Assembly: GCA_963812015.1 (NCBI GenBank)
Contig: CAWETI010000002.1
Span: forward strand, 800,001-864,000
DNA from: an uncultured delta proteobacterium
GTDB taxonomy: Bacteria; Desulfobacterota; Desulfobaccia; Desulfobaccales; 0-14-0-80-60-11
Length of the DNA: 64,000 nt
Direction of reading: 5' to 3'
The translations under genes were made by a program, and so were the position numbers. This document shows positions 1 through 64,000 of the stretch, piece after piece. The notes beneath the pieces are model-generated. The model was not told where the DNA came from, made no database searches, and saw nothing but the letters and a program-made list of their open reading frames with translations. The first letter of the stretch is position 1. Each line of letters starts with the position of its first letter.

Positions 1-150
1 CGAGATCATATCTGCAGTTTTTACTGGCTCGTGGATAAGTGAGGAGTGTGGCAAGTAACTATGATGCAAAGGAGAGCTCTGCCCGTCCTATCAGTTGGTG
101 GTATCCTGGGATTCCAGACCAGTCTAACCACATCAAGATAGGAGGCTGCG

Positions 151-1209
151 ATGAGACGACCCAAGGGGCAGGTGAAAGGCGGAGAAGATTTATTTGTCGG
201 GATCGACCTACATAAGAACAGGTGGCACATAACCGTTCGGACTTTTGACGTAGAGGTGTTCAGCGCCAGCATTCCAGGGACCTGGGAGTCTTTGCCCCGA
301 GTTTTAGCTCGCTATCCCGGCCATCCCCTGCAGGCGGTCTATGAAGCCGGATATTTTGGATTTCGGCTTCATGACCGCCTGGTGGATCATGGCATCCCCT
401 GCCTGGTTACTCCCCCCAGTCTGCTTCCCCAAGAATACGGCAACCGGGTCAAAACCGATCGGCGGGACAGCAGTAAGCTGGCGCATCTGTTGGCCAAAGG
501 GATGCTGAAGCGGGTGTGGGTGCCCAGTGAAGAGGAACTTTATCACCGCCAGGTCATCCGTCGCCGCCGGCAGTTAGTCAGGGATCGGGTGCGGACCCAG
601 AGTCGCATCAAGGCAGAGCTGAGGTTTTACGGAATTCGCCTAGAAGAACCACGAGGCAGATGGACCCAACTATACTGCGAGACTCTGCGGAGTATCAGGT
701 TTGGGAACCGCTGGATGCAGGAGAGCTTCAACCGCCTGCTGGAGCAGTATAAATTTTTAAGTGCGCAGATCGATAAACAGACCCAACTGCTGCGGGAATT
801 ATCCGAGACTGCTCTGTACCAGGAGCGAGTGGAGATTTTACAGAGCATCCCCGGTATCGGGATAATCTCTGCGATGGAACTGCTGCTGGAACTGCAGGAC
901 GTGTCCCGTTTTCGACGGGCGGAACAACTGGCGGCTTACGTGGGTTTAACCCCGTCCCAATACTCCAGTGCGGATAAGGTGCGCATGGGCCGTATCACCG
1001 GCATCGGCAAGAATACCCTCCGGGCCATATTGGTGGAAGCCTCATGGAAACTGATCACCAAGGATCAGGTGATGCGCCAAAAGTACGAAAGGATCAAGAT
1101 CCGTTCGGGAGGGAAGCGTGCCATTGTCGCCATTGCCCGCACCCTGCTGCTGCGCATGAGGCGCATGTCGCTTGATGGTCAGGCATACGCCTTTCAACTG
1201 GCAGCTTAA
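151..1209 (+). CDS. IS110-family transposase/recombinase (DEDD RuvC-like N-domain + Transposase_20 C-domain)
   Basis: FVGIDLHK, YEAG and KTDRRD DEDD residues; C-terminal IPGIG..., AYVGLTPSQYSS (catalytic Ser region), GRITGIGKNTLRAILVEA, RAIVAIAR; SD GGAGG upstream. Confidence 0.96.
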   Translation: MRRPKGQVKGGEDLFVGIDLHKNRWHITVRTFDVEVFSASIPGTWESLPRVLARYPGHPLQAVYEAGYFGFRLHDRLVDHGIPCLVTPPSLLPQEYGNRVKTDRRDSSKLAHLLAKGMLKRVWVPSEEELYHRQVIRRRRQLVRDRVRTQSRIKAELRFYGIRLEEPRGRWTQLYCETLRSIRFGNRWMQESFNRLLEQYKFLSAQIDKQTQLLRELSETALYQERVEILQSIPGIGIISAMELLLELQDVSRFRRAEQLAAYVGLTPSQYSSADKVRMGRITGIGKNTLRAILVEASWKLITKDQVMRQKYERIKIRSGGKRAIVAIARTLLLRMRRMSLDGQAYAFQLAA

Positions 1210-1408
1210 GCATGCAAGTCCAACAAAAACCGGTTTAGGGTATGGCGACTGATAACTGTGAGTGCCTTCCAATCGGCAACCACGTTGGCAAGTATGTCAG
1301 CCCTGATTGAATACCCCGGATTACTTACTTGCGGTCCCACCTGAGAGGGGAACCACGAATAGGAGACTGGCTTGGATTCTAACCGGATACTGCACCACCT
1401 CGGCTCTC
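1210..1408 (+). ncRNA. Candidate bridge/seek RNA region of the IS110 element
   Basis: Non-coding segment downstream of the transposase; contains TGGCAAGTA (1286-1294) identical to left flank/junction 49-57 and ATAGGAG (1359-1365) identical to right end 1421-1427. Confidence 0.6.
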
Positions 1409-1503
1409 TTGACTTTGCACATAGGAGTTAACAGAAGCAGTCACATGGTCTTCTGAACCTCTTCTGAGGGCATGAAGGGCTGGTTTATAGGAAGGGAATT
1501 CTT

Positions 1504-2004
1504 TCAAGGGGCGATCTTAGGGGCGGGGCAGGGAGCAGGGAGACCCCAATCCTGTAATTTGGCGAGGATGCAGGCCAGCAGCAGGGGCAGTATTGCTTGC
1601 AAGAGCTCAGAGAGCTCCAGGCCGGTTTCGATGATGTGGGGCTGGATACCGATGAGGCAGATTTCCCGGGGGGCGACGTCGAGGAGTTGGGCCGCGGCCA
1701 GCACGTCTATCAGGCCCAGATGATGCAGGGAATCTTTGCTGGTGAACAAGGCCGGAATCTCCTGATTTTCCAGGACGCCGATGCAGCCGGGCTCCTTGCG
1801 GAAATTTACCGCGTCGACAAAAATGACCCGGTCCCGGCCCTCGATGTAAGGGAGCAGGTCCAGACCGGCGGTGCCCCCATCCACGATTTCGAGGCCGGGG
1901 GGCATCAGGTAACGCGCCTCCAGGGCCCGAATGGCGTGGATACCTATGCCTTCGTCCCGGAGCAGGAGGTTGCCGAGACCTATTAAGGTTAGTTTTATTT
2001 CCAA
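1504..2004 (-). CDS. hybD: Hydrogenase maturation endopeptidase (HybD/HyaD family)
   Basis: GLGNLLLRDEGIG, VDGGTAG, FVDAV, SLHHLG motifs; last gene of the hyb operon. Confidence 0.93.
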   Translation of the reverse strand: MEIKLTLIGLGNLLLRDEGIGIHAIRALEARYLMPPGLEIVDGGTAGLDLLPYIEGRDRVIFVDAVNFRKEPGCIGVLENQEIPALFTSKDSLHHLGLIDVLAAAQLLDVAPREICLIGIQPHIIETGLELSELLQAILPLLLACILAKLQDWGLPAPCPAPKIAP

Positions 2005-2098
2005 ATGATCGGCCTCACGTCAAGCCGCCAAGGCGCCCAGTTAAAAAGGCGCGAGGCGCATTTGCATAAGCGCATCGGGATGAGCGTGCCTCCCAAAG

Positions 2099-2126
2099 AA
2101 GGGGCGGACCGCATGGTCCGCCCCTT
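2099..2126 (-). terminator. Perfect 12-bp hairpin after hybC (terminator or mRNA-stabilising stem)
   Basis: AAGGGGCGGACC-GCAT-GGTCCGCCCCTT immediately 3' of the hybC stop; followed by a weak U-tract (CTTT) on the minus strand. Confidence 0.6.
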
Positions 2127-2129
2127 GAA

Positions 2130-3830
2130 TTACAGAGCTTTGACCTCAACCATGGACTGGCCTTTGGGGTCCACCAAATGGATGGCGCAGGCCAGGCAGG
2201 GGTCAAAGGAGTGGACGGTGCGGACCACCTCCAGGGGTCGGTTGGGGTCGGCCACCGGGTTGCCCACCAGGGAGGCCTCGTAGGGGCCCAGAGCGTCGTT
2301 CTGGTTGCGGGGCCCGGAGTTCCAGGTGGAGGGCACCACGCACTGGTAGTTCTTGATCTTATTATCTTCGATGATCACCCAATGGGACAGGACGCCCCTA
2401 GGCGCCTCATGGAAGCCGAAGCCCCGGCTTTCGCCCGGCTTCATGGGGTATTTGTTGCAGATGGCGAGATCGCCCCTGGCGATGTTGTCCACCAAGGCCT
2501 GCCACTGGGTGTTGAGCTCATCATAAAGCACGGCGCAGCGGATGGCCCGGGCGGCGTGGCGGCCGATGGTGGAGTGGAGCGCCTCGAGCCCCACCTTGGC
2601 GCCAGCCAGCTTGCTAACGGTATCCAGGGCCAGAGTGGCGTACTTCTTGGTGGGCTCGTGGCCGGCGACGAACATGCAGAGGACGTTGGCCAGGGGGCCC
2701 ACCTGGGCCGGCTTGTCATAGAAGGACGGGGCCTTGACCCAGGAGTACTTGCCGTTGTCCTTGAAGCCGGTGTAATTGGGATCAGTGGATTCGTCATAGG
2801 GATGCTTGGTCCAATCACCCTTGTACCAGGAGTGCTTAATGGACTCCTTGACGCCCTCCCGGAAGTAGTCGTCGTGGTAGGAGGTGATGGGTTTGAAGCT
2901 CTTGAGGTCGGCGTTGGCGATGTAGCCGCCGGGCATGTTGAAGACCGTGCCCTTGGTGTCCATGGGCATGTCGGGCACCGACAGGTAATTGGTGACGCCG
3001 GCGCCGTACTTGGTCCAGTCGGCGTACATGGCGCCCACGGCGCAAACGTCCGGCAGGTAAACGTTCTTGACGAAGCCGCCCACTTCGTCGATGAGGGTCT
3101 TGATGTAATAGAGCCGCTCCATGTTGAGGGCGGAGGGGGAGTCCAGATTGATGGCGGTGGAGACGCCGCCGGGCACCAGGTTGGCGACGTGGGGCGTCTT
3201 GCTGCCCAGGATGGAGACGATCATGTTGGCCTTACGCTGGTAGTCCAGGGCCTGGAGGTAGTGGGCCACGGCCATAAGGTTGACCTCCGGGGGCAGCTTC
3301 ATGGCGGGATGGCCCCAATAGCCGTTGGCGAAGATGCCGAGCTGGCCCGAGGCCACAATGGCCTTGAGCTTGTCCTGGACGGCCTTCATCTCCTGGTAAC
3401 TGTTCCGGGGCCAGGAGGACAGACTGTCGGCCAGTTGGGCCGCTTTCTTCGGGTCGGCCTTGAGGGCGGAGGTGATGTCCACCCAGTCCAGGGCCGAGAG
3501 ATGGTAAAAATGCACCATATGGTCATGCACGGCGTGGGCGGCGATGATCAGGTTGCGAACGTACTGGGCGTTGAGGGGCACTTCCATCTTCAGGGCGTTC
3601 TCTATCGCCCGCACCGAAGCCAGGGCGTGGACCGTGGTGCAGACGCCGCAGATGCGCTGGGTGAAGGTGGGAGCATCCCGAGGGTCGCGGCCCTGGAGGA
3701 TGACCTCGATGCCGCGCCACATCTGGCCCGAGGACCAGGCGTTGGTGACTTTGCCGCCATCAACTTCACATTCTATGCGTAGATGCCCTTCGATCCTGGT
3801 TATGGGGTCGACGACAATTCTTTTAGCCAT
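2130..3830 (-). CDS. hybC: [NiFe]-hydrogenase large subunit, group 1c (hydrogenase-2 type), Cys-type (not NiFeSe)
   Basis: DPITRIEGH, RICGVC (L1), EAPRG, DPCLACAIH (L2) followed by a cleavable C-terminal tail; start taken at ATG 3830 (ORF track starts at GTG 3836). Confidence 0.96.
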   Translation of the reverse strand: MAKRIVVDPITRIEGHLRIECEVDGGKVTNAWSSGQMWRGIEVILQGRDPRDAPTFTQRICGVCTTVHALASVRAIENALKMEVPLNAQYVRNLIIAAHAVHDHMVHFYHLSALDWVDITSALKADPKKAAQLADSLSSWPRNSYQEMKAVQDKLKAIVASGQLGIFANGYWGHPAMKLPPEVNLMAVAHYLQALDYQRKANMIVSILGSKTPHVANLVPGGVSTAINLDSPSALNMERLYYIKTLIDEVGGFVKNVYLPDVCAVGAMYADWTKYGAGVTNYLSVPDMPMDTKGTVFNMPGGYIANADLKSFKPITSYHDDYFREGVKESIKHSWYKGDWTKHPYDESTDPNYTGFKDNGKYSWVKAPSFYDKPAQVGPLANVLCMFVAGHEPTKKYATLALDTVSKLAGAKVGLEALHSTIGRHAARAIRCAVLYDELNTQWQALVDNIARGDLAICNKYPMKPGESRGFGFHEAPRGVLSHWVIIEDNKIKNYQCVVPSTWNSGPRNQNDALGPYEASLVGNPVADPNRPLEVVRTVHSFDPCLACAIHLVDPKGQSMVEVKAL

Positions 3831-3854
3831 ATTCACATTCTCCTTGACGCAAGG

Positions 3855-5000
3855 TTAGGCGTGCTCAGCCTCGGGCAGCACCGGGAATTTTTTGACGAAA
3901 TAGAGGTAGGCCATGAGTTCGATGGCCACGATTCCCAGGGTGATCAAAATTTCCGGGACGGCCGGGAAATAGTGCCACCCGGGCCCGGGGTTAAAGCCGA
4001 TGAGAAAGGTGTCGAACCGATAGAGGGAGCCTGCCAGGAGCAGGGAGCAGGACCCCAGGAACAGGAAGCGGAGGTCGCTCCTGAGCGAGGGGCTGACCGC
4101 GATCAGGACGGGCACCAGGTAAAAGAGATTCTCCAGGATGAACATGAAGCTCAGGAAGCCGCTGGTGAAGACCGGGGCGCCCCGGAACAGGAGGTCGACA
4201 AAACGGAGCACCAGGTAAGCTGCCACAACCCAGGCCATGACCCCGGTAAGCTTGGAGAGCATGGGAGTCTCAAAGGGTCGCTTGAAGGCGACCGAGGAGA
4301 GGATGGATTCGAAGGCCGTCACCCCAAAGCCCATGGCAATCGCCGAAAGCAGGAAGAACAGGGGCAGAAGGCTGGTCTGCCAGAGGGGCGAAAGCTTGTA
4401 GCCGGCAAGGACCATCAGGGTCCCCAGGGAAGACTGGTGCATGGTGGGCAGCAGGATGCCCACCGCGGCGATGACCGGCAGCCAGCGCTCCAAGCGCCGG
4501 CGGGTCTCCACGGCTTTGGCGTTGCCGGGGTAGCCCTCCAGAATGGTGGGCAGGAGTTCGATCCACAGGACCACCACGTAGGCGGCGATGCAGAGGGCTA
4601 CTTCCACCAGGACGGAGCTGAAGTTGGCCTGCCAGGGTAGGAAGAGCTTATAGCCGTTCCAATAGCGCCCGATGTCGAGGAAGATGGCCAGGCCCGCCAA
4701 ACTGTAACCGAAGACGCTGGTGAGTACGGCGGAGCGCACTACGGGGTGATACTCCCAGCGGTTAAAGACATAGATCAGGATGGCCGTGGCGTAGCCGCCG
4801 CAACCCAGGGCCGTGCCCACCAGGACATCGTATGTGATCCAGAGGCCCCAGGGATAGCCGTCGCTCAGGTTGGTGACTGCGCCCAGGCCGGCCATGAAGC
4901 GGTAGAGGATGAGGATGACCGCCACCACGGCCAGGGCCGCCAGGACCAGGAAGGGCTTGGTTACGATTTTGGGATGCAGATTAAGGGATTCGTCAGCCAT
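3855..5000 (-). CDS. hybB: Hydrogenase-2 integral membrane subunit (NrfD/PsrC family)
   Basis: GLGAVTNLSDGYPWGLWI, LPTMHQSSLG, multiple TM segments; lies between hybA and hybC. Confidence 0.93.
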   Translation of the reverse strand: MADESLNLHPKIVTKPFLVLAALAVVAVILILYRFMAGLGAVTNLSDGYPWGLWITYDVLVGTALGCGGYATAILIYVFNRWEYHPVVRSAVLTSVFGYSLAGLAIFLDIGRYWNGYKLFLPWQANFSSVLVEVALCIAAYVVVLWIELLPTILEGYPGNAKAVETRRRLERWLPVIAAVGILLPTMHQSSLGTLMVLAGYKLSPLWQTSLLPLFFLLSAIAMGFGVTAFESILSSVAFKRPFETPMLSKLTGVMAWVVAAYLVLRFVDLLFRGAPVFTSGFLSFMFILENLFYLVPVLIAVSPSLRSDLRFLFLGSCSLLLAGSLYRFDTFLIGFNPGPGWHYFPAVPEILITLGIVAIELMAYLYFVKKFPVLPEAEHA

Positions 5001-5012
5001 AGTGCCCTCCGT

Positions 5013-5978
5013 TCAAGGTAAATCCTGGTTGGTGGTATTTTTGTAGATCAGGTAAAAGAGGCCGCCGAGCAGGACGTAGGGGACGATCATGCCCTTATAG
5101 AGGGTATGATAGAGGGTCTCGGACTGGCTGGCGGTGGATGTAGGTGGCAACTGTGGTAGGTCCAATTTGTTGAAGGGGACGTTGGCCAACATGAGGACCT
5201 GGGTGCCGCCGCCTTCCCGGGCGCCATAGATGTGATTGATATACGGCGTCACCTTACGCTGGGTTTTGTCGGGCGAATCCACCAAGCGTAAGGGGTAATC
5301 GGCCATCTGCCCCGTGGTCAAAGACAACCGCCGTTTGGCTTCCTTCAGGAGATCCTGAACGTTGCCGTAGATCGAGGCGCCGGTGGGGCAGAACTCGCAG
5401 CAGGCCGAATAGCTGCCCTGGGCGATGCGATGGGAGCAAAGCTGGCACTTTTTGATCTGGGGAAAGGCTTTGTCCCACTCAAACTTGGGCACATTGTATG
5501 GGCAGGCTACCTGGCAGTATCGACAACCGATACAGACGTCCTTGTTATACGTAACGGCTCCGGTGTTGAGATCTTTGCTGAGGGCTCCCACCGGGCAGGC
5601 GGAGGTGCAGGAAGGATCGACGCAGTGCATGCAGAAGCGCCGGACGAAGGAGTAGCCGTTAATCGTCCGGTCTTTGACTTGGCCGGTGCCGTTGGTGTAA
5701 AGTTTAACGATGTTGTAGGTCTTGGCGGACAGGTCTATGGGATCGTCCCAGACGTTGTTGGGGTGGTAGTGGTCAGGGGGCAGATGGTTGTATTCTTTAC
5801 AGGCCGCCATGCAAGCCTTGCAGCCAATGCAGAGCGTGGCGTCGTAAAGAATACCCACGGCCTCGGGGAGGCGGGGTATGGGCTCTCGGGCTGCGGCCGG
5901 TACCGGGCTGAGACTGGACGCCAGCACCAGGCTCCCACTCGCGGAAACCTTGAGGAAATCTCGTCGGCTGAGTCCCAT
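5013..5978 (-). CDS. hybA: Hydrogenase-2 4Fe-4S electron-transfer subunit
   Basis: Tat signal SRRDFLK; CIGCKAC, CMHCVDPSC, CIGCRYCQVACP, CQLC motifs; C-terminal TM helix. Confidence 0.93.
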   Translation of the reverse strand: MGLSRRDFLKVSASGSLVLASSLSPVPAAAREPIPRLPEAVGILYDATLCIGCKACMAACKEYNHLPPDHYHPNNVWDDPIDLSAKTYNIVKLYTNGTGQVKDRTINGYSFVRRFCMHCVDPSCTSACPVGALSKDLNTGAVTYNKDVCIGCRYCQVACPYNVPKFEWDKAFPQIKKCQLCSHRIAQGSYSACCEFCPTGASIYGNVQDLLKEAKRRLSLTTGQMADYPLRLVDSPDKTQRKVTPYINHIYGAREGGGTQVLMLANVPFNKLDLPQLPPTSTASQSETLYHTLYKGMIVPYVLLGGLFYLIYKNTTNQDLP

Positions 5979-5981
5979 AGT

Positions 5982-7178
5982 TTAGTCCTTCTTGGTCTCG
6001 GCGCCGGGGTCCGATTTTTCTTTGCCCAGCTTCATGGCGGCAACCGCGCCGGCGCCCACAGCCAGGCCGGCCAAACCGGCCGCCAGGCCCACGGCCGCGG
6101 TAGTAACGCCATGCCCCTCGGGGGCCTGAATGGGCGCAAAGGCGGTGGGCGGAGTCAGGCGCAGCTCCCCGCCCCCTACCCGGACTTTACCCTCCTCCAA
6201 GGGTAAACCCGCCGGGGTGAAATACGCCAGGCTGGCCTGTTCAGGTATGGGCTTGGTAAAGCCCACGCCCTTCTCGGAGCAGCCGAAGCAGGGGCAGCCG
6301 GTGCCCACCGGCCAGCTCCGGGGACCGACGTCGCCGAAGAGTTGCTCGGGGCAGTTGTTATAGGTCTCAGGCCCCTTGCACCCCAGTTTGTAGAGACACC
6401 AACCCCGACGATGGCCGTCGTCGCCGAACTCCAGGGCAAAGCGACCGGCGTCGAAATGCGCCCGCCGCTCGCAGCCCTCGTGGATGAGGCGGCGATAGGC
6501 AAATTTGGGCCGGGCCTTATCGTCCAGCTCGGGCAGTTTTTTGAAGGTCAGGACATAGAGCACGGTGGACAGGAAGTTATAAGGGTTGGGCGGGCAGCCC
6601 GGGATATTGATCACGGTAAATTTGCCGCCCAGGGCCTCGGCGGTGGACACGGCGCCGGTGGGGTTGGGAGAGGCCGAGGGGATGCCGCCCCAAGAGGCAC
6701 AGGAGCCGATGGCGATCACGGCCATGGCCTGGGGGGCGGTCTCTCTCAAGATGTCCAGCACCGGCCGGCCGCCGATCTGGCAGTAGATACCGCCGTCCTT
6801 GGTGGGAATAGAGCCGTCCGTCACCAGGATGAACTTACCCTGGTTTTCCGCAATGGATTTCGCCCTGGCTTCTTCCGCCAGGTGGCCCGAAGGCGTGCTC
6901 AGCGTTTCGTGATAATCGAGGGAGATGAGATCGAGGATCAGCTGCTCCACCGTGGGGTGGGTGGAGCGTAGCAGGGTTTCAGTACAGCCGGTGCACTCCT
7001 GGCCGGAGAGCCAAATGACCGGCGGACGCTTGAGGTTGGCAACTGCTTCGGCGATTTTGGCTCCCATGCCCAGGGGCAGCCCCATGCCCACCGCCGCAAT
7101 GGTGCAGAACTTCAAAAAATCTCGCCGCGATACCATTCCTAAATGCCTGGGGACCAGATCTGATTCGTGATCCTTCAT
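5982..7178 (-). CDS. hybO: [NiFe]-hydrogenase small subunit
   Basis: Tat signal SRRDFLK; QECTGC, GSCASWGG, PGCPP, HEGCERR, WCLYKLGCKGP, CFGCSE; C-terminal TM anchor; SD GGAGG. Confidence 0.95.
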   Translation of the reverse strand: MKDHESDLVPRHLGMVSRRDFLKFCTIAAVGMGLPLGMGAKIAEAVANLKRPPVIWLSGQECTGCTETLLRSTHPTVEQLILDLISLDYHETLSTPSGHLAEEARAKSIAENQGKFILVTDGSIPTKDGGIYCQIGGRPVLDILRETAPQAMAVIAIGSCASWGGIPSASPNPTGAVSTAEALGGKFTVINIPGCPPNPYNFLSTVLYVLTFKKLPELDDKARPKFAYRRLIHEGCERRAHFDAGRFALEFGDDGHRRGWCLYKLGCKGPETYNNCPEQLFGDVGPRSWPVGTGCPCFGCSEKGVGFTKPIPEQASLAYFTPAGLPLEEGKVRVGGGELRLTPPTAFAPIQAPEGHGVTTAAVGLAAGLAGLAVGAGAVAAMKLGKEKSDPGAETKKD

Positions 7179-7509
7179 AGATCCTCCATTGTAATAGGTG
7201 AGGTCGGGAGTTTTTCCCTCCTTGACGCCTTGTTAGCGCGGATGCACCGGTTGAACCTTATGAATTTTTCTCTCCTAAGATCCTCCTCAAGTTGAGGTTG
7301 GTCATACCTTAAAACCCACGGGCAAACAAATTTCAACGATCTGTGCTTGGCGCTTCCGGTGGTCTACAGATTTTGGCAGTTGCCAGATACCCCGCCCTAC
7401 AGAAAGCGGCGCTCGTCTGACTTAGGCCCAAGGTTGGAATCTGCCGTTCTGAGAAGGGCAGGGAATGGCGGCGAGGTTAAAGAAGGGAATGAAACGGGGA
7501 AAACCGTAC

Positions 7510-7635
7510 TTAGATTTCTTTACTCCCAGGCGCCCCTGCGGTTCTCAGTCGGGCTGATGGCGAGAGCCTTACCAAGGCCTCTCGGTAAACCTGGGTTCAG
7601 GATCTGCCGGAACCGGGGAAGAGCAAACGTAGCAC
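7510..7635 (-). CDS. Leader uORF A: MLRLLFPGSGRS then UGA (7599-7597); 41 aa if UGA is read as Sec
   Basis: SD AAGGAGGT (7652-7645), GTG start at 7635, UGA at codon 13, frame stays open 28 more codons to TAA 7512-7510; homologous to uORF B. Confidence 0.55.
7561..7584 (-). promoter_or_regulatory. SECIS-like hairpin of leader A
   Basis: CGAGA-G-GCCTT-GGT-AAGGC-TCTCG; GGU apical loop begins 23 nt after the in-frame UGA. Confidence 0.55.
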
Positions 7636-7669
7636 CTGGGAATCACCTCCTTTGTTGAGGATGGGAAGC

Positions 7670-7699
7670 ATTATAAAACCGAGTGCCAAACAAATGCAA
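7670..7699 (-). promoter_or_regulatory. Sigma70-type promoter driving leader A (towards hyb)
   Basis: Minus strand TTGCAT-N18-TATAAT, about 17 nt upstream of the SD. Confidence 0.65.
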
Positions 7700-7845
7700 T
7701 AGTTATTTCACAAAGGGTTATAGGCTTCCCCCTGCCATCGGGTTTTGGGACAGTTATGCAACCAGCCTGAGGGTGGCTGTTCAAATGCCTTCCTTTTCAC
7801 GGGGAGGGAGGAACCAGGTTGGCTGATGAGCAGACAAGAAAATTG

Positions 7846-7874
7846 TTGAATGGCATATCCTATCACCCTACAAT
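7846..7874 (+). promoter_or_regulatory. Sigma70-type promoter driving leader B
   Basis: TTGAAT-N17-TACAAT, 16 nt upstream of the SD. Confidence 0.65.
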
Positions 7875-7906
7875 GAAGCGAACTTTAGAAAAGGAGGTGG
7901 TTCCGG

Positions 7907-8044
7907 GTGTATCGGCCGTTTATTCCCATTAAGGTGAAATCCTGAAGCTCAGGCGACCGCAGAGCCTTGGTAAGGCTCTTGCTAGTATCCAGACTGGTAA
8001 GGGGTGGGGCGGATCACCTGGGATCGAGGTTTCCTTCGGATTAG
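7907..8044 (+). CDS. Leader uORF B: MYRPFIPIKVKS then UGA (7943-7945); 45 aa if UGA is read as Sec
   Basis: SD AAGGAGGT (7891-7898), GTG start at 7907, UGA at codon 13, frame open 32 more codons to TAG 8042-8044; homologous to uORF A. Confidence 0.55.
7959..7982 (+). promoter_or_regulatory. SECIS-like hairpin of leader B
   Basis: AGAGCCTT-GGT-AAGGCTCT (8-bp stem, extendable by GC/GC); GGU loop at 7969-7971, 23 nt after the UGA. Confidence 0.55.
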
Positions 8045-8403
8045 CTGCACAAGTCCGGCGTTTCCTTCTGTAAGGTAAGACCTCCCCAAGTTACTATCCC
8101 TGTTAATCCCATCCAACCTGTGGTCTCTAATTCAATAACTACCTGATTAATTTTGATATTTCTGCGTTGCGGCGCGCTTGCCTAGTGCTGCGCCACGATG
8201 GAAGAAGACTGCCCGCAATGGTCGGCCCATCGCCCAGATGGACAAAACCTTCGTGGTTTCCTTGAACGGGCCATCGACATGGTCCATTTCCGGGATCAGC
8301 AGGTCACGTCTTCCCTTGCTTTGGCTTGTTAAGGTGAGGCTACACTAAACCACAAAGGAGTATTAATGGCAGTGATTGTCAGACAACCAAGCAAGGAGAA
8401 GGA

Positions 8404-8715
8404 ATGAAACAACATCAGGATTATCCCGGCAGACGAGACTTTATTAAAACTGCGGCCATGACGGTGGTCGGGGCGGCGTTGCCCTTGAACCTGGCCCAGG
8501 CGCAGAAGTTTGCCGTGGATCATTTGCAGGTCTGGTCCTGCGGGGGCCTGGCCGAAGCCATGATGCCCGCCAATCAACTCTATGAGCAGAAAACCGGGGT
8601 CAAAATCAGTTATACGGGGGCCTTTGCCGCGGCCTTGGGGAAGTCCCTCCTGGGCAGCGCCCAGACCGAGGGGCCGCGACCACATTTCCGCCATGGAAGT
8701 GGGGGGGTGGTTTGA
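8404..8715 (+). pseudogene. Truncated Tat-exported substrate-binding protein (ModA/WtpA-like fold, SCGG motif)
   Basis: GRRDFIKT Tat signal; LQVWSCGGLAEAM...YEQKTGVKISYTG resembles a ModA-type N-terminus; resemblance ends near 8670 and the ORF is far too short for a full SBP. Confidence 0.6.
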
Positions 8716-8815
8716 AGGTGCAATTTATTTTATTGTGGGGTGCGGCAGGCGGCGTAATTCGCCATCGGCCATATCCCTGGCGTGGTTAATTTTTCATTGC
8801 GTCCAACCTGGCAAG

Positions 8816-8965
8816 GTGGTCTTTTAATGAGCTGGCCTTGCCTGAGTCCGGAGCGACTCCGCAGCCCGGGTGGCTGTCAAGCTTGGCTATCAGAACGTTT
8901 ACCGTGATCCCCACGGCTTTCCGGAATGGCAGAAAAGAGGGTTGCCGGAGGCCAAAGGCTCCTGA
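8816..8965 (+). pseudogene. C-terminal remnant of a rhodanese-domain selenoprotein with a UxxxxU motif
   Basis: Frame reads VVF*-U-AGLA-U-VRSDSAARVAVKLGYQNVYRDPHGFPEWQKRGLP; TGA codons at 8828 and 8843 occupy the CxxxxC positions of the neighbouring rhodanese (IYCNGPYC); TAA at 8825 sits where Tyr is expected. Confidence 0.75.
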
Positions 8966-8999
8966 TCACAAGGGGAGAAAATGCTGAGGAGGAATAACG

Positions 9000-9752
9000 A
9001 TGTTCGGATATCGGAGAAAATTCAATTGGACCATGGCAGCAGTATTATTATTTCTACTTTGTCTGCTTGTGCCTGCACCAGCGCCGGCGCAAATGCCACA
9101 GACAGTTGCGCCGAAGGAACCTGCCGGGGTCGGCGTAGAGATTTCCACGGAGGAATTGAAGCAGATTCTGGCCAACAAATCCGAACCCGTGGTTGACGTG
9201 CGCACATCCAAAGAGTATGCCATCGCCCATATCCCCGGCAGCATCCATATCTATGAAAAGGATATGGATAAACTGATGCAGCTCCTCCCCGACAAGAAGG
9301 CGGGCATGGTAATTTACTGCAATGGGCCGTATTGCCACAAAGTCAAGCGAGTGGCCGAACAACTGTTCACGAAGGGCTACACTAACATCAAACGCTACCA
9401 GATGGGCATGCCGGTTTGGAGGGCGTACGGCAATTCCGTGCAGACGGATATGGCAGGTTGTAAATACATCTTTCCAAAGGACAAAACCGCCGTATGGGTT
9501 GATGCCCGCCCCAAGGAGGAATTCGCCAAAGGGACTGTCCCCGGGGCGGTGAACGTCCAGGCGGGAGAGGTTAAGGTGGCGAATGAAGATGGGCGTCTGC
9601 CTTACACCGACAAGGGGACGCGGATCGTGGTCTTTGCCGACAATCCGGAGATGGCCCGGAAAGTCGCGGAGGAGATCGCCCACACGGCTTTCTGGAACTG
9701 CAGCTACTTCGGGGGCCCATTCGCAGACCTGAGGCAGGCCGGCCTGTGGTAA
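9000..9752 (+). CDS. Exported tandem rhodanese-domain protein (sulfur/selenium transferase-like)
   Basis: Signal peptide; VVDVR...EYAIAHIPGS, active-site loop IYCNGPYC, GYTNIKRYQMGMPVW; second degenerate domain WVDARP...GTVPGAVN. Confidence 0.88.
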   Translation: MFGYRRKFNWTMAAVLLFLLCLLVPAPAPAQMPQTVAPKEPAGVGVEISTEELKQILANKSEPVVDVRTSKEYAIAHIPGSIHIYEKDMDKLMQLLPDKKAGMVIYCNGPYCHKVKRVAEQLFTKGYTNIKRYQMGMPVWRAYGNSVQTDMAGCKYIFPKDKTAVWVDARPKEEFAKGTVPGAVNVQAGEVKVANEDGRLPYTDKGTRIVVFADNPEMARKVAEEIAHTAFWNCSYFGGPFADLRQAGLW

Positions 9753-10782
9753 AGGGACGTACAACGCACTCCCCACGCAGCCGACATGGCGCTATCTATC
9801 CCATCATTCCAGGGAGGCAGCCGTATCGATGTTTTTAATATTCGTTTTAAATCCATGCTCGATAGACACAATTCAGAATGCGATTGGCCCGGTCTGCCTG
9901 AAGGTTTATGCTTTCCGCCTCCTTGAAGCAATTTCTTGATTTTTCGGGCTGGGCCATTCCGCACCCAATATTGCCTTATACCGAAACTAATCTGATTTTT
10001 ATTTCTGACAGAGTCGACATTTTGCCTACAAGCTACAGTGTCGATCACTGCTATATTTCCGCACTTCTCCTCCCGGCATTTGGCTTGCTGATATGCTCAC
10101 CATATATTGACCTCTGACCCAACCTCGCTCTCTATCTCCCTCAACCTAATAACCCATGGGTCGAAGCGTTTAGGGGCTCCAGAAGCATGTACACGCTTTT
10201 TAGGGGCATTTTAAGAGGCAGGATGTTTGTCTTCTATAGATCCCAGGGCCAGCTAAATTTTGCGCTTGAAAATTATGGGGTGGGTCCCTTGAGCAGGGGG
10301 GATTGGCGCCATCCCGATCCGGTCTGGAGCCAAGTTTTTTGATGTCGTGATGAGATCATCATGGGCCCCCGGGGAGGTCTCCCCTCATCACCAGGTTTCA
10401 GAGTACCAACAGCTCCATGGGGTGTCTGAAAGTCGGCCACCAATTCCCCCCCAAAAAAGATTTTTGGGTTTGAAATTTCTGGGAGGTGGGGGTATAGGGG
10501 GGGGTCTTTTTCTCACAGCCACCCCCAATTATCACGAAAAACATTTTTGGGGATTTTGTCCGTGCCACCCTTTAGAAGACAATGGGGGCTATGGGACCCA
10601 ATCCCGGGGTTTGCCTCTCGAGGCAGAAAATCCTCCAGAATGGCTGCGGCGCCGGGTGAGGGGAACCGCACCGAGCAGTTTGTGCATGGTGCACGCCGGG
10701 GGGCGGGCAAGGTTATGGTACCCCATTTGGTACCCATGAACAATAATGGGGTTAGCCTTATTAGTTAACCCCTTGTTTTCCT

Positions 10783-10827
10783 TGGAGCCGGCACGGGGGG
10801 TCGAACCCCGGGCCTGCTGATTACGAA
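10783..10827 (-). tRNA. 3' half of tRNA-Thr(CGT); duplicated att-site fragment, not a complete tRNA
   Basis: Minus strand TTCGTAA-TCAGC-AGGCC-CGGGG-TTCGACC-CCCCG-TGCCGGC-T-CCA; no D-arm or 5' acceptor strand upstream. Confidence 0.85.
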
Positions 10828-10972
10828 ACGGGAGAAGGCAAAATCAGGATAAGCAAAAAAGACAGTAACTTATCAAATTTACTCTGAAAGTTGGTGTATA
10901 ACCAATATAAAGGAAAACACCATTTAGGGAGACTATCAATGGATACATGGTAAATATTTGGTAAACGATTTT

Positions 10973-11006
10973 AGCCCCGGTGCTCGCCTAAACCGGGGCT
11001 TTTTTT
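10973..11006 (+). terminator. Intrinsic terminator
   Basis: AGCCCCGGT/ACCGGGGCT stem followed by a T-run. Confidence 0.6.
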
Positions 11007-11097
11007 ATAAGGGGCCGCTGCTTTCGCTATTCATTTAATATCGCAAGATTCTGGAAGCTGCGGATAATGGCAAGTTATATTGCAATGCCACTATGCC

Positions 11098-11129
11098 AAA
11101 AAAAGGCAGGGCCACCACGGGCCCTGCCT
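11098..11129 (-). terminator. Intrinsic terminator
   Basis: AGGCAGGGCC/GGCCCTGCCT stem preceded by an A-run on + (U-tract on minus). Confidence 0.6.
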
Positions 11130-11529
11130 GGAGTATATGCGGGCGAAGAGTTAGTCTAAATCAGGCTTATTTTTCGGAATCTCAGCAGTCCCAAACCCAG
11201 CAGTCATTTAAACAATCATTAACAAGCCGGGGAAGACCTGGTGATCAAGAAAAGGAGCAGATTATGCGGCATAGAATTATCATCAGTCTATAAGAGGGCA
11301 AAAATGATGACGCACAGGGAAAACGGGGTGGCAGCTTCGGCGTTGGTTAAATAGACCCAACCTTCATTCAACTGGGGCGACAAAGGCCCTCGAATCTTTG
11401 GCCAATCGTGCTGGTATTTCAACAGATACGGCGAGCGTTGAAAGATGCTAAGCCCTGGAGCGTGTCTTTCTGCTCGTCGGTTACCCCACATTTTCACTTT
11501 GGCCCTTTGGGGACAAAGATAGCACCAGG

Positions 11530-11688
11530 TTAAAGTTTTTTTCTGCCTGCCAAATTAATCGCCCCTCTATGGCAATTTCCTCTGGCCACCTGAGACCCGC
11601 CATTAGACTTATCAGTTAATTTGGCGGCAAGAATCATCCCTGCAATAAATATTACAATGCTACCAAGGCCCAATAAGGTCCACATCAT
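11530..11688 (-). CDS. Small single-pass membrane protein (52 aa), absent from the ORF track
   Basis: MMWTLLGLGSIVIFIAGMILAAKLTDK...RKKL; SD GGGAG; sigma54 promoter upstream. Confidence 0.55.
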   Translation of the reverse strand: MMWTLLGLGSIVIFIAGMILAAKLTDKSNGGSQVARGNCHRGAINLAGRKKL

Positions 11689-11742
11689 ATTCTCCCTATT
11701 CTCAGGTCAACGTTTCCTGTCCATTATTTTTTATGGGATAGA

Positions 11743-11758
11743 AGCAATGACTATGCCA
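11743..11758 (-). promoter_or_regulatory. Sigma54 (-24/-12) promoter
   Basis: TGGCAT-AGTCA-TTGCT matches TGGCA(C/T)-N5-TTGC(A/T); AT-rich tract upstream as expected for IHF/bEBP sites. Confidence 0.7.
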
Positions 11759-12467
11759 GAGCAGGGAGTGATCAGGTTAACTATTGATAATTATTAACTT
11801 ATAATCTTAAAAGGGGCATTCCTGGTCTGTAGTGAACCACCCAAGCGACCTTAGATTTAGCAAATAAGTTCAATTGGCATGTCTTTAATGTACGATTATG
11901 TATGGTGATCTATGGCCTTAATTACAAATAAGTCACAAAACTATTCACCGCTTCTCCTTGATCAATGCCGTTAACTGGTCAGGACTGTCCCCCCTTGAAC
12001 CTAGTGCTATCCGGTAGACAACGCTTGGATTTAAAATAAAAAGCCCTGGGTATTGGCAGAGTTGATCAGAAAAATATTTAGTTACTGCTATGACTGGGAA
12101 CTTATCAAGCCTCCAAAAACTTTCCATATCCAGAGGATATCCATCCTTCTTGACCTGGAAAAACTCCATATGTTCCCGCCGGTAATCTGGGGTTCCCTTA
12201 TCACCGACGGCTGAAATCTTCCTCCCCACAAGTGCCCGCACAAGATAAGGAGTTCATATCCGCAATTTTTCATGCCTCGTCGATAAGTGCCGAGTTTGGC
12301 AAGATATCTGCAATTTTTGCTTCCCATTCCGGGGGGGAAATTTTATGGTAACGCACGCCCTGGGAATAATCTTTTTAATCCTATAAGGATAAGGGCAAGA
12401 GGGGGGCACGGCTCGGTGCCCAGCGGAGCAGAAGACATTTAGCTGCACCTATCCAGTGGATCAGTCA

Positions 12468-13981
12468 ATGCGGGTTCTCTTAATTAACAGCAATCTGAAG
12501 GATGATATATTAGCAGCCCCCCTATCGGCCTGTGCTATGTGGCCAGCGCAGCTGCGGAGGCCGGTCATGAAGTGCTGGTCTTAGATCTCTGCTTTAAGCG
12601 GCGGATCAGACAGGAACTGAAAAGAGCCATCATCGGCTTCTCGCCGCAGATAATCGGCGTTTCATTGAGGAATCTTGACAACGCCAACATGCTCCGTCCA
12701 GTTGTTTACCTCCCATCGGCGCTTGAGATTGTTCAGGTGATTCGAGAATTAACCGCCGCTCCCTTAGTGCTGGGAGGCTCGGGAGCCAGTCTTGATCCCC
12801 AAGGGGTCTTGGAATTTCTGCACGGGGATTACATTATCGTTTCAGATGGGGAGAAGAGTTTTGTGGAACTTCTTAAAGCCCTGAGCCGGGATGAATCTCC
12901 TGCCGATATACCGGGAGTGGGAATGTGGTATCAGGGTAAGTTCCATGTAACTCCGCCCCAATTAACCTGCTTCCCCTTGGGAAATCCACGCCTCGGGAGA
13001 TGGGTTGACCTCACTCCCTATGAAAAGATGGGGAGTAGTTATACAGTTCAGACCAAGAGGGGCTGCAGGATGCGGTGCATCTATTGCACCTATAATCAAG
13101 TGCTGGAAGGAAACCGTCTCCGGTTACGTTCTCCGGTGGAGGTGGTGGATGAGATAGAGGAGGCGTTTTATAAATTTAAGCCGGAAACCTTTGAATTCGT
13201 GGACTCAGTCTTTAATGACCCTTTGGGCCATTGCCAGGAAATTTTAGAAGAAATCGTCCGGCGCCCCTGGAAAGCCCGTTTTACCACCATGGGGGTAAGC
13301 CCCAAGCATCTGGATACCCAACTGCTTCACCTCATGCAGCGGGCTGGGTTCAGTTCTTTTATGATCACACCCGAATCGGCCTCCGAGGCCATGCTCACCA
13401 ATTATCAGAAGGGCTTCGGTATAGAGGATTTGCATAGGGCTGCCGAGGCCATTAACAAGTTTTCTTTTCCCGTGTTCTGGTATTTTCTCGTCGGCGGCCC
13501 GGGCGAGACCACTCGCACCCTTCAGGAAACCCTGGAATTCATTGGGCGCCATTTGATCCGGAAGGAAAGTCCTCCTTATAACCTGGCCCATATCTTTTTA
13601 GGGGTGAGAATCTATCCAGGCACCAAGCTCTGGCGTATAGCCCTGGAGGAGGGCTTTATCCACGATCGAAGCGACCCACTCAGGCCTCTCTGGTATCTGT
13701 CCCGGGAACTTGACCTGGATGTGACGATGCGTCAATTGTATGAGGCCGCCTGCCGCTGGCCCGAGATTGCCTTGGGGGATGTGGAAAAGTTTTTCCCGCT
13801 CACAAAGATATTGGGGGTCAGCGGGAAAGTCTTCTCCTTACCCAAGCCCTACTGGCAACATTTACCCTCGGTCAATCGCATTCTCATCAAGTTAGGTCTA
13901 CTCTCCCTGTTCCAGCCCACTGGCATTCCAGCCCGGCTGCGTGAGTCCTTGGCACTCCAAAGGCTGCCCTTTAAGCAATAG
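12468..13981 (+). CDS. B12-binding radical SAM enzyme (lipid-modification type); one base missing in C-run 12517-12522
   Basis: MRVLLINSN...AAP joins (P)IGLCYVASA of ORF 12539 if one C is added; B12-binding domain (GVSLRNLDN, VLGGSG), CRMRCIYC, FVDSVFN, GGPGET, GVRIYPGT. Confidence 0.85.
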
Positions 13982-14071
13982 GCCGGCCTCGCCGCCTGCA
14001 GCAGATAAGGAGTAGACATTCATCATAGGAGTGTCAGATATCAGGAAAGGCCGAATACAGAACAACCGAGT

Positions 14072-15049
14072 CTATAGCCACCCCATCTTCTTATACCAGG
14101 CAGCGGTGGTGGCCAAGCCGGTCAACAGGTCGATAGCCGGTTGGAAGCCGATTTCGGCCTTGGCCCTTTCATTACTGCACAGCCAGTTGGACTGCCGAAT
14201 ATCGCGCAGCTTGTCCAGACTCAGCAAGGTGGGTATGCGGGTGAACTGGGAGGCCAGGGAGCCCCCGAGAGCCACCAAGCGCATCACACCCCAGGGGACG
14301 CGAAGGGTCCCGAACCGCTGCTCCAGCGCCCGGCCCAGATATTCGCCTACCGTCTGCCAGTCGTAGTGCCCTTCGCCGCAGATATAATACACCCGCCCAG
14401 GGGCCTGCTCCGACCGCATGGCCAGCAAGATCCCCGTCACCAGATCGTGCACATGCACCAGGCTTACCTTTTGGGCGCTCAGGCCCGGAATGACGTGGAG
14501 GCCCCGGCGCACACTCTTGAAAAGCATAAAGGTGCCCCGGTCCCGAGGGCCATAGACTGCGGGCGGGCGGATGACGATGGCGGGGCGCGTCCGGCCGAAT
14601 TCCAGGACGGCCCTCTCGGCCGCCAGCTTGGATTCACCGTAAGCCGATACGGGATGCGGTTCTAGGTCTTCGGTCAGTGGGTAGCCGGGACTGGGACCGG
14701 CCGCGGCCAGGCTGGAAACGAACAGCACTTTCTGATCCTCAGGCCCATACTCCTGACAGGCCTGGAGCAGATTGCAGGTTGCCTCCAGATTCCCGCGGAA
14801 GTATCCAGTTCGCCGGGCCGCCCGGGTAGCCCCGGCCACGTGGAACACCACGTCCACGTCCACCACGGCTGGGGCCAAAGAGGCGGGGGCATGGAAATCG
14901 CCGGAGACCAGAGTTAGGTGTTGGCTGCTGAGCCAGGTGAGGTTGCTGTGGGGACGAACCAGGCACTTGACCTGCGCCCCTTCGGCCAGCAACCGGTCCA
15001 CCAGGTTGCTGCCGATGAAGCCGCTGGCCCCTGTTACCAAAGCACGCAT
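14072..15049 (-). CDS. NAD(P)-dependent extended SDR (epimerase/dehydratase; ceramide-reductase-like)
   Basis: TGASGFIG, VSSLAAAGP, YGESK, RPPAVYGPRD. Confidence 0.88.
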   Translation of the reverse strand: MRALVTGASGFIGSNLVDRLLAEGAQVKCLVRPHSNLTWLSSQHLTLVSGDFHAPASLAPAVVDVDVVFHVAGATRAARRTGYFRGNLEATCNLLQACQEYGPEDQKVLFVSSLAAAGPSPGYPLTEDLEPHPVSAYGESKLAAERAVLEFGRTRPAIVIRPPAVYGPRDRGTFMLFKSVRRGLHVIPGLSAQKVSLVHVHDLVTGILLAMRSEQAPGRVYYICGEGHYDWQTVGEYLGRALEQRFGTLRVPWGVMRLVALGGSLASQFTRIPTLLSLDKLRDIRQSNWLCSNERAKAEIGFQPAIDLLTGLATTAAWYKKMGWL

Positions 15050-15081
15050 GAGAAAATCCTATCGAAGGGGAGGCTGGCCGC

Positions 15082-15816
15082 TCACCGGCCCCAGGCCACT
15101 GAAAGCCAGGCTTCTTTTAGGCGGACCGAGACCGCCGGACAGGTTTCTCGGCCCCCCGGAAAAGTCCCGTCCGGGTCTGGATTTCCCAGGCATCCGTGCC
15201 AGAGATAGCCGTGCTCTCCTGGGCCGGCAAATTGGACCTCCACCTGCCGGGGGCTCAGAAAGTGAAAACCACAGCCCCAAGCCTTCACCACCGCCTCTTT
15301 AACCGACCACAATAGGGCTGCGGCCTCTTCCCGGTTCCCCGCGGTCAGGGTAACCGCTGCCTGCCACTCCGATTCCATGAAGACCCGCTGGTGCGGATAG
15401 GACCCGGCGAATTCCCCGGGGGCGGCTGCATCCAATCCGAGACCCCTCTCAGACCTGCCTACAGCCGCCCACAGCCGTCCGGCGCTCCAACTAAAGGAAA
15501 GGGCCGGGCCGACGACAGCGGCGTCCAGCCAAATCTGGGGCTTGCCCAGGGGGTCCCGCCTCAGGGTCAAGTCCGGCAGCTTCCGCTCCAGCAAGTGCTG
15601 CGCCAGAAAGCGGGCCAGGGACTCCTTTGCCGCCTGCCGGTGACAGCGGCCTTCCCATCCCGGCGCGCAGGAGCGCAAAGCCGCGGGCGTTGAAGCCACC
15701 AGGGCCGGTTCGCCCCGGGGAGAAAAAAATACCGGCGCCACCAGCGTGGGTCTTTGGTTTGGACCGGCACTGAGGCCTCCGGCCTGGGCCGGGATTCTGT
15801 TCTGAAGCGGTCTCAT
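15082..15816 (-). CDS. 4'-phosphopantetheinyl transferase (Sfp-type)
   Basis: DPLGKP, LSFS, GLGLD, WSVKEAVVKA; ATG at 15816 overlaps the PKS stop (ATGA). Confidence 0.82.
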   Translation of the reverse strand: MRPLQNRIPAQAGGLSAGPNQRPTLVAPVFFSPRGEPALVASTPAALRSCAPGWEGRCHRQAAKESLARFLAQHLLERKLPDLTLRRDPLGKPQIWLDAAVVGPALSFSWSAGRLWAAVGRSERGLGLDAAAPGEFAGSYPHQRVFMESEWQAAVTLTAGNREEAAALLWSVKEAVVKAWGCGFHFLSPRQVEVQFAGPGEHGYLWHGCLGNPDPDGTFPGGRETCPAVSVRLKEAWLSVAWGR

Positions 15817-18800
15817 TCCGAAAAGGAGTGCAGCCTGAGCCCCCGCACCTTCATGAGGGGCTGGCCGTCGGCGTCCAGGGCCTGGGCATCCCAGGTAAAT
15901 CCATTGGAGTCCTCGTCCTGCAAGCGGGCCTCCAGGATCACCCGCTCTTGATTCCGGCAACGGCGGGTGAAGGACATGGCCTCGATACGCACCGGGATGA
16001 AGGTGCGCTCATCCTCCTCATTCCGCATGACAATGTAAAAATTGGTCATCTGCATGAGGGCCTCCATCACGTAAGGGGAATACTGGAGACTGGGAGCCTG
16101 CAGGTGGGAAAAATCCATCTCGGTCCGGTACGCAGCCGCGCCCCGCACTAGGCCCGGCCCGGAGCCGTCCAAATGCTCTATTACCCGATATCTCCCCTGC
16201 ATAGCGGTCCGTTGGTCATACCAACCGATAATTTTCTCCAACTCCTCCGTCCTGGTGTCCAGGTCCTCGAGCTTCAGTGGAAATCCCGGCAGATTGGGCC
16301 AGGCAGGCGGCGCCGCCCCGCTTAAAACCACTTGGGCCCGATAGTTGATGTCCTTCTTGTCCAGCACTTTCCCGGTGGGGGAGAGGAGGGGGGACTCCAT
16401 GGTGAGTTGGCACACCACCTCACCTCCAGGCTCCCGGAGGCGGTGGCAAGTGATGATGGAATTGATCGCTACCTCCGGCGGCACTTCGATGGCCTCCAGA
16501 AACTCCACCTCCCTGACCTCCCTGACCTCCAGGTAAGGGTAAAGCAGGCGGGCGGCCTCCATGAAGGTTTCCAGGGCCATGATGGCGGACACCAAGGGGT
16601 GTTTCAGAAACTTGAAAGGCTTATGGTCGGCGATCCACAGGTCCCGCTCCCGGGAGAACACCCGGGAAGCCTGCAGCACGCCCGCCTGGAGATCCAGATA
16701 GGAGATGGCGTCAATTAGGGGGAATTGTTCCGGCGCAAAGACCATGGCGCCGTCCTGGAGGCCCGGTGGGGCTGGTTTCGGGTCGGCGGTATCCAGCCGG
16801 AGATGCTTGATCTCTGGGAGCCGGGACATAAACATGACCCACACGTCCTGGGGACCGGTCAAAAAAAGCTCCCGGCAAAAGAGTTCCTTTAGTTCCTGGG
16901 GTTCCAGATATCCGACCCCCATCTTCTCCAGCAGGCGACGGAGGTCCGGGTTATCGGCCATGCCGCCGCCGCTGATAGGCGGCAGGCTCAGGGCCTTGCA
17001 CAGGATAGCCGGGTGTTGCGCCTTAATCTGACTCAACAGGGCCGACATCATCCGGTTGGCGGCGGTGTAATTGGTCTGGCCGCGGTTCCCCTGGATGGCC
17101 GCAACCGAAGACAGGGCCACCACGAACCGCAACCCGGCTTCGGAAGCGGCGTTGAACAGGTTCCAGGCGCCTTTGAATTTGACATCCAGGACTGCGGCCA
17201 CCTCCTCGGGATTAAGGTGGGCCAGCAGCTTGTCCCGCAACACCCCGGCCCCATGGACCAGGCCATCGATTCGGCCGTAACGCCGGATAATTTCGTTGAC
17301 TGTCTCCTGCACCTGGTCCGGATACGTCACATCACAGGAGAGATAAGCCACCTCCATGCCGGCGGCCCGCAACTCTTCCAGGCTCTGCATAACCTGCCGG
17401 GCCTGAAACAGGCGGGCCAACTCCTGCTGCAGAGCCTCCTGGGAAATATCTGGTCTTTGCTGCATGATCTGCCAGCGCAAGGCCTTTTCCGAGGGTTCCT
17501 CAGCCAGCAGCAGTTTGCTGATTTCTTCGTCCAGGTCGATGGCGGTCCGTCCCAGTAAGACTACCTGGGGATTGAAAGTCGCCAAACATTCCACCAGATG
17601 GGTGGTGATGCCGTAGCCGCCCCCGGAGAACACCAATACGTCACCACGGTTCAATGCCAGCGTGGGTTCGCTCATTCCTTCCACCAGGACCACCCGCCCT
17701 GCGGTGGTCATGACCTGCCCCTGGCGGTACCAGGTATCGATGACCGGCTGCTGCGGGTCCAGCGCCTGGCGCAAGGCCGGCAGCAGTTTGGTCTCCCGGT
17801 CCAGCCGCACCGTGCGGAAGAGCAAGTCGGGGTACTCCAGGGCGGCGCTCAGGAAGAGTCCCAAAAGGCCCTGGGATAACAAGTGTTCCTCTCCGGCCTC
17901 GTCCGGGGAACGATGCAAGGCCAGGGCAAATTTTTTCCGAGACGCGGCCCCCAGGGATTGCAGCAGCGGGAAGCAACCTGCGAGCAAACAGGGCAGGTCA
18001 TCCATTCCCTGGAGCCTGCAGGTGAAGCTATCATCCAGGAGTATTACCAATCCGGCCAGGGAGGGGTCTGCGCTCAGCTTGAGGGCCGCCTGGCGAGCCC
18101 CTTCCGGCTGGCGCAGGTCAAACCCCGTGCCTTCGGGCCCGGCCTCCAGAAAAGCCAGGGACTGGACGGCGCACCCCCACTCCCGGCGGAATAGTTCGCT
18201 GACCTCTTCCAGCCACGCCGAACTGCCGCCGGGGTAAAGGATAGCCACTGTATCCGACGACGTCAGTTCAAGCGGCTGGGGGCTGAAATCGGGCAAAGGC
18301 ACCGGCCCAAAGACCACCCGCTTGAGGGGCTTCACCTGGCCCAAAGGCGCGTCCACGGCTGCTCCGGAGGCTGCCGGGGCCGCCTGGGCCCCGGCCGGCG
18401 GCGTTTCCCTGCCTTCACCTCGGGCCACCACCTCGGAGATGCGGGAAGCCAGCTCCCGGACGGTGCGGACATCCAGAAAGTCCTCCAGTCGAATTTCGAT
18501 GCCAAAACGGCTCTCCGCGGCGTCTATGATCACGGGAAAACGGCTGGAGCGAATGGCCAGGTCGGATCGCAGGTCCATATCCGGCTCAATCTCATCCCTC
18601 TCGTACCCGGTGGCCTCCATGATGAGGCCGATCACCTCTTCGAGATAGTCGGCGCCCGCTTCCGGTAAGGCCCGGGGTGGCGAGGGAGAAGGTTCAACGG
18701 CTGGCAATGGGGCTGCCGCCAGCGTCGTCGCCGGGTTATTGGATGGAACCACCGGGGGGGTCCAAGCAGCCTGCCGTGATTGCAAGAGCTGCTCCAGGTT

Positions 18801-21800
18801 TTCTTCAGAGAAATTGGGGGCATATTCCCGGCGGATAGCGGCCAATAGGGACGGTTTTAAGAATCGTCCAAAGGACTCCAGGACAAAGGCGCTGACCTCC
18901 CGCTGAATGATTCTTTCCAACGGGTCAACAGGGCCAAAAGAGGCCATTGCCGCCGGTTTCACTACCGTTGTCGCCGGTGCGGCGGGCCACTGTGCCGTCC
19001 GGACCCCAGGGAGAGAAATGAACTTGAGCGGGCCCGTGACTTTGAGATGACCCCGGGCAAACAACTGGCCCATAGCCGACTGCAAGGTCGTCTTCTCCGC
19101 ATCCGGGAGGCAGGTGGCAATACAATCGGGTGATTCCAAGATTTGGGTGACGAGGTTGCTCATGGTGTCTCCCGGCCCCACTTCCATGAAAACCCTGATG
19201 CCGTAATCTTGCCGAAGGGTGCGGACGTTGCTCATCCATTGCACCGGGGACTCCAGGTGCGCCATGATGATCTTCTTGATTTCCACCGGATCCGCCGGAA
19301 AAGACGTCTTAGTCGTGTTGGAAATCACCGGGATGCGGGGGGCGTGGAAGGGAATGTGGCTAAGGAACTCTTCCATTTCATCATGGATGACCCGCATGAG
19401 GGGAGAATGAAAGGCCATGCTAACCTTGAGCTGGGTGGCCCGGTACCCCTCGGCCTTGATCTCCTCCCGCAAGGCCTGGATCGTGGCGGTATCGCCGCCT
19501 ACCACCACTTGGCTGGGGGAGTTGTAATTAGTGATGTAGGCCTGTTCCAGCCCCTTGATCTTCGCTTGCACCAATTCCAGAGGGGCGTCGGTGGCGATCA
19601 TGATGCCGGGGTCCAGGTTCAGCTCGCAAGCTTTGTCCATGCAGCTCGCCCGCATGTTCACCAGGCGGAAGCCGTCCTCAAAGGAAAAGACTCCTGACGT
19701 GGCCAAGGCCGTGAGCTCTCCCAGGCTGTGGCCCGCCATGGCCCTGGGCTCGATCCCCAGGGACCGGAGATACTGCATAATGGCAAATTCGAGGCAAAAG
19801 GTGGCGGGCTGTTGCCAGCGGGTTTTCTGCAAGTCCTCCTCCCGGTCCTGGAACAGCAGGTCCAGCAGGTCGAACTCGGCTAGGGCCGCCGCCCGGTCCA
19901 GCCAGTGGCGGATCACCGGGAAGGTTTCGTAAAGCTCGTAGCCCATACCGGCGTATTGGGCTCCCTGCCCGGGGAAGACCAGGGCGAGGGGTTGGGGCGC
20001 GACGCCCTCCTCCCCCAGAAAGAAGCCCTTGCGCCCCAGGACCCGCAGCATCTTCTCCGAAAGGGGGACTTCCGGCGCCAGGGGCTGCAATTCCTGAACC
20101 CGGCTGCGAGCCTCCGCCTCAGAGGTGGCCACCACCGCCAGGCGGTATGCCTGCCCGGCCACCTCGGTCCGGCCACAGAACACCCCTTCCGGCAGGTCCT
20201 GGTTGCCGCCGGCGGTCGCCGCCGGGGGCGCCTCGCCGGGGAGCGATACCAGCACGGCGTCATTCCCTTTCCTGGATTCCTCCAGGTGCATGACATAGTT
20301 GGAGCCGCCAAATCCGAAGGAGTTAACCTGGAGTCGCCGGGGACGGTCATTGGCGGATTTCCACTCCGAAGGTTCGGTTGGCACCACGAGGCCCGAACCC
20401 TCGATGGCCATTTCAGGATCAGGGGTCCGGTAGTTGAGGGTGGCTGGGAAGACTCCCGTTTGCATGGCCTTGACGCCTCGGATGAGGCTGTTGAGGCCGG
20501 AGGCCCCTAGGGTGTGGCCGATCTGGGACTTAAAAGAGGTGCACATGGTGCGGCCGTTGCCCCGATAAAAGGTCTGCAGGGCCTTCACCTCCTCCACGTC
20601 CCCTTGAAAGGTCGAGGTGGCGTGGCACTCCACCAGATCCACGGCCTCCGGCCCATAAGGCGCGTCCCGGAAGGAGGCCCGGATGGCGATCTCCTGGGTC
20701 TCCCGGGAAGACTCCACCAGCCCCAAATGATTGTTACTGGCGCCGGTGCCGGTGAGATAGGCGTGCACCCGGGCCCCCCGGCGACTGGCGACCCGCTCCG
20801 ACTCGATGACAATCATGGCGCCGCCTTCGCCGAGCACCATGCCGTCCCGCTTGAGGTCAAAGGGCCGGCTGCTTTCCGCCGGTGGATAATCCTCGCCGGA
20901 CATTCCCGCCAGGGCCCCCAGGGCGGAAAATTCCTGGAAGTGGATGGGGGTTAGAGCCTCTTCGCCGCCTCCCACGATGGCCGCATCGATGATGCCGTTG
21001 CGGATCAACTGCATGGCGCTGTAGAGCGCCACCAGGGAAGTGGCGCAGGCCGCTGACACTGCGAAGCTGGGGCCCATGAAGCCGTATTTGTTGGAGATAT
21101 AGCCGCCGGCGGTACAATTGAGCCGCCCCAGCAGGGTGGTGTCGTCAATGGCCAGGCGCCCGGAGATAACCTCCCGGGTGAGAGCCTCCTGGCCTTCCGG
21201 GGTCAGAGGCACCACTCGCTGGATGGAGTTCAGGATTCCCCCCCAGGCTCCCCGCACCAGGATGTCCATCAAGGTCCCCGCGGCCTCGCCGGAGTTTTGG
21301 GAGATCAACACGGCAATACGATCTCTGGGGATGTCGGCGGCGAGGATTCCCGAATCCTGGATGGCCTGGCTCGCCAGCCACAGGGTGACCTTGGTGGCGT
21401 GAGTCATGGTGCGGAAGTCCTGGGGTGGAATGTTTAGATCTTTGCGGGAGATGTCCAGATTCTGAAAGGCTCCCACTTTGCAATAGATTTTTTCCGGCAT
21501 CCGGGGACGCGGGTGGTAGAAGAGCCGGTAGTCCCACCGTTCCGGGGGCACATAAGTGATGCCGGATTTCATGGCCAGGCTGGCGGCCCAGACCTCAGCC
21601 GGAGAGTTCCCCAAGGCGTTGACCACACTCATGCCGGTGATGGCGATGCGTTCTCGCCCGGGCTCCCGGAAGGCGGTGCCCCGGGGCGGCCGCCCCGGCA
21701 TCGCCGCGGCAGCCCCCCGGACCGGGCCGATCTCGGGCTGCGTCAGGTGGAGCGGCCCTTCGGCCAGATCCTGATGGAGCTTTGCGACCGACTTAACCCC

Positions 21801-23798
21801 CGTGATCGCCCCAGCGCAGGCGCCGCTCATAAACTGGCCCTTATCCAGGCAGGTGGCCGGGGACAGCGGCGGCCCCTGGGGCCCTGCGGTGCCCCTGGCC
21901 GCCACAAGCAGGCTTCCGGCCGTCAGGGTCTCCATCTCCCGGCGAAAGGAGGCCTCCTCCTGGCGACCGCCCTGGAAATCCCGCTCCAGGGCCGCCAGGC
22001 GATCCATCGCCGGAGTTTTCAGCGACCGTACCCGCAACCCGGTGGCTTCGCCGCTCACCACGGTGCTCCCGGGGGTGGCTTCCAGGATCAGCCTTTGATA
22101 GAGGGCGGTCAAGGCCCCGGTGCTAACTATCTCCTCGGTCGCCAAGTAGGCAGTCCCCACTTGAATGGCGTCGGCTCCCAGCATGACAGCCATAAAGGCC
22201 GTCTCCCGCTGATAGATGCCCCCCGCCAGAACAATCCGGCGCCCTTCAAGGAGGTGCGGTTCGCGGTGCTTCAATTCCAGGGCGATTTGGGCCAGGGTGA
22301 GAGTAGTATGTTGCCCCACGTGGCCGCCGGCTTCATTGCCCTCCAGGATGAGATAGCGTACCCCGACACTGCAAGCCAGACGCAAGAGGTCTTCATTGGG
22401 GGCGAGATACATCACCTCGAGGCCCCGATGCCGCAAGTCCTGGGCAAAAGATGGTTCCCCTGCGGCGATTACTGTAAATCGGGGGCGTTTACGGGTGATC
22501 CATTCCAACTGGGCGTCCCGGTGGGGATTTTCTGCCAGGGCGATGATATTCACAGCGTAGGGCCGGTCCTCCATGACCTCCGACAACCGTTGCAGCTTCC
22601 CGGTCAGGGCATCCTGATCCATGAGGCCCAAGGCCACCGTGGGCAGCCCCCCGGCGTCCGCCACCGCCCGCGCGAATTCCGGGACGTCGGTGATCCAGGA
22701 CATAGCCCCCTGAATAATGGGGTAACGGGTGCCCATTTCCCGGGCCACGGGGGTCTGGGCCAGGAGGTCCGCCTGTTCCCGGGCCCGGGCGCACTGTGCG
22801 GCCACGTCGGCCAGAAAGCCATCCAGGGCCTCCTGGGTGCCGGAGCCATAACGCGCCGCAAAGGAGGCGGCAAAGGCCGCCTCTATTCCCAGGGGGATGA
22901 GCTCTTCCCGGCGAAAACTGCTCTCCTGGGGCGCCTGGGCCGCCCGGACGGCCTCCCGGGCAAAGGTCCGGCTTTCCTCCTCGGTCACCGTCTCCGTTCC
23001 GGTGGGCACCGCCTCAAGTAGCCGCTTGACCGCCTGGGAATTTCCCTTGTTGAAGACTCGAAAAGGTGCGTTAAGATTAAGCCCCACCAACTGGGTATGA
23101 TCGGGACGCAATTTCGCCAGACCCTGCCGGGAGGATTCTCCCAGCCCGGCTAGGTCGGTCAGCCAATGGAGGCTCTCCAGCACGATTCCCTTGGCGCCGG
23201 TAGTGAGAAAAGCCGCGGCCGCTTCCGGGGTGGCCACGCCTCCCCAAATTACCAGCCCCAGCGCCGACTCCCGATGACGGAGACGGTCGCACAGAGCGGC
23301 GTACAAGGTAAAGGTGGATTCACTGCTCACCAAGCCACCCGCCTCACTGCCCTTGAGCACCACCTGGGGCAGGTCGGCATGCTGATCCAGCACTTCCAGG
23401 ATAAGAGACACATCGCTGAGGATAGGAAAGATATCCACGCCAGGGCTTAAAGCGGTCAAGCGTTTCAAAGCGGGGTGCGCAGAATCGTCCAGCAACAGGG
23501 GATGGAACTCCACCCAAAGGCCCTTTATGGCCAGAGATTCCAGCAACTCCGGAAGCGCCTGATCCCAAATCGCCTCAGGAGCCACCTTGAAGTGGACGGC
23601 CTCTCCCTGGGCGCCGATCCGGTTAAGGACCGGGGCCGCGGCCGTAAGAGGCAGGTGTGACAGATCAACCAGGCCGATAGTACCGGAATTCACCGCCATC
23701 TTGGCCACTGCCGGAGAGAACTCCTCCGGTCGCCAGACCGTGGCAATTATCGGACGAGTGTTCGCAACCACCCTGATTCTTCCGCAAGACTCACCCAT
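15813..23798 (-). CDS. Iterative type I PKS/FAS (Pfa-like secondary lipid synthase): FabK/PfaD-like ER repeats-KS-AT-ACP-KR-DH
   Basis: Two TIM-barrel ER-like repeats (LKGSEAGG; IIQGAM...EGNEAGGH); KS AACATS/ECHATST/GHTLGA; AT FPGQG/GHSLG/AFHS; ACP DLAIRSS; KR GGGYGIT/HGAGVLRD/YTAAN; DH WIADHKP; no TE domain. Confidence 0.93.
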   Translation of the reverse strand: MGESCGRIRVVANTRPIIATVWRPEEFSPAVAKMAVNSGTIGLVDLSHLPLTAAAPVLNRIGAQGEAVHFKVAPEAIWDQALPELLESLAIKGLWVEFHPLLLDDSAHPALKRLTALSPGVDIFPILSDVSLILEVLDQHADLPQVVLKGSEAGGLVSSESTFTLYAALCDRLRHRESALGLVIWGGVATPEAAAAFLTTGAKGIVLESLHWLTDLAGLGESSRQGLAKLRPDHTQLVGLNLNAPFRVFNKGNSQAVKRLLEAVPTGTETVTEEESRTFAREAVRAAQAPQESSFRREELIPLGIEAAFAASFAARYGSGTQEALDGFLADVAAQCARAREQADLLAQTPVAREMGTRYPIIQGAMSWITDVPEFARAVADAGGLPTVALGLMDQDALTGKLQRLSEVMEDRPYAVNIIALAENPHRDAQLEWITRKRPRFTVIAAGEPSFAQDLRHRGLEVMYLAPNEDLLRLACSVGVRYLILEGNEAGGHVGQHTTLTLAQIALELKHREPHLLEGRRIVLAGGIYQRETAFMAVMLGADAIQVGTAYLATEEIVSTGALTALYQRLILEATPGSTVVSGEATGLRVRSLKTPAMDRLAALERDFQGGRQEEASFRREMETLTAGSLLVAARGTAGPQGPPLSPATCLDKGQFMSGACAGAITGVKSVAKLHQDLAEGPLHLTQPEIGPVRGAAAAMPGRPPRGTAFREPGRERIAITGMSVVNALGNSPAEVWAASLAMKSGITYVPPERWDYRLFYHPRPRMPEKIYCKVGAFQNLDISRKDLNIPPQDFRTMTHATKVTLWLASQAIQDSGILAADIPRDRIAVLISQNSGEAAGTLMDILVRGAWGGILNSIQRVVPLTPEGQEALTREVISGRLAIDDTTLLGRLNCTAGGYISNKYGFMGPSFAVSAACATSLVALYSAMQLIRNGIIDAAIVGGGEEALTPIHFQEFSALGALAGMSGEDYPPAESSRPFDLKRDGMVLGEGGAMIVIESERVASRRGARVHAYLTGTGASNNHLGLVESSRETQEIAIRASFRDAPYGPEAVDLVECHATSTFQGDVEEVKALQTFYRGNGRTMCTSFKSQIGHTLGASGLNSLIRGVKAMQTGVFPATLNYRTPDPEMAIEGSGLVVPTEPSEWKSANDRPRRLQVNSFGFGGSNYVMHLEESRKGNDAVLVSLPGEAPPAATAGGNQDLPEGVFCGRTEVAGQAYRLAVVATSEAEARSRVQELQPLAPEVPLSEKMLRVLGRKGFFLGEEGVAPQPLALVFPGQGAQYAGMGYELYETFPVIRHWLDRAAALAEFDLLDLLFQDREEDLQKTRWQQPATFCLEFAIMQYLRSLGIEPRAMAGHSLGELTALATSGVFSFEDGFRLVNMRASCMDKACELNLDPGIMIATDAPLELVQAKIKGLEQAYITNYNSPSQVVVGGDTATIQALREEIKAEGYRATQLKVSMAFHSPLMRVIHDEMEEFLSHIPFHAPRIPVISNTTKTSFPADPVEIKKIIMAHLESPVQWMSNVRTLRQDYGIRVFMEVGPGDTMSNLVTQILESPDCIATCLPDAEKTTLQSAMGQLFARGHLKVTGPLKFISLPGVRTAQWPAAPATTVVKPAAMASFGPVDPLERIIQREVSAFVLESFGRFLKPSLLAAIRREYAPNFSEENLEQLLQSRQAAWTPPVVPSNNPATTLAAAPLPAVEPSPSPPRALPEAGADYLEEVIGLIMEATGYERDEIEPDMDLRSDLAIRSSRFPVIIDAAESRFGIEIRLEDFLDVRTVRELASRISEVVARGEGRETPPAGAQAAPAASGAAVDAPLGQVKPLKRVVFGPVPLPDFSPQPLELTSSDTVAILYPGGSSAWLEEVSELFRREWGCAVQSLAFLEAGPEGTGFDLRQPEGARQAALKLSADPSLAGLVILLDDSFTCRLQGMDDLPCLLAGCFPLLQSLGAASRKKFALALHRSPDEAGEEHLLSQGLLGLFLSAALEYPDLLFRTVRLDRETKLLPALRQALDPQQPVIDTWYRQGQVMTTAGRVVLVEGMSEPTLALNRGDVLVFSGGGYGITTHLVECLATFNPQVVLLGRTAIDLDEEISKLLLAEEPSEKALRWQIMQQRPDISQEALQQELARLFQARQVMQSLEELRAAGMEVAYLSCDVTYPDQVQETVNEIIRRYGRIDGLVHGAGVLRDKLLAHLNPEEVAAVLDVKFKGAWNLFNAASEAGLRFVVALSSVAAIQGNRGQTNYTAANRMMSALLSQIKAQHPAILCKALSLPPISGGGMADNPDLRRLLEKMGVGYLEPQELKELFCRELFLTGPQDVWVMFMSRLPEIKHLRLDTADPKPAPPGLQDGAMVFAPEQFPLIDAISYLDLQAGVLQASRVFSRERDLWIADHKPFKFLKHPLVSAIMALETFMEAARLLYPYLEVREVREVEFLEAIEVPPEVAINSIITCHRLREPGGEVVCQLTMESPLLSPTGKVLDKKDINYRAQVVLSGAAPPAWPNLPGFPLKLEDLDTRTEELEKIIGWYDQRTAMQGRYRVIEHLDGSGPGLVRGAAAYRTEMDFSHLQAPSLQYSPYVMEALMQMTNFYIVMRNEEDERTFIPVRIEAMSFTRRCRNQERVILEARLQDEDSNGFTWDAQALDADGQPLMKVRGLRLHSFSE

Positions 23799-23954
23799 TG
23801 ATCATCTGCTCCTCATAATGGAGAGAGAAATAGACCGTTTCGGCCTTAGGTCAAGACATCGCCAGATCGTGCGCAGGTTGGCCCCCTGCGTTGACGTATC
23901 CTCTCCTTGGTCTCGTCGTCCAGAACCTGCAATGAGAGATGCAATCACCCAATA

Positions 23955-25094
23955 CTATGGCGTCAATTCTTTCCGGTATATCCTAAATCTCTTATTCACT
24001 TTGGCGCCCCCATCCATATACCACTGGTTGATCAGGTCATTGTCTTCAAGATTCCAGCCTAACTCAATATACTGGTATCCCTTATATTTAGGATTTTCAA
24101 TAATCGTCCGGAAAAGGTAGTCGAAGGCTAATAGGGGTAGCCCCATTTGGCGGTACTTTTTTCTAATCCCAAAAATCAACCCCCGATGCCCATTGATTTC
24201 CCGCCGGTAGAGGAGAAACTTGAGCCATCCCAGCATTCCTATTTTACCATTGAGCCGTTTTAACAAGGGATTGATATCCGGAATGACGACTCCCACCCCG
24301 ATCGGCTCCTGGCCATCTAGCATAAAAAAACCCAAGTCAGGATCCATGATGCGCGCCAAGCTGTGGCCGATCTCTTCCCACTCGGCATCGGTCATGGGGA
24401 CAAACCCCCAGTTGTCAAACCAGGCTTCGTGATAGATCTCCTTCACATACTTCAATTCGTTGTGGAAATCTTCTCGAACTCGGATAGGCCGTATTTGGAT
24501 GTTGGCCTTTTTGGAGATGCGCCGGGCAAGACGCCCCACCCAGGGTGGCGGTTGCCAGTGGCGATCCACCCAAAACGACAGCAGGTCCTTTTCTTTGCTG
24601 TAACCGCAGGATTCCACCAATCCTGGATAGTAGGGGGGATTATACGTCATCATTACCACCGGGCGTTGTTGGTAGCCCTCCACCAGCAAGCCTGCCTCAT
24701 AGTTGCTGGAAGGATTTAAGGGGCCCCGCACAAAAGTCATTCCCTGACCCCGGAGCCATTCTTCCACCGCGCCCATGAGGGCTGCCGCGGCTTCTAAGTC
24801 TTTAGAGCACTCGAAAAATCCCCATATTCCCATGCGCTCATCGTGGAACCGGTTGTAATTATGGTCCACGATGCCAGCGATGCGGCCCACCGTCTCGGTA
24901 CCCCGCTGGGCCAGAAACAGCCTTTGCTCGGCAAATCGCCAGAAGGGATGCGTTTTAAGGTCAATTAGCTTAGCCACCTCCTTTTTCAAAGGGGGGACCC
25001 AGTTGGGGTCATGGGCGTAAATCTTCCATGGCAGTTCTAAAAAGGCCTTCATCTCCGAAGGTCGCGTGACGGTAATCAATTTCACCGGTGCCAT
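23955..25094 (-). CDS. YghO-like GNAT acyltransferase (bacterial ceramide synthase bCerS-like)
   Basis: DPNWVPPL, VGRIAG, GFFEC, RGPLNPSSNYEAGLLVEG, MTYNPPYY, NWGFVPMT, PDIN, LEDN pattern. Confidence 0.8.
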   Translation of the reverse strand: MAPVKLITVTRPSEMKAFLELPWKIYAHDPNWVPPLKKEVAKLIDLKTHPFWRFAEQRLFLAQRGTETVGRIAGIVDHNYNRFHDERMGIWGFFECSKDLEAAAALMGAVEEWLRGQGMTFVRGPLNPSSNYEAGLLVEGYQQRPVVMMTYNPPYYPGLVESCGYSKEKDLLSFWVDRHWQPPPWVGRLARRISKKANIQIRPIRVREDFHNELKYVKEIYHEAWFDNWGFVPMTDAEWEEIGHSLARIMDPDLGFFMLDGQEPIGVGVVIPDINPLLKRLNGKIGMLGWLKFLLYRREINGHRGLIFGIRKKYRQMGLPLLAFDYLFRTIIENPKYKGYQYIELGWNLEDNDLINQWYMDGGAKVNKRFRIYRKELTP

Positions 25095-25167
25095 GAAAAT
25101 TCCTTTATTATGGATTTACCGCACAGAAGCGATTCATGAGCACGCGGAAATGGTAGCCCGCGGCGGC

Positions 25168-25360
25168 CATGGACATACCATCTCCGGGCATGATAGGAAA
25201 CCATGGCGCCCATCTTGATCAGGCGCTTAATCAGCCAATCCATGGATCGTTTAACTACTTCGCCCCAGACATAGAACTGCCGGATCATGTTGAGGAGGTG
25301 GTAAGCCAGAAGCCCCATCTTCAACCGGGCTTGGTTGGCCTCGAAGCTCTGGCAACTGGT
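25168..25360 (-). mobile_element. IS1380-family transposase C-terminal fragment
   Basis: SCQSFEANQARLKMGLLAYHLLNMIR...RLIKMGAMVSYHARRWYVH. Confidence 0.7.
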
Positions 25361-25924
25361 CTTATAGTTATGCTTATTTCAGGCAATTCTTGCGGCATAA
25401 TCAAGGATATGAATACTCTCCTCACCTACCTACCAACCATCAAAAATAATCAGGGATTAGGCCTGACACTTGGCACAAAAACTTTAAATGTCGCCAGGGT
25501 CTTAGATAACGCTATGATATCCATGTCAACCTGGATTATGCAGCAAAAATTGAGAGAAAATAGTATAATATATTGATATAATTAGATATATTAGTAAATT
25601 AGGGGTGTTCCAAGATGCTCGTCAATGCTGAAAGCCAGAATGGATTGATTCAGCCGGATTTAAACCAAAATATCATAACAGATTTTCAAGGGCAAAGATC
25701 ACTTCAGGCGTTAATTTTCTTCTGGTGCGAGAGATTGATGACCTTTCAGGATCATTAACCAAAGGAAAGATTGCCTGGAAGACTTTGGGCCACATATTCG
25801 AAGCATTCCTTAGTCCAGATGGTGCATGAATGGAGGCCCGCCTGGTTTCCATCTTTGTCAAGGAGGCGGTGGCTCTTGCACTTGGACCTCGCCAAAGAGA
25901 GAGAAAGGTAAACAAGAAATAAGA

Positions 25925-26068
25925 TTACCGACTTCTCTTTTGATCTCTCGAAATAATCTCAATTATAAACAAAATGCCAATCAATACACTTAATATTGAT
26001 CCCGCAAGAATCGCGATTGGCAATTCTTTCCAACCTATTTCCATAATATTTTCTTCGGTCGTGGTCAT
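25925..26068 (-). CDS. Small membrane protein (47 aa)
   Basis: SD AAGGA; single hydrophobic helix LPIAILAGSILSVLIGILFIIEII and basic tail. Confidence 0.5.
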   Translation of the reverse strand: MTTTEENIMEIGWKELPIAILAGSILSVLIGILFIIEIISRDQKRSR

Positions 26069-26097
26069 GGTTTGTTCCTTGTGGACAAGGCAATCCT

Positions 26098-26376
26098 CCG
26101 AGATTTTGCAGCAACCCGGGCCACCGAATTCCAAAAACGGTTTTGGCGACCTCTCTTTCCGGGTTTAACCCCGGAAAGCTTCTTCTTTTACAGCCAAATT
26201 ATCTCGTGGGAGGCATGATAGCACAAATTTCGCTGAAAGAGTAATTTCCCCAAAAATCTGAGCAGACCAAACCCTTAGAATCAAAATGCTTCACTGCTGT
26301 GGAGCTTAAGGAGTCCATGCCAGCACCGCCCGTAAATGGTTAGCCAGTGGAAAAGCTGAGGTCGCATGCACATTAG
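26098..26376 (-). mobile_element. IS1380-family right-end remnant (last codons of transposase plus terminal region)
   Basis: VHATSAFPLANHLRAVLAW* continues the ...WYVH of the fragment at 25168; CCGAGATTTTGCA at 26098 resembles IS1380-type terminal IRs. Confidence 0.5.
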
Positions 26377-26412
26377 ACCTCCGGGCTGGATCAGAGGTGT
26401 CGATAGCTGCTA

Positions 26413-26458
26413 TGATCCGAAACTTATCACAGAGCCAAAAACTTCCCCATATCCAGAA
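26413..26458 (+). repeat. ~45-bp direct repeat, copy 1 (copy 2 at 28094-28138)
   Basis: TGATCCGAAACTTATCAC(A/T)GAGCCAAAAAC...CCATATCCAGAA present twice. Confidence 0.9.
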
Positions 26459-26822
26459 GATATGTGCTCTTTGGTGGCCGGCCCCGCCGCTGTCTCTGTC
26501 TCTTTTTCGGCTTCCGTTCTCCCTACGCCCCTTGGGGGCTAAAGGTTTCACGGTTATCGGGCCCAGAGCGCAGGCGTACCCTCAGGGTCAACGGCCCTGG
26601 GGGATGGGTTCGTCTCCCTCGGTCAGTCGCGGCCATGTGGGAATCGGCGCCTCCTGCACCGATGGCCCGGCCACCCATCGACTCCGAATCCCCGACACAA
26701 GCCGGCAGGGAGTGTTCACGACCTGGCTAAAGGCCTGGTTGAAGCAATGAGAGCCCCCCCTGAGGCGATCATCCTATCCCTGGACCCGTCCCGCCGGCCA
26801 CTGGTGCACCGCAGGTCCGGCC

Positions 26823-28076
26823 TTGCCCCTACCTACGACGGCCCCTTTACCCCTCCTCATTCCTGTGAACTCTGCCCAGGGTACGGCAAACTTGGCCCAC
26901 CGTCTCCTCCTGTCCGGGGCCACCTCCGGCGATCTGAACACGGTCCTGGACGCCATCGATGGCTTACCGGCCAACCCCAATGTCCGGGACGCCTTCAAGC
27001 AGATCTCCCCGGATAAGGCCGGGGCCCTGTCCACCCTGGCCTTTGCCGGGGCAGCCTCCCAGATGCGCAACCAGGCCCAGCGGATCACCGATCTGAGCTT
27101 CGGTGGCCGGGAGGCCGGAGTCCTGGGTGGGCTCCCCGGGTCCTTTGACCTCAATTACTCACGGACGGGGGGGCTGATGTTGGCCTATAACTCCGCCAGC
27201 CTGGCCGGGCTGATCACGGAAAAGCCCAAGGCAGCCCCCGAGAGCCGCTGGGGTCTCTACCTTGACCCGTCCCTCATCTTGGGGTCTCAGCAATCCTCGG
27301 TGAACCAGACGGGATTTAACTTCACCATGGCGGGCTTCACTGCCGGGGCCGACTACCGGGTTCGGGACAACCTCCTGGTGGGCCTGGCTACGGGCTACAG
27401 CCACACCAATTCCAGTTTCTTCGGCTCCGGGGGCGGGGTCCAGACCAACACGTGGCCCCTGACGGCCTACGCAGCCTACCTGCCCCAGTCCTTTTACGCT
27501 TACGGCTCCCTGGGCTATGCCCTGAACCTCTTCAACCTGCAGCGGCAGATCGGCTTTGGGGGCCTCAACCGCACCGCCACCAGCTCCACTACGGGCAATC
27601 AGCTCAACGCTTACGGGGAGGCGGGGTACGACCTGAAGGCCAGTTCCCTGGTAATAACCCCCGTGGTTTCCCTGGCCTACTCCGGCCTCTGGGTGGACAG
27701 CCTGACGGAGAACGGCGCCGGGGCCCTGAACCTCAAGGTCTCTCCTCAAAACGCCACCTCTCTGCAAACGGGGGTAGGCGCTAAGGTGGCCGCGCCTTTG
27801 AAGAGGGGCCCGGTGACGGTGGTGTCTCAGGCCTACGCCACCTACCAGCACGAGTTCGCCAACGACAGCCGGGGCCTCAACGCCAGCCTCAGCCAGAGCG
27901 GTAGCACCTTCAATTTTCAGACGGACGCCGCCCCCAAGAACTATGCCTTGGTGGGGGCCAACGTGACCATCTTGACCGACAAAAACTTCCGGGTTGAACT
28001 CAACTACAATACCGAAGTGGGCCGATCCAACTACACCGCCCATTCCGCCTACGCCGGGGTGCGCTGGGAATTTTAA
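26823..28076 (+). pseudogene. Autotransporter beta-barrel domain, 5'-truncated (no signal peptide or passenger)
   Basis: Linker helix then amphipathic strands (GFTAGADY, GEAGYD, TENGAGALNL), terminal GVRWEF. Confidence 0.8.
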
Positions 28077-28093
28077 TGTGCAGACACCTGCCC

Positions 28094-28138
28094 TGATCCG
28101 AAACTTATCACTGAGCCAAAAACCTTCCATATCCAGAA
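28094..28138 (+). repeat. ~45-bp direct repeat, copy 2
   Basis: Near-identical to 26413-26458; starts 17 nt after the autotransporter stop. Confidence 0.9.
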
Positions 28139-28456
28139 CACAGCAAAACGAAAAGCAGGAGGGCGCCGAGGTATCCGTAACGGCCTAATGCCGTTAAGAA
28201 TATGCTTCTCCCCCCCATCCCGCTGGCCTGGGTTTCATTAGGTTGCCCGGCAAGGTTGCCTCTGTTCACTTCTTCGGCGGGAACTTATTGAAAATAAAAA
28301 AAACCCGATAAAATAGTGGGGATATTTTTATCGGGGCCTAGGCAGGTATCTGACGAGAGCGATGGCCGGCACCCCGTTTTCCGCCCATGAGGGAGGATTG
28401 CGGATTGGGAGTTAATCGCTGACGTATCGGAAGCGGCGGGGAAATCGAGGGCGTCG

Positions 28457-29290
28457 ATGAGCAAAGTCTGGCTGGATACGGTGCTGGAAGAACTGCGGCG
28501 GGTCCGGGGATTGGACCTGAGCGATTACCGCCGGCCCACCCTGGAGCGCCGCCTGGCCGCCCGGATGGCCAATCTACGCCTAAACGACCCCGGGGAGTAT
28601 CTGCAGCGGCTGCGGTCCGACCCCTCTGAGTGCGACCGGCTCATTGAGACCATCGATATCAAGGTCTCGTCATTTTTCCGGGACCCCCTGGTCTTTGAAT
28701 TCTTAGCCCACCGGGTCCTGCCCTTGATAATGGAGCGCCACCGGCGGCAGCACACCCGCCAGATTCGCGTCTGGAGCGCCGGATGCGCCGCCGGGGAAGA
28801 ACCCTATTCCGTGGCCATCCTCCTGGCCCAAGCTTTGGAGGACGAGGACTTTCCGTGGCTTCCTTATATCTGCGCCACGGATATCAGTCCCGAGGCCCTG
28901 GCCGCGGCCCAAACCCGCAGCTATCGCCGGGAGAGCTTGGAGACCACCCAACTGGGAATCCTGGACCGCTTCTTCCGGCCCACGGCAGACGGCTTCGAAG
29001 TCATCCCGGAGATTCGCCGGATGGTCCAGTTCTCCCGGGATGACCTGACCTCCCGGCACAGTCTCGCCCCGGCGGACAGCGTCTTCGGGTCCTTCGACCT
29101 GGTGCTCTGCCGCAATGTGCTCATTTACTTCACCCTGGACCTGCAAAAAAGGGTCCAGGATAAACTGTACGGCGCTTTGAACCCCGGGGGGTACCTGGTC
29201 CTGGGGATGTCCGAATCCCTGCCGCCGAAGACGGCGTCCCGGTTAATCGCGGTTGACCAGCCGTGCCGGATCTTTCAAAAGTCCGGTTAA
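28457..29290 (+). CDS. cheR: CheR-type protein-glutamate methyltransferase
   Basis: SSFFRDP, RVWSAGCAAGEEPYS, ATDIS, FDLVLCRNVLIYF, GGYLVLG. Confidence 0.93.
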   Translation: MSKVWLDTVLEELRRVRGLDLSDYRRPTLERRLAARMANLRLNDPGEYLQRLRSDPSECDRLIETIDIKVSSFFRDPLVFEFLAHRVLPLIMERHRRQHTRQIRVWSAGCAAGEEPYSVAILLAQALEDEDFPWLPYICATDISPEALAAAQTRSYRRESLETTQLGILDRFFRPTADGFEVIPEIRRMVQFSRDDLTSRHSLAPADSVFGSFDLVLCRNVLIYFTLDLQKRVQDKLYGALNPGGYLVLGMSESLPPKTASRLIAVDQPCRIFQKSG

Positions 29291-29336
29291 GGGGCATCTC
29301 CGTCTTAGGCGGATGAAGCCGCAAGGAGTCTTGACC

Positions 29337-32300
29337 ATGAACCTGCTGAACCGGATTACCATCAGGAGCCGGGTGTGGGGCGCTGCGGCCCTGCTGCTGC
29401 TGCTTTTCCTGGCCTTCGGGCTGTTCTCCCTCCACGAAATGCGCGCCTTGGACCACTTCACCTGGGAGCTGTACAACCACCCCTTCCAGGTCTCCAATGC
29501 GGCCCTGCGGGCCGGCACAGGGGTGAGCCAGATGCAGAGCAGCATGCGCCAAGCCATTCTGGCCCGCTCTGAGTCCGAGTTAGCCATGGCCGTCCAGGAG
29601 GTTCGGGAGGCCGAGCGGGCGACCCATGACAACCTCAATGTGGTCCGGGACAAGATCCTGGGGGCCGAGGGACAGGCGCTGGAACGGAAAACCCGGGAAC
29701 AGTTGGATGCCTGGGGCAAGGTCAGAAATGAGGTGCTGGCACTAATCCGGAGGGGAGATAAAGCCGCGGCCATCGCCTTGACCCTGGGCCAGGAAGATGA
29801 ACTTTTTGAACGCCTGGTACAAGCTCTGCTGAACCTGCGGAATTACGCCCGCAACAAAGCCGGCGATTTTATGGAAAACGCCCGGGAGCAGCAGCAGCAA
29901 ATTTATCAGCGCACCATCATATTCTTGGCCATTGCGGCGCTGCTGGCTTTTCTCATCGGCGTTTTCCTGATCAGGAGCGCCCTGGCCGATCTGGCGGCCC
30001 TCCGGAGGACCATGACGGCCATCACCCGCACCGGCCGCCTGGAAAAATCCATGGTGACAGGGGCCAACGAAATCGCCGACATGGCCGCGCACTTCAACGG
30101 CTTGGTGGACCGGCTGCAATCCCAGTTCTGGCTGAAAGACGGCCTGGCCGCCCTGAACAGAAAGCTGGCCGGGGATCTGCCCGCCGGCGATTTGTCCGCC
30201 GGCGGCCTCAACTTTATCTCCCGGTATGTGGGGGCCTGCGCCGGGGCATTTTATGCCTATGATCAACCGGCCTCCCGTTGGGAGCTGAAAGCCCCTTATG
30301 CCCTGGGGGAGGGCACCTATCTGGCCCCGCAGTTCAAGGAGGGGGAAGGGATTGTGGGCCAGGTGGCGGCAGAGAGGAAGCCCATCTTTCTGGAAGGCAT
30401 CACCCGGGAAGAAGCCGTGGCCGCCAGCGCCACCGTCAGCGAACCTCCCCGAAGCCTTTACGCCGTTCCCCTGTTGTATCAAGGGGAATTAGCCGGCGTT
30501 ATGGAAGTGGCTTCTTTCACCGGGATTGACGCCAGCCAACGGGAATTTCTCAATGCTGCGGCCCACATCCTGGCCATGTCCCTGTATGCCGCAGTCCAGA
30601 AAGACCGCATCCGGGGGCTGCTGAAAGCCTCCCAGGAGGCCAACGAAGAGCTCGCGGGGATGAACGAGGAACTCCAGGCCCAGTCGGAGGAGTTGCAAGC
30701 CCAGACCGAGGAACTGCGGGCCCAGACCGAGGAGTTGGAAAGACAGCGCCTCCGGGTGGAGGAGGCGGACCGCCTCAAGTCCGAGTTTCTCTCCAACATG
30801 AGCCACGAACTGCGCACCCCCCTGAACAGCGTCCTGGCCTTGACCCAGTTGATGATGGCCCGGGGCACGGGGAAGGATGCGGCCCAAGAGGCGGAATATT
30901 TGCAGGTCATCGAGCGCAACGGCCGGCACCTGCTGCACCTGATCAACGACATCCTGGATATTGCCCGCATCGAATCCGGCCGGGTGCAGTTGACCCTGAC
31001 GGAGATCGATCCCCGCGCAACCTGCGACCGGGCCCTGGAGACGGTGCGGCCCCTGGTGGCTGAACGTGGCCTGGAACTCAAGGCCGATTACGGCGACCTG
31101 CCCCGGATATCCACCGACGAAGACAAGCTCCAGCAGATCCTCATCAACCTGCTGTCCAACGCGGTGAAGTTCACCGACCAGGGACAGATCGACCTTGCGG
31201 TGGATACGGCGGGAGACCGGGTGCGCTTTGTCGTCCGGGATACCGGCGTGGGCATCGCTCCGGAGGTCCTGCCCTATATCTTTGACAAGTTTCGGCAAGC
31301 GGACGGTTCCTCCACCCGCCGGTTCGAAGGCACCGGCTTGGGCCTGGCCATTTGCCAGTCCCTGGCCAAAATTCTGGGCGGGGAAATCGCGGTGGCCAGC
31401 GAGCTGGGCCGGGGCAGCACCTTTACCCTGTGCCTACCGCGGCGTTGCCCGGAACCCCAGGAGGTCGCCGACGCGGCGCTGGTTACCCGGTCGTCTCCTG
31501 ACACCGCCCCGGTCCAGCCACCGCCGGCACCGTCCGCGGCCCGGGGGGAACCGCCCCTAATCATGGTGGTGGAGGACAATCCGGTGGCGGAGCTGCAGAT
31601 CCGCACCGTCTTGGAGGAACAGGGGTACGCGGTCCAGGTGGCCCCAGGCGGCGCCGAGGCCCTGGCAGGTCTTTCCCAGGTCAGGCCGGACGCCATCATT
31701 CTGGATCTGATGATGCCGGAGGTGGACGGGTTCCAGGTCCTGGAGCAGATCCGGGCCATTCCTGCCACCGCCGCCATCCCGGTGCTGTTGCTGACGGCCA
31801 AGGGGCTCACCCGGGAAGACCAGGCCCGCCTGGCGCCCCACCATATCCGGCAGCTCGTCTTGAAGGGGAGCCTGAGCCGGGAGGAGTTGGCGGCCTGCGT
31901 CCGCCGGCTTCTCAGGATTCCGGCCCCGCCCGTTCTCCCACCGCAGGCAACCGCCCCGCGGCCCCCGGTTGCCCGGCGGCCGGGCCGCCCCATCCTGGTG
32001 GTGGAGGACAACCGGGATAACCTCCTGGTCATCACCGCGGTCCTGGATGAGGCCGGGTATAAGTATATCACGGCCGCCGACGGTCAAGAAGCGGTGGCCC
32101 GGGCCCGGGAAGCGTCGCCGGCCCTAATTCTCATGGACCTGCACCTCCCCGACGTCGGCGGCCTGGAGGCCGCCAGGCAAATTAAAGCCGATCCGCTCCT
32201 GGCGGGAACCCCCATCGTGGCCCTGACCGCCATGGCCATGCGGGGCGACCGGGAAGAGATCCTGGCCGCGGGCCTCGATGACTATCTGGCCAAGCCCTTC

Positions 32301-32345
32301 GAACCCCAGGAGCTCATGCAGTTGGTGCGCCGGTGGCTGGACTGA
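29337..32345 (+). CDS. Membrane hybrid sensor kinase: 4HB sensor-HAMP-GAF-heptad helix-HisKA-HATPase-REC-REC
   Basis: Two TM segments; GEGIVGQVA (GAF); MSHELRTPLN; NLLSNAVKFT, DTGVGI, GTGLGL; two receiver domains (DLMMP, DLHLP); SD AAGGAG before ATG 29337. Confidence 0.92.
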   Translation: MNLLNRITIRSRVWGAAALLLLLFLAFGLFSLHEMRALDHFTWELYNHPFQVSNAALRAGTGVSQMQSSMRQAILARSESELAMAVQEVREAERATHDNLNVVRDKILGAEGQALERKTREQLDAWGKVRNEVLALIRRGDKAAAIALTLGQEDELFERLVQALLNLRNYARNKAGDFMENAREQQQQIYQRTIIFLAIAALLAFLIGVFLIRSALADLAALRRTMTAITRTGRLEKSMVTGANEIADMAAHFNGLVDRLQSQFWLKDGLAALNRKLAGDLPAGDLSAGGLNFISRYVGACAGAFYAYDQPASRWELKAPYALGEGTYLAPQFKEGEGIVGQVAAERKPIFLEGITREEAVAASATVSEPPRSLYAVPLLYQGELAGVMEVASFTGIDASQREFLNAAAHILAMSLYAAVQKDRIRGLLKASQEANEELAGMNEELQAQSEELQAQTEELRAQTEELERQRLRVEEADRLKSEFLSNMSHELRTPLNSVLALTQLMMARGTGKDAAQEAEYLQVIERNGRHLLHLINDILDIARIESGRVQLTLTEIDPRATCDRALETVRPLVAERGLELKADYGDLPRISTDEDKLQQILINLLSNAVKFTDQGQIDLAVDTAGDRVRFVVRDTGVGIAPEVLPYIFDKFRQADGSSTRRFEGTGLGLAICQSLAKILGGEIAVASELGRGSTFTLCLPRRCPEPQEVADAALVTRSSPDTAPVQPPPAPSAARGEPPLIMVVEDNPVAELQIRTVLEEQGYAVQVAPGGAEALAGLSQVRPDAIILDLMMPEVDGFQVLEQIRAIPATAAIPVLLLTAKGLTREDQARLAPHHIRQLVLKGSLSREELAACVRRLLRIPAPPVLPPQATAPRPPVARRPGRPILVVEDNRDNLLVITAVLDEAGYKYITAADGQEAVARAREASPALILMDLHLPDVGGLEAARQIKADPLLAGTPIVALTAMAMRGDREEILAAGLDDYLAKPFEPQELMQLVRRWLD

Positions 32346-32346
32346 G

Positions 32347-33688
32347 ATGAGCCACCGGGTGAAATGGGTGCCCATCGGGGAGATCAGGGTATCCAGGGAC
32401 CCCCAAGTCCAACTGGTTACCGTCACTGGGCCATGCGTCGCCCTGGCCCTGTACGACCCGGCAGCCAAAGTGGCCGGGCTGCTCCACGTGGTCCTGCCCG
32501 GCCGCCGCCGGGTGCGCCGTCCCGGTGATCGCCACGCCTTCTACGCCGACACCGGGGTGGCCCCTGCTGGTGGAAGAGATGATCAATCACGGGGCCAGCC
32601 GGGACCGACTGCAGGCCACGGTGGTGGGGGGGGCCATGGGGTCGCCGCCGGGGAATTTCGGCGACCTGGGCCGCCTCAACGTCGAAGCCGTCACCGTCCG
32701 GTTGCAGGAAAGGGGGATTCCCATGGTTATCCGGGAGGTGTTGGGGCAGATGGGGAGGCGCATCTCCCTCGATGTTGCCACCGGATCGGTGAGGGTGGAC
32801 CCCTTTACGGTGCCGGCCATCCCGGGAATTCTCCCGGGTCAGGCGGAGCTGGCCCCAAAACAGTTAACCAGGCTGGCCCGGGAGGTTTCCCGCCTGAGGC
32901 CCGAACCGCGTGTGTCGGCCCTGGCCATGGAGGAATTGCACCAGCCCCACCCGGACTGGTGGGCGATCCGGAGACACATGGGGGGGGACCCGGGGTTGGC
33001 CGCCCACTTTTTCCGGCTGGCCAACTCGCCGCCATACGGCCATCACCAGGCAATAGCCTCTTTGGAGGAGGCCCTGAATCTGTTGGGGGGCAAACAACTG
33101 CGGCGCCTCTGGGTGCTGGCCGCGACCGGCCGGCATTCGGGCAGTTCCTTGAAAAATTGGGGGCTGGACCACTACCCATGGTCCCGGCATAGTCTGGCCA
33201 GTGCGGTGATCGCCCGGTATCTGGCAGCCTCTCAACCCCCGGGGTTCCGGGAAGAGGCCTTCACCGCCGCCCTGCTCCACGGCCTGGGTCTGGCGGGCCT
33301 GGCCTGCCTTACTGCCAAAGGCTTCGGACCGGAGCCGCCGGCTTACCCCGGCTACGGGCCCATGGCAGGCCTGCTCCTGTCGGCCTGGAACCTGCCGCCC
33401 CGGCTGGCCCGGGCGGTGGCCGCCCATGAAGCTCCCGGGCCGCCCGGCGAGGGTGACGACCTGGCCGTTTTTATCCATGCCGCCTGCGGCATCAGCAATC
33501 TGCTGGGCTGCGCGGTTCCCGGAGAACCGGTTGCCCGCCCCCTATCCAAAGAGGTTATGGCGCGGGTCGGGCTAAGCCAGGACCTGGCCGGCGCCCTGCC
33601 CGGAATCTTGGCGGAACTGCGGTCCTGGGGGTTGCTGGACCACGCCGCGCCAGAAGATTGGCCCGCCTCGGGGGATGGGGCGGCGTAA
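32347..33688 (+). CDS. CheD-like deamidase fused to an HDOD domain; one extra G near 32559-32560
   Basis: IGEIRV...TGPCVALALYDP...GLLHVVLP...YADTGV continues as PLLVEEM...VVGGA...GRLNVEA in the other frame, then HDOD (DPGLAAHFFRLANS, WSRHSLASA, AFTAALLH, WNLP). Confidence 0.78.
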
Positions 33689-33980
33689 AGCTCTAGTGCA
33701 GAATTTTACCAGAATAGGCAAAAATCCGATGAGTAATTCATCGGGTGAGGCTTTATGCTGCGGTGAGCGCCTTCTCCCTATGCGGCCATCAATTCCCCCT
33801 CATAGGCTGCAAAGTGCGCACGAGCATTTTTCGTCTCATTCCCAAGTTCTCGCCGAAGAACGGCTTTTCCGCCAAGCTTCTGATGGGCTCGATGGATTTT
33901 ACCGGTAAATTGACTACTTGCCCTGAGAACCAAGACGGCCTCCGCCGTTATTTGGATAATATCCTGAAGGAGTAGGGATC

Positions 33981-35777
33981 ATGACTGTTCCGGTGCTCCT
34001 GGCCGTGGACGACCGGCTCGACAACCTCTTCGTCCTGGAGCAGGTGGTGAGGACATATCTGCCGGAGATCAAGATGATTACCGCCGAGAGCGCCGAAACA
34101 GGTCTGCCCCTGGCGGCGGCGGAAGCCGTCGACGGCGCCCTCATCGACGTGCAGATGCCGGGCATGAACGGCATCGAGATGTGCCGCCGGCTCAAAGCCG
34201 ATCCCCGGACCGCGTCCATCCACGTCATCCTGGTGACCGCCCACCGGGCCACCTCCGAATTAAAGGCCCAGGGGCTGGACGCCGGGGCCGACGACTTCAT
34301 CACCAAGCCCATCGACAATGTCGAGCTGGCCGCCAAGCTCAGGGTCATGCTGCGCCTCAGGGCTGCGGAGCAGGCGCTGCGCCGGGAGCGGGATCACCTG
34401 GAAGACACGGTCCTGGAACGCACCAAAGCATTGCGGGACGCCGAATACCGCTACCGGACCCTGTTCCAAACTGCCGGGGATGCCATCTTCATCAACGACC
34501 TGGAAGGACGCATGCTGGAGGTTAATGATGAGGCCTGCCGCCTCCTGGGCCACACCCCGGACGAATTGTTGAAGCTTACCGTGAGCGATGTGATCTCTCC
34601 GGAATATGAAGACCGGCGGCCGGAGATCCTGAAACAACTCCAGGCCAAGGGCCACGTTGTCTTCGAGAATGAACTCGTCACCCGGGATGGGCGGATTATC
34701 CCCACCGAGTGCAACAGTCGCCTGATGGACCTCCAGGGCCGCCCCGCGGTGCTCTCCATCGCCCGGGATATCAGCGAGCGCCAGACGGCGGCGGCGGCGC
34801 TGCGGAAGAGCGAAGAACTTTATCGTTCCTTGTTTGAGAACATGCTGAACGGCTTTGCTTACTGCAAGATGCTCTTTGACCAAAATCAGCCCCAGGACTT
34901 TATCTATCTTGCCGTCAACAGTTCCTTCGAGGCATTGACCGGGTTAGAGAATGTTGTCGGGAAAAAAGTATCCGAAGTCATTCCGGGTTTAGGTGAGTCT
35001 GATCCGAATTTGTTGCAAATCTATGGCAGGGTGGCTTTGACCGGCAAACCCGAGAGGGTTGAGATCTATGTGGAAGCCTTGAAGATGTGGTTTTCGCTCT
35101 CGGTATACAGCCCTGCAAAAGACTACTTTGTGGCCGTATTTGACGTTATCACCGAACGCAAGCAGGCCGAGGAGGCTTTAAAGGAAAGCCTGGCCCGGGT
35201 GACGGAAGTCCAGTACGGCACGATTGAGGCCCTGGCCATGGTTACCGAAGCGCGGGACCCTTACACCGCCGGGCATCAGCGCCGGGTCACCCAGCTTGCC
35301 TGCGCCGTGGCCCGGGAACTCGGGCTCCCCGCTGACCGGGTGGCCGGCCTCCGGGTGATGGGATTGCTCCATGACATCGGCAAGATCAGCATTCCTGCCG
35401 AGATTCTTAGCAAACCGGGAAAATTAAGCGACACGGAATTTGCTATCATCACATCCCATGCCCAGCCCGGTTACGAGATTGTCAAAGAAATCCGGTTCCC
35501 CTGGCCGGTGGCCGAAGTTATCCTACAGCACCACGAGCGGATGGACGGTTCGGGCTATCCCCAGGGACTGACCGGCCCCGATATTATCCTGGAGGCCCGC
35601 ATTTTGGCGGTGGCCGACGTGGTGGAAGCCATGGCCTCCCATCGACCTTACCGGCCTGCTTTGAGGATTGAGTCGGCCCTGAAGGAGATTACCCAGAAAA
35701 AGGGCCTTCTCTATGATCCCGAGGTGGTGGACGCCTGCTTCAAGCTATTCACTGAGAAAGGATTTCAATTTGCTTAA
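33981..35777 (+). CDS. Response regulator REC-PAS-PAS-HD-GYP cyclic-dinucleotide phosphodiesterase
   Basis: AVDD, DVQMP, ITKP; two PAS domains; RDPYTAGHQRRV, LHDIGK, HHERMDGSGYP. Confidence 0.93.
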   Translation: MTVPVLLAVDDRLDNLFVLEQVVRTYLPEIKMITAESAETGLPLAAAEAVDGALIDVQMPGMNGIEMCRRLKADPRTASIHVILVTAHRATSELKAQGLDAGADDFITKPIDNVELAAKLRVMLRLRAAEQALRRERDHLEDTVLERTKALRDAEYRYRTLFQTAGDAIFINDLEGRMLEVNDEACRLLGHTPDELLKLTVSDVISPEYEDRRPEILKQLQAKGHVVFENELVTRDGRIIPTECNSRLMDLQGRPAVLSIARDISERQTAAAALRKSEELYRSLFENMLNGFAYCKMLFDQNQPQDFIYLAVNSSFEALTGLENVVGKKVSEVIPGLGESDPNLLQIYGRVALTGKPERVEIYVEALKMWFSLSVYSPAKDYFVAVFDVITERKQAEEALKESLARVTEVQYGTIEALAMVTEARDPYTAGHQRRVTQLACAVARELGLPADRVAGLRVMGLLHDIGKISIPAEILSKPGKLSDTEFAIITSHAQPGYEIVKEIRFPWPVAEVILQHHERMDGSGYPQGLTGPDIILEARILAVADVVEAMASHRPYRPALRIESALKEITQKKGLLYDPEVVDACFKLFTEKGFQFA

Positions 35778-35801
35778 CGTCTCTGAGGCGTAATCTGCAG
35801 G

Positions 35802-35945
35802 TCACCATGCGGCTCGGAAAAAAGCGGGAAGAGCCTTATGGACCCGATTGACGACTCCCAAGCTGATCTTAGTTCGGCGGAAGGCGTTGCCGGCCCAGCG
35901 GCGCAGGTCCTTCGGTTTGTCTGGGGATGCCTTTTGGGTGATCAT
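35802..35945 (-). pseudogene. Truncated duplicate of the 5' end of the neighbouring PAS/HD-GYP gene
   Basis: MITQKASPDKPKDLRR nearly identical to the protein starting at 37270, with its own SD; diverges after ~18 codons. Confidence 0.65.
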
Positions 35946-36103
35946 GGCCCCTTCCTTAGGGGCCGGGGACCAAGGGAAGCTGGGTATGGGGAAGGAGGGG
36001 CGAACGTCACCCCGCCGCCCGGGGAATCTCTCCAGGCCCGGAAGAGCCGCACCGGTTGAGGGGCGATGGGCACTGGCCTCCTGTGGTTGGCAAAATCGCC
36101 GCC

Positions 36104-37270
36104 TCAGTCAAATTGAAAGGTTTTCTCGGTGAATAACTTCACGCAGATATCCACCACCTCGGGATCATAGAGGACGCCCCGGTTCCGGGAGATTTCCTCC
36201 AGGGCCTGATCAATGCCGAGAGCGGGGCGGTAGGGCCGGCGAGAGGCCATGGCCTCCACCACGTCGGCCACCGCCAGGATCCGGGCTTCCAGAAGTATGT
36301 CGGGAGCGGTCAGTCCCTGGGGATAACCCGAGCCGTCCAGTCGCTCGTGGTGCTGGAGCACCGCCAGGGCAATGGGCCAGGGAAATTCAATATCCTTCAG
36401 GATGTCATACCCCACTTGCGGGTGTGCTTTGATGAGATTTAATTCCATCTCAGAAAGTTCGCCCGGCTTGCTGAGGATCTCCGCGGGCACCGCCACCTTG
36501 CCGATATCGTGGAGCAGCCCCAACGCCTGTATGCCTTCGCGCTGCTCCTGGGAAAACCCCAGTGCTCGGGAAATGGCGTCTGACAGTTTCGCCACCCGCC
36601 GCTGATGGCCGCATATATAGGGGTCCCTCGTTTCCACCGTGGCGGACAGGGCCTGGACGGTCCCGCACAAGGTGCGTCGTAACTGCTCGTAGCTGACCGC
36701 CAGCCTCTTTTCGGCCTGTCGCCGGGCCGTGACGTCAATCAGGGAGGTGCGCACCTGGGGGTGACCCGCAGCATCCGAGACCCGGAGACTGTCCAGTTGC
36801 ACGACGACCTTCCCCGCGCCTTTTCCCCGGAGGTTCAGTTCCACGGGAGGCGCCGGCTGGCCCTGGATCACCGCGACCAGATAGGCCTGGAATTTCTGCT
36901 TATCTTCCGGTGGGATAAAAGAGGCCAGAGACTGGTGAACCAGCCGGCCCTTCTCTGCCCCCAGGAGCCGGGCCGCGGCGAGATTGGCCTCCAGGACCCG
37001 GCCCCCTTCGTCCAGGGTTAGGTAGGCCAACGGCGCGCAGTCATAGAGGTCGGTGTATCTCGTCAGCGCGGTTTCCAGTTCCGCCTGGGTCTGGTGCAAC
37101 TGTTCATTCTTAATCTCCAATTCCGCCTGGTGGTCCCGGAGTTCCTGTAACAATTTCCGGGCCTCTTCCGGGGAAATCTTCTCGAGGTCCGCGGTCCGGG
37201 ATTTGAGCCGCGCCTGGGCCCGGCGGCGCAGGTTCTTGGGTTTGTCCGGGGATGCTTTTTGGGTGATCAT
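36104..37270 (-). CDS. PAS + HD-GYP phosphodiesterase
   Basis: LLQELRDHQAELEIKNEQL coiled coil, YTDLYDCAP PAS, RDPYICGHQRRV, LHDIGK, HHERLDGSGYP; SD GGA before ATG 37270. Confidence 0.92.
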   Translation of the reverse strand: MITQKASPDKPKNLRRRAQARLKSRTADLEKISPEEARKLLQELRDHQAELEIKNEQLHQTQAELETALTRYTDLYDCAPLAYLTLDEGGRVLEANLAAARLLGAEKGRLVHQSLASFIPPEDKQKFQAYLVAVIQGQPAPPVELNLRGKGAGKVVVQLDSLRVSDAAGHPQVRTSLIDVTARRQAEKRLAVSYEQLRRTLCGTVQALSATVETRDPYICGHQRRVAKLSDAISRALGFSQEQREGIQALGLLHDIGKVAVPAEILSKPGELSEMELNLIKAHPQVGYDILKDIEFPWPIALAVLQHHERLDGSGYPQGLTAPDILLEARILAVADVVEAMASRRPYRPALGIDQALEEISRNRGVLYDPEVVDICVKLFTEKTFQFD

Positions 37271-37899
37271 GGCGCCGTCCTGGAGGGGTAACGTATTTGT
37301 TCCACTCGTTCCCAAGTTGCCCTCGGAAACGGCCATGAATGCCAGGCTAAGCCTGACTGGTAAAGGCCTACCCCATCTCAGCTGGGGAAGAGGCTTTCCA
37401 GGCAAAAGAATTTATGAAACGCTCTCCTACTGTCTTCAGGACTTTTCAGAGAGGTATCGGATGCTTCCCCGGATTACGTTAATTGGGTGACATCCGCCAT
37501 GGCCAGGGGGATAAGGGCAGGGTAGCCGGGCAGGGCTTCCAGGCGACGGGCAAGGCACAGGCGTGGACAGGTGACCGCTGTCTTCTCCTTGACGGCCTGG
37601 CGCAGCAGCGGGCCAGCTTGTAGCGCAGACCCTCCCGGGCCATCTTCAGCAGGTTGAGCCTGGGCTGATAATTCCAGATGCCGGTGATAGAAGCGCGGCA
37701 GTTATCCGCGGGAATGGCAGGAACCTTTAGGCTGAATGGGGTCGATATGGACCGTATATGGGAGATTTTTTGACCGGGAATAAGTTGCGGACCATAGCAG
37801 TTAACCAGCCTCGGAGGTGGCTCCTTGACACAGGGTTAATGAGCACTACTTTTAGCTGACCCTTATCATCCCAAGCTTTCACCCCCGAGAGCGGCCACC

Positions 37900-39231
37900 A
37901 TGACCAATGAAAATGCCCCCCCTCGAATCCACGTGTTGGCCAAGCCCACCGGGGCGACGTGCAACCTGAACTGTTCTTATTGCTTTTTTCTGAACAAAGA
38001 AATGCTCTACCCCGGCAGTCACTTTCGCATGAGCGACGCGGTGCTGGAGAACTACATCCGCCAACTCATCGAGTCCCATCGCACTGACAAGGTGACGGTG
38101 GCCTGGCAGGGTGGAGAACCAACCCTCATGGGCCTCGACTTCTATAGGCGTGCCATCGCATACCAGAACCGGTACCAGCGGCCGGGCATGATCTTCGAGA
38201 ACACCATGCAAACCAACGGCACGCTCCTCAACGACGATTGGTGCGAGTTCTTCCGCGCTCAGGGCTTTCTCATCGGCATCAGTATCGACGGTCCCGGCGC
38301 GCTGCACGATGTCCACCGGGTGGACAAGAGCGGCCGGCCGACCTTTGACCGGGTGATGCGAGGCCTGCGGCTGTTGCAGAAGCATGGGGTGGAATACAAT
38401 ATTCTCACCACCGTTAATCGGCTCAACGCTGACCACCCCCTCGAAGTTTACCGATTTCTCCGAGACGAAGCCGGGGCCACCTGGATGCAGTTCATTCCGG
38501 CCATCGAGCGCCTCAACCCATCGGGGGTCTCCCTCTACCAGGAAGGGACCACCGTTTCGGATCGTTCGGTTCTGCCGGAACAGCTCGGTAATTTCTTGAT
38601 CACCATTTTTGATGAATGGGTGCGGCATGACGTCGGTAAGGTGTTCGTGCAGACCTTCGAGGCAACGGTGAGAAACTGGCTGGGCCTGCCCTCCTCCGGC
38701 ATGTGCGTCTTTGACGCCACCTGCGGTCACGGACTCGCCCTGGAGCACAACGGCGATCTGTACTCCTGCGACCATTTTGTCGAGCCCAGGCACTTGCTGG
38801 GCGACATCGGGCAAAAGCACATGATCGAGTTGGTAACCTCTGATCAGCAGCGCACTTTTGGTCGCAACAAGCTGGCGACGCTGCCCCGTTATTGCCGGGA
38901 ATGCGAGGTGGGATTTGCCTGTAAGGGTGAATGTCCCAAGAATCGGTTTCTCACCACGCCAGAGGGGGAACCGGGGCTGAATTACCTGTGTGCGGGTTAC
39001 CGGGCGTTCTTCCACCACGTCGACCGCCCCTTGAAGATCATGGCCGGTCTGCTGCGCCGGGGCTATCCGGCCGCCCAGGTCATGCAAGTTCTCGCTGACG
39101 AGGATGGCGGCTCGGCCCGGGCGTCCGCCAAAACCGGCCGCAATGATCCCTGCCCTTGCGGCAGTGGTCGCAAGTTCAAGAAATGTCATGGCCGGGAGGT
39201 GACGGTCCAAGCCAGGAGAACTTCCCTGTAG
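37900..39231 (+). CDS. Anaerobic sulfatase maturase (radical SAM/SPASM, C-terminal SEC-C)
   Basis: KPTGATCNLNCSYC, WQGGEPTL, YSCDHFV, CxxC...GECPKNRF...YLC, GRNDPCPCGSGRKFKKCH. Confidence 0.95.
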   Translation: MTNENAPPRIHVLAKPTGATCNLNCSYCFFLNKEMLYPGSHFRMSDAVLENYIRQLIESHRTDKVTVAWQGGEPTLMGLDFYRRAIAYQNRYQRPGMIFENTMQTNGTLLNDDWCEFFRAQGFLIGISIDGPGALHDVHRVDKSGRPTFDRVMRGLRLLQKHGVEYNILTTVNRLNADHPLEVYRFLRDEAGATWMQFIPAIERLNPSGVSLYQEGTTVSDRSVLPEQLGNFLITIFDEWVRHDVGKVFVQTFEATVRNWLGLPSSGMCVFDATCGHGLALEHNGDLYSCDHFVEPRHLLGDIGQKHMIELVTSDQQRTFGRNKLATLPRYCRECEVGFACKGECPKNRFLTTPEGEPGLNYLCAGYRAFFHHVDRPLKIMAGLLRRGYPAAQVMQVLADEDGGSARASAKTGRNDPCPCGSGRKFKKCHGREVTVQARRTSL

Positions 39232-39316
39232 TCAACGCGGTCTCAACCATGCCGGAAAGCCCTGAACCAAGATTCCTGGCATGATAATCAACGTCCACCC
39301 TTTAAGAGGAGGATTT

Positions 39317-40810
39317 ATGCCAGCAGAGAAGAAACCAAACATTTTAGTCATCTGGGGAGATGACATCGGCATGTGGAACATCAGTGCATACAGCCACGGC
39401 ATGATGGGCTACCGGACGCCGAACATCGACCGCATCGCGGCAGAAGGGATCATGTTCACCGATTGCTATGGCGAGCAGAGCTGCACCGCGGGGCGTTCGG
39501 CGTTTATCACCGGCCAAAGCGTCTTCCGGACGGGATTGAGCAAGGTGGGGATGCCGGGAGCCGATATAGGCCTGCGCGGCGAAGATCCCACCATCGCCGA
39601 GTTGTTGAAGCCGCTGGGCTACGCCACCGGTCAGTTCGGCAAGAATCACCTGGGCGACAAGGACGAATTTCTGCCTACCAAGCACGGGTTCGATGAGTTC
39701 TTCGGCTTCCTCTACCACCTGAACGCCTGCGAGGAGCCGGAACTGCGCGACTACCCCCCGGCAGCGGACTTCCCCAACTTCAGAAAAAACTACGGACCCC
39801 GGGGCGTGCTCCGCTGTTCTGCCGACGGCCGCATCGAAGACACCGGCCAGCTGACCAAAAAGCGGATGGAGACCATCGACGATGAGGTTCTGGCCGCGGC
39901 CACGGAATACATCGACCGCCAGGCCAAGGCCGATCAGCCATTCTTCGTGTGGTTCAACACCTCGCACATGCACTTCCGGACCCATGCCAAGCCCGAGAGC
40001 CTGGGTCAGTCCGGGCGCTGGCAGTCGGAATACCATGACGTCATGATCGACCATGACAAGTGCGTGGGCGCCCTGCTGAAGCAACTGGACGACCTGGGCA
40101 TCGCCGACAACACCATCGTCATGTACAGCACTGACAACGGACCCCACATGAACTCCTGGCCCGACGGTGGCATGACCCCTTTTCGCAACGAGAAGGACTC
40201 CAACTGGGAGGGCGCCTTTCGGGTTCCGGCCATGATGCGCTGGCCCGGCAAGATCAAGCCCGGCACCGTGTCCAACGAGATCGTCAGCCACCTGGACTGG
40301 CTGCCCACCTTCCTGGCCGCCGCCGGGGATCCGAACATCAAAGAGAAGCTCCTCAAAGGTCATCAGGCGGGTGCCAAGACCTTCAAGGTGCACCTGGACG
40401 GCTACAACCTCCTGCCTTTCTTAAAAGGCGAGGTCAAGAAGAGCCCCCGGGTGGAGTACTTCTACTTCTCCGACGACGGCGACCTGATGGCCGTGCGCTA
40501 CGATAACTGGAAGCTGATCTTCATGGAGCAGCGAATGGTAGGCACCCTGCGGATCTGGCAGGAGCCGTTGGTGCCGTTGCGGTTTCCGAAGCTCTTCAAC
40601 CTGCGCACGGACCCCTTCGAGCGGGCCGACATCACCTCGAACACCTACTGGGACTGGGTGCTCGATCACATCTACCTGTTTCTGGCGGCGCAGAAATACG
40701 TGGGGGAATTCCTGATGACGTTCAAGGAGTACCCCCCGCGCCAGAAGGCGGCGAGCTTTACCATCGACCAGGTATTGCAGAAACTCCTGGGGGGTGCCGG
40801 TAGCCGCTAA
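39317..40810 (+). CDS. Arylsulfatase (Cys-type, cytoplasmic)
   Basis: KPNILVIWGDDIG, SCTAGR formylglycine motif, GKNHLG, STDNG, WEGAFRVP; SD GAGGAGG; no signal peptide. Confidence 0.93.
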   Translation: MPAEKKPNILVIWGDDIGMWNISAYSHGMMGYRTPNIDRIAAEGIMFTDCYGEQSCTAGRSAFITGQSVFRTGLSKVGMPGADIGLRGEDPTIAELLKPLGYATGQFGKNHLGDKDEFLPTKHGFDEFFGFLYHLNACEEPELRDYPPAADFPNFRKNYGPRGVLRCSADGRIEDTGQLTKKRMETIDDEVLAAATEYIDRQAKADQPFFVWFNTSHMHFRTHAKPESLGQSGRWQSEYHDVMIDHDKCVGALLKQLDDLGIADNTIVMYSTDNGPHMNSWPDGGMTPFRNEKDSNWEGAFRVPAMMRWPGKIKPGTVSNEIVSHLDWLPTFLAAAGDPNIKEKLLKGHQAGAKTFKVHLDGYNLLPFLKGEVKKSPRVEYFYFSDDGDLMAVRYDNWKLIFMEQRMVGTLRIWQEPLVPLRFPKLFNLRTDPFERADITSNTYWDWVLDHIYLFLAAQKYVGEFLMTFKEYPPRQKAASFTIDQVLQKLLGGAGSR

Positions 40811-40822
40811 CGTGGTCTTAAT

Positions 40823-40860
40823 CCCCCGCAGATTCACCGGGTATGGTGGATTTGCGGGGG
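40823..40860 (+). terminator. Long hairpin after the sulfatase
   Basis: CCCCCGCAGATTCACC / GGTGGATTTGCGGGGG; no clear U-tract. Confidence 0.45.
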
Positions 40861-40937
40861 CACGCCATTTCAACAAAGCATTAATGCGATTGGGTTGAAG
40901 GTAGCAAGACCCGATATGAATACCGCACGAGGTTCAC

Positions 40938-41588
40938 ATGCCCCTCTCGGACGTCTCCATCCCAGACGCGTTAATATTTTTCTTCTTAACCCTGGGTCCG
41001 CTCAAGGCCATCGCCCCTTTTGCGCAGTTGACCCAGGGATGCGACCCCGCGTTTCGCCGGGCCGTGGCTTGTCGGGCTACAGCAGTTGCCACCATCATCG
41101 TCTTCGCGGTGGCCCTGCTGGGCGCCCTCGTCCTGGAAAATTGGCATGTTTCCATCGCCGCGATCGTTATCACCGGCAGCATCATCCTTTTCTGCCAGGC
41201 ATTTCAGCTGATCCTGCAACCGCTGGTAGCAGCGCCCTCGCCCACCCCGCCAGACGCTGACCAGTCTCCGCCATCTCTGGCAATTGCCCACTTTCCCTTG
41301 GCCATTCCCGGCCTGGTCACTGCTCCCGGCATTGCGGCCATTCTCGGGTTCATGGCTATTGCCGGGGGCAACTGGACTCAAAAGGGCATCGTGTTAGCGT
41401 CTTTGCTGGTGATCATGGGGCTGAACCTGGTCACCCTGCTCAACATCGAAGTGATTTCAAAGCACGGGTCCCCTTTGGTGCAGCGGGTCTTTGGCTGGGT
41501 GATGGCCGTGCTCCAGGCCGCCTTGGCGGCGCAATATCTTATTAATGGTCTGGTGCGCTTAGGGGTGTTACCCCGTCTGGTCTCTTAG
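40938..41588 (+). CDS. MarC-family membrane protein
   Basis: FFLTLGPLKAI, FPLAIPGLVTAPG, about six TM helices. Confidence 0.85.
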   Translation: MPLSDVSIPDALIFFFLTLGPLKAIAPFAQLTQGCDPAFRRAVACRATAVATIIVFAVALLGALVLENWHVSIAAIVITGSIILFCQAFQLILQPLVAAPSPTPPDADQSPPSLAIAHFPLAIPGLVTAPGIAAILGFMAIAGGNWTQKGIVLASLLVIMGLNLVTLLNIEVISKHGSPLVQRVFGWVMAVLQAALAAQYLINGLVRLGVLPRLVS

Positions 41589-41745
41589 GGAAAAGGCCGG
41601 CAGGGGCTTAGGCCGCTGAACGCGGGTTTGGCAACAGCTCTTGTCCTGCTCGGATTAAGGGCGACACGCACCGGAGAGGACCGCCTGATGAAGAAGCTCC
41701 CAAATGCCGTTGACCTGACTTTTGGAGAAAGGACTGCAGAAACCC

Positions 41746-42141
41746 ATGAACGATAACCCCACCGGCAAGAATGTCTCCAACGAACTCGCTAAAGAGCGCA
41801 CTCGCCAGGCTGCTGACCGAACCCTCATGGCCTGGATTCGCACCTGCCTCTCGCTGATTGGGTTCGGGTTCGGCATCGCCAAATTCCGGGATATTCTGGC
41901 AAAAGCTGGGTTGGGCCGAGGCCCCGAACACCTTCACTCCACCCTGATTTTCGGATTGAGTTTTATCGCCCTCGGTATCTTCGGTCTCCTCGCCGCGGTT
42001 GTTCAACATTGGCGAATTCTAACCCAAATCAAGTTGGGGAATTTTCAATACACCGGCTTCCGGCCAGTGGTAATGACAACGGCGCTCATCTTGCTGCTCA
42101 TCGGCCTCTTTGCTTTCATCTCCATCCTGCTCAAGCTTTAA
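41746..42141 (+). CDS. DUF202/YidH-family membrane protein
   Basis: LAKERT...AADRTLMAWIRTCLSLIGFGF, three TM helices. Confidence 0.88.
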   Translation: MNDNPTGKNVSNELAKERTRQAADRTLMAWIRTCLSLIGFGFGIAKFRDILAKAGLGRGPEHLHSTLIFGLSFIALGIFGLLAAVVQHWRILTQIKLGNFQYTGFRPVVMTTALILLLIGLFAFISILLKL

Positions 42142-42339
42142 CCGACCGATGCGAGATATGACCTGGCAATGAAGTTTTCCGGCTCACGATCATTTCCCAG
42201 TCATTCATGTTCCCCTGGCGCATGGTTTGGCCCTCCCCCTGACCGAAGATGATCTGCAGGAGGTCAGGAAACTCAAAGCCATTGCTCAGGTGGAAAGTGA
42301 CTGAGGAAAATTACCGTAAAATTAAAAGGAGAGTGGTCT

Positions 42340-42858
42340 ATGATTCCCCTGGTGCAAAAACTAAGGCCGAGCCTAAAGATCATGATCGCGGCCCTCGGTG
42401 TGCTTTGTTCCCTGGTTCCCGAAGCTGTCCTGGCCACCACCCAGTCTTCCGACATCCTGTACCTGAATGGCCAGACCCATTCCCTGGAGAGCCTCCCCCT
42501 GGAACAGTATTACGGCCCCGCCAATCCCCGCCCCAAGTTCCGTGCGCCCAACACCGCCACCTGGCGCGGCTACATCGCCACCTGGGAGATCGACCGGGGC
42601 ATCCTCTATTTAAAGGCCATCCGGGCCTGGACCGATCAGCGTGAGGTGGGGCTGGAGGACCTGTTTCCCGGCCAGAAAGGCCCGGTGGCTGCAACCTGGT
42701 TTACCGGGAAGCTCAGGGTTCCCCAGGGCAAGATCCTCAAACCCGCGGTGCCCCATCCTATTTATGAAAAATACCTCATGATCACGGTGGAGAAAGGCAG
42801 GGTGGTCAGCCAGGAAGTCATTGACAATCCTCAGGGGACCCGCCCGCCGGGACCATAA
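42340..42858 (+). CDS. Hypothetical exported protein
   Basis: SD AAGGAG, signal peptide, TATWRGYIATWEI and ATWFTGKLRVPQG motifs. Confidence 0.7.
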   Translation: MIPLVQKLRPSLKIMIAALGVLCSLVPEAVLATTQSSDILYLNGQTHSLESLPLEQYYGPANPRPKFRAPNTATWRGYIATWEIDRGILYLKAIRAWTDQREVGLEDLFPGQKGPVAATWFTGKLRVPQGKILKPAVPHPIYEKYLMITVEKGRVVSQEVIDNPQGTRPPGP

Positions 42859-43085
42859 TCAGTTAAAAACCGGCCCTCTCCGGGATGTCCGCATGCGCAC
42901 CCATGGCCCCCTTTCTTGCCAAACCAGACGCTTATCCCTAAAGCCGAGAAAGGTGAGAATATGATCCACATCTGAGATTTGGGTAAAGTTGACCCCTCCG
43001 GCTTTTATGACCCTCAGAAGCGGCATCACCCATCCGGGGTATTCCATCCGGGCTGACCGGCTTGCCGGCCTGGTTGTCCATCGAC

Positions 43086-45155
43086 CTATGATGCCGCTTG
43101 TAAGACGACCGTCATCTCGGTGCCTCGGTGCGGTTCGCTGGCGACCTTGATTTCCCCCTGGTGGGCTTTCATAATGGTCTGGGAGATGGCCAGTCCCAGT
43201 CCGCTGCCTTTGGGCTTGGTGGAATAGAAGGGCTCAAAGATCTTATCGATGATGTCGGGGGGAATACCCTCGCCGCTATCGCTGATGCGCACCGACACCC
43301 TGTCGTTAAACCGGCCGCTGATAAAGGTCAAAGTCCCCCCGGCCGGCATGGCCTCGATGCCATTCTTGGCGATATTCAACAGCACCTGGCGCAAAAGCAG
43401 GGGGTCGAATTGCACCTGGGGGAGGTTGGGGTCCAGATGCAACGATAACGTGATGCGGTTTTCCTGCAGACTCGCTTCCAAGTTGAGGCACATTTCCCGG
43501 ATCAGGGAGTTGAGATCGATGGAACACTTTCTGGGCTCCGATAACTTCGCGAAGCTACCCACTTCGGCCAGAAATTCCTCCAAACGGCGAATTTCCTCAA
43601 CGATGATCCGGAGTTTTTCCACGTTCTTGGGGGGCTCAGTCACGGAAGTCTTCAAAACCTGACGGGCCATCCCGCCGATCACCATCAAGGGGTTTTTGAC
43701 CTCGTGGCTGATATGGGCCGCCATTTGGCCCAAGGCCGCCAGGCGCTCCGACTGCAGGAGCTTTTCTTGCATCTGTTGGCGCTCACGCAGGTCCCGGAAA
43801 AATCCCACCGTGGTAACCTCATGATCATCTCCATGAATAAGACTGGCGGAAAGTTCCACGGGAATGGGCTCTGCGGTTTTGCTCACTACCATGGTCTCAT
43901 AATGGATCAAGCTCCCTGTCCCCCCATACTCCGGGCTATCGATCTTGGCCCTGACCTCTTGGGCCACCCCGGTGGGATAGAGGTGAGCTACCCGGATCTT
44001 GCCGATCACCTCATCTCTGTCATAGCCCAAAATCCTCTCAGCGCCTTCGTTAAAAATGATAATATTGCCGCGCTGATCATTGGCAATAATGCCGTCGTTG
44101 GAGGTCTGGATCAGCTTGGTCTGAAATTCGTGCATCCGCTGGATTTTTGCGGCCAGGATCTCTTTTTCCTCACAGACATTGGCATTACGGATGGCAAAAG
44201 CGATTTCCTCGGCAATCGATTCGAGCAGCAGGCGGTCGTCTTCATAAAATGGCTCGCCGCCGGCCTTGTTCAGGACCTCCAAAACCCCGACCTTTTCATC
44301 CCCCGCCACCAGGGGAATGGCTACCAGGTTGTGGGTCTGAAAACCCGAGACGGAATCGAACTTGCCGTAAAACCGGGGGTCCCGCTGCACATCGTTGAAG
44401 ATGGCGGATCGTTGGGTTTGAAAGACATAACCCGCCAGTCCCTGGTTAACCGGGAAAGTGACATCCAACAAGACCGGCTTGGCAGGTCCTTCCACCCCGT
44501 AAAAGCGAAAGTTCTTTTTCTCCCCATCAAGGAGCAGCACCGAGGCGGCGGCGGCGGCAACGGCTGCCATACTGGAGTACAACACCGCCTCGATAACTTT
44601 ACGGAGGTTCAGGGTCTGAGCGACTTTGGAACTTACGGTCAGGTAAGTATTGAGGTGCGCGATTTTCTTGTCGTACGCCAACCGGTCCAGAAATTGGTCG
44701 ATGCAATACAGGAGCAGCCGGGTAATTTTGCTCATGAGACTCGGTTGGGGCGGCTTTCCTGGCCCAGGCAGCACTATTCCCAAAAACCCGCGCTTTTTCG
44801 TTCTGCTCCCCAGGGAAAACAAGATCAGGTTGGCCGCGGCTGGAGGGGGCAGGGGTAAGCTGATGGGCGGGGCGTCATCCTGGGTCTGCATCCGCTGGCA
44901 TTGCTCGGTGCACATGCCCTTGATTAAGGGCAGGGTGTTGGATTGAATCCCCTCTTGGAAAAAGGCGTGAAAGGGAGGTCGAGGTTCTTCCAGGCAAAGC
45001 AGGGCAGCAGTTGCTCCCGTCAGCCGGATCACCAGGGGGAGCACTCTCCGGGCCAGCCCTTCCAGGTCTTCAGCCTGCATCGCTCTTTCCGTAAGTTCTA
45101 ACAGTAGCGATGCTGCCTCAGGGGAAAAATGAACTCGAGATTCATGGTCGGACAT
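43086..45155 (-). CDS. GAF-PAS sensor histidine kinase (NtrB-like)
   Basis: GLAGYVF...DPRF GAF; PAS; ERLAALGQMAAHISHEVKNPL; NIAKNGIEAM, DSGEGI, GSGLGL. Confidence 0.92.
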   Translation of the reverse strand: MSDHESRVHFSPEAASLLLELTERAMQAEDLEGLARRVLPLVIRLTGATAALLCLEEPRPPFHAFFQEGIQSNTLPLIKGMCTEQCQRMQTQDDAPPISLPLPPPAAANLILFSLGSRTKKRGFLGIVLPGPGKPPQPSLMSKITRLLLYCIDQFLDRLAYDKKIAHLNTYLTVSSKVAQTLNLRKVIEAVLYSSMAAVAAAAASVLLLDGEKKNFRFYGVEGPAKPVLLDVTFPVNQGLAGYVFQTQRSAIFNDVQRDPRFYGKFDSVSGFQTHNLVAIPLVAGDEKVGVLEVLNKAGGEPFYEDDRLLLESIAEEIAFAIRNANVCEEKEILAAKIQRMHEFQTKLIQTSNDGIIANDQRGNIIIFNEGAERILGYDRDEVIGKIRVAHLYPTGVAQEVRAKIDSPEYGGTGSLIHYETMVVSKTAEPIPVELSASLIHGDDHEVTTVGFFRDLRERQQMQEKLLQSERLAALGQMAAHISHEVKNPLMVIGGMARQVLKTSVTEPPKNVEKLRIIVEEIRRLEEFLAEVGSFAKLSEPRKCSIDLNSLIREMCLNLEASLQENRITLSLHLDPNLPQVQFDPLLLRQVLLNIAKNGIEAMPAGGTLTFISGRFNDRVSVRISDSGEGIPPDIIDKIFEPFYSTKPKGSGLGLAISQTIMKAHQGEIKVASEPHRGTEMTVVLQAAS

Positions 45156-45708
45156 AACAGACCCCTGAAATAAGTAAGTTCTTTGGCTATCTTCCTTCCC
45201 CAGGCGCTACCCCAAATACTCCCGGAGAGGCTTAACGTGAAGATTGGCTGGACTCAGGGTGCGGCTCAAGGCCGCCATGCATCGCGAAGCTTCGGACCTG
45301 TGTATTATATCAATATTTCTAAAGATTTATCAAAAAGTTTCGGTTTGGCGCAGGCCAGTGACTATTTTGGGTGCCACCAGGCCCGTCCCGCCAGGGCGCC
45401 GAATTGGTGAGGCCGGCCCCGGTGACCAGGGTCATTGGTGGGGCACGAGGCTCGCGCTCCGCCTGGGGTTCCCCAGTTGAAAACCACCGCTTCCTCCTGG
45501 ATTGCTAACTATTCCCGGATATTGTAAAAATTGATTTTTAAAAAATTCTTGTGCTATCATCGCCAGGAGAGATAGGATGCCCTTGGAAGAGGGTCGTTTC
45601 AGGGATTAAACGCAGCCAAAAGACCGCAACCGCCATGTGAGGACAGGAGCCGCTGAAGCTGCCAAGTTTCGGATCACCATGGGTCAATTATTGGTCTGGA
45701 GAAAAACC

Positions 45709-46886
45709 ATGAACTGGCTGACTCGGGAACGCCTCACCGTTTACCCGCGCATCATTGTGGTCCTTTATATCTTGGTGGGTGGTTACCTGATCTTGCTGCC
45801 GGGCCTGCTCGGCCACGGGCTCGTCGACCGGCTGGGCAAGCCGATAGGTACGGATTTTGCGGTCTATTGGACTGCCTCCAAGTTGGCGCTAGGGGGGAAC
45901 CGGCCACCATATACGATCTTCCCAAACTGCAAGCCATTCAAGCAAGCCTGATCGGGGCGGATTTCCCTCTGGTCTGGTTTTATCCCCCCACTTTTTTACT
46001 GATCGTTCTGCCCTTGTCGCTTATGCCCTATCTGGCCTCCCTGCTTATCTGGAATACCGTCACCCTCAGCGCCTATCTGTCGGTCATCCGGCGCATTGCG
46101 CCGCATCCCTCCACTATCTGGCTTACTCTCGCCTTTCCCGGCACCTTCCAGAACTTCTTTCACGGTCAGAACGGTTTCCTGTCTGCCTCGCTGATCGGCG
46201 GTGGACTCCTCCTCCTGGATTCTTTCCCCGTTTTAGGGGGCTTGCTCCTCGGCCTGGTCAGCTATAAGCTGCAACTGGCGGTACTCATCCCCATTGCCCT
46301 CATAGCTGGGCGGCGTTGGCAGGCATTGGCGGCGGCCGCGGCTTCAGCCTTAACCTTGGCCTTAGCCAGCTTCCTGGTGTTCGGTCAGGGAGTATGGATA
46401 GCTTTTTTGAAAAACCTCTCGTTACCCATGCAACTCGTGAAGCTTGGTGCCTTGCCGGTGTACAAAATGGCGACAGTTTTTGCTGCCACCCTGCTCCTGG
46501 GGGGTAGTTCCCTGCTGGCCGGTATCCTTCAGGGCTTGGTCATGCTGGCGGTAGCGGCAGTGGTAATCTGGACATGGTCCAGACCAGGCATCCCTCTGGC
46601 ACGGCGCGCCTCAGTGCTGGTTTTGGGGATTCTCCTGTTTACCCCCTTTACTTTTGAATACGACCTTACCCTGCTCGTCCTCCCGCTTGCCTGGTTGGCA
46701 TGGGAAGGGTATACCCAAGGCTGGCCGGCAAAGATGCAAGGTTTTCTATTCCTTGGCTGGCTTATGCCGATCATCGCCCCTCTCCTGGCAAAGATGACGT
46801 ATTTGCAGGTAGGGCCAATGATTTTGGCGGCATTGATAATCTTCACCCTTGGCCTGCCCCCCCAGAAAAAGTGGTCATCAACTTAA
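45709..46886 (+). CDS. GT-C glycosyltransferase (DUF2029/GT87-like); one base missing in G-run 45892-45897
   Basis: GTDFAVYWTAS N-terminus joins EPATIYD...FYPPTFLL...GQNGF...YKLQL...FEYDL in the other frame; polytopic membrane protein. Confidence 0.8.
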
Positions 46887-47097
46887 GTCAGATTATGGGA
46901 AAACCCTCATGCCTATTCCGAATGAAGCATAATTTAGTTCACTTTGCGGGGCCTGAACCCTTTGTTAAGGAAATTATCCCAAAGCGCTAACCCTGCTATA
47001 TAATGATGGCGGCAAAGCAAAATCATGGAAGCTCAGAGAGCCGGGCCCAAGGAGCGCCTTGTCCCGGGAGGCAGCTGATGCGATTCTAACTAACGCC

Positions 47098-47985
47098 ATG
47101 ACGTCCCTCAAACTCTACCTGGAACTGGCCCGGCCGCACCAGTACATCAAGAACGGTTTCGTCTGGCTGCCCATCTTTTTCGGCTATAAACTTTCGGACT
47201 GGCAGGCCCTCCACCAAACCGCCCTGGCCTTCCTGGTCTTTTGCCTTGCGGCCTCCAGCGTCTATGTCCTCAACGACCTCTGGGACATGGCCGAAGACCG
47301 TCAGCATCCGGTGAAGCGGCACCGCCCCCTGGCCAGCGGCGAGCTGCGTCCCGCCCAGGCGGTCCGCTTTCTGGCCCTCTTGCTGGCGGGGGCCGGGATA
47401 CTGGCCGGCGCCTTCCTGCCTACGTCCTGCCTGGTGATCCTGGGGAGCTACCTGGCCCTTAATCTGGCCTACTCCCTCTTCCTCAAACATTTTGCCGTCG
47501 TGGACGTGGTGTGTATCGCCCTGGGGTTCGTGCTCAGGGTGTACGCCGGGGGCGTGGCCGCCGCGGTCCCCGTCAGCCATTGGATTGTGGCCCTGACCTT
47601 TCTGCTGGCCCTCTTTCTGGCCCTGGGCAAAAGGCGGGACGACCTGATCCTGGCAGCCGACGGTCACGGCGCCCGGAAAAGCCTGGACGGCTACAACCTG
47701 GAGTTCGTGGGTCTCTCCATGGGCGTCATGGCCGCGGTAATTATCGTGGCCTACCTCCTGTACACCGTTTCCCCCGACACCATTAGGAAGCACGGCACCG
47801 ATCAGCTCTACCTGACCGCTTTCTGGGTCATCGTCGGCCTGCTGCGCTACTTCCAGATCACCCTGGTGGAAGGCCGCTCCGGCTCCCCCACCAAAATCTT
47901 TCTCAACGACCACTTCCTCCAGATCGTCATGCTTCTGTGGCTCCTGTCCTTTTTTGTATTGCACTACTTATCCAGGTTCGCTTAA
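47098..47985 (+). CDS. UbiA-family polyprenyl-phosphate phosphoribosyltransferase
   Basis: RPHQYIKN, YVLNDLWDMAEDRQHPVKRHRPLASG, GFVLRVYAG, KRRDDL, GSPT. Confidence 0.9.
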   Translation: MTSLKLYLELARPHQYIKNGFVWLPIFFGYKLSDWQALHQTALAFLVFCLAASSVYVLNDLWDMAEDRQHPVKRHRPLASGELRPAQAVRFLALLLAGAGILAGAFLPTSCLVILGSYLALNLAYSLFLKHFAVVDVVCIALGFVLRVYAGGVAAAVPVSHWIVALTFLLALFLALGKRRDDLILAADGHGARKSLDGYNLEFVGLSMGVMAAVIIVAYLLYTVSPDTIRKHGTDQLYLTAFWVIVGLLRYFQITLVEGRSGSPTKIFLNDHFLQIVMLLWLLSFFVLHYLSRFA

Positions 47986-48001
47986 GGGGGTTGCCAAGGG
48001 C

Positions 48002-49300
48002 ATGAAACTGAGCGGATGGGGGAGATACCCGGTGGTGGACAGTCAGGCGCAGTCTTTTGCCAGCCTGTCCGAGCTCCACCGCCGCCTCGCCGCCCCCGGC
48101 GACCTCATCGTTCACGCCCAGGGGCGGAGCTACGGCGACAGCGCCCTTAACGACCGGGTGCTCTTGACCCGCCGCTTCAACAAGATCCTGGACTTCGACC
48201 CCCGGACCGGCAGGGTCACCTGCGAATCCGGCGTCACCCTGGCCGAGCTCCTGGAGGCCTTCCTGCCCCGAGGCTGGTTTTTGCCGGTGGTCCCCGGGAC
48301 CAAGTTCATTAGCGTCGGCGGCGCCATCGCCAGCGACGTCCACGGCAAGAACCACCACCAGACCGGCTGTTTCAGCGAGTGCGTGGAGGCCTTCGAGCTC
48401 CTGCTCCCCGACGGCCAGGTGGTGCCCGTGAGCCGCACCGAGAATCGCCCCCTGTTCCTGGCCACCTGCGGCGGCATGGGGCTCACCGGGGTCATCATTG
48501 CGGCCAGCCTCCGCCTGCTTGGTATCCAGAGCGCTTATATCCGGGAGACCGTGCAGCGCTGCGCCAACCTGCCGGAAGTCTTCCAGCGCTTCGAGGCCAA
48601 TCAGGACGTCCCCTATTCCGTCGCCTGGATCGACTGCCTGGCCTCGGGTGAACATCTGGGACGCTCCGTCCTGATGCTGGGCCGGCACGCCCAGGCCGGT
48701 CTTTTGCAACTGCCGCCCCCCCGGCCCCTGACCATTCCCCTGGAGTTGCCCTCCTTTGTTTTAAACAAGCACTCCGTGGCCTGCTTCAACTACCTATTCT
48801 ACCATGGCAAACCCGACCTGGTGGCGGGCCGTCTCACCCCTTTGGAAGACTTTTTCTTCCCCCTGGACCGGATCGGCCACTGGAATCGCATGTACGGCCG
48901 CCGGGGCTTTACGCAGTACCAACTGGTGCTCCCCAAGGCGGCCAGCCTCACGGGCTTGACCGAAATTCTCCAGCGCATCAGTGCCGCGGGTCTCGGGTCT
49001 TTCCTGGGGGTGCTCAAGCTTTTCGGACCGGAAAATGACAACCTCCTCTCCTTTCCCCTGCAGGGATACACTCTGGCCCTAGACTTCAAAATCGACGCCC
49101 AACTCTTCCCCTTTTTAGACGAATTGGATCGGGTGGTCCTGGACCACGGCGGGCGCCTCTACCTCGCCAAGGACGTGCGCATGTCGGCGGAAACCTTTTG
49201 CCGGGGCTATCCCCGCTGGGAGGAGTTCGCCCTCATGAGGGAGCGCTACGGCCTCAAAACCAAATTTAATTCCCGGCAGTCCCGCCGCTTGGGGGTGTGA
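48002..49300 (+). CDS. FAD-linked oxidase, DprE1-like
   Basis: LSGWG, GRSYGD, PGTKFISVGGAIASDVHGKNHH, YSVAWID, QYQ, GRLYLAKD, SRRL. Confidence 0.9.
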   Translation: MKLSGWGRYPVVDSQAQSFASLSELHRRLAAPGDLIVHAQGRSYGDSALNDRVLLTRRFNKILDFDPRTGRVTCESGVTLAELLEAFLPRGWFLPVVPGTKFISVGGAIASDVHGKNHHQTGCFSECVEAFELLLPDGQVVPVSRTENRPLFLATCGGMGLTGVIIAASLRLLGIQSAYIRETVQRCANLPEVFQRFEANQDVPYSVAWIDCLASGEHLGRSVLMLGRHAQAGLLQLPPPRPLTIPLELPSFVLNKHSVACFNYLFYHGKPDLVAGRLTPLEDFFFPLDRIGHWNRMYGRRGFTQYQLVLPKAASLTGLTEILQRISAAGLGSFLGVLKLFGPENDNLLSFPLQGYTLALDFKIDAQLFPFLDELDRVVLDHGGRLYLAKDVRMSAETFCRGYPRWEEFALMRERYGLKTKFNSRQSRRLGV

Positions 49301-49301
49301 T

Positions 49302-50033
49302 ATGCACGTGCTCATTTTGGGGGCTAATTCGGATGTGGCCCAGGCCCTGGCCCGGAAATTCGCCCAGGCGGAGCGGCCTCAACTGACCCTGGCCTCCCGG
49401 GATCTGGAACTTTTGGAGAAACAGGGCCGGGACCTGGAGATTCGCTTCCAGGTCAAAGCCCGCCCGGTGTATTTCGACGCCACCGACTTCGCCTCCCATG
49501 CCGAATTTTACGACCGCCTGGACCCCAAGCCGGATGTGGTGGTTCTGGCCTTCGGCTACCTGGGGGACCAGAAGCGGGGCCAAGAGGACTTTGAGGAGGC
49601 CCAGCGGATCATCACGGTCAATTTCCTGGGCGCGGTGAGCATCCTGGAGATTATCGCCCGGGACTACGAGGGCCGGGGCCATGGGTTTATCATCGGCATC
49701 AGCTCCGTGGCCGGGGAGCGGGGCCGCCAGAGCAACTACCTTTACGGGGCCGCCAAGGGGGCCCTGGCCCTGTACCTGGGAGGCCTCCGCAACCGCCTGC
49801 ATCCCCGGGGGGTGCGGGTGCTGACCGTGCTTCCGGGCTTCGTGGCCACCAAGATGACGGAGCACCTGGATCTGCCGGCGAGGCTCCTGGCCACTCCCGA
49901 GGAGGTGGCGGAAGACGTTTTCCGCGCTTATAAGAAAGGCAAGGAGATCGTCTACACCAAGGGGCTGTGGAAGTGGATCATGTGGATCATCAAAATGATC
50001 CCAGAAAAGATTTTTAAGCGGCTCTCTCTCTAA
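49302..50033 (+). CDS. SDR oxidoreductase, DprE2-like
   Basis: GANSDVA, SSVAGERGRQSNYLYGAAK, PGFVATKMT; directly follows the DprE1-like gene. Confidence 0.88.
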   Translation: MHVLILGANSDVAQALARKFAQAERPQLTLASRDLELLEKQGRDLEIRFQVKARPVYFDATDFASHAEFYDRLDPKPDVVVLAFGYLGDQKRGQEDFEEAQRIITVNFLGAVSILEIIARDYEGRGHGFIIGISSVAGERGRQSNYLYGAAKGALALYLGGLRNRLHPRGVRVLTVLPGFVATKMTEHLDLPARLLATPEEVAEDVFRAYKKGKEIVYTKGLWKWIMWIIKMIPEKIFKRLSL

Positions 50034-50117
50034 GCGTTATCGCCTAAAAATATCTCGAAACTGGACCGGACCGCCGGGCCCTTTCGAAAAATTACAAAAG
50101 ATCACGAAAGATTCTCC

Positions 50118-50726
50118 ATGAAGATTGCTTTCTTTGATTTTGACGGCACGATAACTGCCCGGGACAGCTTTATCGATTTCCTCATCTATGCCACCGGCTA
50201 TCTCAATTTTATCGCCGGGCTGTGCATCTTAAGTCCTGCCTTGCTGGCCTTCAAATGTAACTTCATCCCCAATTGGCGAGCCAAGGAAATCGTCCTGAGT
50301 CATTTTTTTAAGTCCTGGGAGCTGGAAGAATTTCGGACCCTGGCCTCGAAATACGCCAGAGAGAGATTGCCCCGGATCATCCGCACAACCGCGATGCAGA
50401 GAATTGCCTGGCATAAATCCCAGGGTGACCGGGTGGTGGTAGTCACCGCGGCGATTGACTGCTGGATCATGGATTGGTGCGGCCGGAATGGGCTGGATTT
50501 GCTGGCCACCCAACTGGAGGTGGCCGAGGGCAGATTGACCGGGAGGCTGGGCACCAAGAATTGCTACGGCCCGGAGAAGGTCAGGAGGATCAAAGCCGCC
50601 TATAACCTGGAGGAATTTAGCCGGATCTACGCCTATGGCGACAGCCCGGGCGACCGGGAGATGCTGGCCCTGGCGGATTGCGCCCATCTGGTTTCCGGCA
50701 AGGGCATTTCCCCGGTTTTACCCTAA
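50118..50726 (+). CDS. HAD-IB family phosphatase
   Basis: FFDFDGTIT, NCYGPEK, AYGDSPGDREML. Confidence 0.9.
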   Translation: MKIAFFDFDGTITARDSFIDFLIYATGYLNFIAGLCILSPALLAFKCNFIPNWRAKEIVLSHFFKSWELEEFRTLASKYARERLPRIIRTTAMQRIAWHKSQGDRVVVVTAAIDCWIMDWCGRNGLDLLATQLEVAEGRLTGRLGTKNCYGPEKVRRIKAAYNLEEFSRIYAYGDSPGDREMLALADCAHLVSGKGISPVLP

Positions 50727-50805
50727 CCGCCGCCAGCCGTGGTGGAGAGGCCCCCGGTTTTGGACCATTGGGGTGGGGAAAATTCGCCGCTTCCCAACCA
50801 ACGGA

Positions 50806-51099
50806 TCAGGAATTCTTTTGCCGGCGGGCTTCAAGCCTCGCTTTCAGCTCCGCCATGTGCTCCGGCCCGGGATCTTCAACCGGGCAGATGGGATAAAAGG
50901 TGCACCAATGCCGATGGCAGTACCCGGAGCACCGCAGATAGCAGTCCGGGTTGCCTTCCTTGCTCTGCTGTCTGCGAAACGCGTCCGCAAAGGCCAGCCT
51001 GGCGTGGGAGAGACATAACCCATGGCTGTAACCGCTCACCCCGGGCTCCGGCTCACCCCAAACCTTATCACAGCCTTGCCAAATGCATTTGTAAAGCAT
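50806..51099 (-). CDS. Small Cys/His-rich hypothetical protein (probable metal binder)
   Basis: CIWQGC...SHGLCLSH and QSKEGNPDCYLRCSGYCHRHWCTFYPIC; purine-rich SD. Confidence 0.65.
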   Translation of the reverse strand: MLYKCIWQGCDKVWGEPEPGVSGYSHGLCLSHARLAFADAFRRQQSKEGNPDCYLRCSGYCHRHWCTFYPICPVEDPGPEHMAELKARLEARRQKNS

Positions 51100-51363
51100 G
51101 GCCCCCCCCTTTGGAGCACTCCCCCGAATGCTCCAAGGTACTTCCATACTTTATTCTTTACCTCTGGTTGCACATCCAGTCAAGCATTCACCTATCCCCG
51201 AAACCTCTGGTGAGACGTGCGCCAGGGGGTTTGGGGGAGGATGAGGGAGCTCACCCGCCAAGCGTTCCGCTGAGCTAGCCTAAGTAGTCTTGACATGGCG
51301 CAGACAAAGAGGGCTCTGGTTTCGACTTTTTCCCTGATGGCAATCCCTTCGAGAAAAGTTGCC

Positions 51364-51804
51364 TTAAACCGCGGCCTTCCTTCTCCCTCCCTTCGCTCCC
51401 AATCCTCTCTCCTTGGCCAGTTTGCTCCGCTGTTCGGAATAATCTTTGCACACCAGGGGGTATTTTTTGGGATCCAAGCCAAATTTCTTGAAATACTCTT
51501 TCGGTATAAGATTGTGAGCCTTGCGCAAATGGGTCTTCAAGGTCTTCATCTTTTTACCGCATTCCAGGCAGACCACGTATTTGGCCTTGACGATGTCTTT
51601 CAGAGGGATTGACGGTTTTATTACCCCTCCGGCAGCTTCGGCCTTTGCCGCGACTGGCTCCCCTAACTCCCCCCCGCCATCCAGAGAAGACAAGACACTG
51701 AACACCTCTTTAATTTCATCCACCAATTGCTCGGTGCTAAGCTCGGTCATGGAGGCATGGGAAATAACGATCTCGGTGGTTAATTTAAGCACTTCGCTGG
51801 CCAT
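51364..51804 (-). CDS. mucR: MucR/Ros-family zinc-finger transcriptional regulator
   Basis: VVCLECGKKMKTLKTHLRKAH...YSEQRSKLAKERGLG; SD AAGGAG. Confidence 0.92.
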   Translation of the reverse strand: MASEVLKLTTEIVISHASMTELSTEQLVDEIKEVFSVLSSLDGGGELGEPVAAKAEAAGGVIKPSIPLKDIVKAKYVVCLECGKKMKTLKTHLRKAHNLIPKEYFKKFGLDPKKYPLVCKDYSEQRSKLAKERGLGAKGGRRKAAV

Positions 51805-52074
51805 GAACATCACTCCTTTTTGTTTAGCGGGATTAAGTGCAATTACCGTGTAATGTTCATCACTCACATTATAATGTCAAGGATTTTATCGTATATAGTC
51901 GATTATCTTTTATCTTTGCGTTTGGCTGAGCCCAGTTCATGCGATTTTTTAAAAAAGCTGGTTTGAGAATAGAACAGTGCCATAATATAAAAGGATGTCA
52001 GCGCCTGCACCTATGGTGAGATTTCACCTGGGTCGCTGAATTCCCCTTATTCTTATCCAAACGGAGGCCATTAC

Positions 52075-52407
52075 ATGCCTTATATTGCCCAGCAGCATCG
52101 CCAGGCCCTCGATCCCCTCATTGATGAACTGGCGGGGCGCATTGTCCGTGAAGCCCGGTCGTTCGACTACGATGGGGCCTTTGCGGGTCTATTGAATTAC
52201 ACCTGCACCCGTTTAGCCCTGCAGGTGGTGCGTCAGCAATTCGGGGCCATGCGCTATTGGCTCATCGCTTTGCTGAGCGGCACCTTCAGAAACATCGGCG
52301 ACGAATTCTACCGCCGGATTGCCGAGCCCTACGAAAACCGGCAGATTGAGAAAAGCGGGGATGTGGACCTGTATCGAGACTATGAGTTGGAGATCGAAAA
52401 AACCTGA
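52075..52407 (+). CDS. Hypothetical protein (DUF6899-like)
   Basis: MPYI..., GLLNY, EFYRRIAEPYE...GDV pattern; SD GGAGG. Confidence 0.65.
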   Translation: MPYIAQQHRQALDPLIDELAGRIVREARSFDYDGAFAGLLNYTCTRLALQVVRQQFGAMRYWLIALLSGTFRNIGDEFYRRIAEPYENRQIEKSGDVDLYRDYELEIEKT

Positions 52408-52444
52408 GTTTCGCTCCCCTACCTTAACTGAGGAGACCATTTTG

Positions 52445-52864
52445 ATGGCTACGTTGGAAAAGGCTATCTCCATCGCGCTCTGCGCCCATCAAGGGCAAAA
52501 AGATCAGGCCGGGGCCCCATACATTTTGCATCCCCTCAGGGTTATGTTGAAGATGGATTCTGAGGAAGAAATGATGGCCGCGGTCCTCCACGACACCATT
52601 GAAGATACCGCTTGGACTCTTGAAGACCTGGAGCACGAGGGATTTCCCAAGGAATTATTAGAGGTTCTCGATCAGGTAACCCGGAGAACCGGGGAGCCCT
52701 ATGAGGAATTCATCGTCAGAGCCCAGGTTAACCCCATGGCCCGTAAGATCAAATTGGCAGACCTCGAAGATAATCTGGACTGCACCCGGATCAGGCAGAT
52801 AACGGAACCGGACTTGGCCAGAATAAAGCGCTATCATGCGGCATGGTGGTCTTTAAAGACCTGA
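52445..52864 (+). CDS. Small HD-domain protein, (p)ppGpp-hydrolase (Mesh1/SAH)-like
   Basis: AHQGQKD..G.PYILHPLRV, LHDTIEDT, IKLADLEDN; SD GAGGAG. Confidence 0.85.
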   Translation: MATLEKAISIALCAHQGQKDQAGAPYILHPLRVMLKMDSEEEMMAAVLHDTIEDTAWTLEDLEHEGFPKELLEVLDQVTRRTGEPYEEFIVRAQVNPMARKIKLADLEDNLDCTRIRQITEPDLARIKRYHAAWWSLKT

Positions 52865-53063
52865 CCGCCCGGCAGGGCATAATCGCTCCAGGCCTCATAA
52901 GGAGCGTCCGGTCCGGCTGGATGGGTGGGTTAGCCGCTCACCCCGCCGGGGGCAGCTTGCCCCCCCTAAAAAAAGGGACGCGTTCAGCACTCTTCCGAAG
53001 ATCATCCCCGAAGCGACTGCAGCCTGACCCAACCTCGATTTCCCGCCTCCGCTTTTCCCGCTA

Positions 53064-53298
53064 AGTACAGTGGTTCATAAATACGGTAACGTATTTCTTA
53101 CTCCATGAAGATCACTTCCCCCTCACCCTGACCCTCTCCCCCATTGGGGGAGAGGGGAAAAGATGGGACCGATTTGATGCTCTGCCATCATAAAAAACCC
53201 GGCGACCTAACCTACCCCCTCTCCCTCCGCTTCGGGGGGAGAGGGTTGGGGTGAGGGGGGCGATATCTGACGTTAGCGTATTTATAAAATCCTGTACT
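53064..53298. mobile_element. MITE-like element with ~30-bp terminal inverted repeats enclosing two inverted GC-rich palindromes
   Basis: Left CTAAGTACAGTGGTTCATAAATACGGTAACGT vs reverse complement of right CTCAGTACAGGATTTTATAAATACGCTAACGT (26/32); internal CCCTCACCC...CCCTCTCCCCC-ATT-GGGGGAGAGGG and an inverted counterpart. Confidence 0.75.
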
Positions 53299-53517
53299 GA
53301 GGTGATTTTGATGGCCGCCTGAGGCCATTACCGAGAAACCATCAATTTCACCATTCCAAAATCAGTATATCTCCGGATGCCTCTTTTCATTCCCTGGGAG
53401 TATTTTTAATTCACCCTAAGGAACAGGAGCACCTATGCGAACCATATCGGGAAATTTGCCGCACAGAGATAAATCCCAAAATTCGTTGTTGGCATTTCAG
53501 CCAGGAGAACCGACCCC

Positions 53518-53709
53518 ATGGAGAGGCATAAAATTAAAAGGGAGATTGTGGCGGTATTTATGGAAAGCCCATTCTATTTCACCATACCGGTCAAAAAGAG
53601 GCTGGAATTCATAAAATTCTTTTCTCAAAAACCGGTTTATCTTCACGTCGGGAATTTAAACCAGCCCCAGATGGCAAAACGCGGCAGCAAAATCGCGGAC
53701 CCGAGGTGA
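53518..53709 (+). CDS. Small hypothetical protein
   Basis: SD AGGAG; FMESPFYFTIPVKKRLEFIK amphipathic pattern. Confidence 0.5.
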   Translation: MERHKIKREIVAVFMESPFYFTIPVKKRLEFIKFFSQKPVYLHVGNLNQPQMAKRGSKIADPR

Positions 53710-53843
53710 AATTTGACCTTGCACCGGTTACCTCAGGGCAATTGGGGTAGCGTGGTCCCGGCGCCAATCGGCCGGAGCAAATCTTGCCCACGCCGAGACC
53801 CCGCCGCCTTAAGCCTTTCCGCCCCCCGTCCCGCCTCGGCCCC

Positions 53844-54794
53844 TCACGCCCCGATCCGTTTGATCAAACTTTTGGTCAGTCTCAGGGGATGGAAATTGAG
53901 GGAGCGGAGGGTGGCCGGAACCCGAAACCCTGTGGCATCAAAAGCCTGGAGCGGCTCCAGGGGGTAAACAATCTCGCCGGGTTTGACCCCGGGAAGCCCC
54001 TGGTTGCACGCCTCCTGCCAGATGGGCACGTCCCCGGGTTTAAGGCCCAGGAGGGTGAAGACCGCCGTGTCCAGGGCGACGGCTGAAGGCGAGGCCGCCA
54101 GCAGTCCCAGGCTAAAAGGCTCGCCATCCACCGGCCCTCCCCCCTGCATCGCCACCACTGCGTCCATCAGTGACATGGCGGGCGGCAGGTGCCGGGTGAG
54201 CTCGATGATCATTTTTTCGAAACGGTTGCCCCGGCCCCCATAGATGAAATGGAGCAGCGCCTTGCGCACGCTGGAAACGCAGCCGAAGAAATTTTTTACC
54301 GCCCCGGTGACTCGCACCATCCGGTGGGTCTTAAGCTTGGGAAGGTTGAGGATAAAATCCTGTTCCAGGGCCCGGCGGGAGATGCCCACGATCCCGCCGG
54401 GAAAGGATAAGCGGATCATTTTGGGTTGGTCAAGATTGATCAGCGCCACGGGGAGATCCGCCAGGGCCCGCTGGAGGCCGATTTTTCGCGCCACTTTTAT
54501 CCCGCTTGAGAACGACGGGGAATCTCCCACCGACACCCTGGTGCCGCACTCCAACAAGTACTGGCAGGCGGCCCTGACCACCCGGGGGTGGGTGCAAGGA
54601 AGAAAATCAGGCGGCTTGGGCGCCAAAAGATTCGGCTTGACCAGAACCTTGGCCCCCGGCTGGGGCCGGCAGGCGATGCTTTCCAGGAGGGACCCCACCA
54701 CGCCGGGTAAAGACGGGGATTCGTAGTCAGGACAATGGGCCAGGGCTACCGGAATGGCGACTGGCATATCGGTTTTATCCACACCCGTCACCAT
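53844..54794 (-). CDS. DUF362-domain protein
   Basis: VLVKPNLL, THPRVV, VGDSP, NLPKLKTH, TGAVKNFFG, DAVVAMQGGGP; start uncertain (54794 or 54767). Confidence 0.88.
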   Translation of the reverse strand: MVTGVDKTDMPVAIPVALAHCPDYESPSLPGVVGSLLESIACRPQPGAKVLVKPNLLAPKPPDFLPCTHPRVVRAACQYLLECGTRVSVGDSPSFSSGIKVARKIGLQRALADLPVALINLDQPKMIRLSFPGGIVGISRRALEQDFILNLPKLKTHRMVRVTGAVKNFFGCVSSVRKALLHFIYGGRGNRFEKMIIELTRHLPPAMSLMDAVVAMQGGGPVDGEPFSLGLLAASPSAVALDTAVFTLLGLKPGDVPIWQEACNQGLPGVKPGEIVYPLEPLQAFDATGFRVPATLRSLNFHPLRLTKSLIKRIGA

Positions 54795-54862
54795 AACCCC
54801 GGCCGGCGTCAGGAGCCCTAAATTTGCTCAGCAGGACCACCTCCCCTGACCGGCTCCCGGGT

Positions 54863-55630
54863 CTATTTAAGGGTAACAAACCGGTCGACCCAAGATGGCG
54901 GCAAAAGGGACAACAGATAGACCACGGCCGGGATTGGCTGGGGAAAGCGGATCCGGGCCTTATTTTGGGCCAGGCCGCGTTTGATGATCCTGGCGGCGCG
55001 CTCGGCGCTGACGCGAAAGGGCATGGGGTAGGGATTATCATCAGTCAAAGCGGTTTTGACAAATCCCGGGATAATGACGGAAACCCCGATATTCTCCCGG
55101 AGGAGTCGCCCCCGGAGACCTTCCGCGTAGGCCCAAATTGCCGATTTGGTGGCGCAATAAGAAGGGGCCACGGCAAATCCCCGGAACCCCGCCTGCGAAC
55201 TCATCAAGGCAATCTGGCCCCGTTGGCGTTTTCTCATCCGGGGCAGAATCGGCTCAATGGTGTTGAGCATGCCATCCAGGTTGATGGCAAAAACCGCCCG
55301 GATTTCCTCAGGCGTTTCCTCCTGCTGGACGGTGCCATGGGAAATGCCCGCCAGGACGATGACCAGATCAAGGGGCTGCACCGCGTCCGCTTCGGTAATC
55401 CAGGCCGCCATGGCGTTGCGGTCCGTGACATCCACCACGGTGCCGGCAACTGTCGCCCCCATAGCGCGGCATTCATCCGTGAGGCTTTCCAGTCGCCGGG
55501 CATCCAGGTCGCCCAGAAATAAATGATTACCCGGAGCGGCATAGACCCGGGTCAAGGCTGAGCCGATGCCTCCGGCGGCCCCGGTTATCAGGATTGATGT
55601 CGGCCTGTGGTCCAATTTTCGGGAACTCAT
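54863..55630 (-). CDS. SDR-family oxidoreductase
   Basis: TGAAGGIG, MSSQAG, YCATK, PGFVKT. Confidence 0.9.
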   Translation of the reverse strand: MSSRKLDHRPTSILITGAAGGIGSALTRVYAAPGNHLFLGDLDARRLESLTDECRAMGATVAGTVVDVTDRNAMAAWITEADAVQPLDLVIVLAGISHGTVQQEETPEEIRAVFAINLDGMLNTIEPILPRMRKRQRGQIALMSSQAGFRGFAVAPSYCATKSAIWAYAEGLRGRLLRENIGVSVIIPGFVKTALTDDNPYPMPFRVSAERAARIIKRGLAQNKARIRFPQPIPAVVYLLSLLPPSWVDRFVTLK

Positions 55631-55887
55631 CCGTAATCCTTGCCGGCGCGCTCATACGACTGCCACGGTGCGCCTTTCTCTCATCGGTGTTAAGAGAGCC
55701 TCTCAGCCTCTCCCGCCAGTTGGCGCAAAATCTCAACCGGTAGCGCCTATTATAATCGCCGGACACATGAATGCCAACCCTGATCCGCAGGTTGGTCACG
55801 GGCCGTCGGCTTGAGCCCTGGGTGGGTAATCAACGCCAGTCCCGCCCAGATCCGGGCAAATCCGCTCCGGACGGATAGCTAACCCGG

Positions 55888-57534
55888 CTAAGGCGCGGCG
55901 GCGGCAACGTAAAGATTGCCCAATGGGTGCCATTTGAGAAAGTAGGTTCCCTGGGGGAAGAACCTGGTTTCCAGAAGCGCCCCGGAGATGCCCGGTTTGC
56001 TTTGATCGAAGATGAAGTTCCCCAAAGAAAATGCCAGGCAAGCCTGCCGGTGGCCGATGAGGGTCCCGGCCCGATGGGTATGGCTGCCCATGATCAGCTC
56101 CACCCCTTTTCCCGTCAGGACCGAGATGAGGGCGTTTTCCCGGGGACCAGGCTCCTGGGAGTACTCCCGCCCCCAATGGAGGAAGGCAAAGAGGGGTTTC
56201 TCCCGACTGACCCCGTCAAGGCCGCCCAAACTTTCCCGGCGGAGCAGGGCAATTTTTTGGGGGGCCTGGTTATCCACATCCGTAAACGCGGCTAAACGAA
56301 AATCCCCAAAATCGCTGATATCCCCGTTTTCCAGGGGCGTGATGCCGGCAGCCTTGAGCAACCCGACCATGGTCTGGTAGGGGGCGGGGCCGAAATCCCG
56401 GCTGTGGTTATTGGCCAGGCTGACTGCCCGGACGTTGAGCCTTTGCAAGAGGGGCAAGGCCAAACCGGCCTCCATACAGAGGTCGAAGGGCCCCAAATCC
56501 TGCCGACATTCCGGCATGACCACGCCTTCCAGATTAACGATCAACCTGGCCCCCCCGGTTACCCCAAGGACGTGGGCCACCAGGTTTGCCGTGGCGTCGG
56601 TGTCGGCCAGTTTTTTCGCCACATAGCGGCCGAAGAAGGTGTCACCGCCGAAGAACCAGCGCTCCCCTCCCGCCACGGCCAAATTCTCGGGACTGTAAAG
56701 CTGCACGATGTAGCTCGTGGTCTTTTCCAGGGGTTCGGTGGTGTACGCTTGCGAGTTGCGGTTGGCGGTAACGGTGAGGCTGGCCCGGAAAACTTCGCCT
56801 TGCAGGCGCAGTTGCAGGTACTGGGCCCCTTTCGAGTCCAGATGGGCCGGTTCGCACAGGCTCATGACCTCCTCAGGATCGCCCCCGCTCAAAACCCGCA
56901 AGGTTTCCTGGTCATGGCGTCGGGCTGCCGCGGCGGGCAGGTAATGGGAAAAGTCCGTGCTCTGGATGATGAGGGTGTCAGGGGTCAACAGCGGCGTCAG
57001 GGTCAGGGCCAGGGCGCGCCACTGGGCCGGCGTGGCGGAGTAGCGGATGGCCAGGGCCACGATCTTGGCCTCGGGAAAATGATGGGCCACGAACGGCAAG
57101 AGGGCCTGGACGCCATGCTCGTGGGAGAAGAGATTGGAGGGGGAAACCGACGTATTCTCAAGAAGTTGGCCAACTGCCGCCCCGTCGGTGATTAGGGGTC
57201 CCAGCACGGTCTGAAAATTTCTCCGGGCCACCGCAAAGGGAGTGCGGCTCCGGGAGAAATGGTCGGGGCTCAGGATGATGATGCGGCGGTAGCCCTGGGT
57301 GGAGATCCGGGCGAAGGCCTCGGCTATGAGGTCCGCGGCCAGGAGATGGTGAGGGACGGTGATGCCGGTGATTTTTTGAGCCAGGGGTGCGGCCCCGGCG
57401 TGCTCTATGGCGGTCAGAAAAGGTTGCGCCTCGACGAAGAGGGGCGGGAAAGGGCCCCCGCCGGTGGAGTCCGGCGCGCCGCTACAGGAGAGGAGCACTA
57501 ACCAGCAAGCGATCACCGCATAAGCCCGGCCCAT
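55888..57534 (-). CDS. Lipoprotein fusing a Memo/AmmeMemoRadiSam-B domain and a CapA (PGA_cap) metallophosphoesterase domain
   Basis: Lipobox-like LLSC; VPHH, SPDH, EHG, STDFSHYL (Memo); GGDTFFGR, NLEG, LANNHSRD, HWGREY, GSHTH, SLGNFIFD (CapA). Confidence 0.85.
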   Translation of the reverse strand: MGRAYAVIACWLVLLSCSGAPDSTGGGPFPPLFVEAQPFLTAIEHAGAAPLAQKITGITVPHHLLAADLIAEAFARISTQGYRRIIILSPDHFSRSRTPFAVARRNFQTVLGPLITDGAAVGQLLENTSVSPSNLFSHEHGVQALLPFVAHHFPEAKIVALAIRYSATPAQWRALALTLTPLLTPDTLIIQSTDFSHYLPAAAARRHDQETLRVLSGGDPEEVMSLCEPAHLDSKGAQYLQLRLQGEVFRASLTVTANRNSQAYTTEPLEKTTSYIVQLYSPENLAVAGGERWFFGGDTFFGRYVAKKLADTDATANLVAHVLGVTGGARLIVNLEGVVMPECRQDLGPFDLCMEAGLALPLLQRLNVRAVSLANNHSRDFGPAPYQTMVGLLKAAGITPLENGDISDFGDFRLAAFTDVDNQAPQKIALLRRESLGGLDGVSREKPLFAFLHWGREYSQEPGPRENALISVLTGKGVELIMGSHTHRAGTLIGHRQACLAFSLGNFIFDQSKPGISGALLETRFFPQGTYFLKWHPLGNLYVAAAAP

Positions 57535-59925
57535 CTAGTGGACCGTCAGGCCCTTATACCAGAAGTTCTTCGGCGGCAACTGGGGAGGGGTCTTATACAC
57601 CCGGGCCTGCCAGTCCCCATCCGCATAACGGGTAGCCAGGGGGCCGGTGAACTCATAGTGGTTGAAAGCCACCCCGACGGTAAGGCGGCTTGAACCATCG
57701 TTGCCTACCAGGGCCAGGATAAAGTAGGGTTGGCTCGTGGCTTCATAAAGAATCTGGCCCTTCACGGCGTCGGTGTGAATATCGGCGATGAGACCCGCAC
57801 GCTTTTCCTTCTCTGCCAGCACGGCGCCCTCGTCGAACGGCGCGGCCAGGTAAGAGAGGTTCTCATGCCGGAGCTCTTCGTATTCCGCCTCGCTGAGCGG
57901 AGCGCCCTGCAGTTCCTTGACCGCCAGGGCAGTGTAGAAATCTACCCTGCCTTTGCACCTGGTCAACCGGCCGAATTCTTCCCGTTCACCCTTGAAAAGG
58001 CCGTATTTCTCGAACCCCGCGGCGGTATAGGCTACCAGACGCCCGAGTTCTTGCCAGAAAGCGAGGTTAGGCTCCACAAACCCTTTGGGCACCGGCGGGA
58101 GCGTCTCTTCATTCGAGCCGTCGCCTGCCTCCGCAAAGCTCTGTTTGACGTAAAGCAAGGTGTCGTGTTTGAGTTCGGCGTACGACCCCAGAAAAGTTTG
58201 CAGTTGCTTCACCCTGAAAAGCTTCCCCTGCATGTACAGGGGATAGCCGGGGCCGTAAGATCCCGACAGGGTCCCCAACAGTTTCAGCCAGGCCGCGCCC
58301 ACGGAGCTGTACCACTCCACGTCTTGCACCTTCTTGAGATCCCCCGCCACTTCATCCAGTCTGCCGTAAAACCCGGCCACCTCTTCGGCGGAAAATGGCG
58401 GGGCCTCTTGCTTTAAAAAGGCGCCGGCAAACTCCCGCGCCACGTTATCCCCCAACGCCGCCGGGACGAACAGGGCCGAGGGGGTGGATGGCAGGCGCAC
58501 CATTGTCTTCTCGGCCCCGCCGCTTAGGCGGTTCAATACCCAGCCGTCGAACGTGAAGCGCTGGCCGAAAATCCGAAAGGCCTTGGCGGCTTCTAACAGT
58601 TCCGCCTTGGTCCGATCAGGCATGTTTGGACTGATGATGACGTCGGACAGGATCCGGGGGGGGCTGAGTTCCCCTAAGTGCTGGGCAATTTTGGTCAACA
58701 CCTCCGGATTGATTGCGTCTGCGGGAGAAAATTTCGCCGGGTCCAGGACCTTGACGACGAAGTCCCGCCACTCCGGGTAACAGATATCGTCCGGCGACCC
58801 GGCGTAGAAGGTAGTGATCTCCATGATCTTCTGCCAGTCCTTGAGCAGGGGCTGGCCCCCGGCCCCGGGGCTCGCCAGCACGCAGGCCACCAGGAGGGCA
58901 TCCGAAATTCCCTCGGGTTTTCCCAGGAGATAGCTGTTGCGCCCCAAATACATCATGGCCCGGAAATAGCCCCGCAAAAGAGAGCATTTGGCGTAGTGGC
59001 TCCGGGGGGTGAACTGGGTGTAATCGGTTTTCAGTTCGCCATCTGGGGCATACTGGCCGTAAAGGGGCGAGACGGCCGGCTCGGAGGCTTGATAAATGTT
59101 CCTGATCTCCTGGGCCATCCGCCCAAAGACCTCCGGGGAGAACTGCTTTTGGTACTTTTCCAGCCCCTGCAAGGCGCCTTCCAGGGTTTCGGGGATGTCG
59201 GGTTTGTCGGCTAAGTCCTGCTCGCTTTGAGCCGTCTTGCGCCTCTCTTCATAGGACACGGCCCACTGGGAGTTCTCCAGGATGACCAGGGGCACCGTCA
59301 GTTGCGCGGCCACCACTTCATAGCGGGCCGCCAGTTTGCCGCTGGCTTGGTCCCGGTATTTGAGGGCCGCGGCCTGGGCCTGCTGCAAAAAGTGGCGAAG
59401 CAGGGGGGCCAAGTCGAATTTTTCCAGATATTCCAAAGAGTTTTCAAAATATTTGTGGAACGCGTGGAGCAGGACGTCGGGGGTAACCAGGCGCGCATTT
59501 TCCGGCTTCCGCATTTCCGCAGTCCAGGCCCCGCCAACCGCGTCGAACATACCCAACATTTCGTCCCACTCCCACTCGGGAGACACTTGCCCCTTAAACC
59601 GGGTGGCTCGTCTGGAAATCAGCAGGAACTTGTGCTCGTTGAGGAACTTTTTCTGGCCGGCGGTGAGCTTGACCCCAAGCAATTTCATCACCCCCTTATA
59701 GTTCGCGGCTTTGTCCACCGTGGTGGCGCTGTCTTTAAGTGCCGGGGTGACCTCGAGGCTTTGCCGGGGCGGCACCTCCGCGAAGGCCGAAAGCTTGACT
59801 TCCGGGAGGATAAGACTCGGCACGCCGGCCGCGGCGCTCGGCCCCACCTGGCCCGCAGTTGCCAGCAGACCGGTCAGAACCATGAGGGTCAGTTTTGCCC
59901 AGAGAGATTGGGGATGAGCGTTCAT
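57535..59925 (-). CDS. DUF3160-domain exported protein
   Basis: Signal peptide; DYTQFTPRSHY, YFRAMMYLGR, FRIFGQRFTFD, SYAELKHDTLLYVKQ, GFVEPN, IADIHT; SD GGAAGG before ATG 59925. Confidence 0.85.
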   Translation of the reverse strand: MNAHPQSLWAKLTLMVLTGLLATAGQVGPSAAAGVPSLILPEVKLSAFAEVPPRQSLEVTPALKDSATTVDKAANYKGVMKLLGVKLTAGQKKFLNEHKFLLISRRATRFKGQVSPEWEWDEMLGMFDAVGGAWTAEMRKPENARLVTPDVLLHAFHKYFENSLEYLEKFDLAPLLRHFLQQAQAAALKYRDQASGKLAARYEVVAAQLTVPLVILENSQWAVSYEERRKTAQSEQDLADKPDIPETLEGALQGLEKYQKQFSPEVFGRMAQEIRNIYQASEPAVSPLYGQYAPDGELKTDYTQFTPRSHYAKCSLLRGYFRAMMYLGRNSYLLGKPEGISDALLVACVLASPGAGGQPLLKDWQKIMEITTFYAGSPDDICYPEWRDFVVKVLDPAKFSPADAINPEVLTKIAQHLGELSPPRILSDVIISPNMPDRTKAELLEAAKAFRIFGQRFTFDGWVLNRLSGGAEKTMVRLPSTPSALFVPAALGDNVAREFAGAFLKQEAPPFSAEEVAGFYGRLDEVAGDLKKVQDVEWYSSVGAAWLKLLGTLSGSYGPGYPLYMQGKLFRVKQLQTFLGSYAELKHDTLLYVKQSFAEAGDGSNEETLPPVPKGFVEPNLAFWQELGRLVAYTAAGFEKYGLFKGEREEFGRLTRCKGRVDFYTALAVKELQGAPLSEAEYEELRHENLSYLAAPFDEGAVLAEKEKRAGLIADIHTDAVKGQILYEATSQPYFILALVGNDGSSRLTVGVAFNHYEFTGPLATRYADGDWQARVYKTPPQLPPKNFWYKGLTVH

Positions 59926-60104
59926 AGGATTCCCTTCCTGTGGATTGGCCTGGCGGAGGTCGCCTGTAAGAAGCTGATCGCCTCGCGTCTCATCCCCGCC
60001 TTGCCGCAGCCATGATAGCACAAAATGATCAAATGTTGGGCCGGATTTGGGGCAGACTGGATTATCAACCACCGGGGAGCGCTTATAGAGGCAGAATTGT
60101 TTTG

Positions 60105-60166
60105 TGTAGAGGCGGACCCATGTGTCCGCCCTGGATTGAGGGCGCACACGCGGGTGCGCCCCTACA
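60105..60166. repeat. REP doublet (REPIN-like)
   Basis: TGTAGAGGCGGACCCATGTGTCCGCCC and inverted GGGCGCACACGCGGGTGCGCCCCTACA; each is GTAG plus an imperfect palindrome. Confidence 0.75.
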
Positions 60167-60268
60167 GGAAGACGCTTTCCTTACTTCTCTGAGAGTGACA
60201 GGGTATACCACCAGCGCGGCGCACGCCTCGACCCCCGACTACCAGGCATGCGCCGCGGACGCGGTCTC

Positions 60269-61414
60269 CTATCCCGCCTCTCCTGACAGCTCCGACTGGT
60301 ACACCGGCAGATTCCGGGTGCCCCAATCGAAGATGAGAATGCCCCCCGCGATCAGAGACAGGGTGAGGATGATCTCGATAAACGACGGGAAGTAGCTGAA
60401 CTGCCGGTAGCCGCCGTAGCTGGTGAGGCTGACGTTGAAGCGGTTCAGCACCACCCCGAAGGCGGATAAGCCCGCGGCCCAGTAAAGGCCCTTAATCGAG
60501 CTACGCACCTCGGCAAAGGTCAGCAGGATGGCCGGCAGGGCCACGGTGCCGAACAGTTCCAGGTAAAAGAAGAAGTGGGGCCCGTCCAAGGCCCAGACCG
60601 TGGCCCCCCGGGCGTAGAGGTCGGTGACCTTCATGGCGAAGTAGACCAGCAGCGCCAGGCCCAGCCCCTTGCTGAATGAGGTCAGGAGCTTGACCTCAGC
60701 CTGGCGCTTGTAGGCCCAGGCGCTGATCAGGCTCTCCAGGATCACCACGCTCATGCCGCCGATCACCGCGCTGGCGAAGAACAGCGGCCCTATGGCCCGG
60801 CTGGCCCAGAGGTCGGACATCTTCTCAGGCATCATCAGGAACAGCGCCCCCAGGGAGGACTGGTGCAGGGTGGAGAGCATGACTCCGGCCACCACCAGGA
60901 CCAGGTAGAGGTTCCGGAGAAAGGCCACCCATTCATACTTTTTCCAGCGCTCCAGGGCCATGATGAAGATATCCACGCCCAGGACCGTGGTGTAGAGCAT
61001 GACGCACCAGGACACCTCAAAGAGCACCGAATGGGGATTCCACATCACCATGGGGTGCCAGATACGCCAGGGCTGGCCCAGGTCGAAGAACAGCCCCACC
61101 ACGAACACCAGGTAGCCGATGAAGGCCGAGAGCTTGGCGGGCCGCAGCAGCGGCTCGAACTTTTTCAGGTTGAAGATGTAAATGGCCGCGGCCATGGTGA
61201 AGCCGCCCGCGGCCAGGGCCACCCCGGAGAGCACGTCGAAGCTGATCCACAGGCCCCAGGGGTAGGCGTCGCTTAAGTTGGTGGTGGCCCCCAGTCCCAG
61301 GAAGAGTCGGGCCGCGCCCGAGATGAGGCCCAGCATCAGAATGACATAGAGGACGGCGCGCCCGGTGGTCAACTTCCCCTCACCCGGATACCATTTTTCC
61401 ACTTTTTCGGCCAT
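60269..61414 (-). CDS. NrfD/HybB-family membrane anchor of the formate dehydrogenase
   Basis: GLGATTNLSDAYPWGLWI, DLGQPWR, STLHQSSLG; paralogous to 3855-5000. Confidence 0.9.
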   Translation of the reverse strand: MAEKVEKWYPGEGKLTTGRAVLYVILMLGLISGAARLFLGLGATTNLSDAYPWGLWISFDVLSGVALAAGGFTMAAAIYIFNLKKFEPLLRPAKLSAFIGYLVFVVGLFFDLGQPWRIWHPMVMWNPHSVLFEVSWCVMLYTTVLGVDIFIMALERWKKYEWVAFLRNLYLVLVVAGVMLSTLHQSSLGALFLMMPEKMSDLWASRAIGPLFFASAVIGGMSVVILESLISAWAYKRQAEVKLLTSFSKGLGLALLVYFAMKVTDLYARGATVWALDGPHFFFYLELFGTVALPAILLTFAEVRSSIKGLYWAAGLSAFGVVLNRFNVSLTSYGGYRQFSYFPSFIEIILTLSLIAGGILIFDWGTRNLPVYQSELSGEAG

Positions 61415-61417
61415 GGC

Positions 61418-62227
61418 TCACTCCTCCTTGCCTTCCTGGGATTGCTGCTTAACTTCCGCCCGGCGCTGGTTGAGGTAGTGGAGGCCAACGGCCAGGCCGC
61501 CCACCCCCACCGCCACCCAGGGCACCTTGGACATCCACTCCCTGCCGTAGATGCCATAGGGGGTGTCTCCCAGGTCGGCGCGAAAACCCCGGTGGTCGAG
61601 ACCCAGCTCCTCGAAGGAAACGGCCGTAAGATAGATCTTGGAGGTGCCCCCCACGAGCTTCTCCCCGTAGACCTCGGGGTAGTACTTGTCAGGGTGGGCC
61701 CCGATGCGGCGGTGCGCCTGCTTCAACAGCTCCTCCCGCTCCCCAAAGAGCAGGGATCCGGTGGTGCAGGAGGTGGAGCAGGCCGGGGCCAGCCCTATGG
61801 CCAGGCGATCGGCGCAAAAATCACATTTGCGAATCAGGGGCACCGCCGAGCTCCACTCGAATTTGGGAATCTGAAAGGGGCAGGCCATCATGCAGTAACG
61901 GCAGCCGATGCAGCGGTCGTCATGATAAATCACCGGACCGCTGGCGAGTTTTTCCAGGGCCGCCACCGGGCAGGCGGTGACGCAGGCCGGATCATTACAA
62001 TGCATACACCGCCGGGAAATGAAGTGCCAGCTTACCTGGCCCCCGGGGTTGGCCAGCTCCCGAAAGATAATCCGGGTGAAGTTGTTACTGTCCAGGTATC
62101 TGGGGTTGCTCCAGGTTTCGCTGAACTGGGTGCGTTCGCCCGGCAGGTTGTGCCAGCTTTTGCAGGCCACCTGGCAGGCCCGGCAACCGATACAGCGAGT
62201 CGTATCGATCAACATGGCTTTACTCAT
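61418..62227 (-). CDS. Formate dehydrogenase 4Fe-4S subunit (FdnH/HybA-like)
   Basis: CIGCRACQVAC, CMHCNDPAC, CIGCRYCMMACP, CDFC; C-terminal TM. Confidence 0.9.
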   Translation of the reverse strand: MSKAMLIDTTRCIGCRACQVACKSWHNLPGERTQFSETWSNPRYLDSNNFTRIIFRELANPGGQVSWHFISRRCMHCNDPACVTACPVAALEKLASGPVIYHDDRCIGCRYCMMACPFQIPKFEWSSAVPLIRKCDFCADRLAIGLAPACSTSCTTGSLLFGEREELLKQAHRRIGAHPDKYYPEVYGEKLVGGTSKIYLTAVSFEELGLDHRGFRADLGDTPYGIYGREWMSKVPWVAVGVGGLAVGLHYLNQRRAEVKQQSQEGKEE

Positions 62228-62250
62228 GGCAGTCTCCCTCGTAGCCTACG

Positions 62251-64000
62251 TTAGACTTTTTGCACATCCACCAGGAAAACCTTGTATTCCGGAATCATGG
62301 TGTTGGCATCCCCCACCATGGGGACGAGCTGGTTGGCGGCGTAATTCTGCTGGCTATCGGGGCCGCCGGTGATCAAGCCCGCGAACCCGAAGTGCCAGGG
62401 CAGGGCCACCATCTCCACCGTATTCTGGAGACCCGGTTTGCCACAGCTAAAGGGGGCCACCCGGCGGGTCACATCGGCCCGGGCCCTCACCTCCCCCCGG
62501 ATGCTCTTGACCGTGACCCAGTCCCCCGCCTTGATGCCTTTGGCCTTGGCCAGGGAGGGGCTCATCTCCACGAACATCTCCGGCATCATCTCCGCCTGCC
62601 AGGTGAGGTTGCGAGTCATGGCCCCCGCCTGCCAGTGTTCCGTCACCCGGAAGGTAGTGGCAATGACGGGATACCTGGGATCGCAAATCTGGGCCACTCG
62701 ATCCATCTCCGATTTCCACACCTTCATGACCGGATTGGATTGCTGCGGCGACACCGGGTTCACGAAGGGACACTCCAGGGCCTCATAGTGTTCGGGCAAG
62801 GGCCCTTCCTTACAGAGCCCCCCGGGCACGAAGATGCGGCTCTTGCCTTCCGGGAGCATGATAAAGGGCGCCTTGGCCGATTCCTCGGGACCGAATTGCG
62901 CCTTGGTGGCGGGATCGATCCATTTGAAATCGGGAACATCCAGATTTTTCCAGGTTTTGGCCACCGGGTCCCAGGCGAACAACGCCTTATCCTTGTTCCA
63001 GGGCAGACCCTGGGGGTCAAGGGAACAACGGTTGTAGATAATCCGCCGGTTTACCGGCCAGGCCCAGGCCCAGGTGGGATAGAGCATCAGGCCGCTGGGG
63101 TCTTTTTTGTCCCGGCGGGCCATGAGGTTGTCCTTTTTGTCCGGACCGGGATAAGACCCGGAGTAGATCCAGTTGCCGCAGGCGGTGGCGCCGTCGTCCG
63201 TGAGCTTGGTGAAATTGGCCACCTGCTTCTTGTCCGCCACGGTGTAGCCGTTGATCTCCTTGGCCACCAGGTGGACATCGGGGTTGTCCCCGTAGTTCCA
63301 GTTCAGCTTGACGATGGGGTCGGGAAAGGCCGCCTTGGGGTCGGCCTGGTAGAGTTTCTTGAGCTCCAGGGCCAGCCGGTTGACGTACCACAGGTCGCTC
63401 TGGGCGTCCCCGTGGGGCTTCACCGCCTGGTAGCGCCACTGCAGCCAGCGGCCGCTATTGCTGACGCTGCCTTCCTTCTCCATGGAGTCCGCCGCGGGGA
63501 ACAGAAAGACCTCGGTTTTGATGTCCTGGGTCTTGGCCCCGGGGCGCTTCCAGAATTGGGCGGTGTCCGTCTCAAACAGATCAAAGGCCGCCAGCCACTC
63601 CAGTTTGGCCAACGCGCTGTAGGCCTGGGCCAGGTTGGGGGAGCTCACCGCCGGGTTCATGCCCCACACCAGCAGGCCCTTGATAGAGCCTTCCCCCATG
63701 GACTCAAACAGGGGAATCCAGGAGTACCCGGAGCCCTGATAGCCCTTGCCCACCTTGGGCAGGTAGTCATAGGCGAAACTGTTCTCCGGAGTAGCCCCAT
63801 CGCCCCAAAAGGCCTTGAGCAGGCTGACGAAGAACTTGGGCTTGTTGATCCAGTAGCTGGCCTTCGGGGTCTCTTTGTCCAGGTAGTCCTTCAGGGTGGG
63901 ATGGGCGGCTTCACTGGGAATGGCCATGTACCCCGGAACGATATTGAATAACAACGCCATGTCGGTGGAACCCTGGACGTTGCTCTCCCCCCGGAGGGCG
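62251..64000 (-). CDS. fdnG: Formate dehydrogenase-N-type alpha subunit, C-terminal part (5' end outside the window)
   Basis: ALRGESNVQGSTD, EKEGSVSNSGRWLQWR, WAWPVNRRIIYNR, GPLPEHYE, TFRVTEHWQ, GDANTMIPEYK. Confidence 0.93.
   Translation of the reverse strand, partial: ALRGESNVQGSTDMALLFNIVPGYMAIPSEAAHPTLKDYLDKETPKASYWINKPKFFVSLLKAFWGDGATPENSFAYDYLPKVGKGYQGSGYSWIPLFESMGEGSIKGLLVWGMNPAVSSPNLAQAYSALAKLEWLAAFDLFETDTAQFWKRPGAKTQDIKTEVFLFPAADSMEKEGSVSNSGRWLQWRYQAVKPHGDAQSDLWYVNRLALELKKLYQADPKAAFPDPIVKLNWNYGDNPDVHLVAKEINGYTVADKKQVANFTKLTDDGATACGNWIYSGSYPGPDKKDNLMARRDKKDPSGLMLYPTWAWAWPVNRRIIYNRCSLDPQGLPWNKDKALFAWDPVAKTWKNLDVPDFKWIDPATKAQFGPEESAKAPFIMLPEGKSRIFVPGGLCKEGPLPEHYEALECPFVNPVSPQQSNPVMKVWKSEMDRVAQICDPRYPVIATTFRVTEHWQAGAMTRNLTWQAEMMPEMFVEMSPSLAKAKGIKAGDWVTVKSIRGEVRARADVTRRVAPFSCGKPGLQNTVEMVALPWHFGFAGLITGGPDSQQNYAANQLVPMVGDANTMIPEYKVFLVDVQKV

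Follow-up and report, generated by a model that had tools for sequence, protein, structure and literature searches.

In the trpL and hisL attenuators, one charged tRNA decides the decoding of a short leader ORF; the position of the ribosome picks the RNA pairings, and the operon serves the supply of that amino acid. The leaders described here have a comparable short ORF whose decoding would depend on one charged tRNA, and we propose for them the same use of ribosome position and the same relation to amino acid supply. They differ from trpL and hisL in that the codon sensed would be a UGA needing SelB and a SECIS, and in that the outcome would be recoding or termination rather than stalling at a sense codon. 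They also have a C-rich tract instead of an intrinsic terminator, and their regulon includes Cys backups of selenoenzymes. The leader ORF of tnaC ends in UGA with a Rho site beside the stop, and the ribosome at that stop controls the access of Rho. Our leaders likewise have an ORF ending in UGA and a C-rich tract by a leader stop; however, tnaC depends on an arrest peptide that is conserved and on free tryptophan, whereas the peptides here vary and Sec-tRNA/SelB would be what is sensed. In prfB an early in-frame UGA is resolved either by release factor 2 (RF2) termination or by a +1 frameshift, and thus senses RF2. There too RF2 competes with an alternative decoding of UGA, which in our leaders would be SECIS-directed Sec insertion. 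Thanbichler and Bock reportedly described in 2002 a SECIS-like element in the Escherichia coli selAB leader, at which the binding of SelB is said to hinder initiation. As in our leaders, a SECIS-type hairpin there ties selenium genes to the Sec machinery, but that element is said to have neither a translated mini-ORF nor an in-frame UGA ahead of it; the leaders here have both. To our knowledge, the only regulator of the choice between Sec and Cys is a LysR-type protein of methanogens.

The closest case involving selenium itself is fdhF(Sec) of Treponema primitia, for which the published report describes a UGA-SECIS outcome that is set by selenium and decides downstream transcription (PMC3892789), as is proposed here. 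In T. primitia the site is within the selenoprotein gene, which selenium turns on (PMC3892789), whereas here it lies in a dedicated leader mini-ORF and the targets are mostly not selenoproteins. The same paper states that attenuation on a rare amino acid is unreported in nature, and that engineered attenuators using unnatural amino acids exist (PMC3892789). The HrsM/LysR_Se system of Methanococcus has a similar regulon logic, with Cys isoforms and candidate selenium transporters, but works through a transcription factor protein that acts on DNA (PMC5322559 and PMC11097638), whereas here an RNA leader would be read by the ribosome. Lin et al. 2015 describe the selenium regulatory network as not understood. 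The open-access literature searched contained no account of a leader ORF with a UGA and a SECIS.

The window, a stretch of 64,000 nucleotides from a Desulfobaccales genome, contains two divergent leaders, A and B, for which a first-pass annotation had proposed a shared design of promoter, Shine-Dalgarno (SD) sequence, GTG start, 12 codons, TGA, and a hairpin with a 23-nt spacing. All of these elements are present in the sequence (Table 1), and both frames stay open past the TGA, to TAA after 28 codons in A and TAG after 32 codons in B, as had been stated. The leader A promoter was missing from the consensus promoter scan because its −35 element matches at only 3 of 6 positions. Regarding the neighbors, the Cys-type hydrogenase next to A and the rhodanese next to B were as annotated, whereas the supposed oxyanion-binding gene is only a remnant of 103 aa that covers profile positions 1-47 of 227.

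Table 1 Features of leaders A and B and of the genes that follow them (window positions)
Feature	Position	Strand	Description	Basis
Leader A promoter	−35 7699-7694; −10 7675-7670	-	TTGCAT, 18-nt spacer, TATAAT	by eye
Leader A Shine-Dalgarno	7652-7643	-	AAGGAGGTGA	near-invariant column block in 60-sequence alignment
Leader A mini-ORF	GTG 7635-7633; TGA 7599-7597	-	12 codons, MLRLLFPGSGRS	
Leader A SECIS-type hairpin	7583-7562	-	GAGAGGCCUU-GGU-AAGGCUCUC; loop GGT 7573-7571, 23 nt past TGA; GG at +24/+25	covariation and likeness to genuine SECIS hairpins
Leader A P1, 5' strand	7641-7632	-	UCCCAGGUGC (spacer and GUG)	MFE fold and covariation
Leader A P1, 3' strand	7533-7524	-	GCGCCUGGGA; helix encloses mini-ORF and hairpin	
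Leader A read-through frame	7596-7510	-	28 codons, ends TAA 7512-7510	
Leader A C-rich, G-poor tract	7509-7450	-	rut-like, after second stop	base composition
[NiFe] hydrogenase small subunit	5982-7178	-	gene after leader A	
4Fe-4S subunit	5013-5978		next in leader A operon	
NrfD-type membrane subunit	3855-5000		leader A operon	
Cys-type hydrogenase large subunit	2130-3836		leader A operon, ends DPCLACAIH	
Maturation protease	1504-2004		leader A operon	
Leader B promoter	7846-7874	+	TTGAAT-17-TACAAT	promoter scan
Leader B Shine-Dalgarno	7891-7899	+	AAGGAGGTG	
Leader B mini-ORF	GTG 7907-7909; TGA 7943-7945	+	12 codons, MYRPFIPIKVKS	
Leader B SECIS-type hairpin	7959-7982	+	GCAGAGCCUU-GGU-AAGGCUCU(U)GC; loop 7969-7971, 23 nt past TGA	
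Leader B P1	7899-7909 with 8015-8025	+	GGUUCCGGGUG pairs with CACCUGGGAUC	covariation and MFE fold
Leader B read-through frame	7946-8044	+	32 codons, ends TAG 8042-8044	
Leader B C-rich, G-poor tract	8060-8130	+	after second stop	base composition
SBP_bac_11 binding protein remnant	8404-8715	+	TAT signal; after leader B	
Double rhodanese protein	9000-9752	+	after leader B	

A covariance model built from five copies in the same genome (A, B, C, D, and E) retrieved A at E 4e-29 and B at E 7e-38, together with 55 additional hits spread over 32 of the 60 other related genomes that were scanned. The family comprised 84 distinct copies, all from Desulfobaccales-type genomes, with five distinct leaders per genome; because the copies share kinship, these counts overstate their independence, and we judge that there are about 8-12 subfamilies. 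Copies C, D, and E are also preceded by TTGnnn-N17-TAnAAT, and the leader promoters lie 20-30 nt upstream. A selB match was found in every leader-bearing genome, as in all 61 genomes searched (57 over the family cut-off); the sample thus included no Sec-negative genome, and the co-occurrence had no power to reveal a restriction to Sec users. An Rfam match to a small RNA or riboswitch, which had been named as counterevidence, was sought in positions 6500-9500 at E values up to 10; no family matched and SECIS models were absent, the best hits (E 0.19-7) being to unrelated families far under their gathering scores. Outside the family that carries the leaders, no leader of the form SD, start, short ORF, and TGA was found within 700 nt upstream of yedE in 12 of 13 genomes (11 from the sister family f2 and two from other families); the scan was crude, and yedE is possibly not the first gene in those genomes. 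The f2 genome G041 had a lone 14-codon ORF closed by TGA and followed by only a weak fold; we took this as chance. G032, which is the fourth genome of f1 to lack a class-1 match, likewise had no leader in the 422 nt available upstream of yedE.

The mini-ORF was 12 codons long in 82 of the 84 copies (59 of 60 in the alignment), both exceptions being off by whole codons, and its first stop was TGA in all 84. The UCCUGAA block around the UGA is conserved at the nucleotide level, and an RNA constraint could therefore be part of the reason why the TGA is fixed. A scan that made no assumption about the stop codon, with one genome per species, gave TGA in 59 of 59 matches from Desulfobaccales-type (delta-proteobacterial) MAGs, with 12 codons in 58 of them and nine in one; homologs with UAA or UAG at codon 13, which the first-pass annotation had listed as evidence against its reading, did not occur. 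Stops within the mini-ORF body were found in frame 0 in none of 60 copies, and in the other two frames in 41 and 16 of them. After the UGA, frame 0 remained open for 27-43 codons in all 60 copies (29-39 in the 59 matches of the second scan), whereas a stop cut the other frames to fewer than 27 codons in 45 (frame +1) and 29 (frame +2) of the 60. The frame past the UGA was open even where the spacing of a copy shifts it relative to the hairpin. From these frame statistics, the mini-ORF is probably translated.

The peptide itself is not what is conserved. The 33 nt between the GUG and the UGA are free to vary in sequence, with their length held in the 82 copies noted above; residues 5-10 are variable in the family alignment, which contains no conserved arrest peptide. 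After the U, the peptide differs among subfamilies, and the selD-type leaders use another register. Among the four residues said to be kept between A and B, K/R11 (81 of 84 copies) and S12 (73 of 84) were indeed retained, but P7 was not kept family-wide. R3, and in most copies P4, lie within AUCGGCC, which pairs with a 3' strand, so RNA pairing accounts for at least part of their conservation.

Bacterial SECIS elements have a general window after the UGA for a G in the apical loop. Eleven genuine Sec sites in the same genome have apical loops of GGC, GGU, GGA, AGGU, or UGGAU, and in six of the seven that we indexed by reading, the GG lies at +24/+25; in the remaining one, C2:7446, it lies at +21/+22. 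A near-identical twin of that site, C2:996147, reads alike and was left unindexed. In 71 of the 84 leader copies the loop is GGY and its GG sits at +24/+25. The leader hairpin thus resembles the genuine SECIS hairpins of its own genome in loop and spacing, which bears out its earlier description as SECIS-like. The hairpin covaries, with pair 98/112 occurring as AU (32), GC (16), or GU (11) and pair 103/107 as UA (56) or GC (3). Counting the hairpin together with the helix P1, 92.7% of cells were paired vs. 34-66% when the 3' partner was slid, and ten pairs varied on both sides. The leader hairpin is predicted to direct Sec insertion via SelB. According to a 2026 preprint, the Rfam SECIS models miss most bacterial SECIS elements.

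The genes behind the leaders were classified for the 54 leaders with a downstream ORF on the same strand. Fifty-three precede genes for selenium handling, Cys paralogs of selenoenzymes, or members of the HGD-D family, which is linked to selenium neighborhoods; with the HGD-D family included in the count, this is in line with the enrichment for Cys paralogs and selenium genes that the first-pass annotation expected. The downstream genes are selD operons, yedE, TusA-DsrE (YedF-like), Se_S_carrier, or MauE-rhodanese genes for 32 of the 54 leaders, and uninterrupted HdrA, MvhD/FlpD, HdrD-like, [NiFe] hydrogenase, or molybdopterin genes for 17; four leaders precede HGD-D genes and one a porin. The genome with leaders A and B also encodes Sec versions of HdrA, MvhD/FlpD, the HdrD-like protein, and the hydrogenase large subunit. 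In Methanococcus maripaludis, Cys isoforms are raised when selenium is depleted, as are yedE and a molybdate-type binding protein (PMC11097638). The controlled genes are best read as a selenium-starvation regulon that combines selenium uptake and activation with Cys versions of selenoenzymes. UGA- and SECIS-type leaders thus precede selenium-uptake genes and selenium-free backups, so the ribosome on them probably reports the capacity of the cell to make Sec. Within the reach of computation, the selenocysteine-sensing interpretation first given to leaders A and B is supported.

Helix P1, a long-range pairing of the start region with a G-rich 3' strand and the MFE fold of leaders A and B, also covaries: pair 31/163 occurred as AU (21), GU (11), UG (11), GC (5), or CG (4). 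Downstream of the second stop lies a C-rich tract, called from composition only. Of 59 leaders, 88% had a (C−G)/40 value of +0.15 or higher in the window at 0 past the second stop, and 95% did so in that at +20; the other 21 window starts gave at most 24% of leaders (24% at −40), save for 39% at −20 and 58% at +40. For leader A the values were +0.23, +0.40, and +0.25 in windows 0, +20, and +40 past the stop, and for leader B +0.20, +0.33, and +0.17 in windows +20, +40, and +60. Neither the P1 helix nor the C-rich tract appeared in the first-pass annotation.

The tract could pair with the G-rich strand of P1. With redefined segments, the cognate pairing energy was −41.6 vs. −37.4 kcal/mol for non-cognate pairs, and 37% of leaders fell in the best tenth for cognate pairing, which is a modest signal. 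An initial choice of segments had given a mixed result, with 32% in the best tenth and the MauE-type leaders worse than non-cognate pairs. We regard this pairing as unproven and as largely a matter of composition. The main genes begin 200-450 nt beyond the leaders, and the terminator scan found no intrinsic terminator on the right strand between leaders A and B and their genes. When the leaders were compared with a trpL-type scheme, no helix 3:4 was found; helix 1:2 (P1) covaries, and the support for 2:3 is purely energetic. In constrained folding of class-2 leaders with the ribosome at the UGA or further on, the pairing of the yedE SD was unchanged, so this folding says nothing on polarity.

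Taken together, we consider it likely that the leaders act as a ribosome-based sensor of selenocysteine supply that switches on a selenium-starvation regulon. The strong SD and the GUG would put a ribosome on the 12-codon mini-ORF. When SelB with Sec-tRNA(Sec) is present, selenocysteine would be inserted at the UGA in codon 13, and the ribosome would read through some 30 further codons, crossing the hairpin and the G-rich strand of P1, to the second stop by the C-rich tract. Without Sec-tRNA(Sec)/SelB, release factor 2 would terminate translation at the UGA. The two outcomes may choose which strands pair, in the style of trp-type attenuation. With ribosomes limited to the mini-ORF, the free G-rich strand would mask the C-rich tract and transcription would go on, so that low Sec is ON; upon read-through, the G-rich strand would be under translation and the C-rich tract bare, probably loading Rho, so that high Sec is OFF. 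P1 would be the resting fold of the untranslated leader. On balance we favor a recoding-gated attenuator in which a single UGA-SECIS outcome switches the whole selenium-starvation regulon, that is, uptake, selenophosphate synthesis, and Cys enzymes.

The same sensor could have the opposite polarity. Termination at the UGA would then close P1 and leave the C-rich tract free for Rho (OFF), and read-through would hold P1 open while the tract is masked by the G-rich strand or shielded by the ribosome, in the way that the stalled ribosome covers it at tnaC (ON). This reading draws on P1 being the best-supported helix and the MFE fold of both leaders, on the second stop adjoining the C-rich tract, and on the parallel with tnaC, in which the stop lies beside a rut site; the computed data are compatible with either polarity. 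We nevertheless consider it unlikely, since switching on selenium-free backups amid plentiful Sec makes little sense, and since the very strong SD suggests a start region mostly occupied by ribosomes, so that P1 would seldom close. Moreover, the regulon mixes Cys backups with uptake genes, and both classes rise on selenium depletion in M. maripaludis (PMC11097638).

It is quite improbable that the hairpin is an operator at which SelB, with or without Sec-tRNA, alters folding or Rho access and decoding of the UGA plays no part as signal: the resemblance to genuine SECIS hairpins and the element reportedly found by Thanbichler and Bock in the E. coli selAB leader fit such an operator, but it leaves unexplained the fixed 12-codon frame, the lack of in-frame stops, the 27-43-codon open frame, and the placement of the second stop. 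A structured RNA, either riboswitch or small RNA, responding directly to a selenium compound or another signal would make the SD, GUG, and UGA incidental; the covarying fold, the conserved single-stranded blocks (AAAUCCUGAAG and the G-rich strand), and the pairing that accounts for R3 and P4 of the "peptide" all suit it. We think it very unlikely, however, because the GUG-UGA stretch varies freely in sequence while its length changes only rarely and then by whole codons, and because frame-specific avoidance of stops is unexpected for a noncoding RNA. Least credible is that the frame encodes a small selenoprotein of 40-56 residues (M-x11-U-x27-43) whose function is independent of the selenium genes it happens to lie beside. 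As in selenoprotein genes, the frame is continuous and has an in-frame UGA and a SECIS hairpin; yet residues 5-10 are free, subfamilies diverge past the U, and no redox motif surrounds it, while five distinct copies per genome at a constant 200-450 nt before co-directional operons are leader-like. We rejected a small functional selenoprotein because the peptide is not conserved.

If the preferred reading, a recoding-gated sensor of Sec supply, is correct, the leaders would be the first cis-acting sensor of selenium in a bacterium, and would explain, for one clade, how anaerobes make their long-observed switch between Sec and Cys isoenzymes. Stop-codon recoding would join the inputs of attenuators, as a natural counterpart of the attenuators that use unnatural amino acids. 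No dedicated selenium transporter is known (PMC11097638). The leader would serve as a genomic flag, pointing to a candidate role in selenium uptake and trafficking for MauE/DoxX-rhodanese pairs, a TIM-barrel protein with SelD, HGD-D-like proteins, and DedA. By their coordinates, all 11 Sec sites of the genome are more than about 30 kb away from any leader, and the only Sec-type gene behind one of its leaders is the selD of leader C.

All parts of the two back-to-back leaders described by the first-pass annotation were present in the sequences of both (leaders A and B; see table). Alignment of A with B gave a mean column identity of 75%, and the Rfam matches to the two were at chance level only (E up to 10). 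Both leaders lie in a 4,066-bp segment with an exact inverted second copy elsewhere in the same genome (G000). The segment contains a rhodanese gene, a binding-protein remnant, the two leaders, and almost the entire hydrogenase small-subunit gene; in the second copy, the small-subunit ORF continues into unrelated sequence, which gives it 411 aa and a different end, and it is not followed by a large subunit. The repeat reflects either recent segmental duplication or an artefact of assembly. The contamination estimate for G000 is 5.72%.

Positions of leader parts and other features (window positions unless a contig, C2 or C3 of G000, or a numbered locus is named; the window corresponds to C2:800001-864000)
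Feature	Position	Strand	Basis
Leader A -10 TATAAT	7675-7670	-	read from sequence
Leader A SD AAGGAGGTGA	7652-7643	-	read from sequence
Leader A start GTG, then 12 codons	7635-7633	-	read from sequence
Leader A TGA	7599-7597	-	read from sequence
Leader A hairpin loop GGT, beginning 23 nt after TGA	7573-7571	-	read from sequence
Leader A frame past TGA, open to TAA	TAA 7512-7510	-	read from sequence
Leader B promoter TTGAAT-17-TACAAT	7846-7874	+	promoter scan
Leader B SD	7891-7899	+	read from sequence
Leader B start GTG, then 12 codons	7907-7909	+	read from sequence
Leader B TGA	7943-7945	+	read from sequence
Leader B hairpin loop	7969-7971	+	read from sequence
Leader B frame past TGA, open to TAG	TAG 8042-8044	+	read from sequence
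Block GACCUCCCCAAGUU of leaders B and D	8080-8100 (B); L009 1165-1195 (-) (D)
Binding-protein remnant	8404-8827
4,066-bp repeat	6001-10066 = G000:C2:292294-296359 (inverted)
Sec sites: HdrA 3, MvhD/FlpD 4, HdrD-like 2, [NiFeSe] large subunit 2	G000:C3 702-710 kb, 2,010-2,022 kb, 371 kb; C2 7.4, 967, 996 kb		tblastn
selD, VRAAG-U-AAKIPPG	L003 300-370; G000:C2 near 1,059,500	-
352-aa ORF	151-1209	+
Short repeats	10048-10612 and 12085-12308
2,661-aa ORF	15813-23798	-	by eye only

Three more diverged copies were found in G000. Leader C precedes a TIM-barrel gene and selD, leader D an HdrD-like Fe-S gene, and leader E a set of MauE/DoxX, rhodanese, and MvhD genes. The covariance model derived from all five leaders had seven strong matches in G000, plus one at E 0.36, and matched 33 of 61 related genomes. 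By family, 32 of 36 genomes of the window's own family were matched, none of 14 in the sister family, and none of 10 from the phylum's remaining families. The pattern scan covered 185,579 species, each represented by one genome; it required SD, GTG, and hairpin core and left the stop codon free. It gave 65 matches, 59 of them in MAGs labelled Desulfobaccales, Desulfobacca, Syntrophobacterales, Syntrophales, Desulfobacterales, Thermodesulfobacteriota, Deltaproteobacteria or Proteobacteria. The remaining six (five from unrelated taxa, one from a delta-proteobacterial MAG) had different spacings, and their first stop was TAA or TAG or they had no stop; they were taken as chance. No cultured host was evident among the MAGs carrying the leader. 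The copies are mutually related and their counts overstate independence; we judge the independent subfamilies to number about 8-12.

In the 60 aligned copies, the start codon was GTG in 58 and ATG or TTG in one each, the mini-ORF had 12 codons in 59 and 10 in one, and the first stop was invariably TGA. The same was true of all 59 scan matches from the MAGs listed, though the scan had left the stop free; 58 of these matches had 12 codons and one had nine. Pooling of alignment and scan yielded 84 distinct leaders, with 12 codons in 82, K or R as the penultimate residue in 81, S as the last residue in 73, and A after the UGA in 73. The 33-nt stretch from GUG to UGA varied widely in sequence while keeping its length, and both length variants, the 10-codon copy of the alignment and the nine-codon scan match, were off by whole codons. 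No aligned copy had a stop in frame 0 within the ORF body; the other two frames had one in 41 and 16 copies. Past the UGA, frame 0 was open for 27-43 codons (median 32) in all 60 copies, and frames +1 and +2 for fewer than 27 codons in 45 and 29. In the selD-type leaders the spacer is shorter by 2 nt, so that their hairpin is read as GLGKAL instead of ALVRL. Because the frame stays open despite this shifted register, the conserved feature appears to be passage of the ribosome, not a peptide.

G000 is rich in selenoproteins. Searches by tblastn with cysteine homologs identified 11 sites at which TGA aligned to Cys, and its selD also encodes a selenoprotein. The selenoproteome is thus large, and cysteine paralogs of each Sec family occur elsewhere in the genome. 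The hairpins following the 11 genuine Sec codons had apical loops of GGC, GGU, GGA, AGGU or UGGAU, with U-A or G-C as the closing pair. As read from printed sequences, GG lay at +24/+25 after the UGA in six of the seven sites indexed; the seventh (C2:7446) had GG at +21/+22, and its near-identical twin (C2:996147), which was not indexed, reads alike. The leader hairpin, CCUU-GGY-AAGG, carries its GG at +24/+25 in 71 of the 84 leaders. Because its loop and GG position match those of the genuine sites, the leader hairpin is, as judged by sequence, indistinguishable in loop and spacing from the host's own SECIS elements.

Two helices, the hairpin and a long-range helix (P1), are supported by the 60-sequence alignment, which was fitted to the model and thereby favours the structure: 92.7% of cells were paired compared with 34-66% when the 3' partner was slid by 1-3 columns, 10 pairs changed on both sides compared with 2-7, and the covariation score was 0.266 compared with at most 0.103. 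RNAalifold recovered the cores of both helices independently from the same alignment. P1, absent from the first-pass annotation, is formed between the SD-start spacer plus GUG and a G-rich strand some 100 nt downstream and, by reading of individual copies, reaches into the first ORF codons. Covariation was seen in the hairpin (pair 98/112, AU 32, GC 16, GU 11; pair 103/107, UA 56, GC 3) and in P1 (pair 31/163, AU 21, GU 11, UG 11, GC 5, CG 4). In the MFE folds, P1 closed the whole element in both A (-54.7 kcal/mol, z -1.95) and B (-57.0 kcal/mol, z -2.89). The conserved R3 and P4 codons fall within AUCGGCC; because this belongs to P1, their conservation needs no peptide-level selection.

For each of the 60 leaders, ORFs of 90 aa or more on the same strand and up to approximately 5 kb downstream were collected, and 133 of these were scanned against Pfam. 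Six leaders had no such ORF, being followed by a contig end or by opposite-strand ORFs only. The other 54 preceded a TIM barrel with SelD and/or a phosphomutase-like protein (7); YedE, TusA-DsrE (YedF-like) or Se_S_carrier (8); MauE/DoxX with rhodanese, often with a YedF-like protein (13); rhodanese without MauE (4, including B); HdrA-like with MvhD (5); MvhD clusters (7); HdrD-like (2, one with DedA); [NiFe] hydrogenase (2, including A); HGD-D (4); a molybdopterin fragment (1); or a porin (1). The redox enzyme genes behind leaders were uninterrupted and of the cysteine type, and Sec-type paralogs of HdrA, MvhD/FlpD, the HdrD-like protein, and the hydrogenase large subunit were also present in G000. 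By coordinates, all 11 tblastn Sec sites were more than approximately 30 kb from any leader. The only Sec-type gene behind a leader in G000 was selD in the leader C operon, so that the sensor there would control a gene whose product needs Sec. In Lin et al. 2015 (PMC5322559), YedE, YedF, and DUF3343 (Se/S carrier) are selenium-linked genes and an HGD subunit is listed among neighbours. Selenium depletion of M. maripaludis raised the Cys isoforms of hydrogenases and HdrA, yedE (+5.3 log2), and a molybdate-type binding protein (+5.8 log2; PMC11097638). The leader regulon covers these same functions. The first gene after leader B is a remnant with a TAT signal and the first 47 of 227 positions of SBP_bac_11, a molybdate/sulfate-type binding protein; its frame is broken by an in-frame TGA at codon 104 and a further stop 14 codons on.

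The earlier interpretation of these elements as selenocysteine-sensing attenuators was supported by every comparative test available. We propose that the 12 codons would be translated and the ribosome would then meet the UGA and SECIS hairpin, where Sec-tRNA/SelB would compete with RF2; this sensing step is well supported by the sequence comparisons. In E. coli, termination at UGA is affected by the penultimate residue; the conserved K/R-S-UGA-A context here may likewise favour clean termination.

A terminator scan detected no intrinsic terminator between leaders A and B and their genes. A C-rich, G-poor tract begins at the second stop, which ends the read-through frame: among 59 leaders, (C-G)/40 was at least +0.15 in 88% (scoring windows starting 0 nt after this stop) and 95% (+20), and the share was at most 24% in other scoring windows save the flanking -20 (39%) and +40 (58%). 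The G-rich 3' strand of P1 precedes this tract. For the output we infer a trp-like logic with a Rho site standing in for the terminator. At low Sec, ribosomes held on the mini-ORF would occupy the 5' strand of P1, the G-rich strand would pair with the C-rich tract, Rho could not load, and the genes would be ON. At high Sec, ribosomes would cross the G-rich strand and stop just short of the C-rich tract, which, left bare, would allow Rho to terminate, turning the genes OFF. Such an output would account for the need of the read-through frame to stay open across the G-rich strand, and for the position of the second stop at the edge of the C-rich tract. The pairing of the G-rich and C-rich segments has modest support: the mean energy was -41.6 kcal/mol for cognate and -37.4 kcal/mol for non-cognate segments, and cognate pairing beat the non-cognate median in 81% of leaders and was in the best tenth in 37%; results under an earlier definition of the segments were mixed. 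The same parts can also be assembled into a model of opposite polarity, which is retained as a rival. Our choice of low Sec as the ON state draws mainly on the nature of the regulon, and both output step and polarity are offered as hypotheses.

Leaders B and D share the conserved block GACCUCCCCAAGUU past the second stop, and D also has CCACCUCCUUU, the complement of its own SD. Such anti-SD-like stretches may be part of the expression platform. In the MauE-type leaders (L048-L062), conservation of the 5' UTR extends far past the sensor, with blocks including UUUCGGCCUACCGACGUAAACGCC and CCCAGACCUUACCCGCC some 250 nt beyond the element, which suggests further structure between sensor and gene in the MauE-rhodanese operons.

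Three of the four genomes of the window's family that lacked this leader (G021, G028, and G036) had a different one about 170 nt upstream of yedE (loci L181, L182, and L183). Its layout is AAGGAGGUGGGGAG-AUG, 10-11 codons, UGA-NNN-UGA, hairpin GCAAGGGUAGUUACCCUUGC, and then CCAUCUCCCC, a 10-nt anti-start sequence complementary to the start region of its mini-ORF. The yedE SD lies about 40 nt beyond CCAUCUCCCC, and the frame after the second UGA is open across the yedE start. Because the same architecture is found here with unrelated sequence, the comparison suggests that the UGA-leader design recurs. A crude scan upstream of yedE in 11 genomes of the sister family gave only one weak candidate (G041), a 14-codon ORF ending in TGA and followed by a poor fold, which was taken as chance.

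The closest known systems are leader-peptide attenuators, intragenic UGA/SECIS coupling in T. primitia fdhF(Sec) (PMC3892789), the SECIS-like operator of selAB, tnaC, prfB, and the protein regulator HrsM. No system in this group is known to join a leader ORF dedicated to sensing with a UGA and a SECIS hairpin. In a 2026 preprint about intergenic features, SECIS elements are mentioned only as parts of selenoprotein genes, and a literature search, with most subscription journals outside its coverage, found no description of a UGA/SECIS leader ORF. We rate ribosome-mediated attenuation with SelB/SECIS stop-codon recoding as its input as undescribed in the literature searched.

Elsewhere in the window, a 352-aa ORF beside the hydrogenase operon is a putative IS110-type transposase. 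For two short repeats, several diverged copies occur at other sites in G000, with 92% identity at C2:1665358 and approximately 75% at six places. A single 2,661-aa ORF has polyketide-synthase-like motifs (ketosynthase, acyltransferase, carrier).
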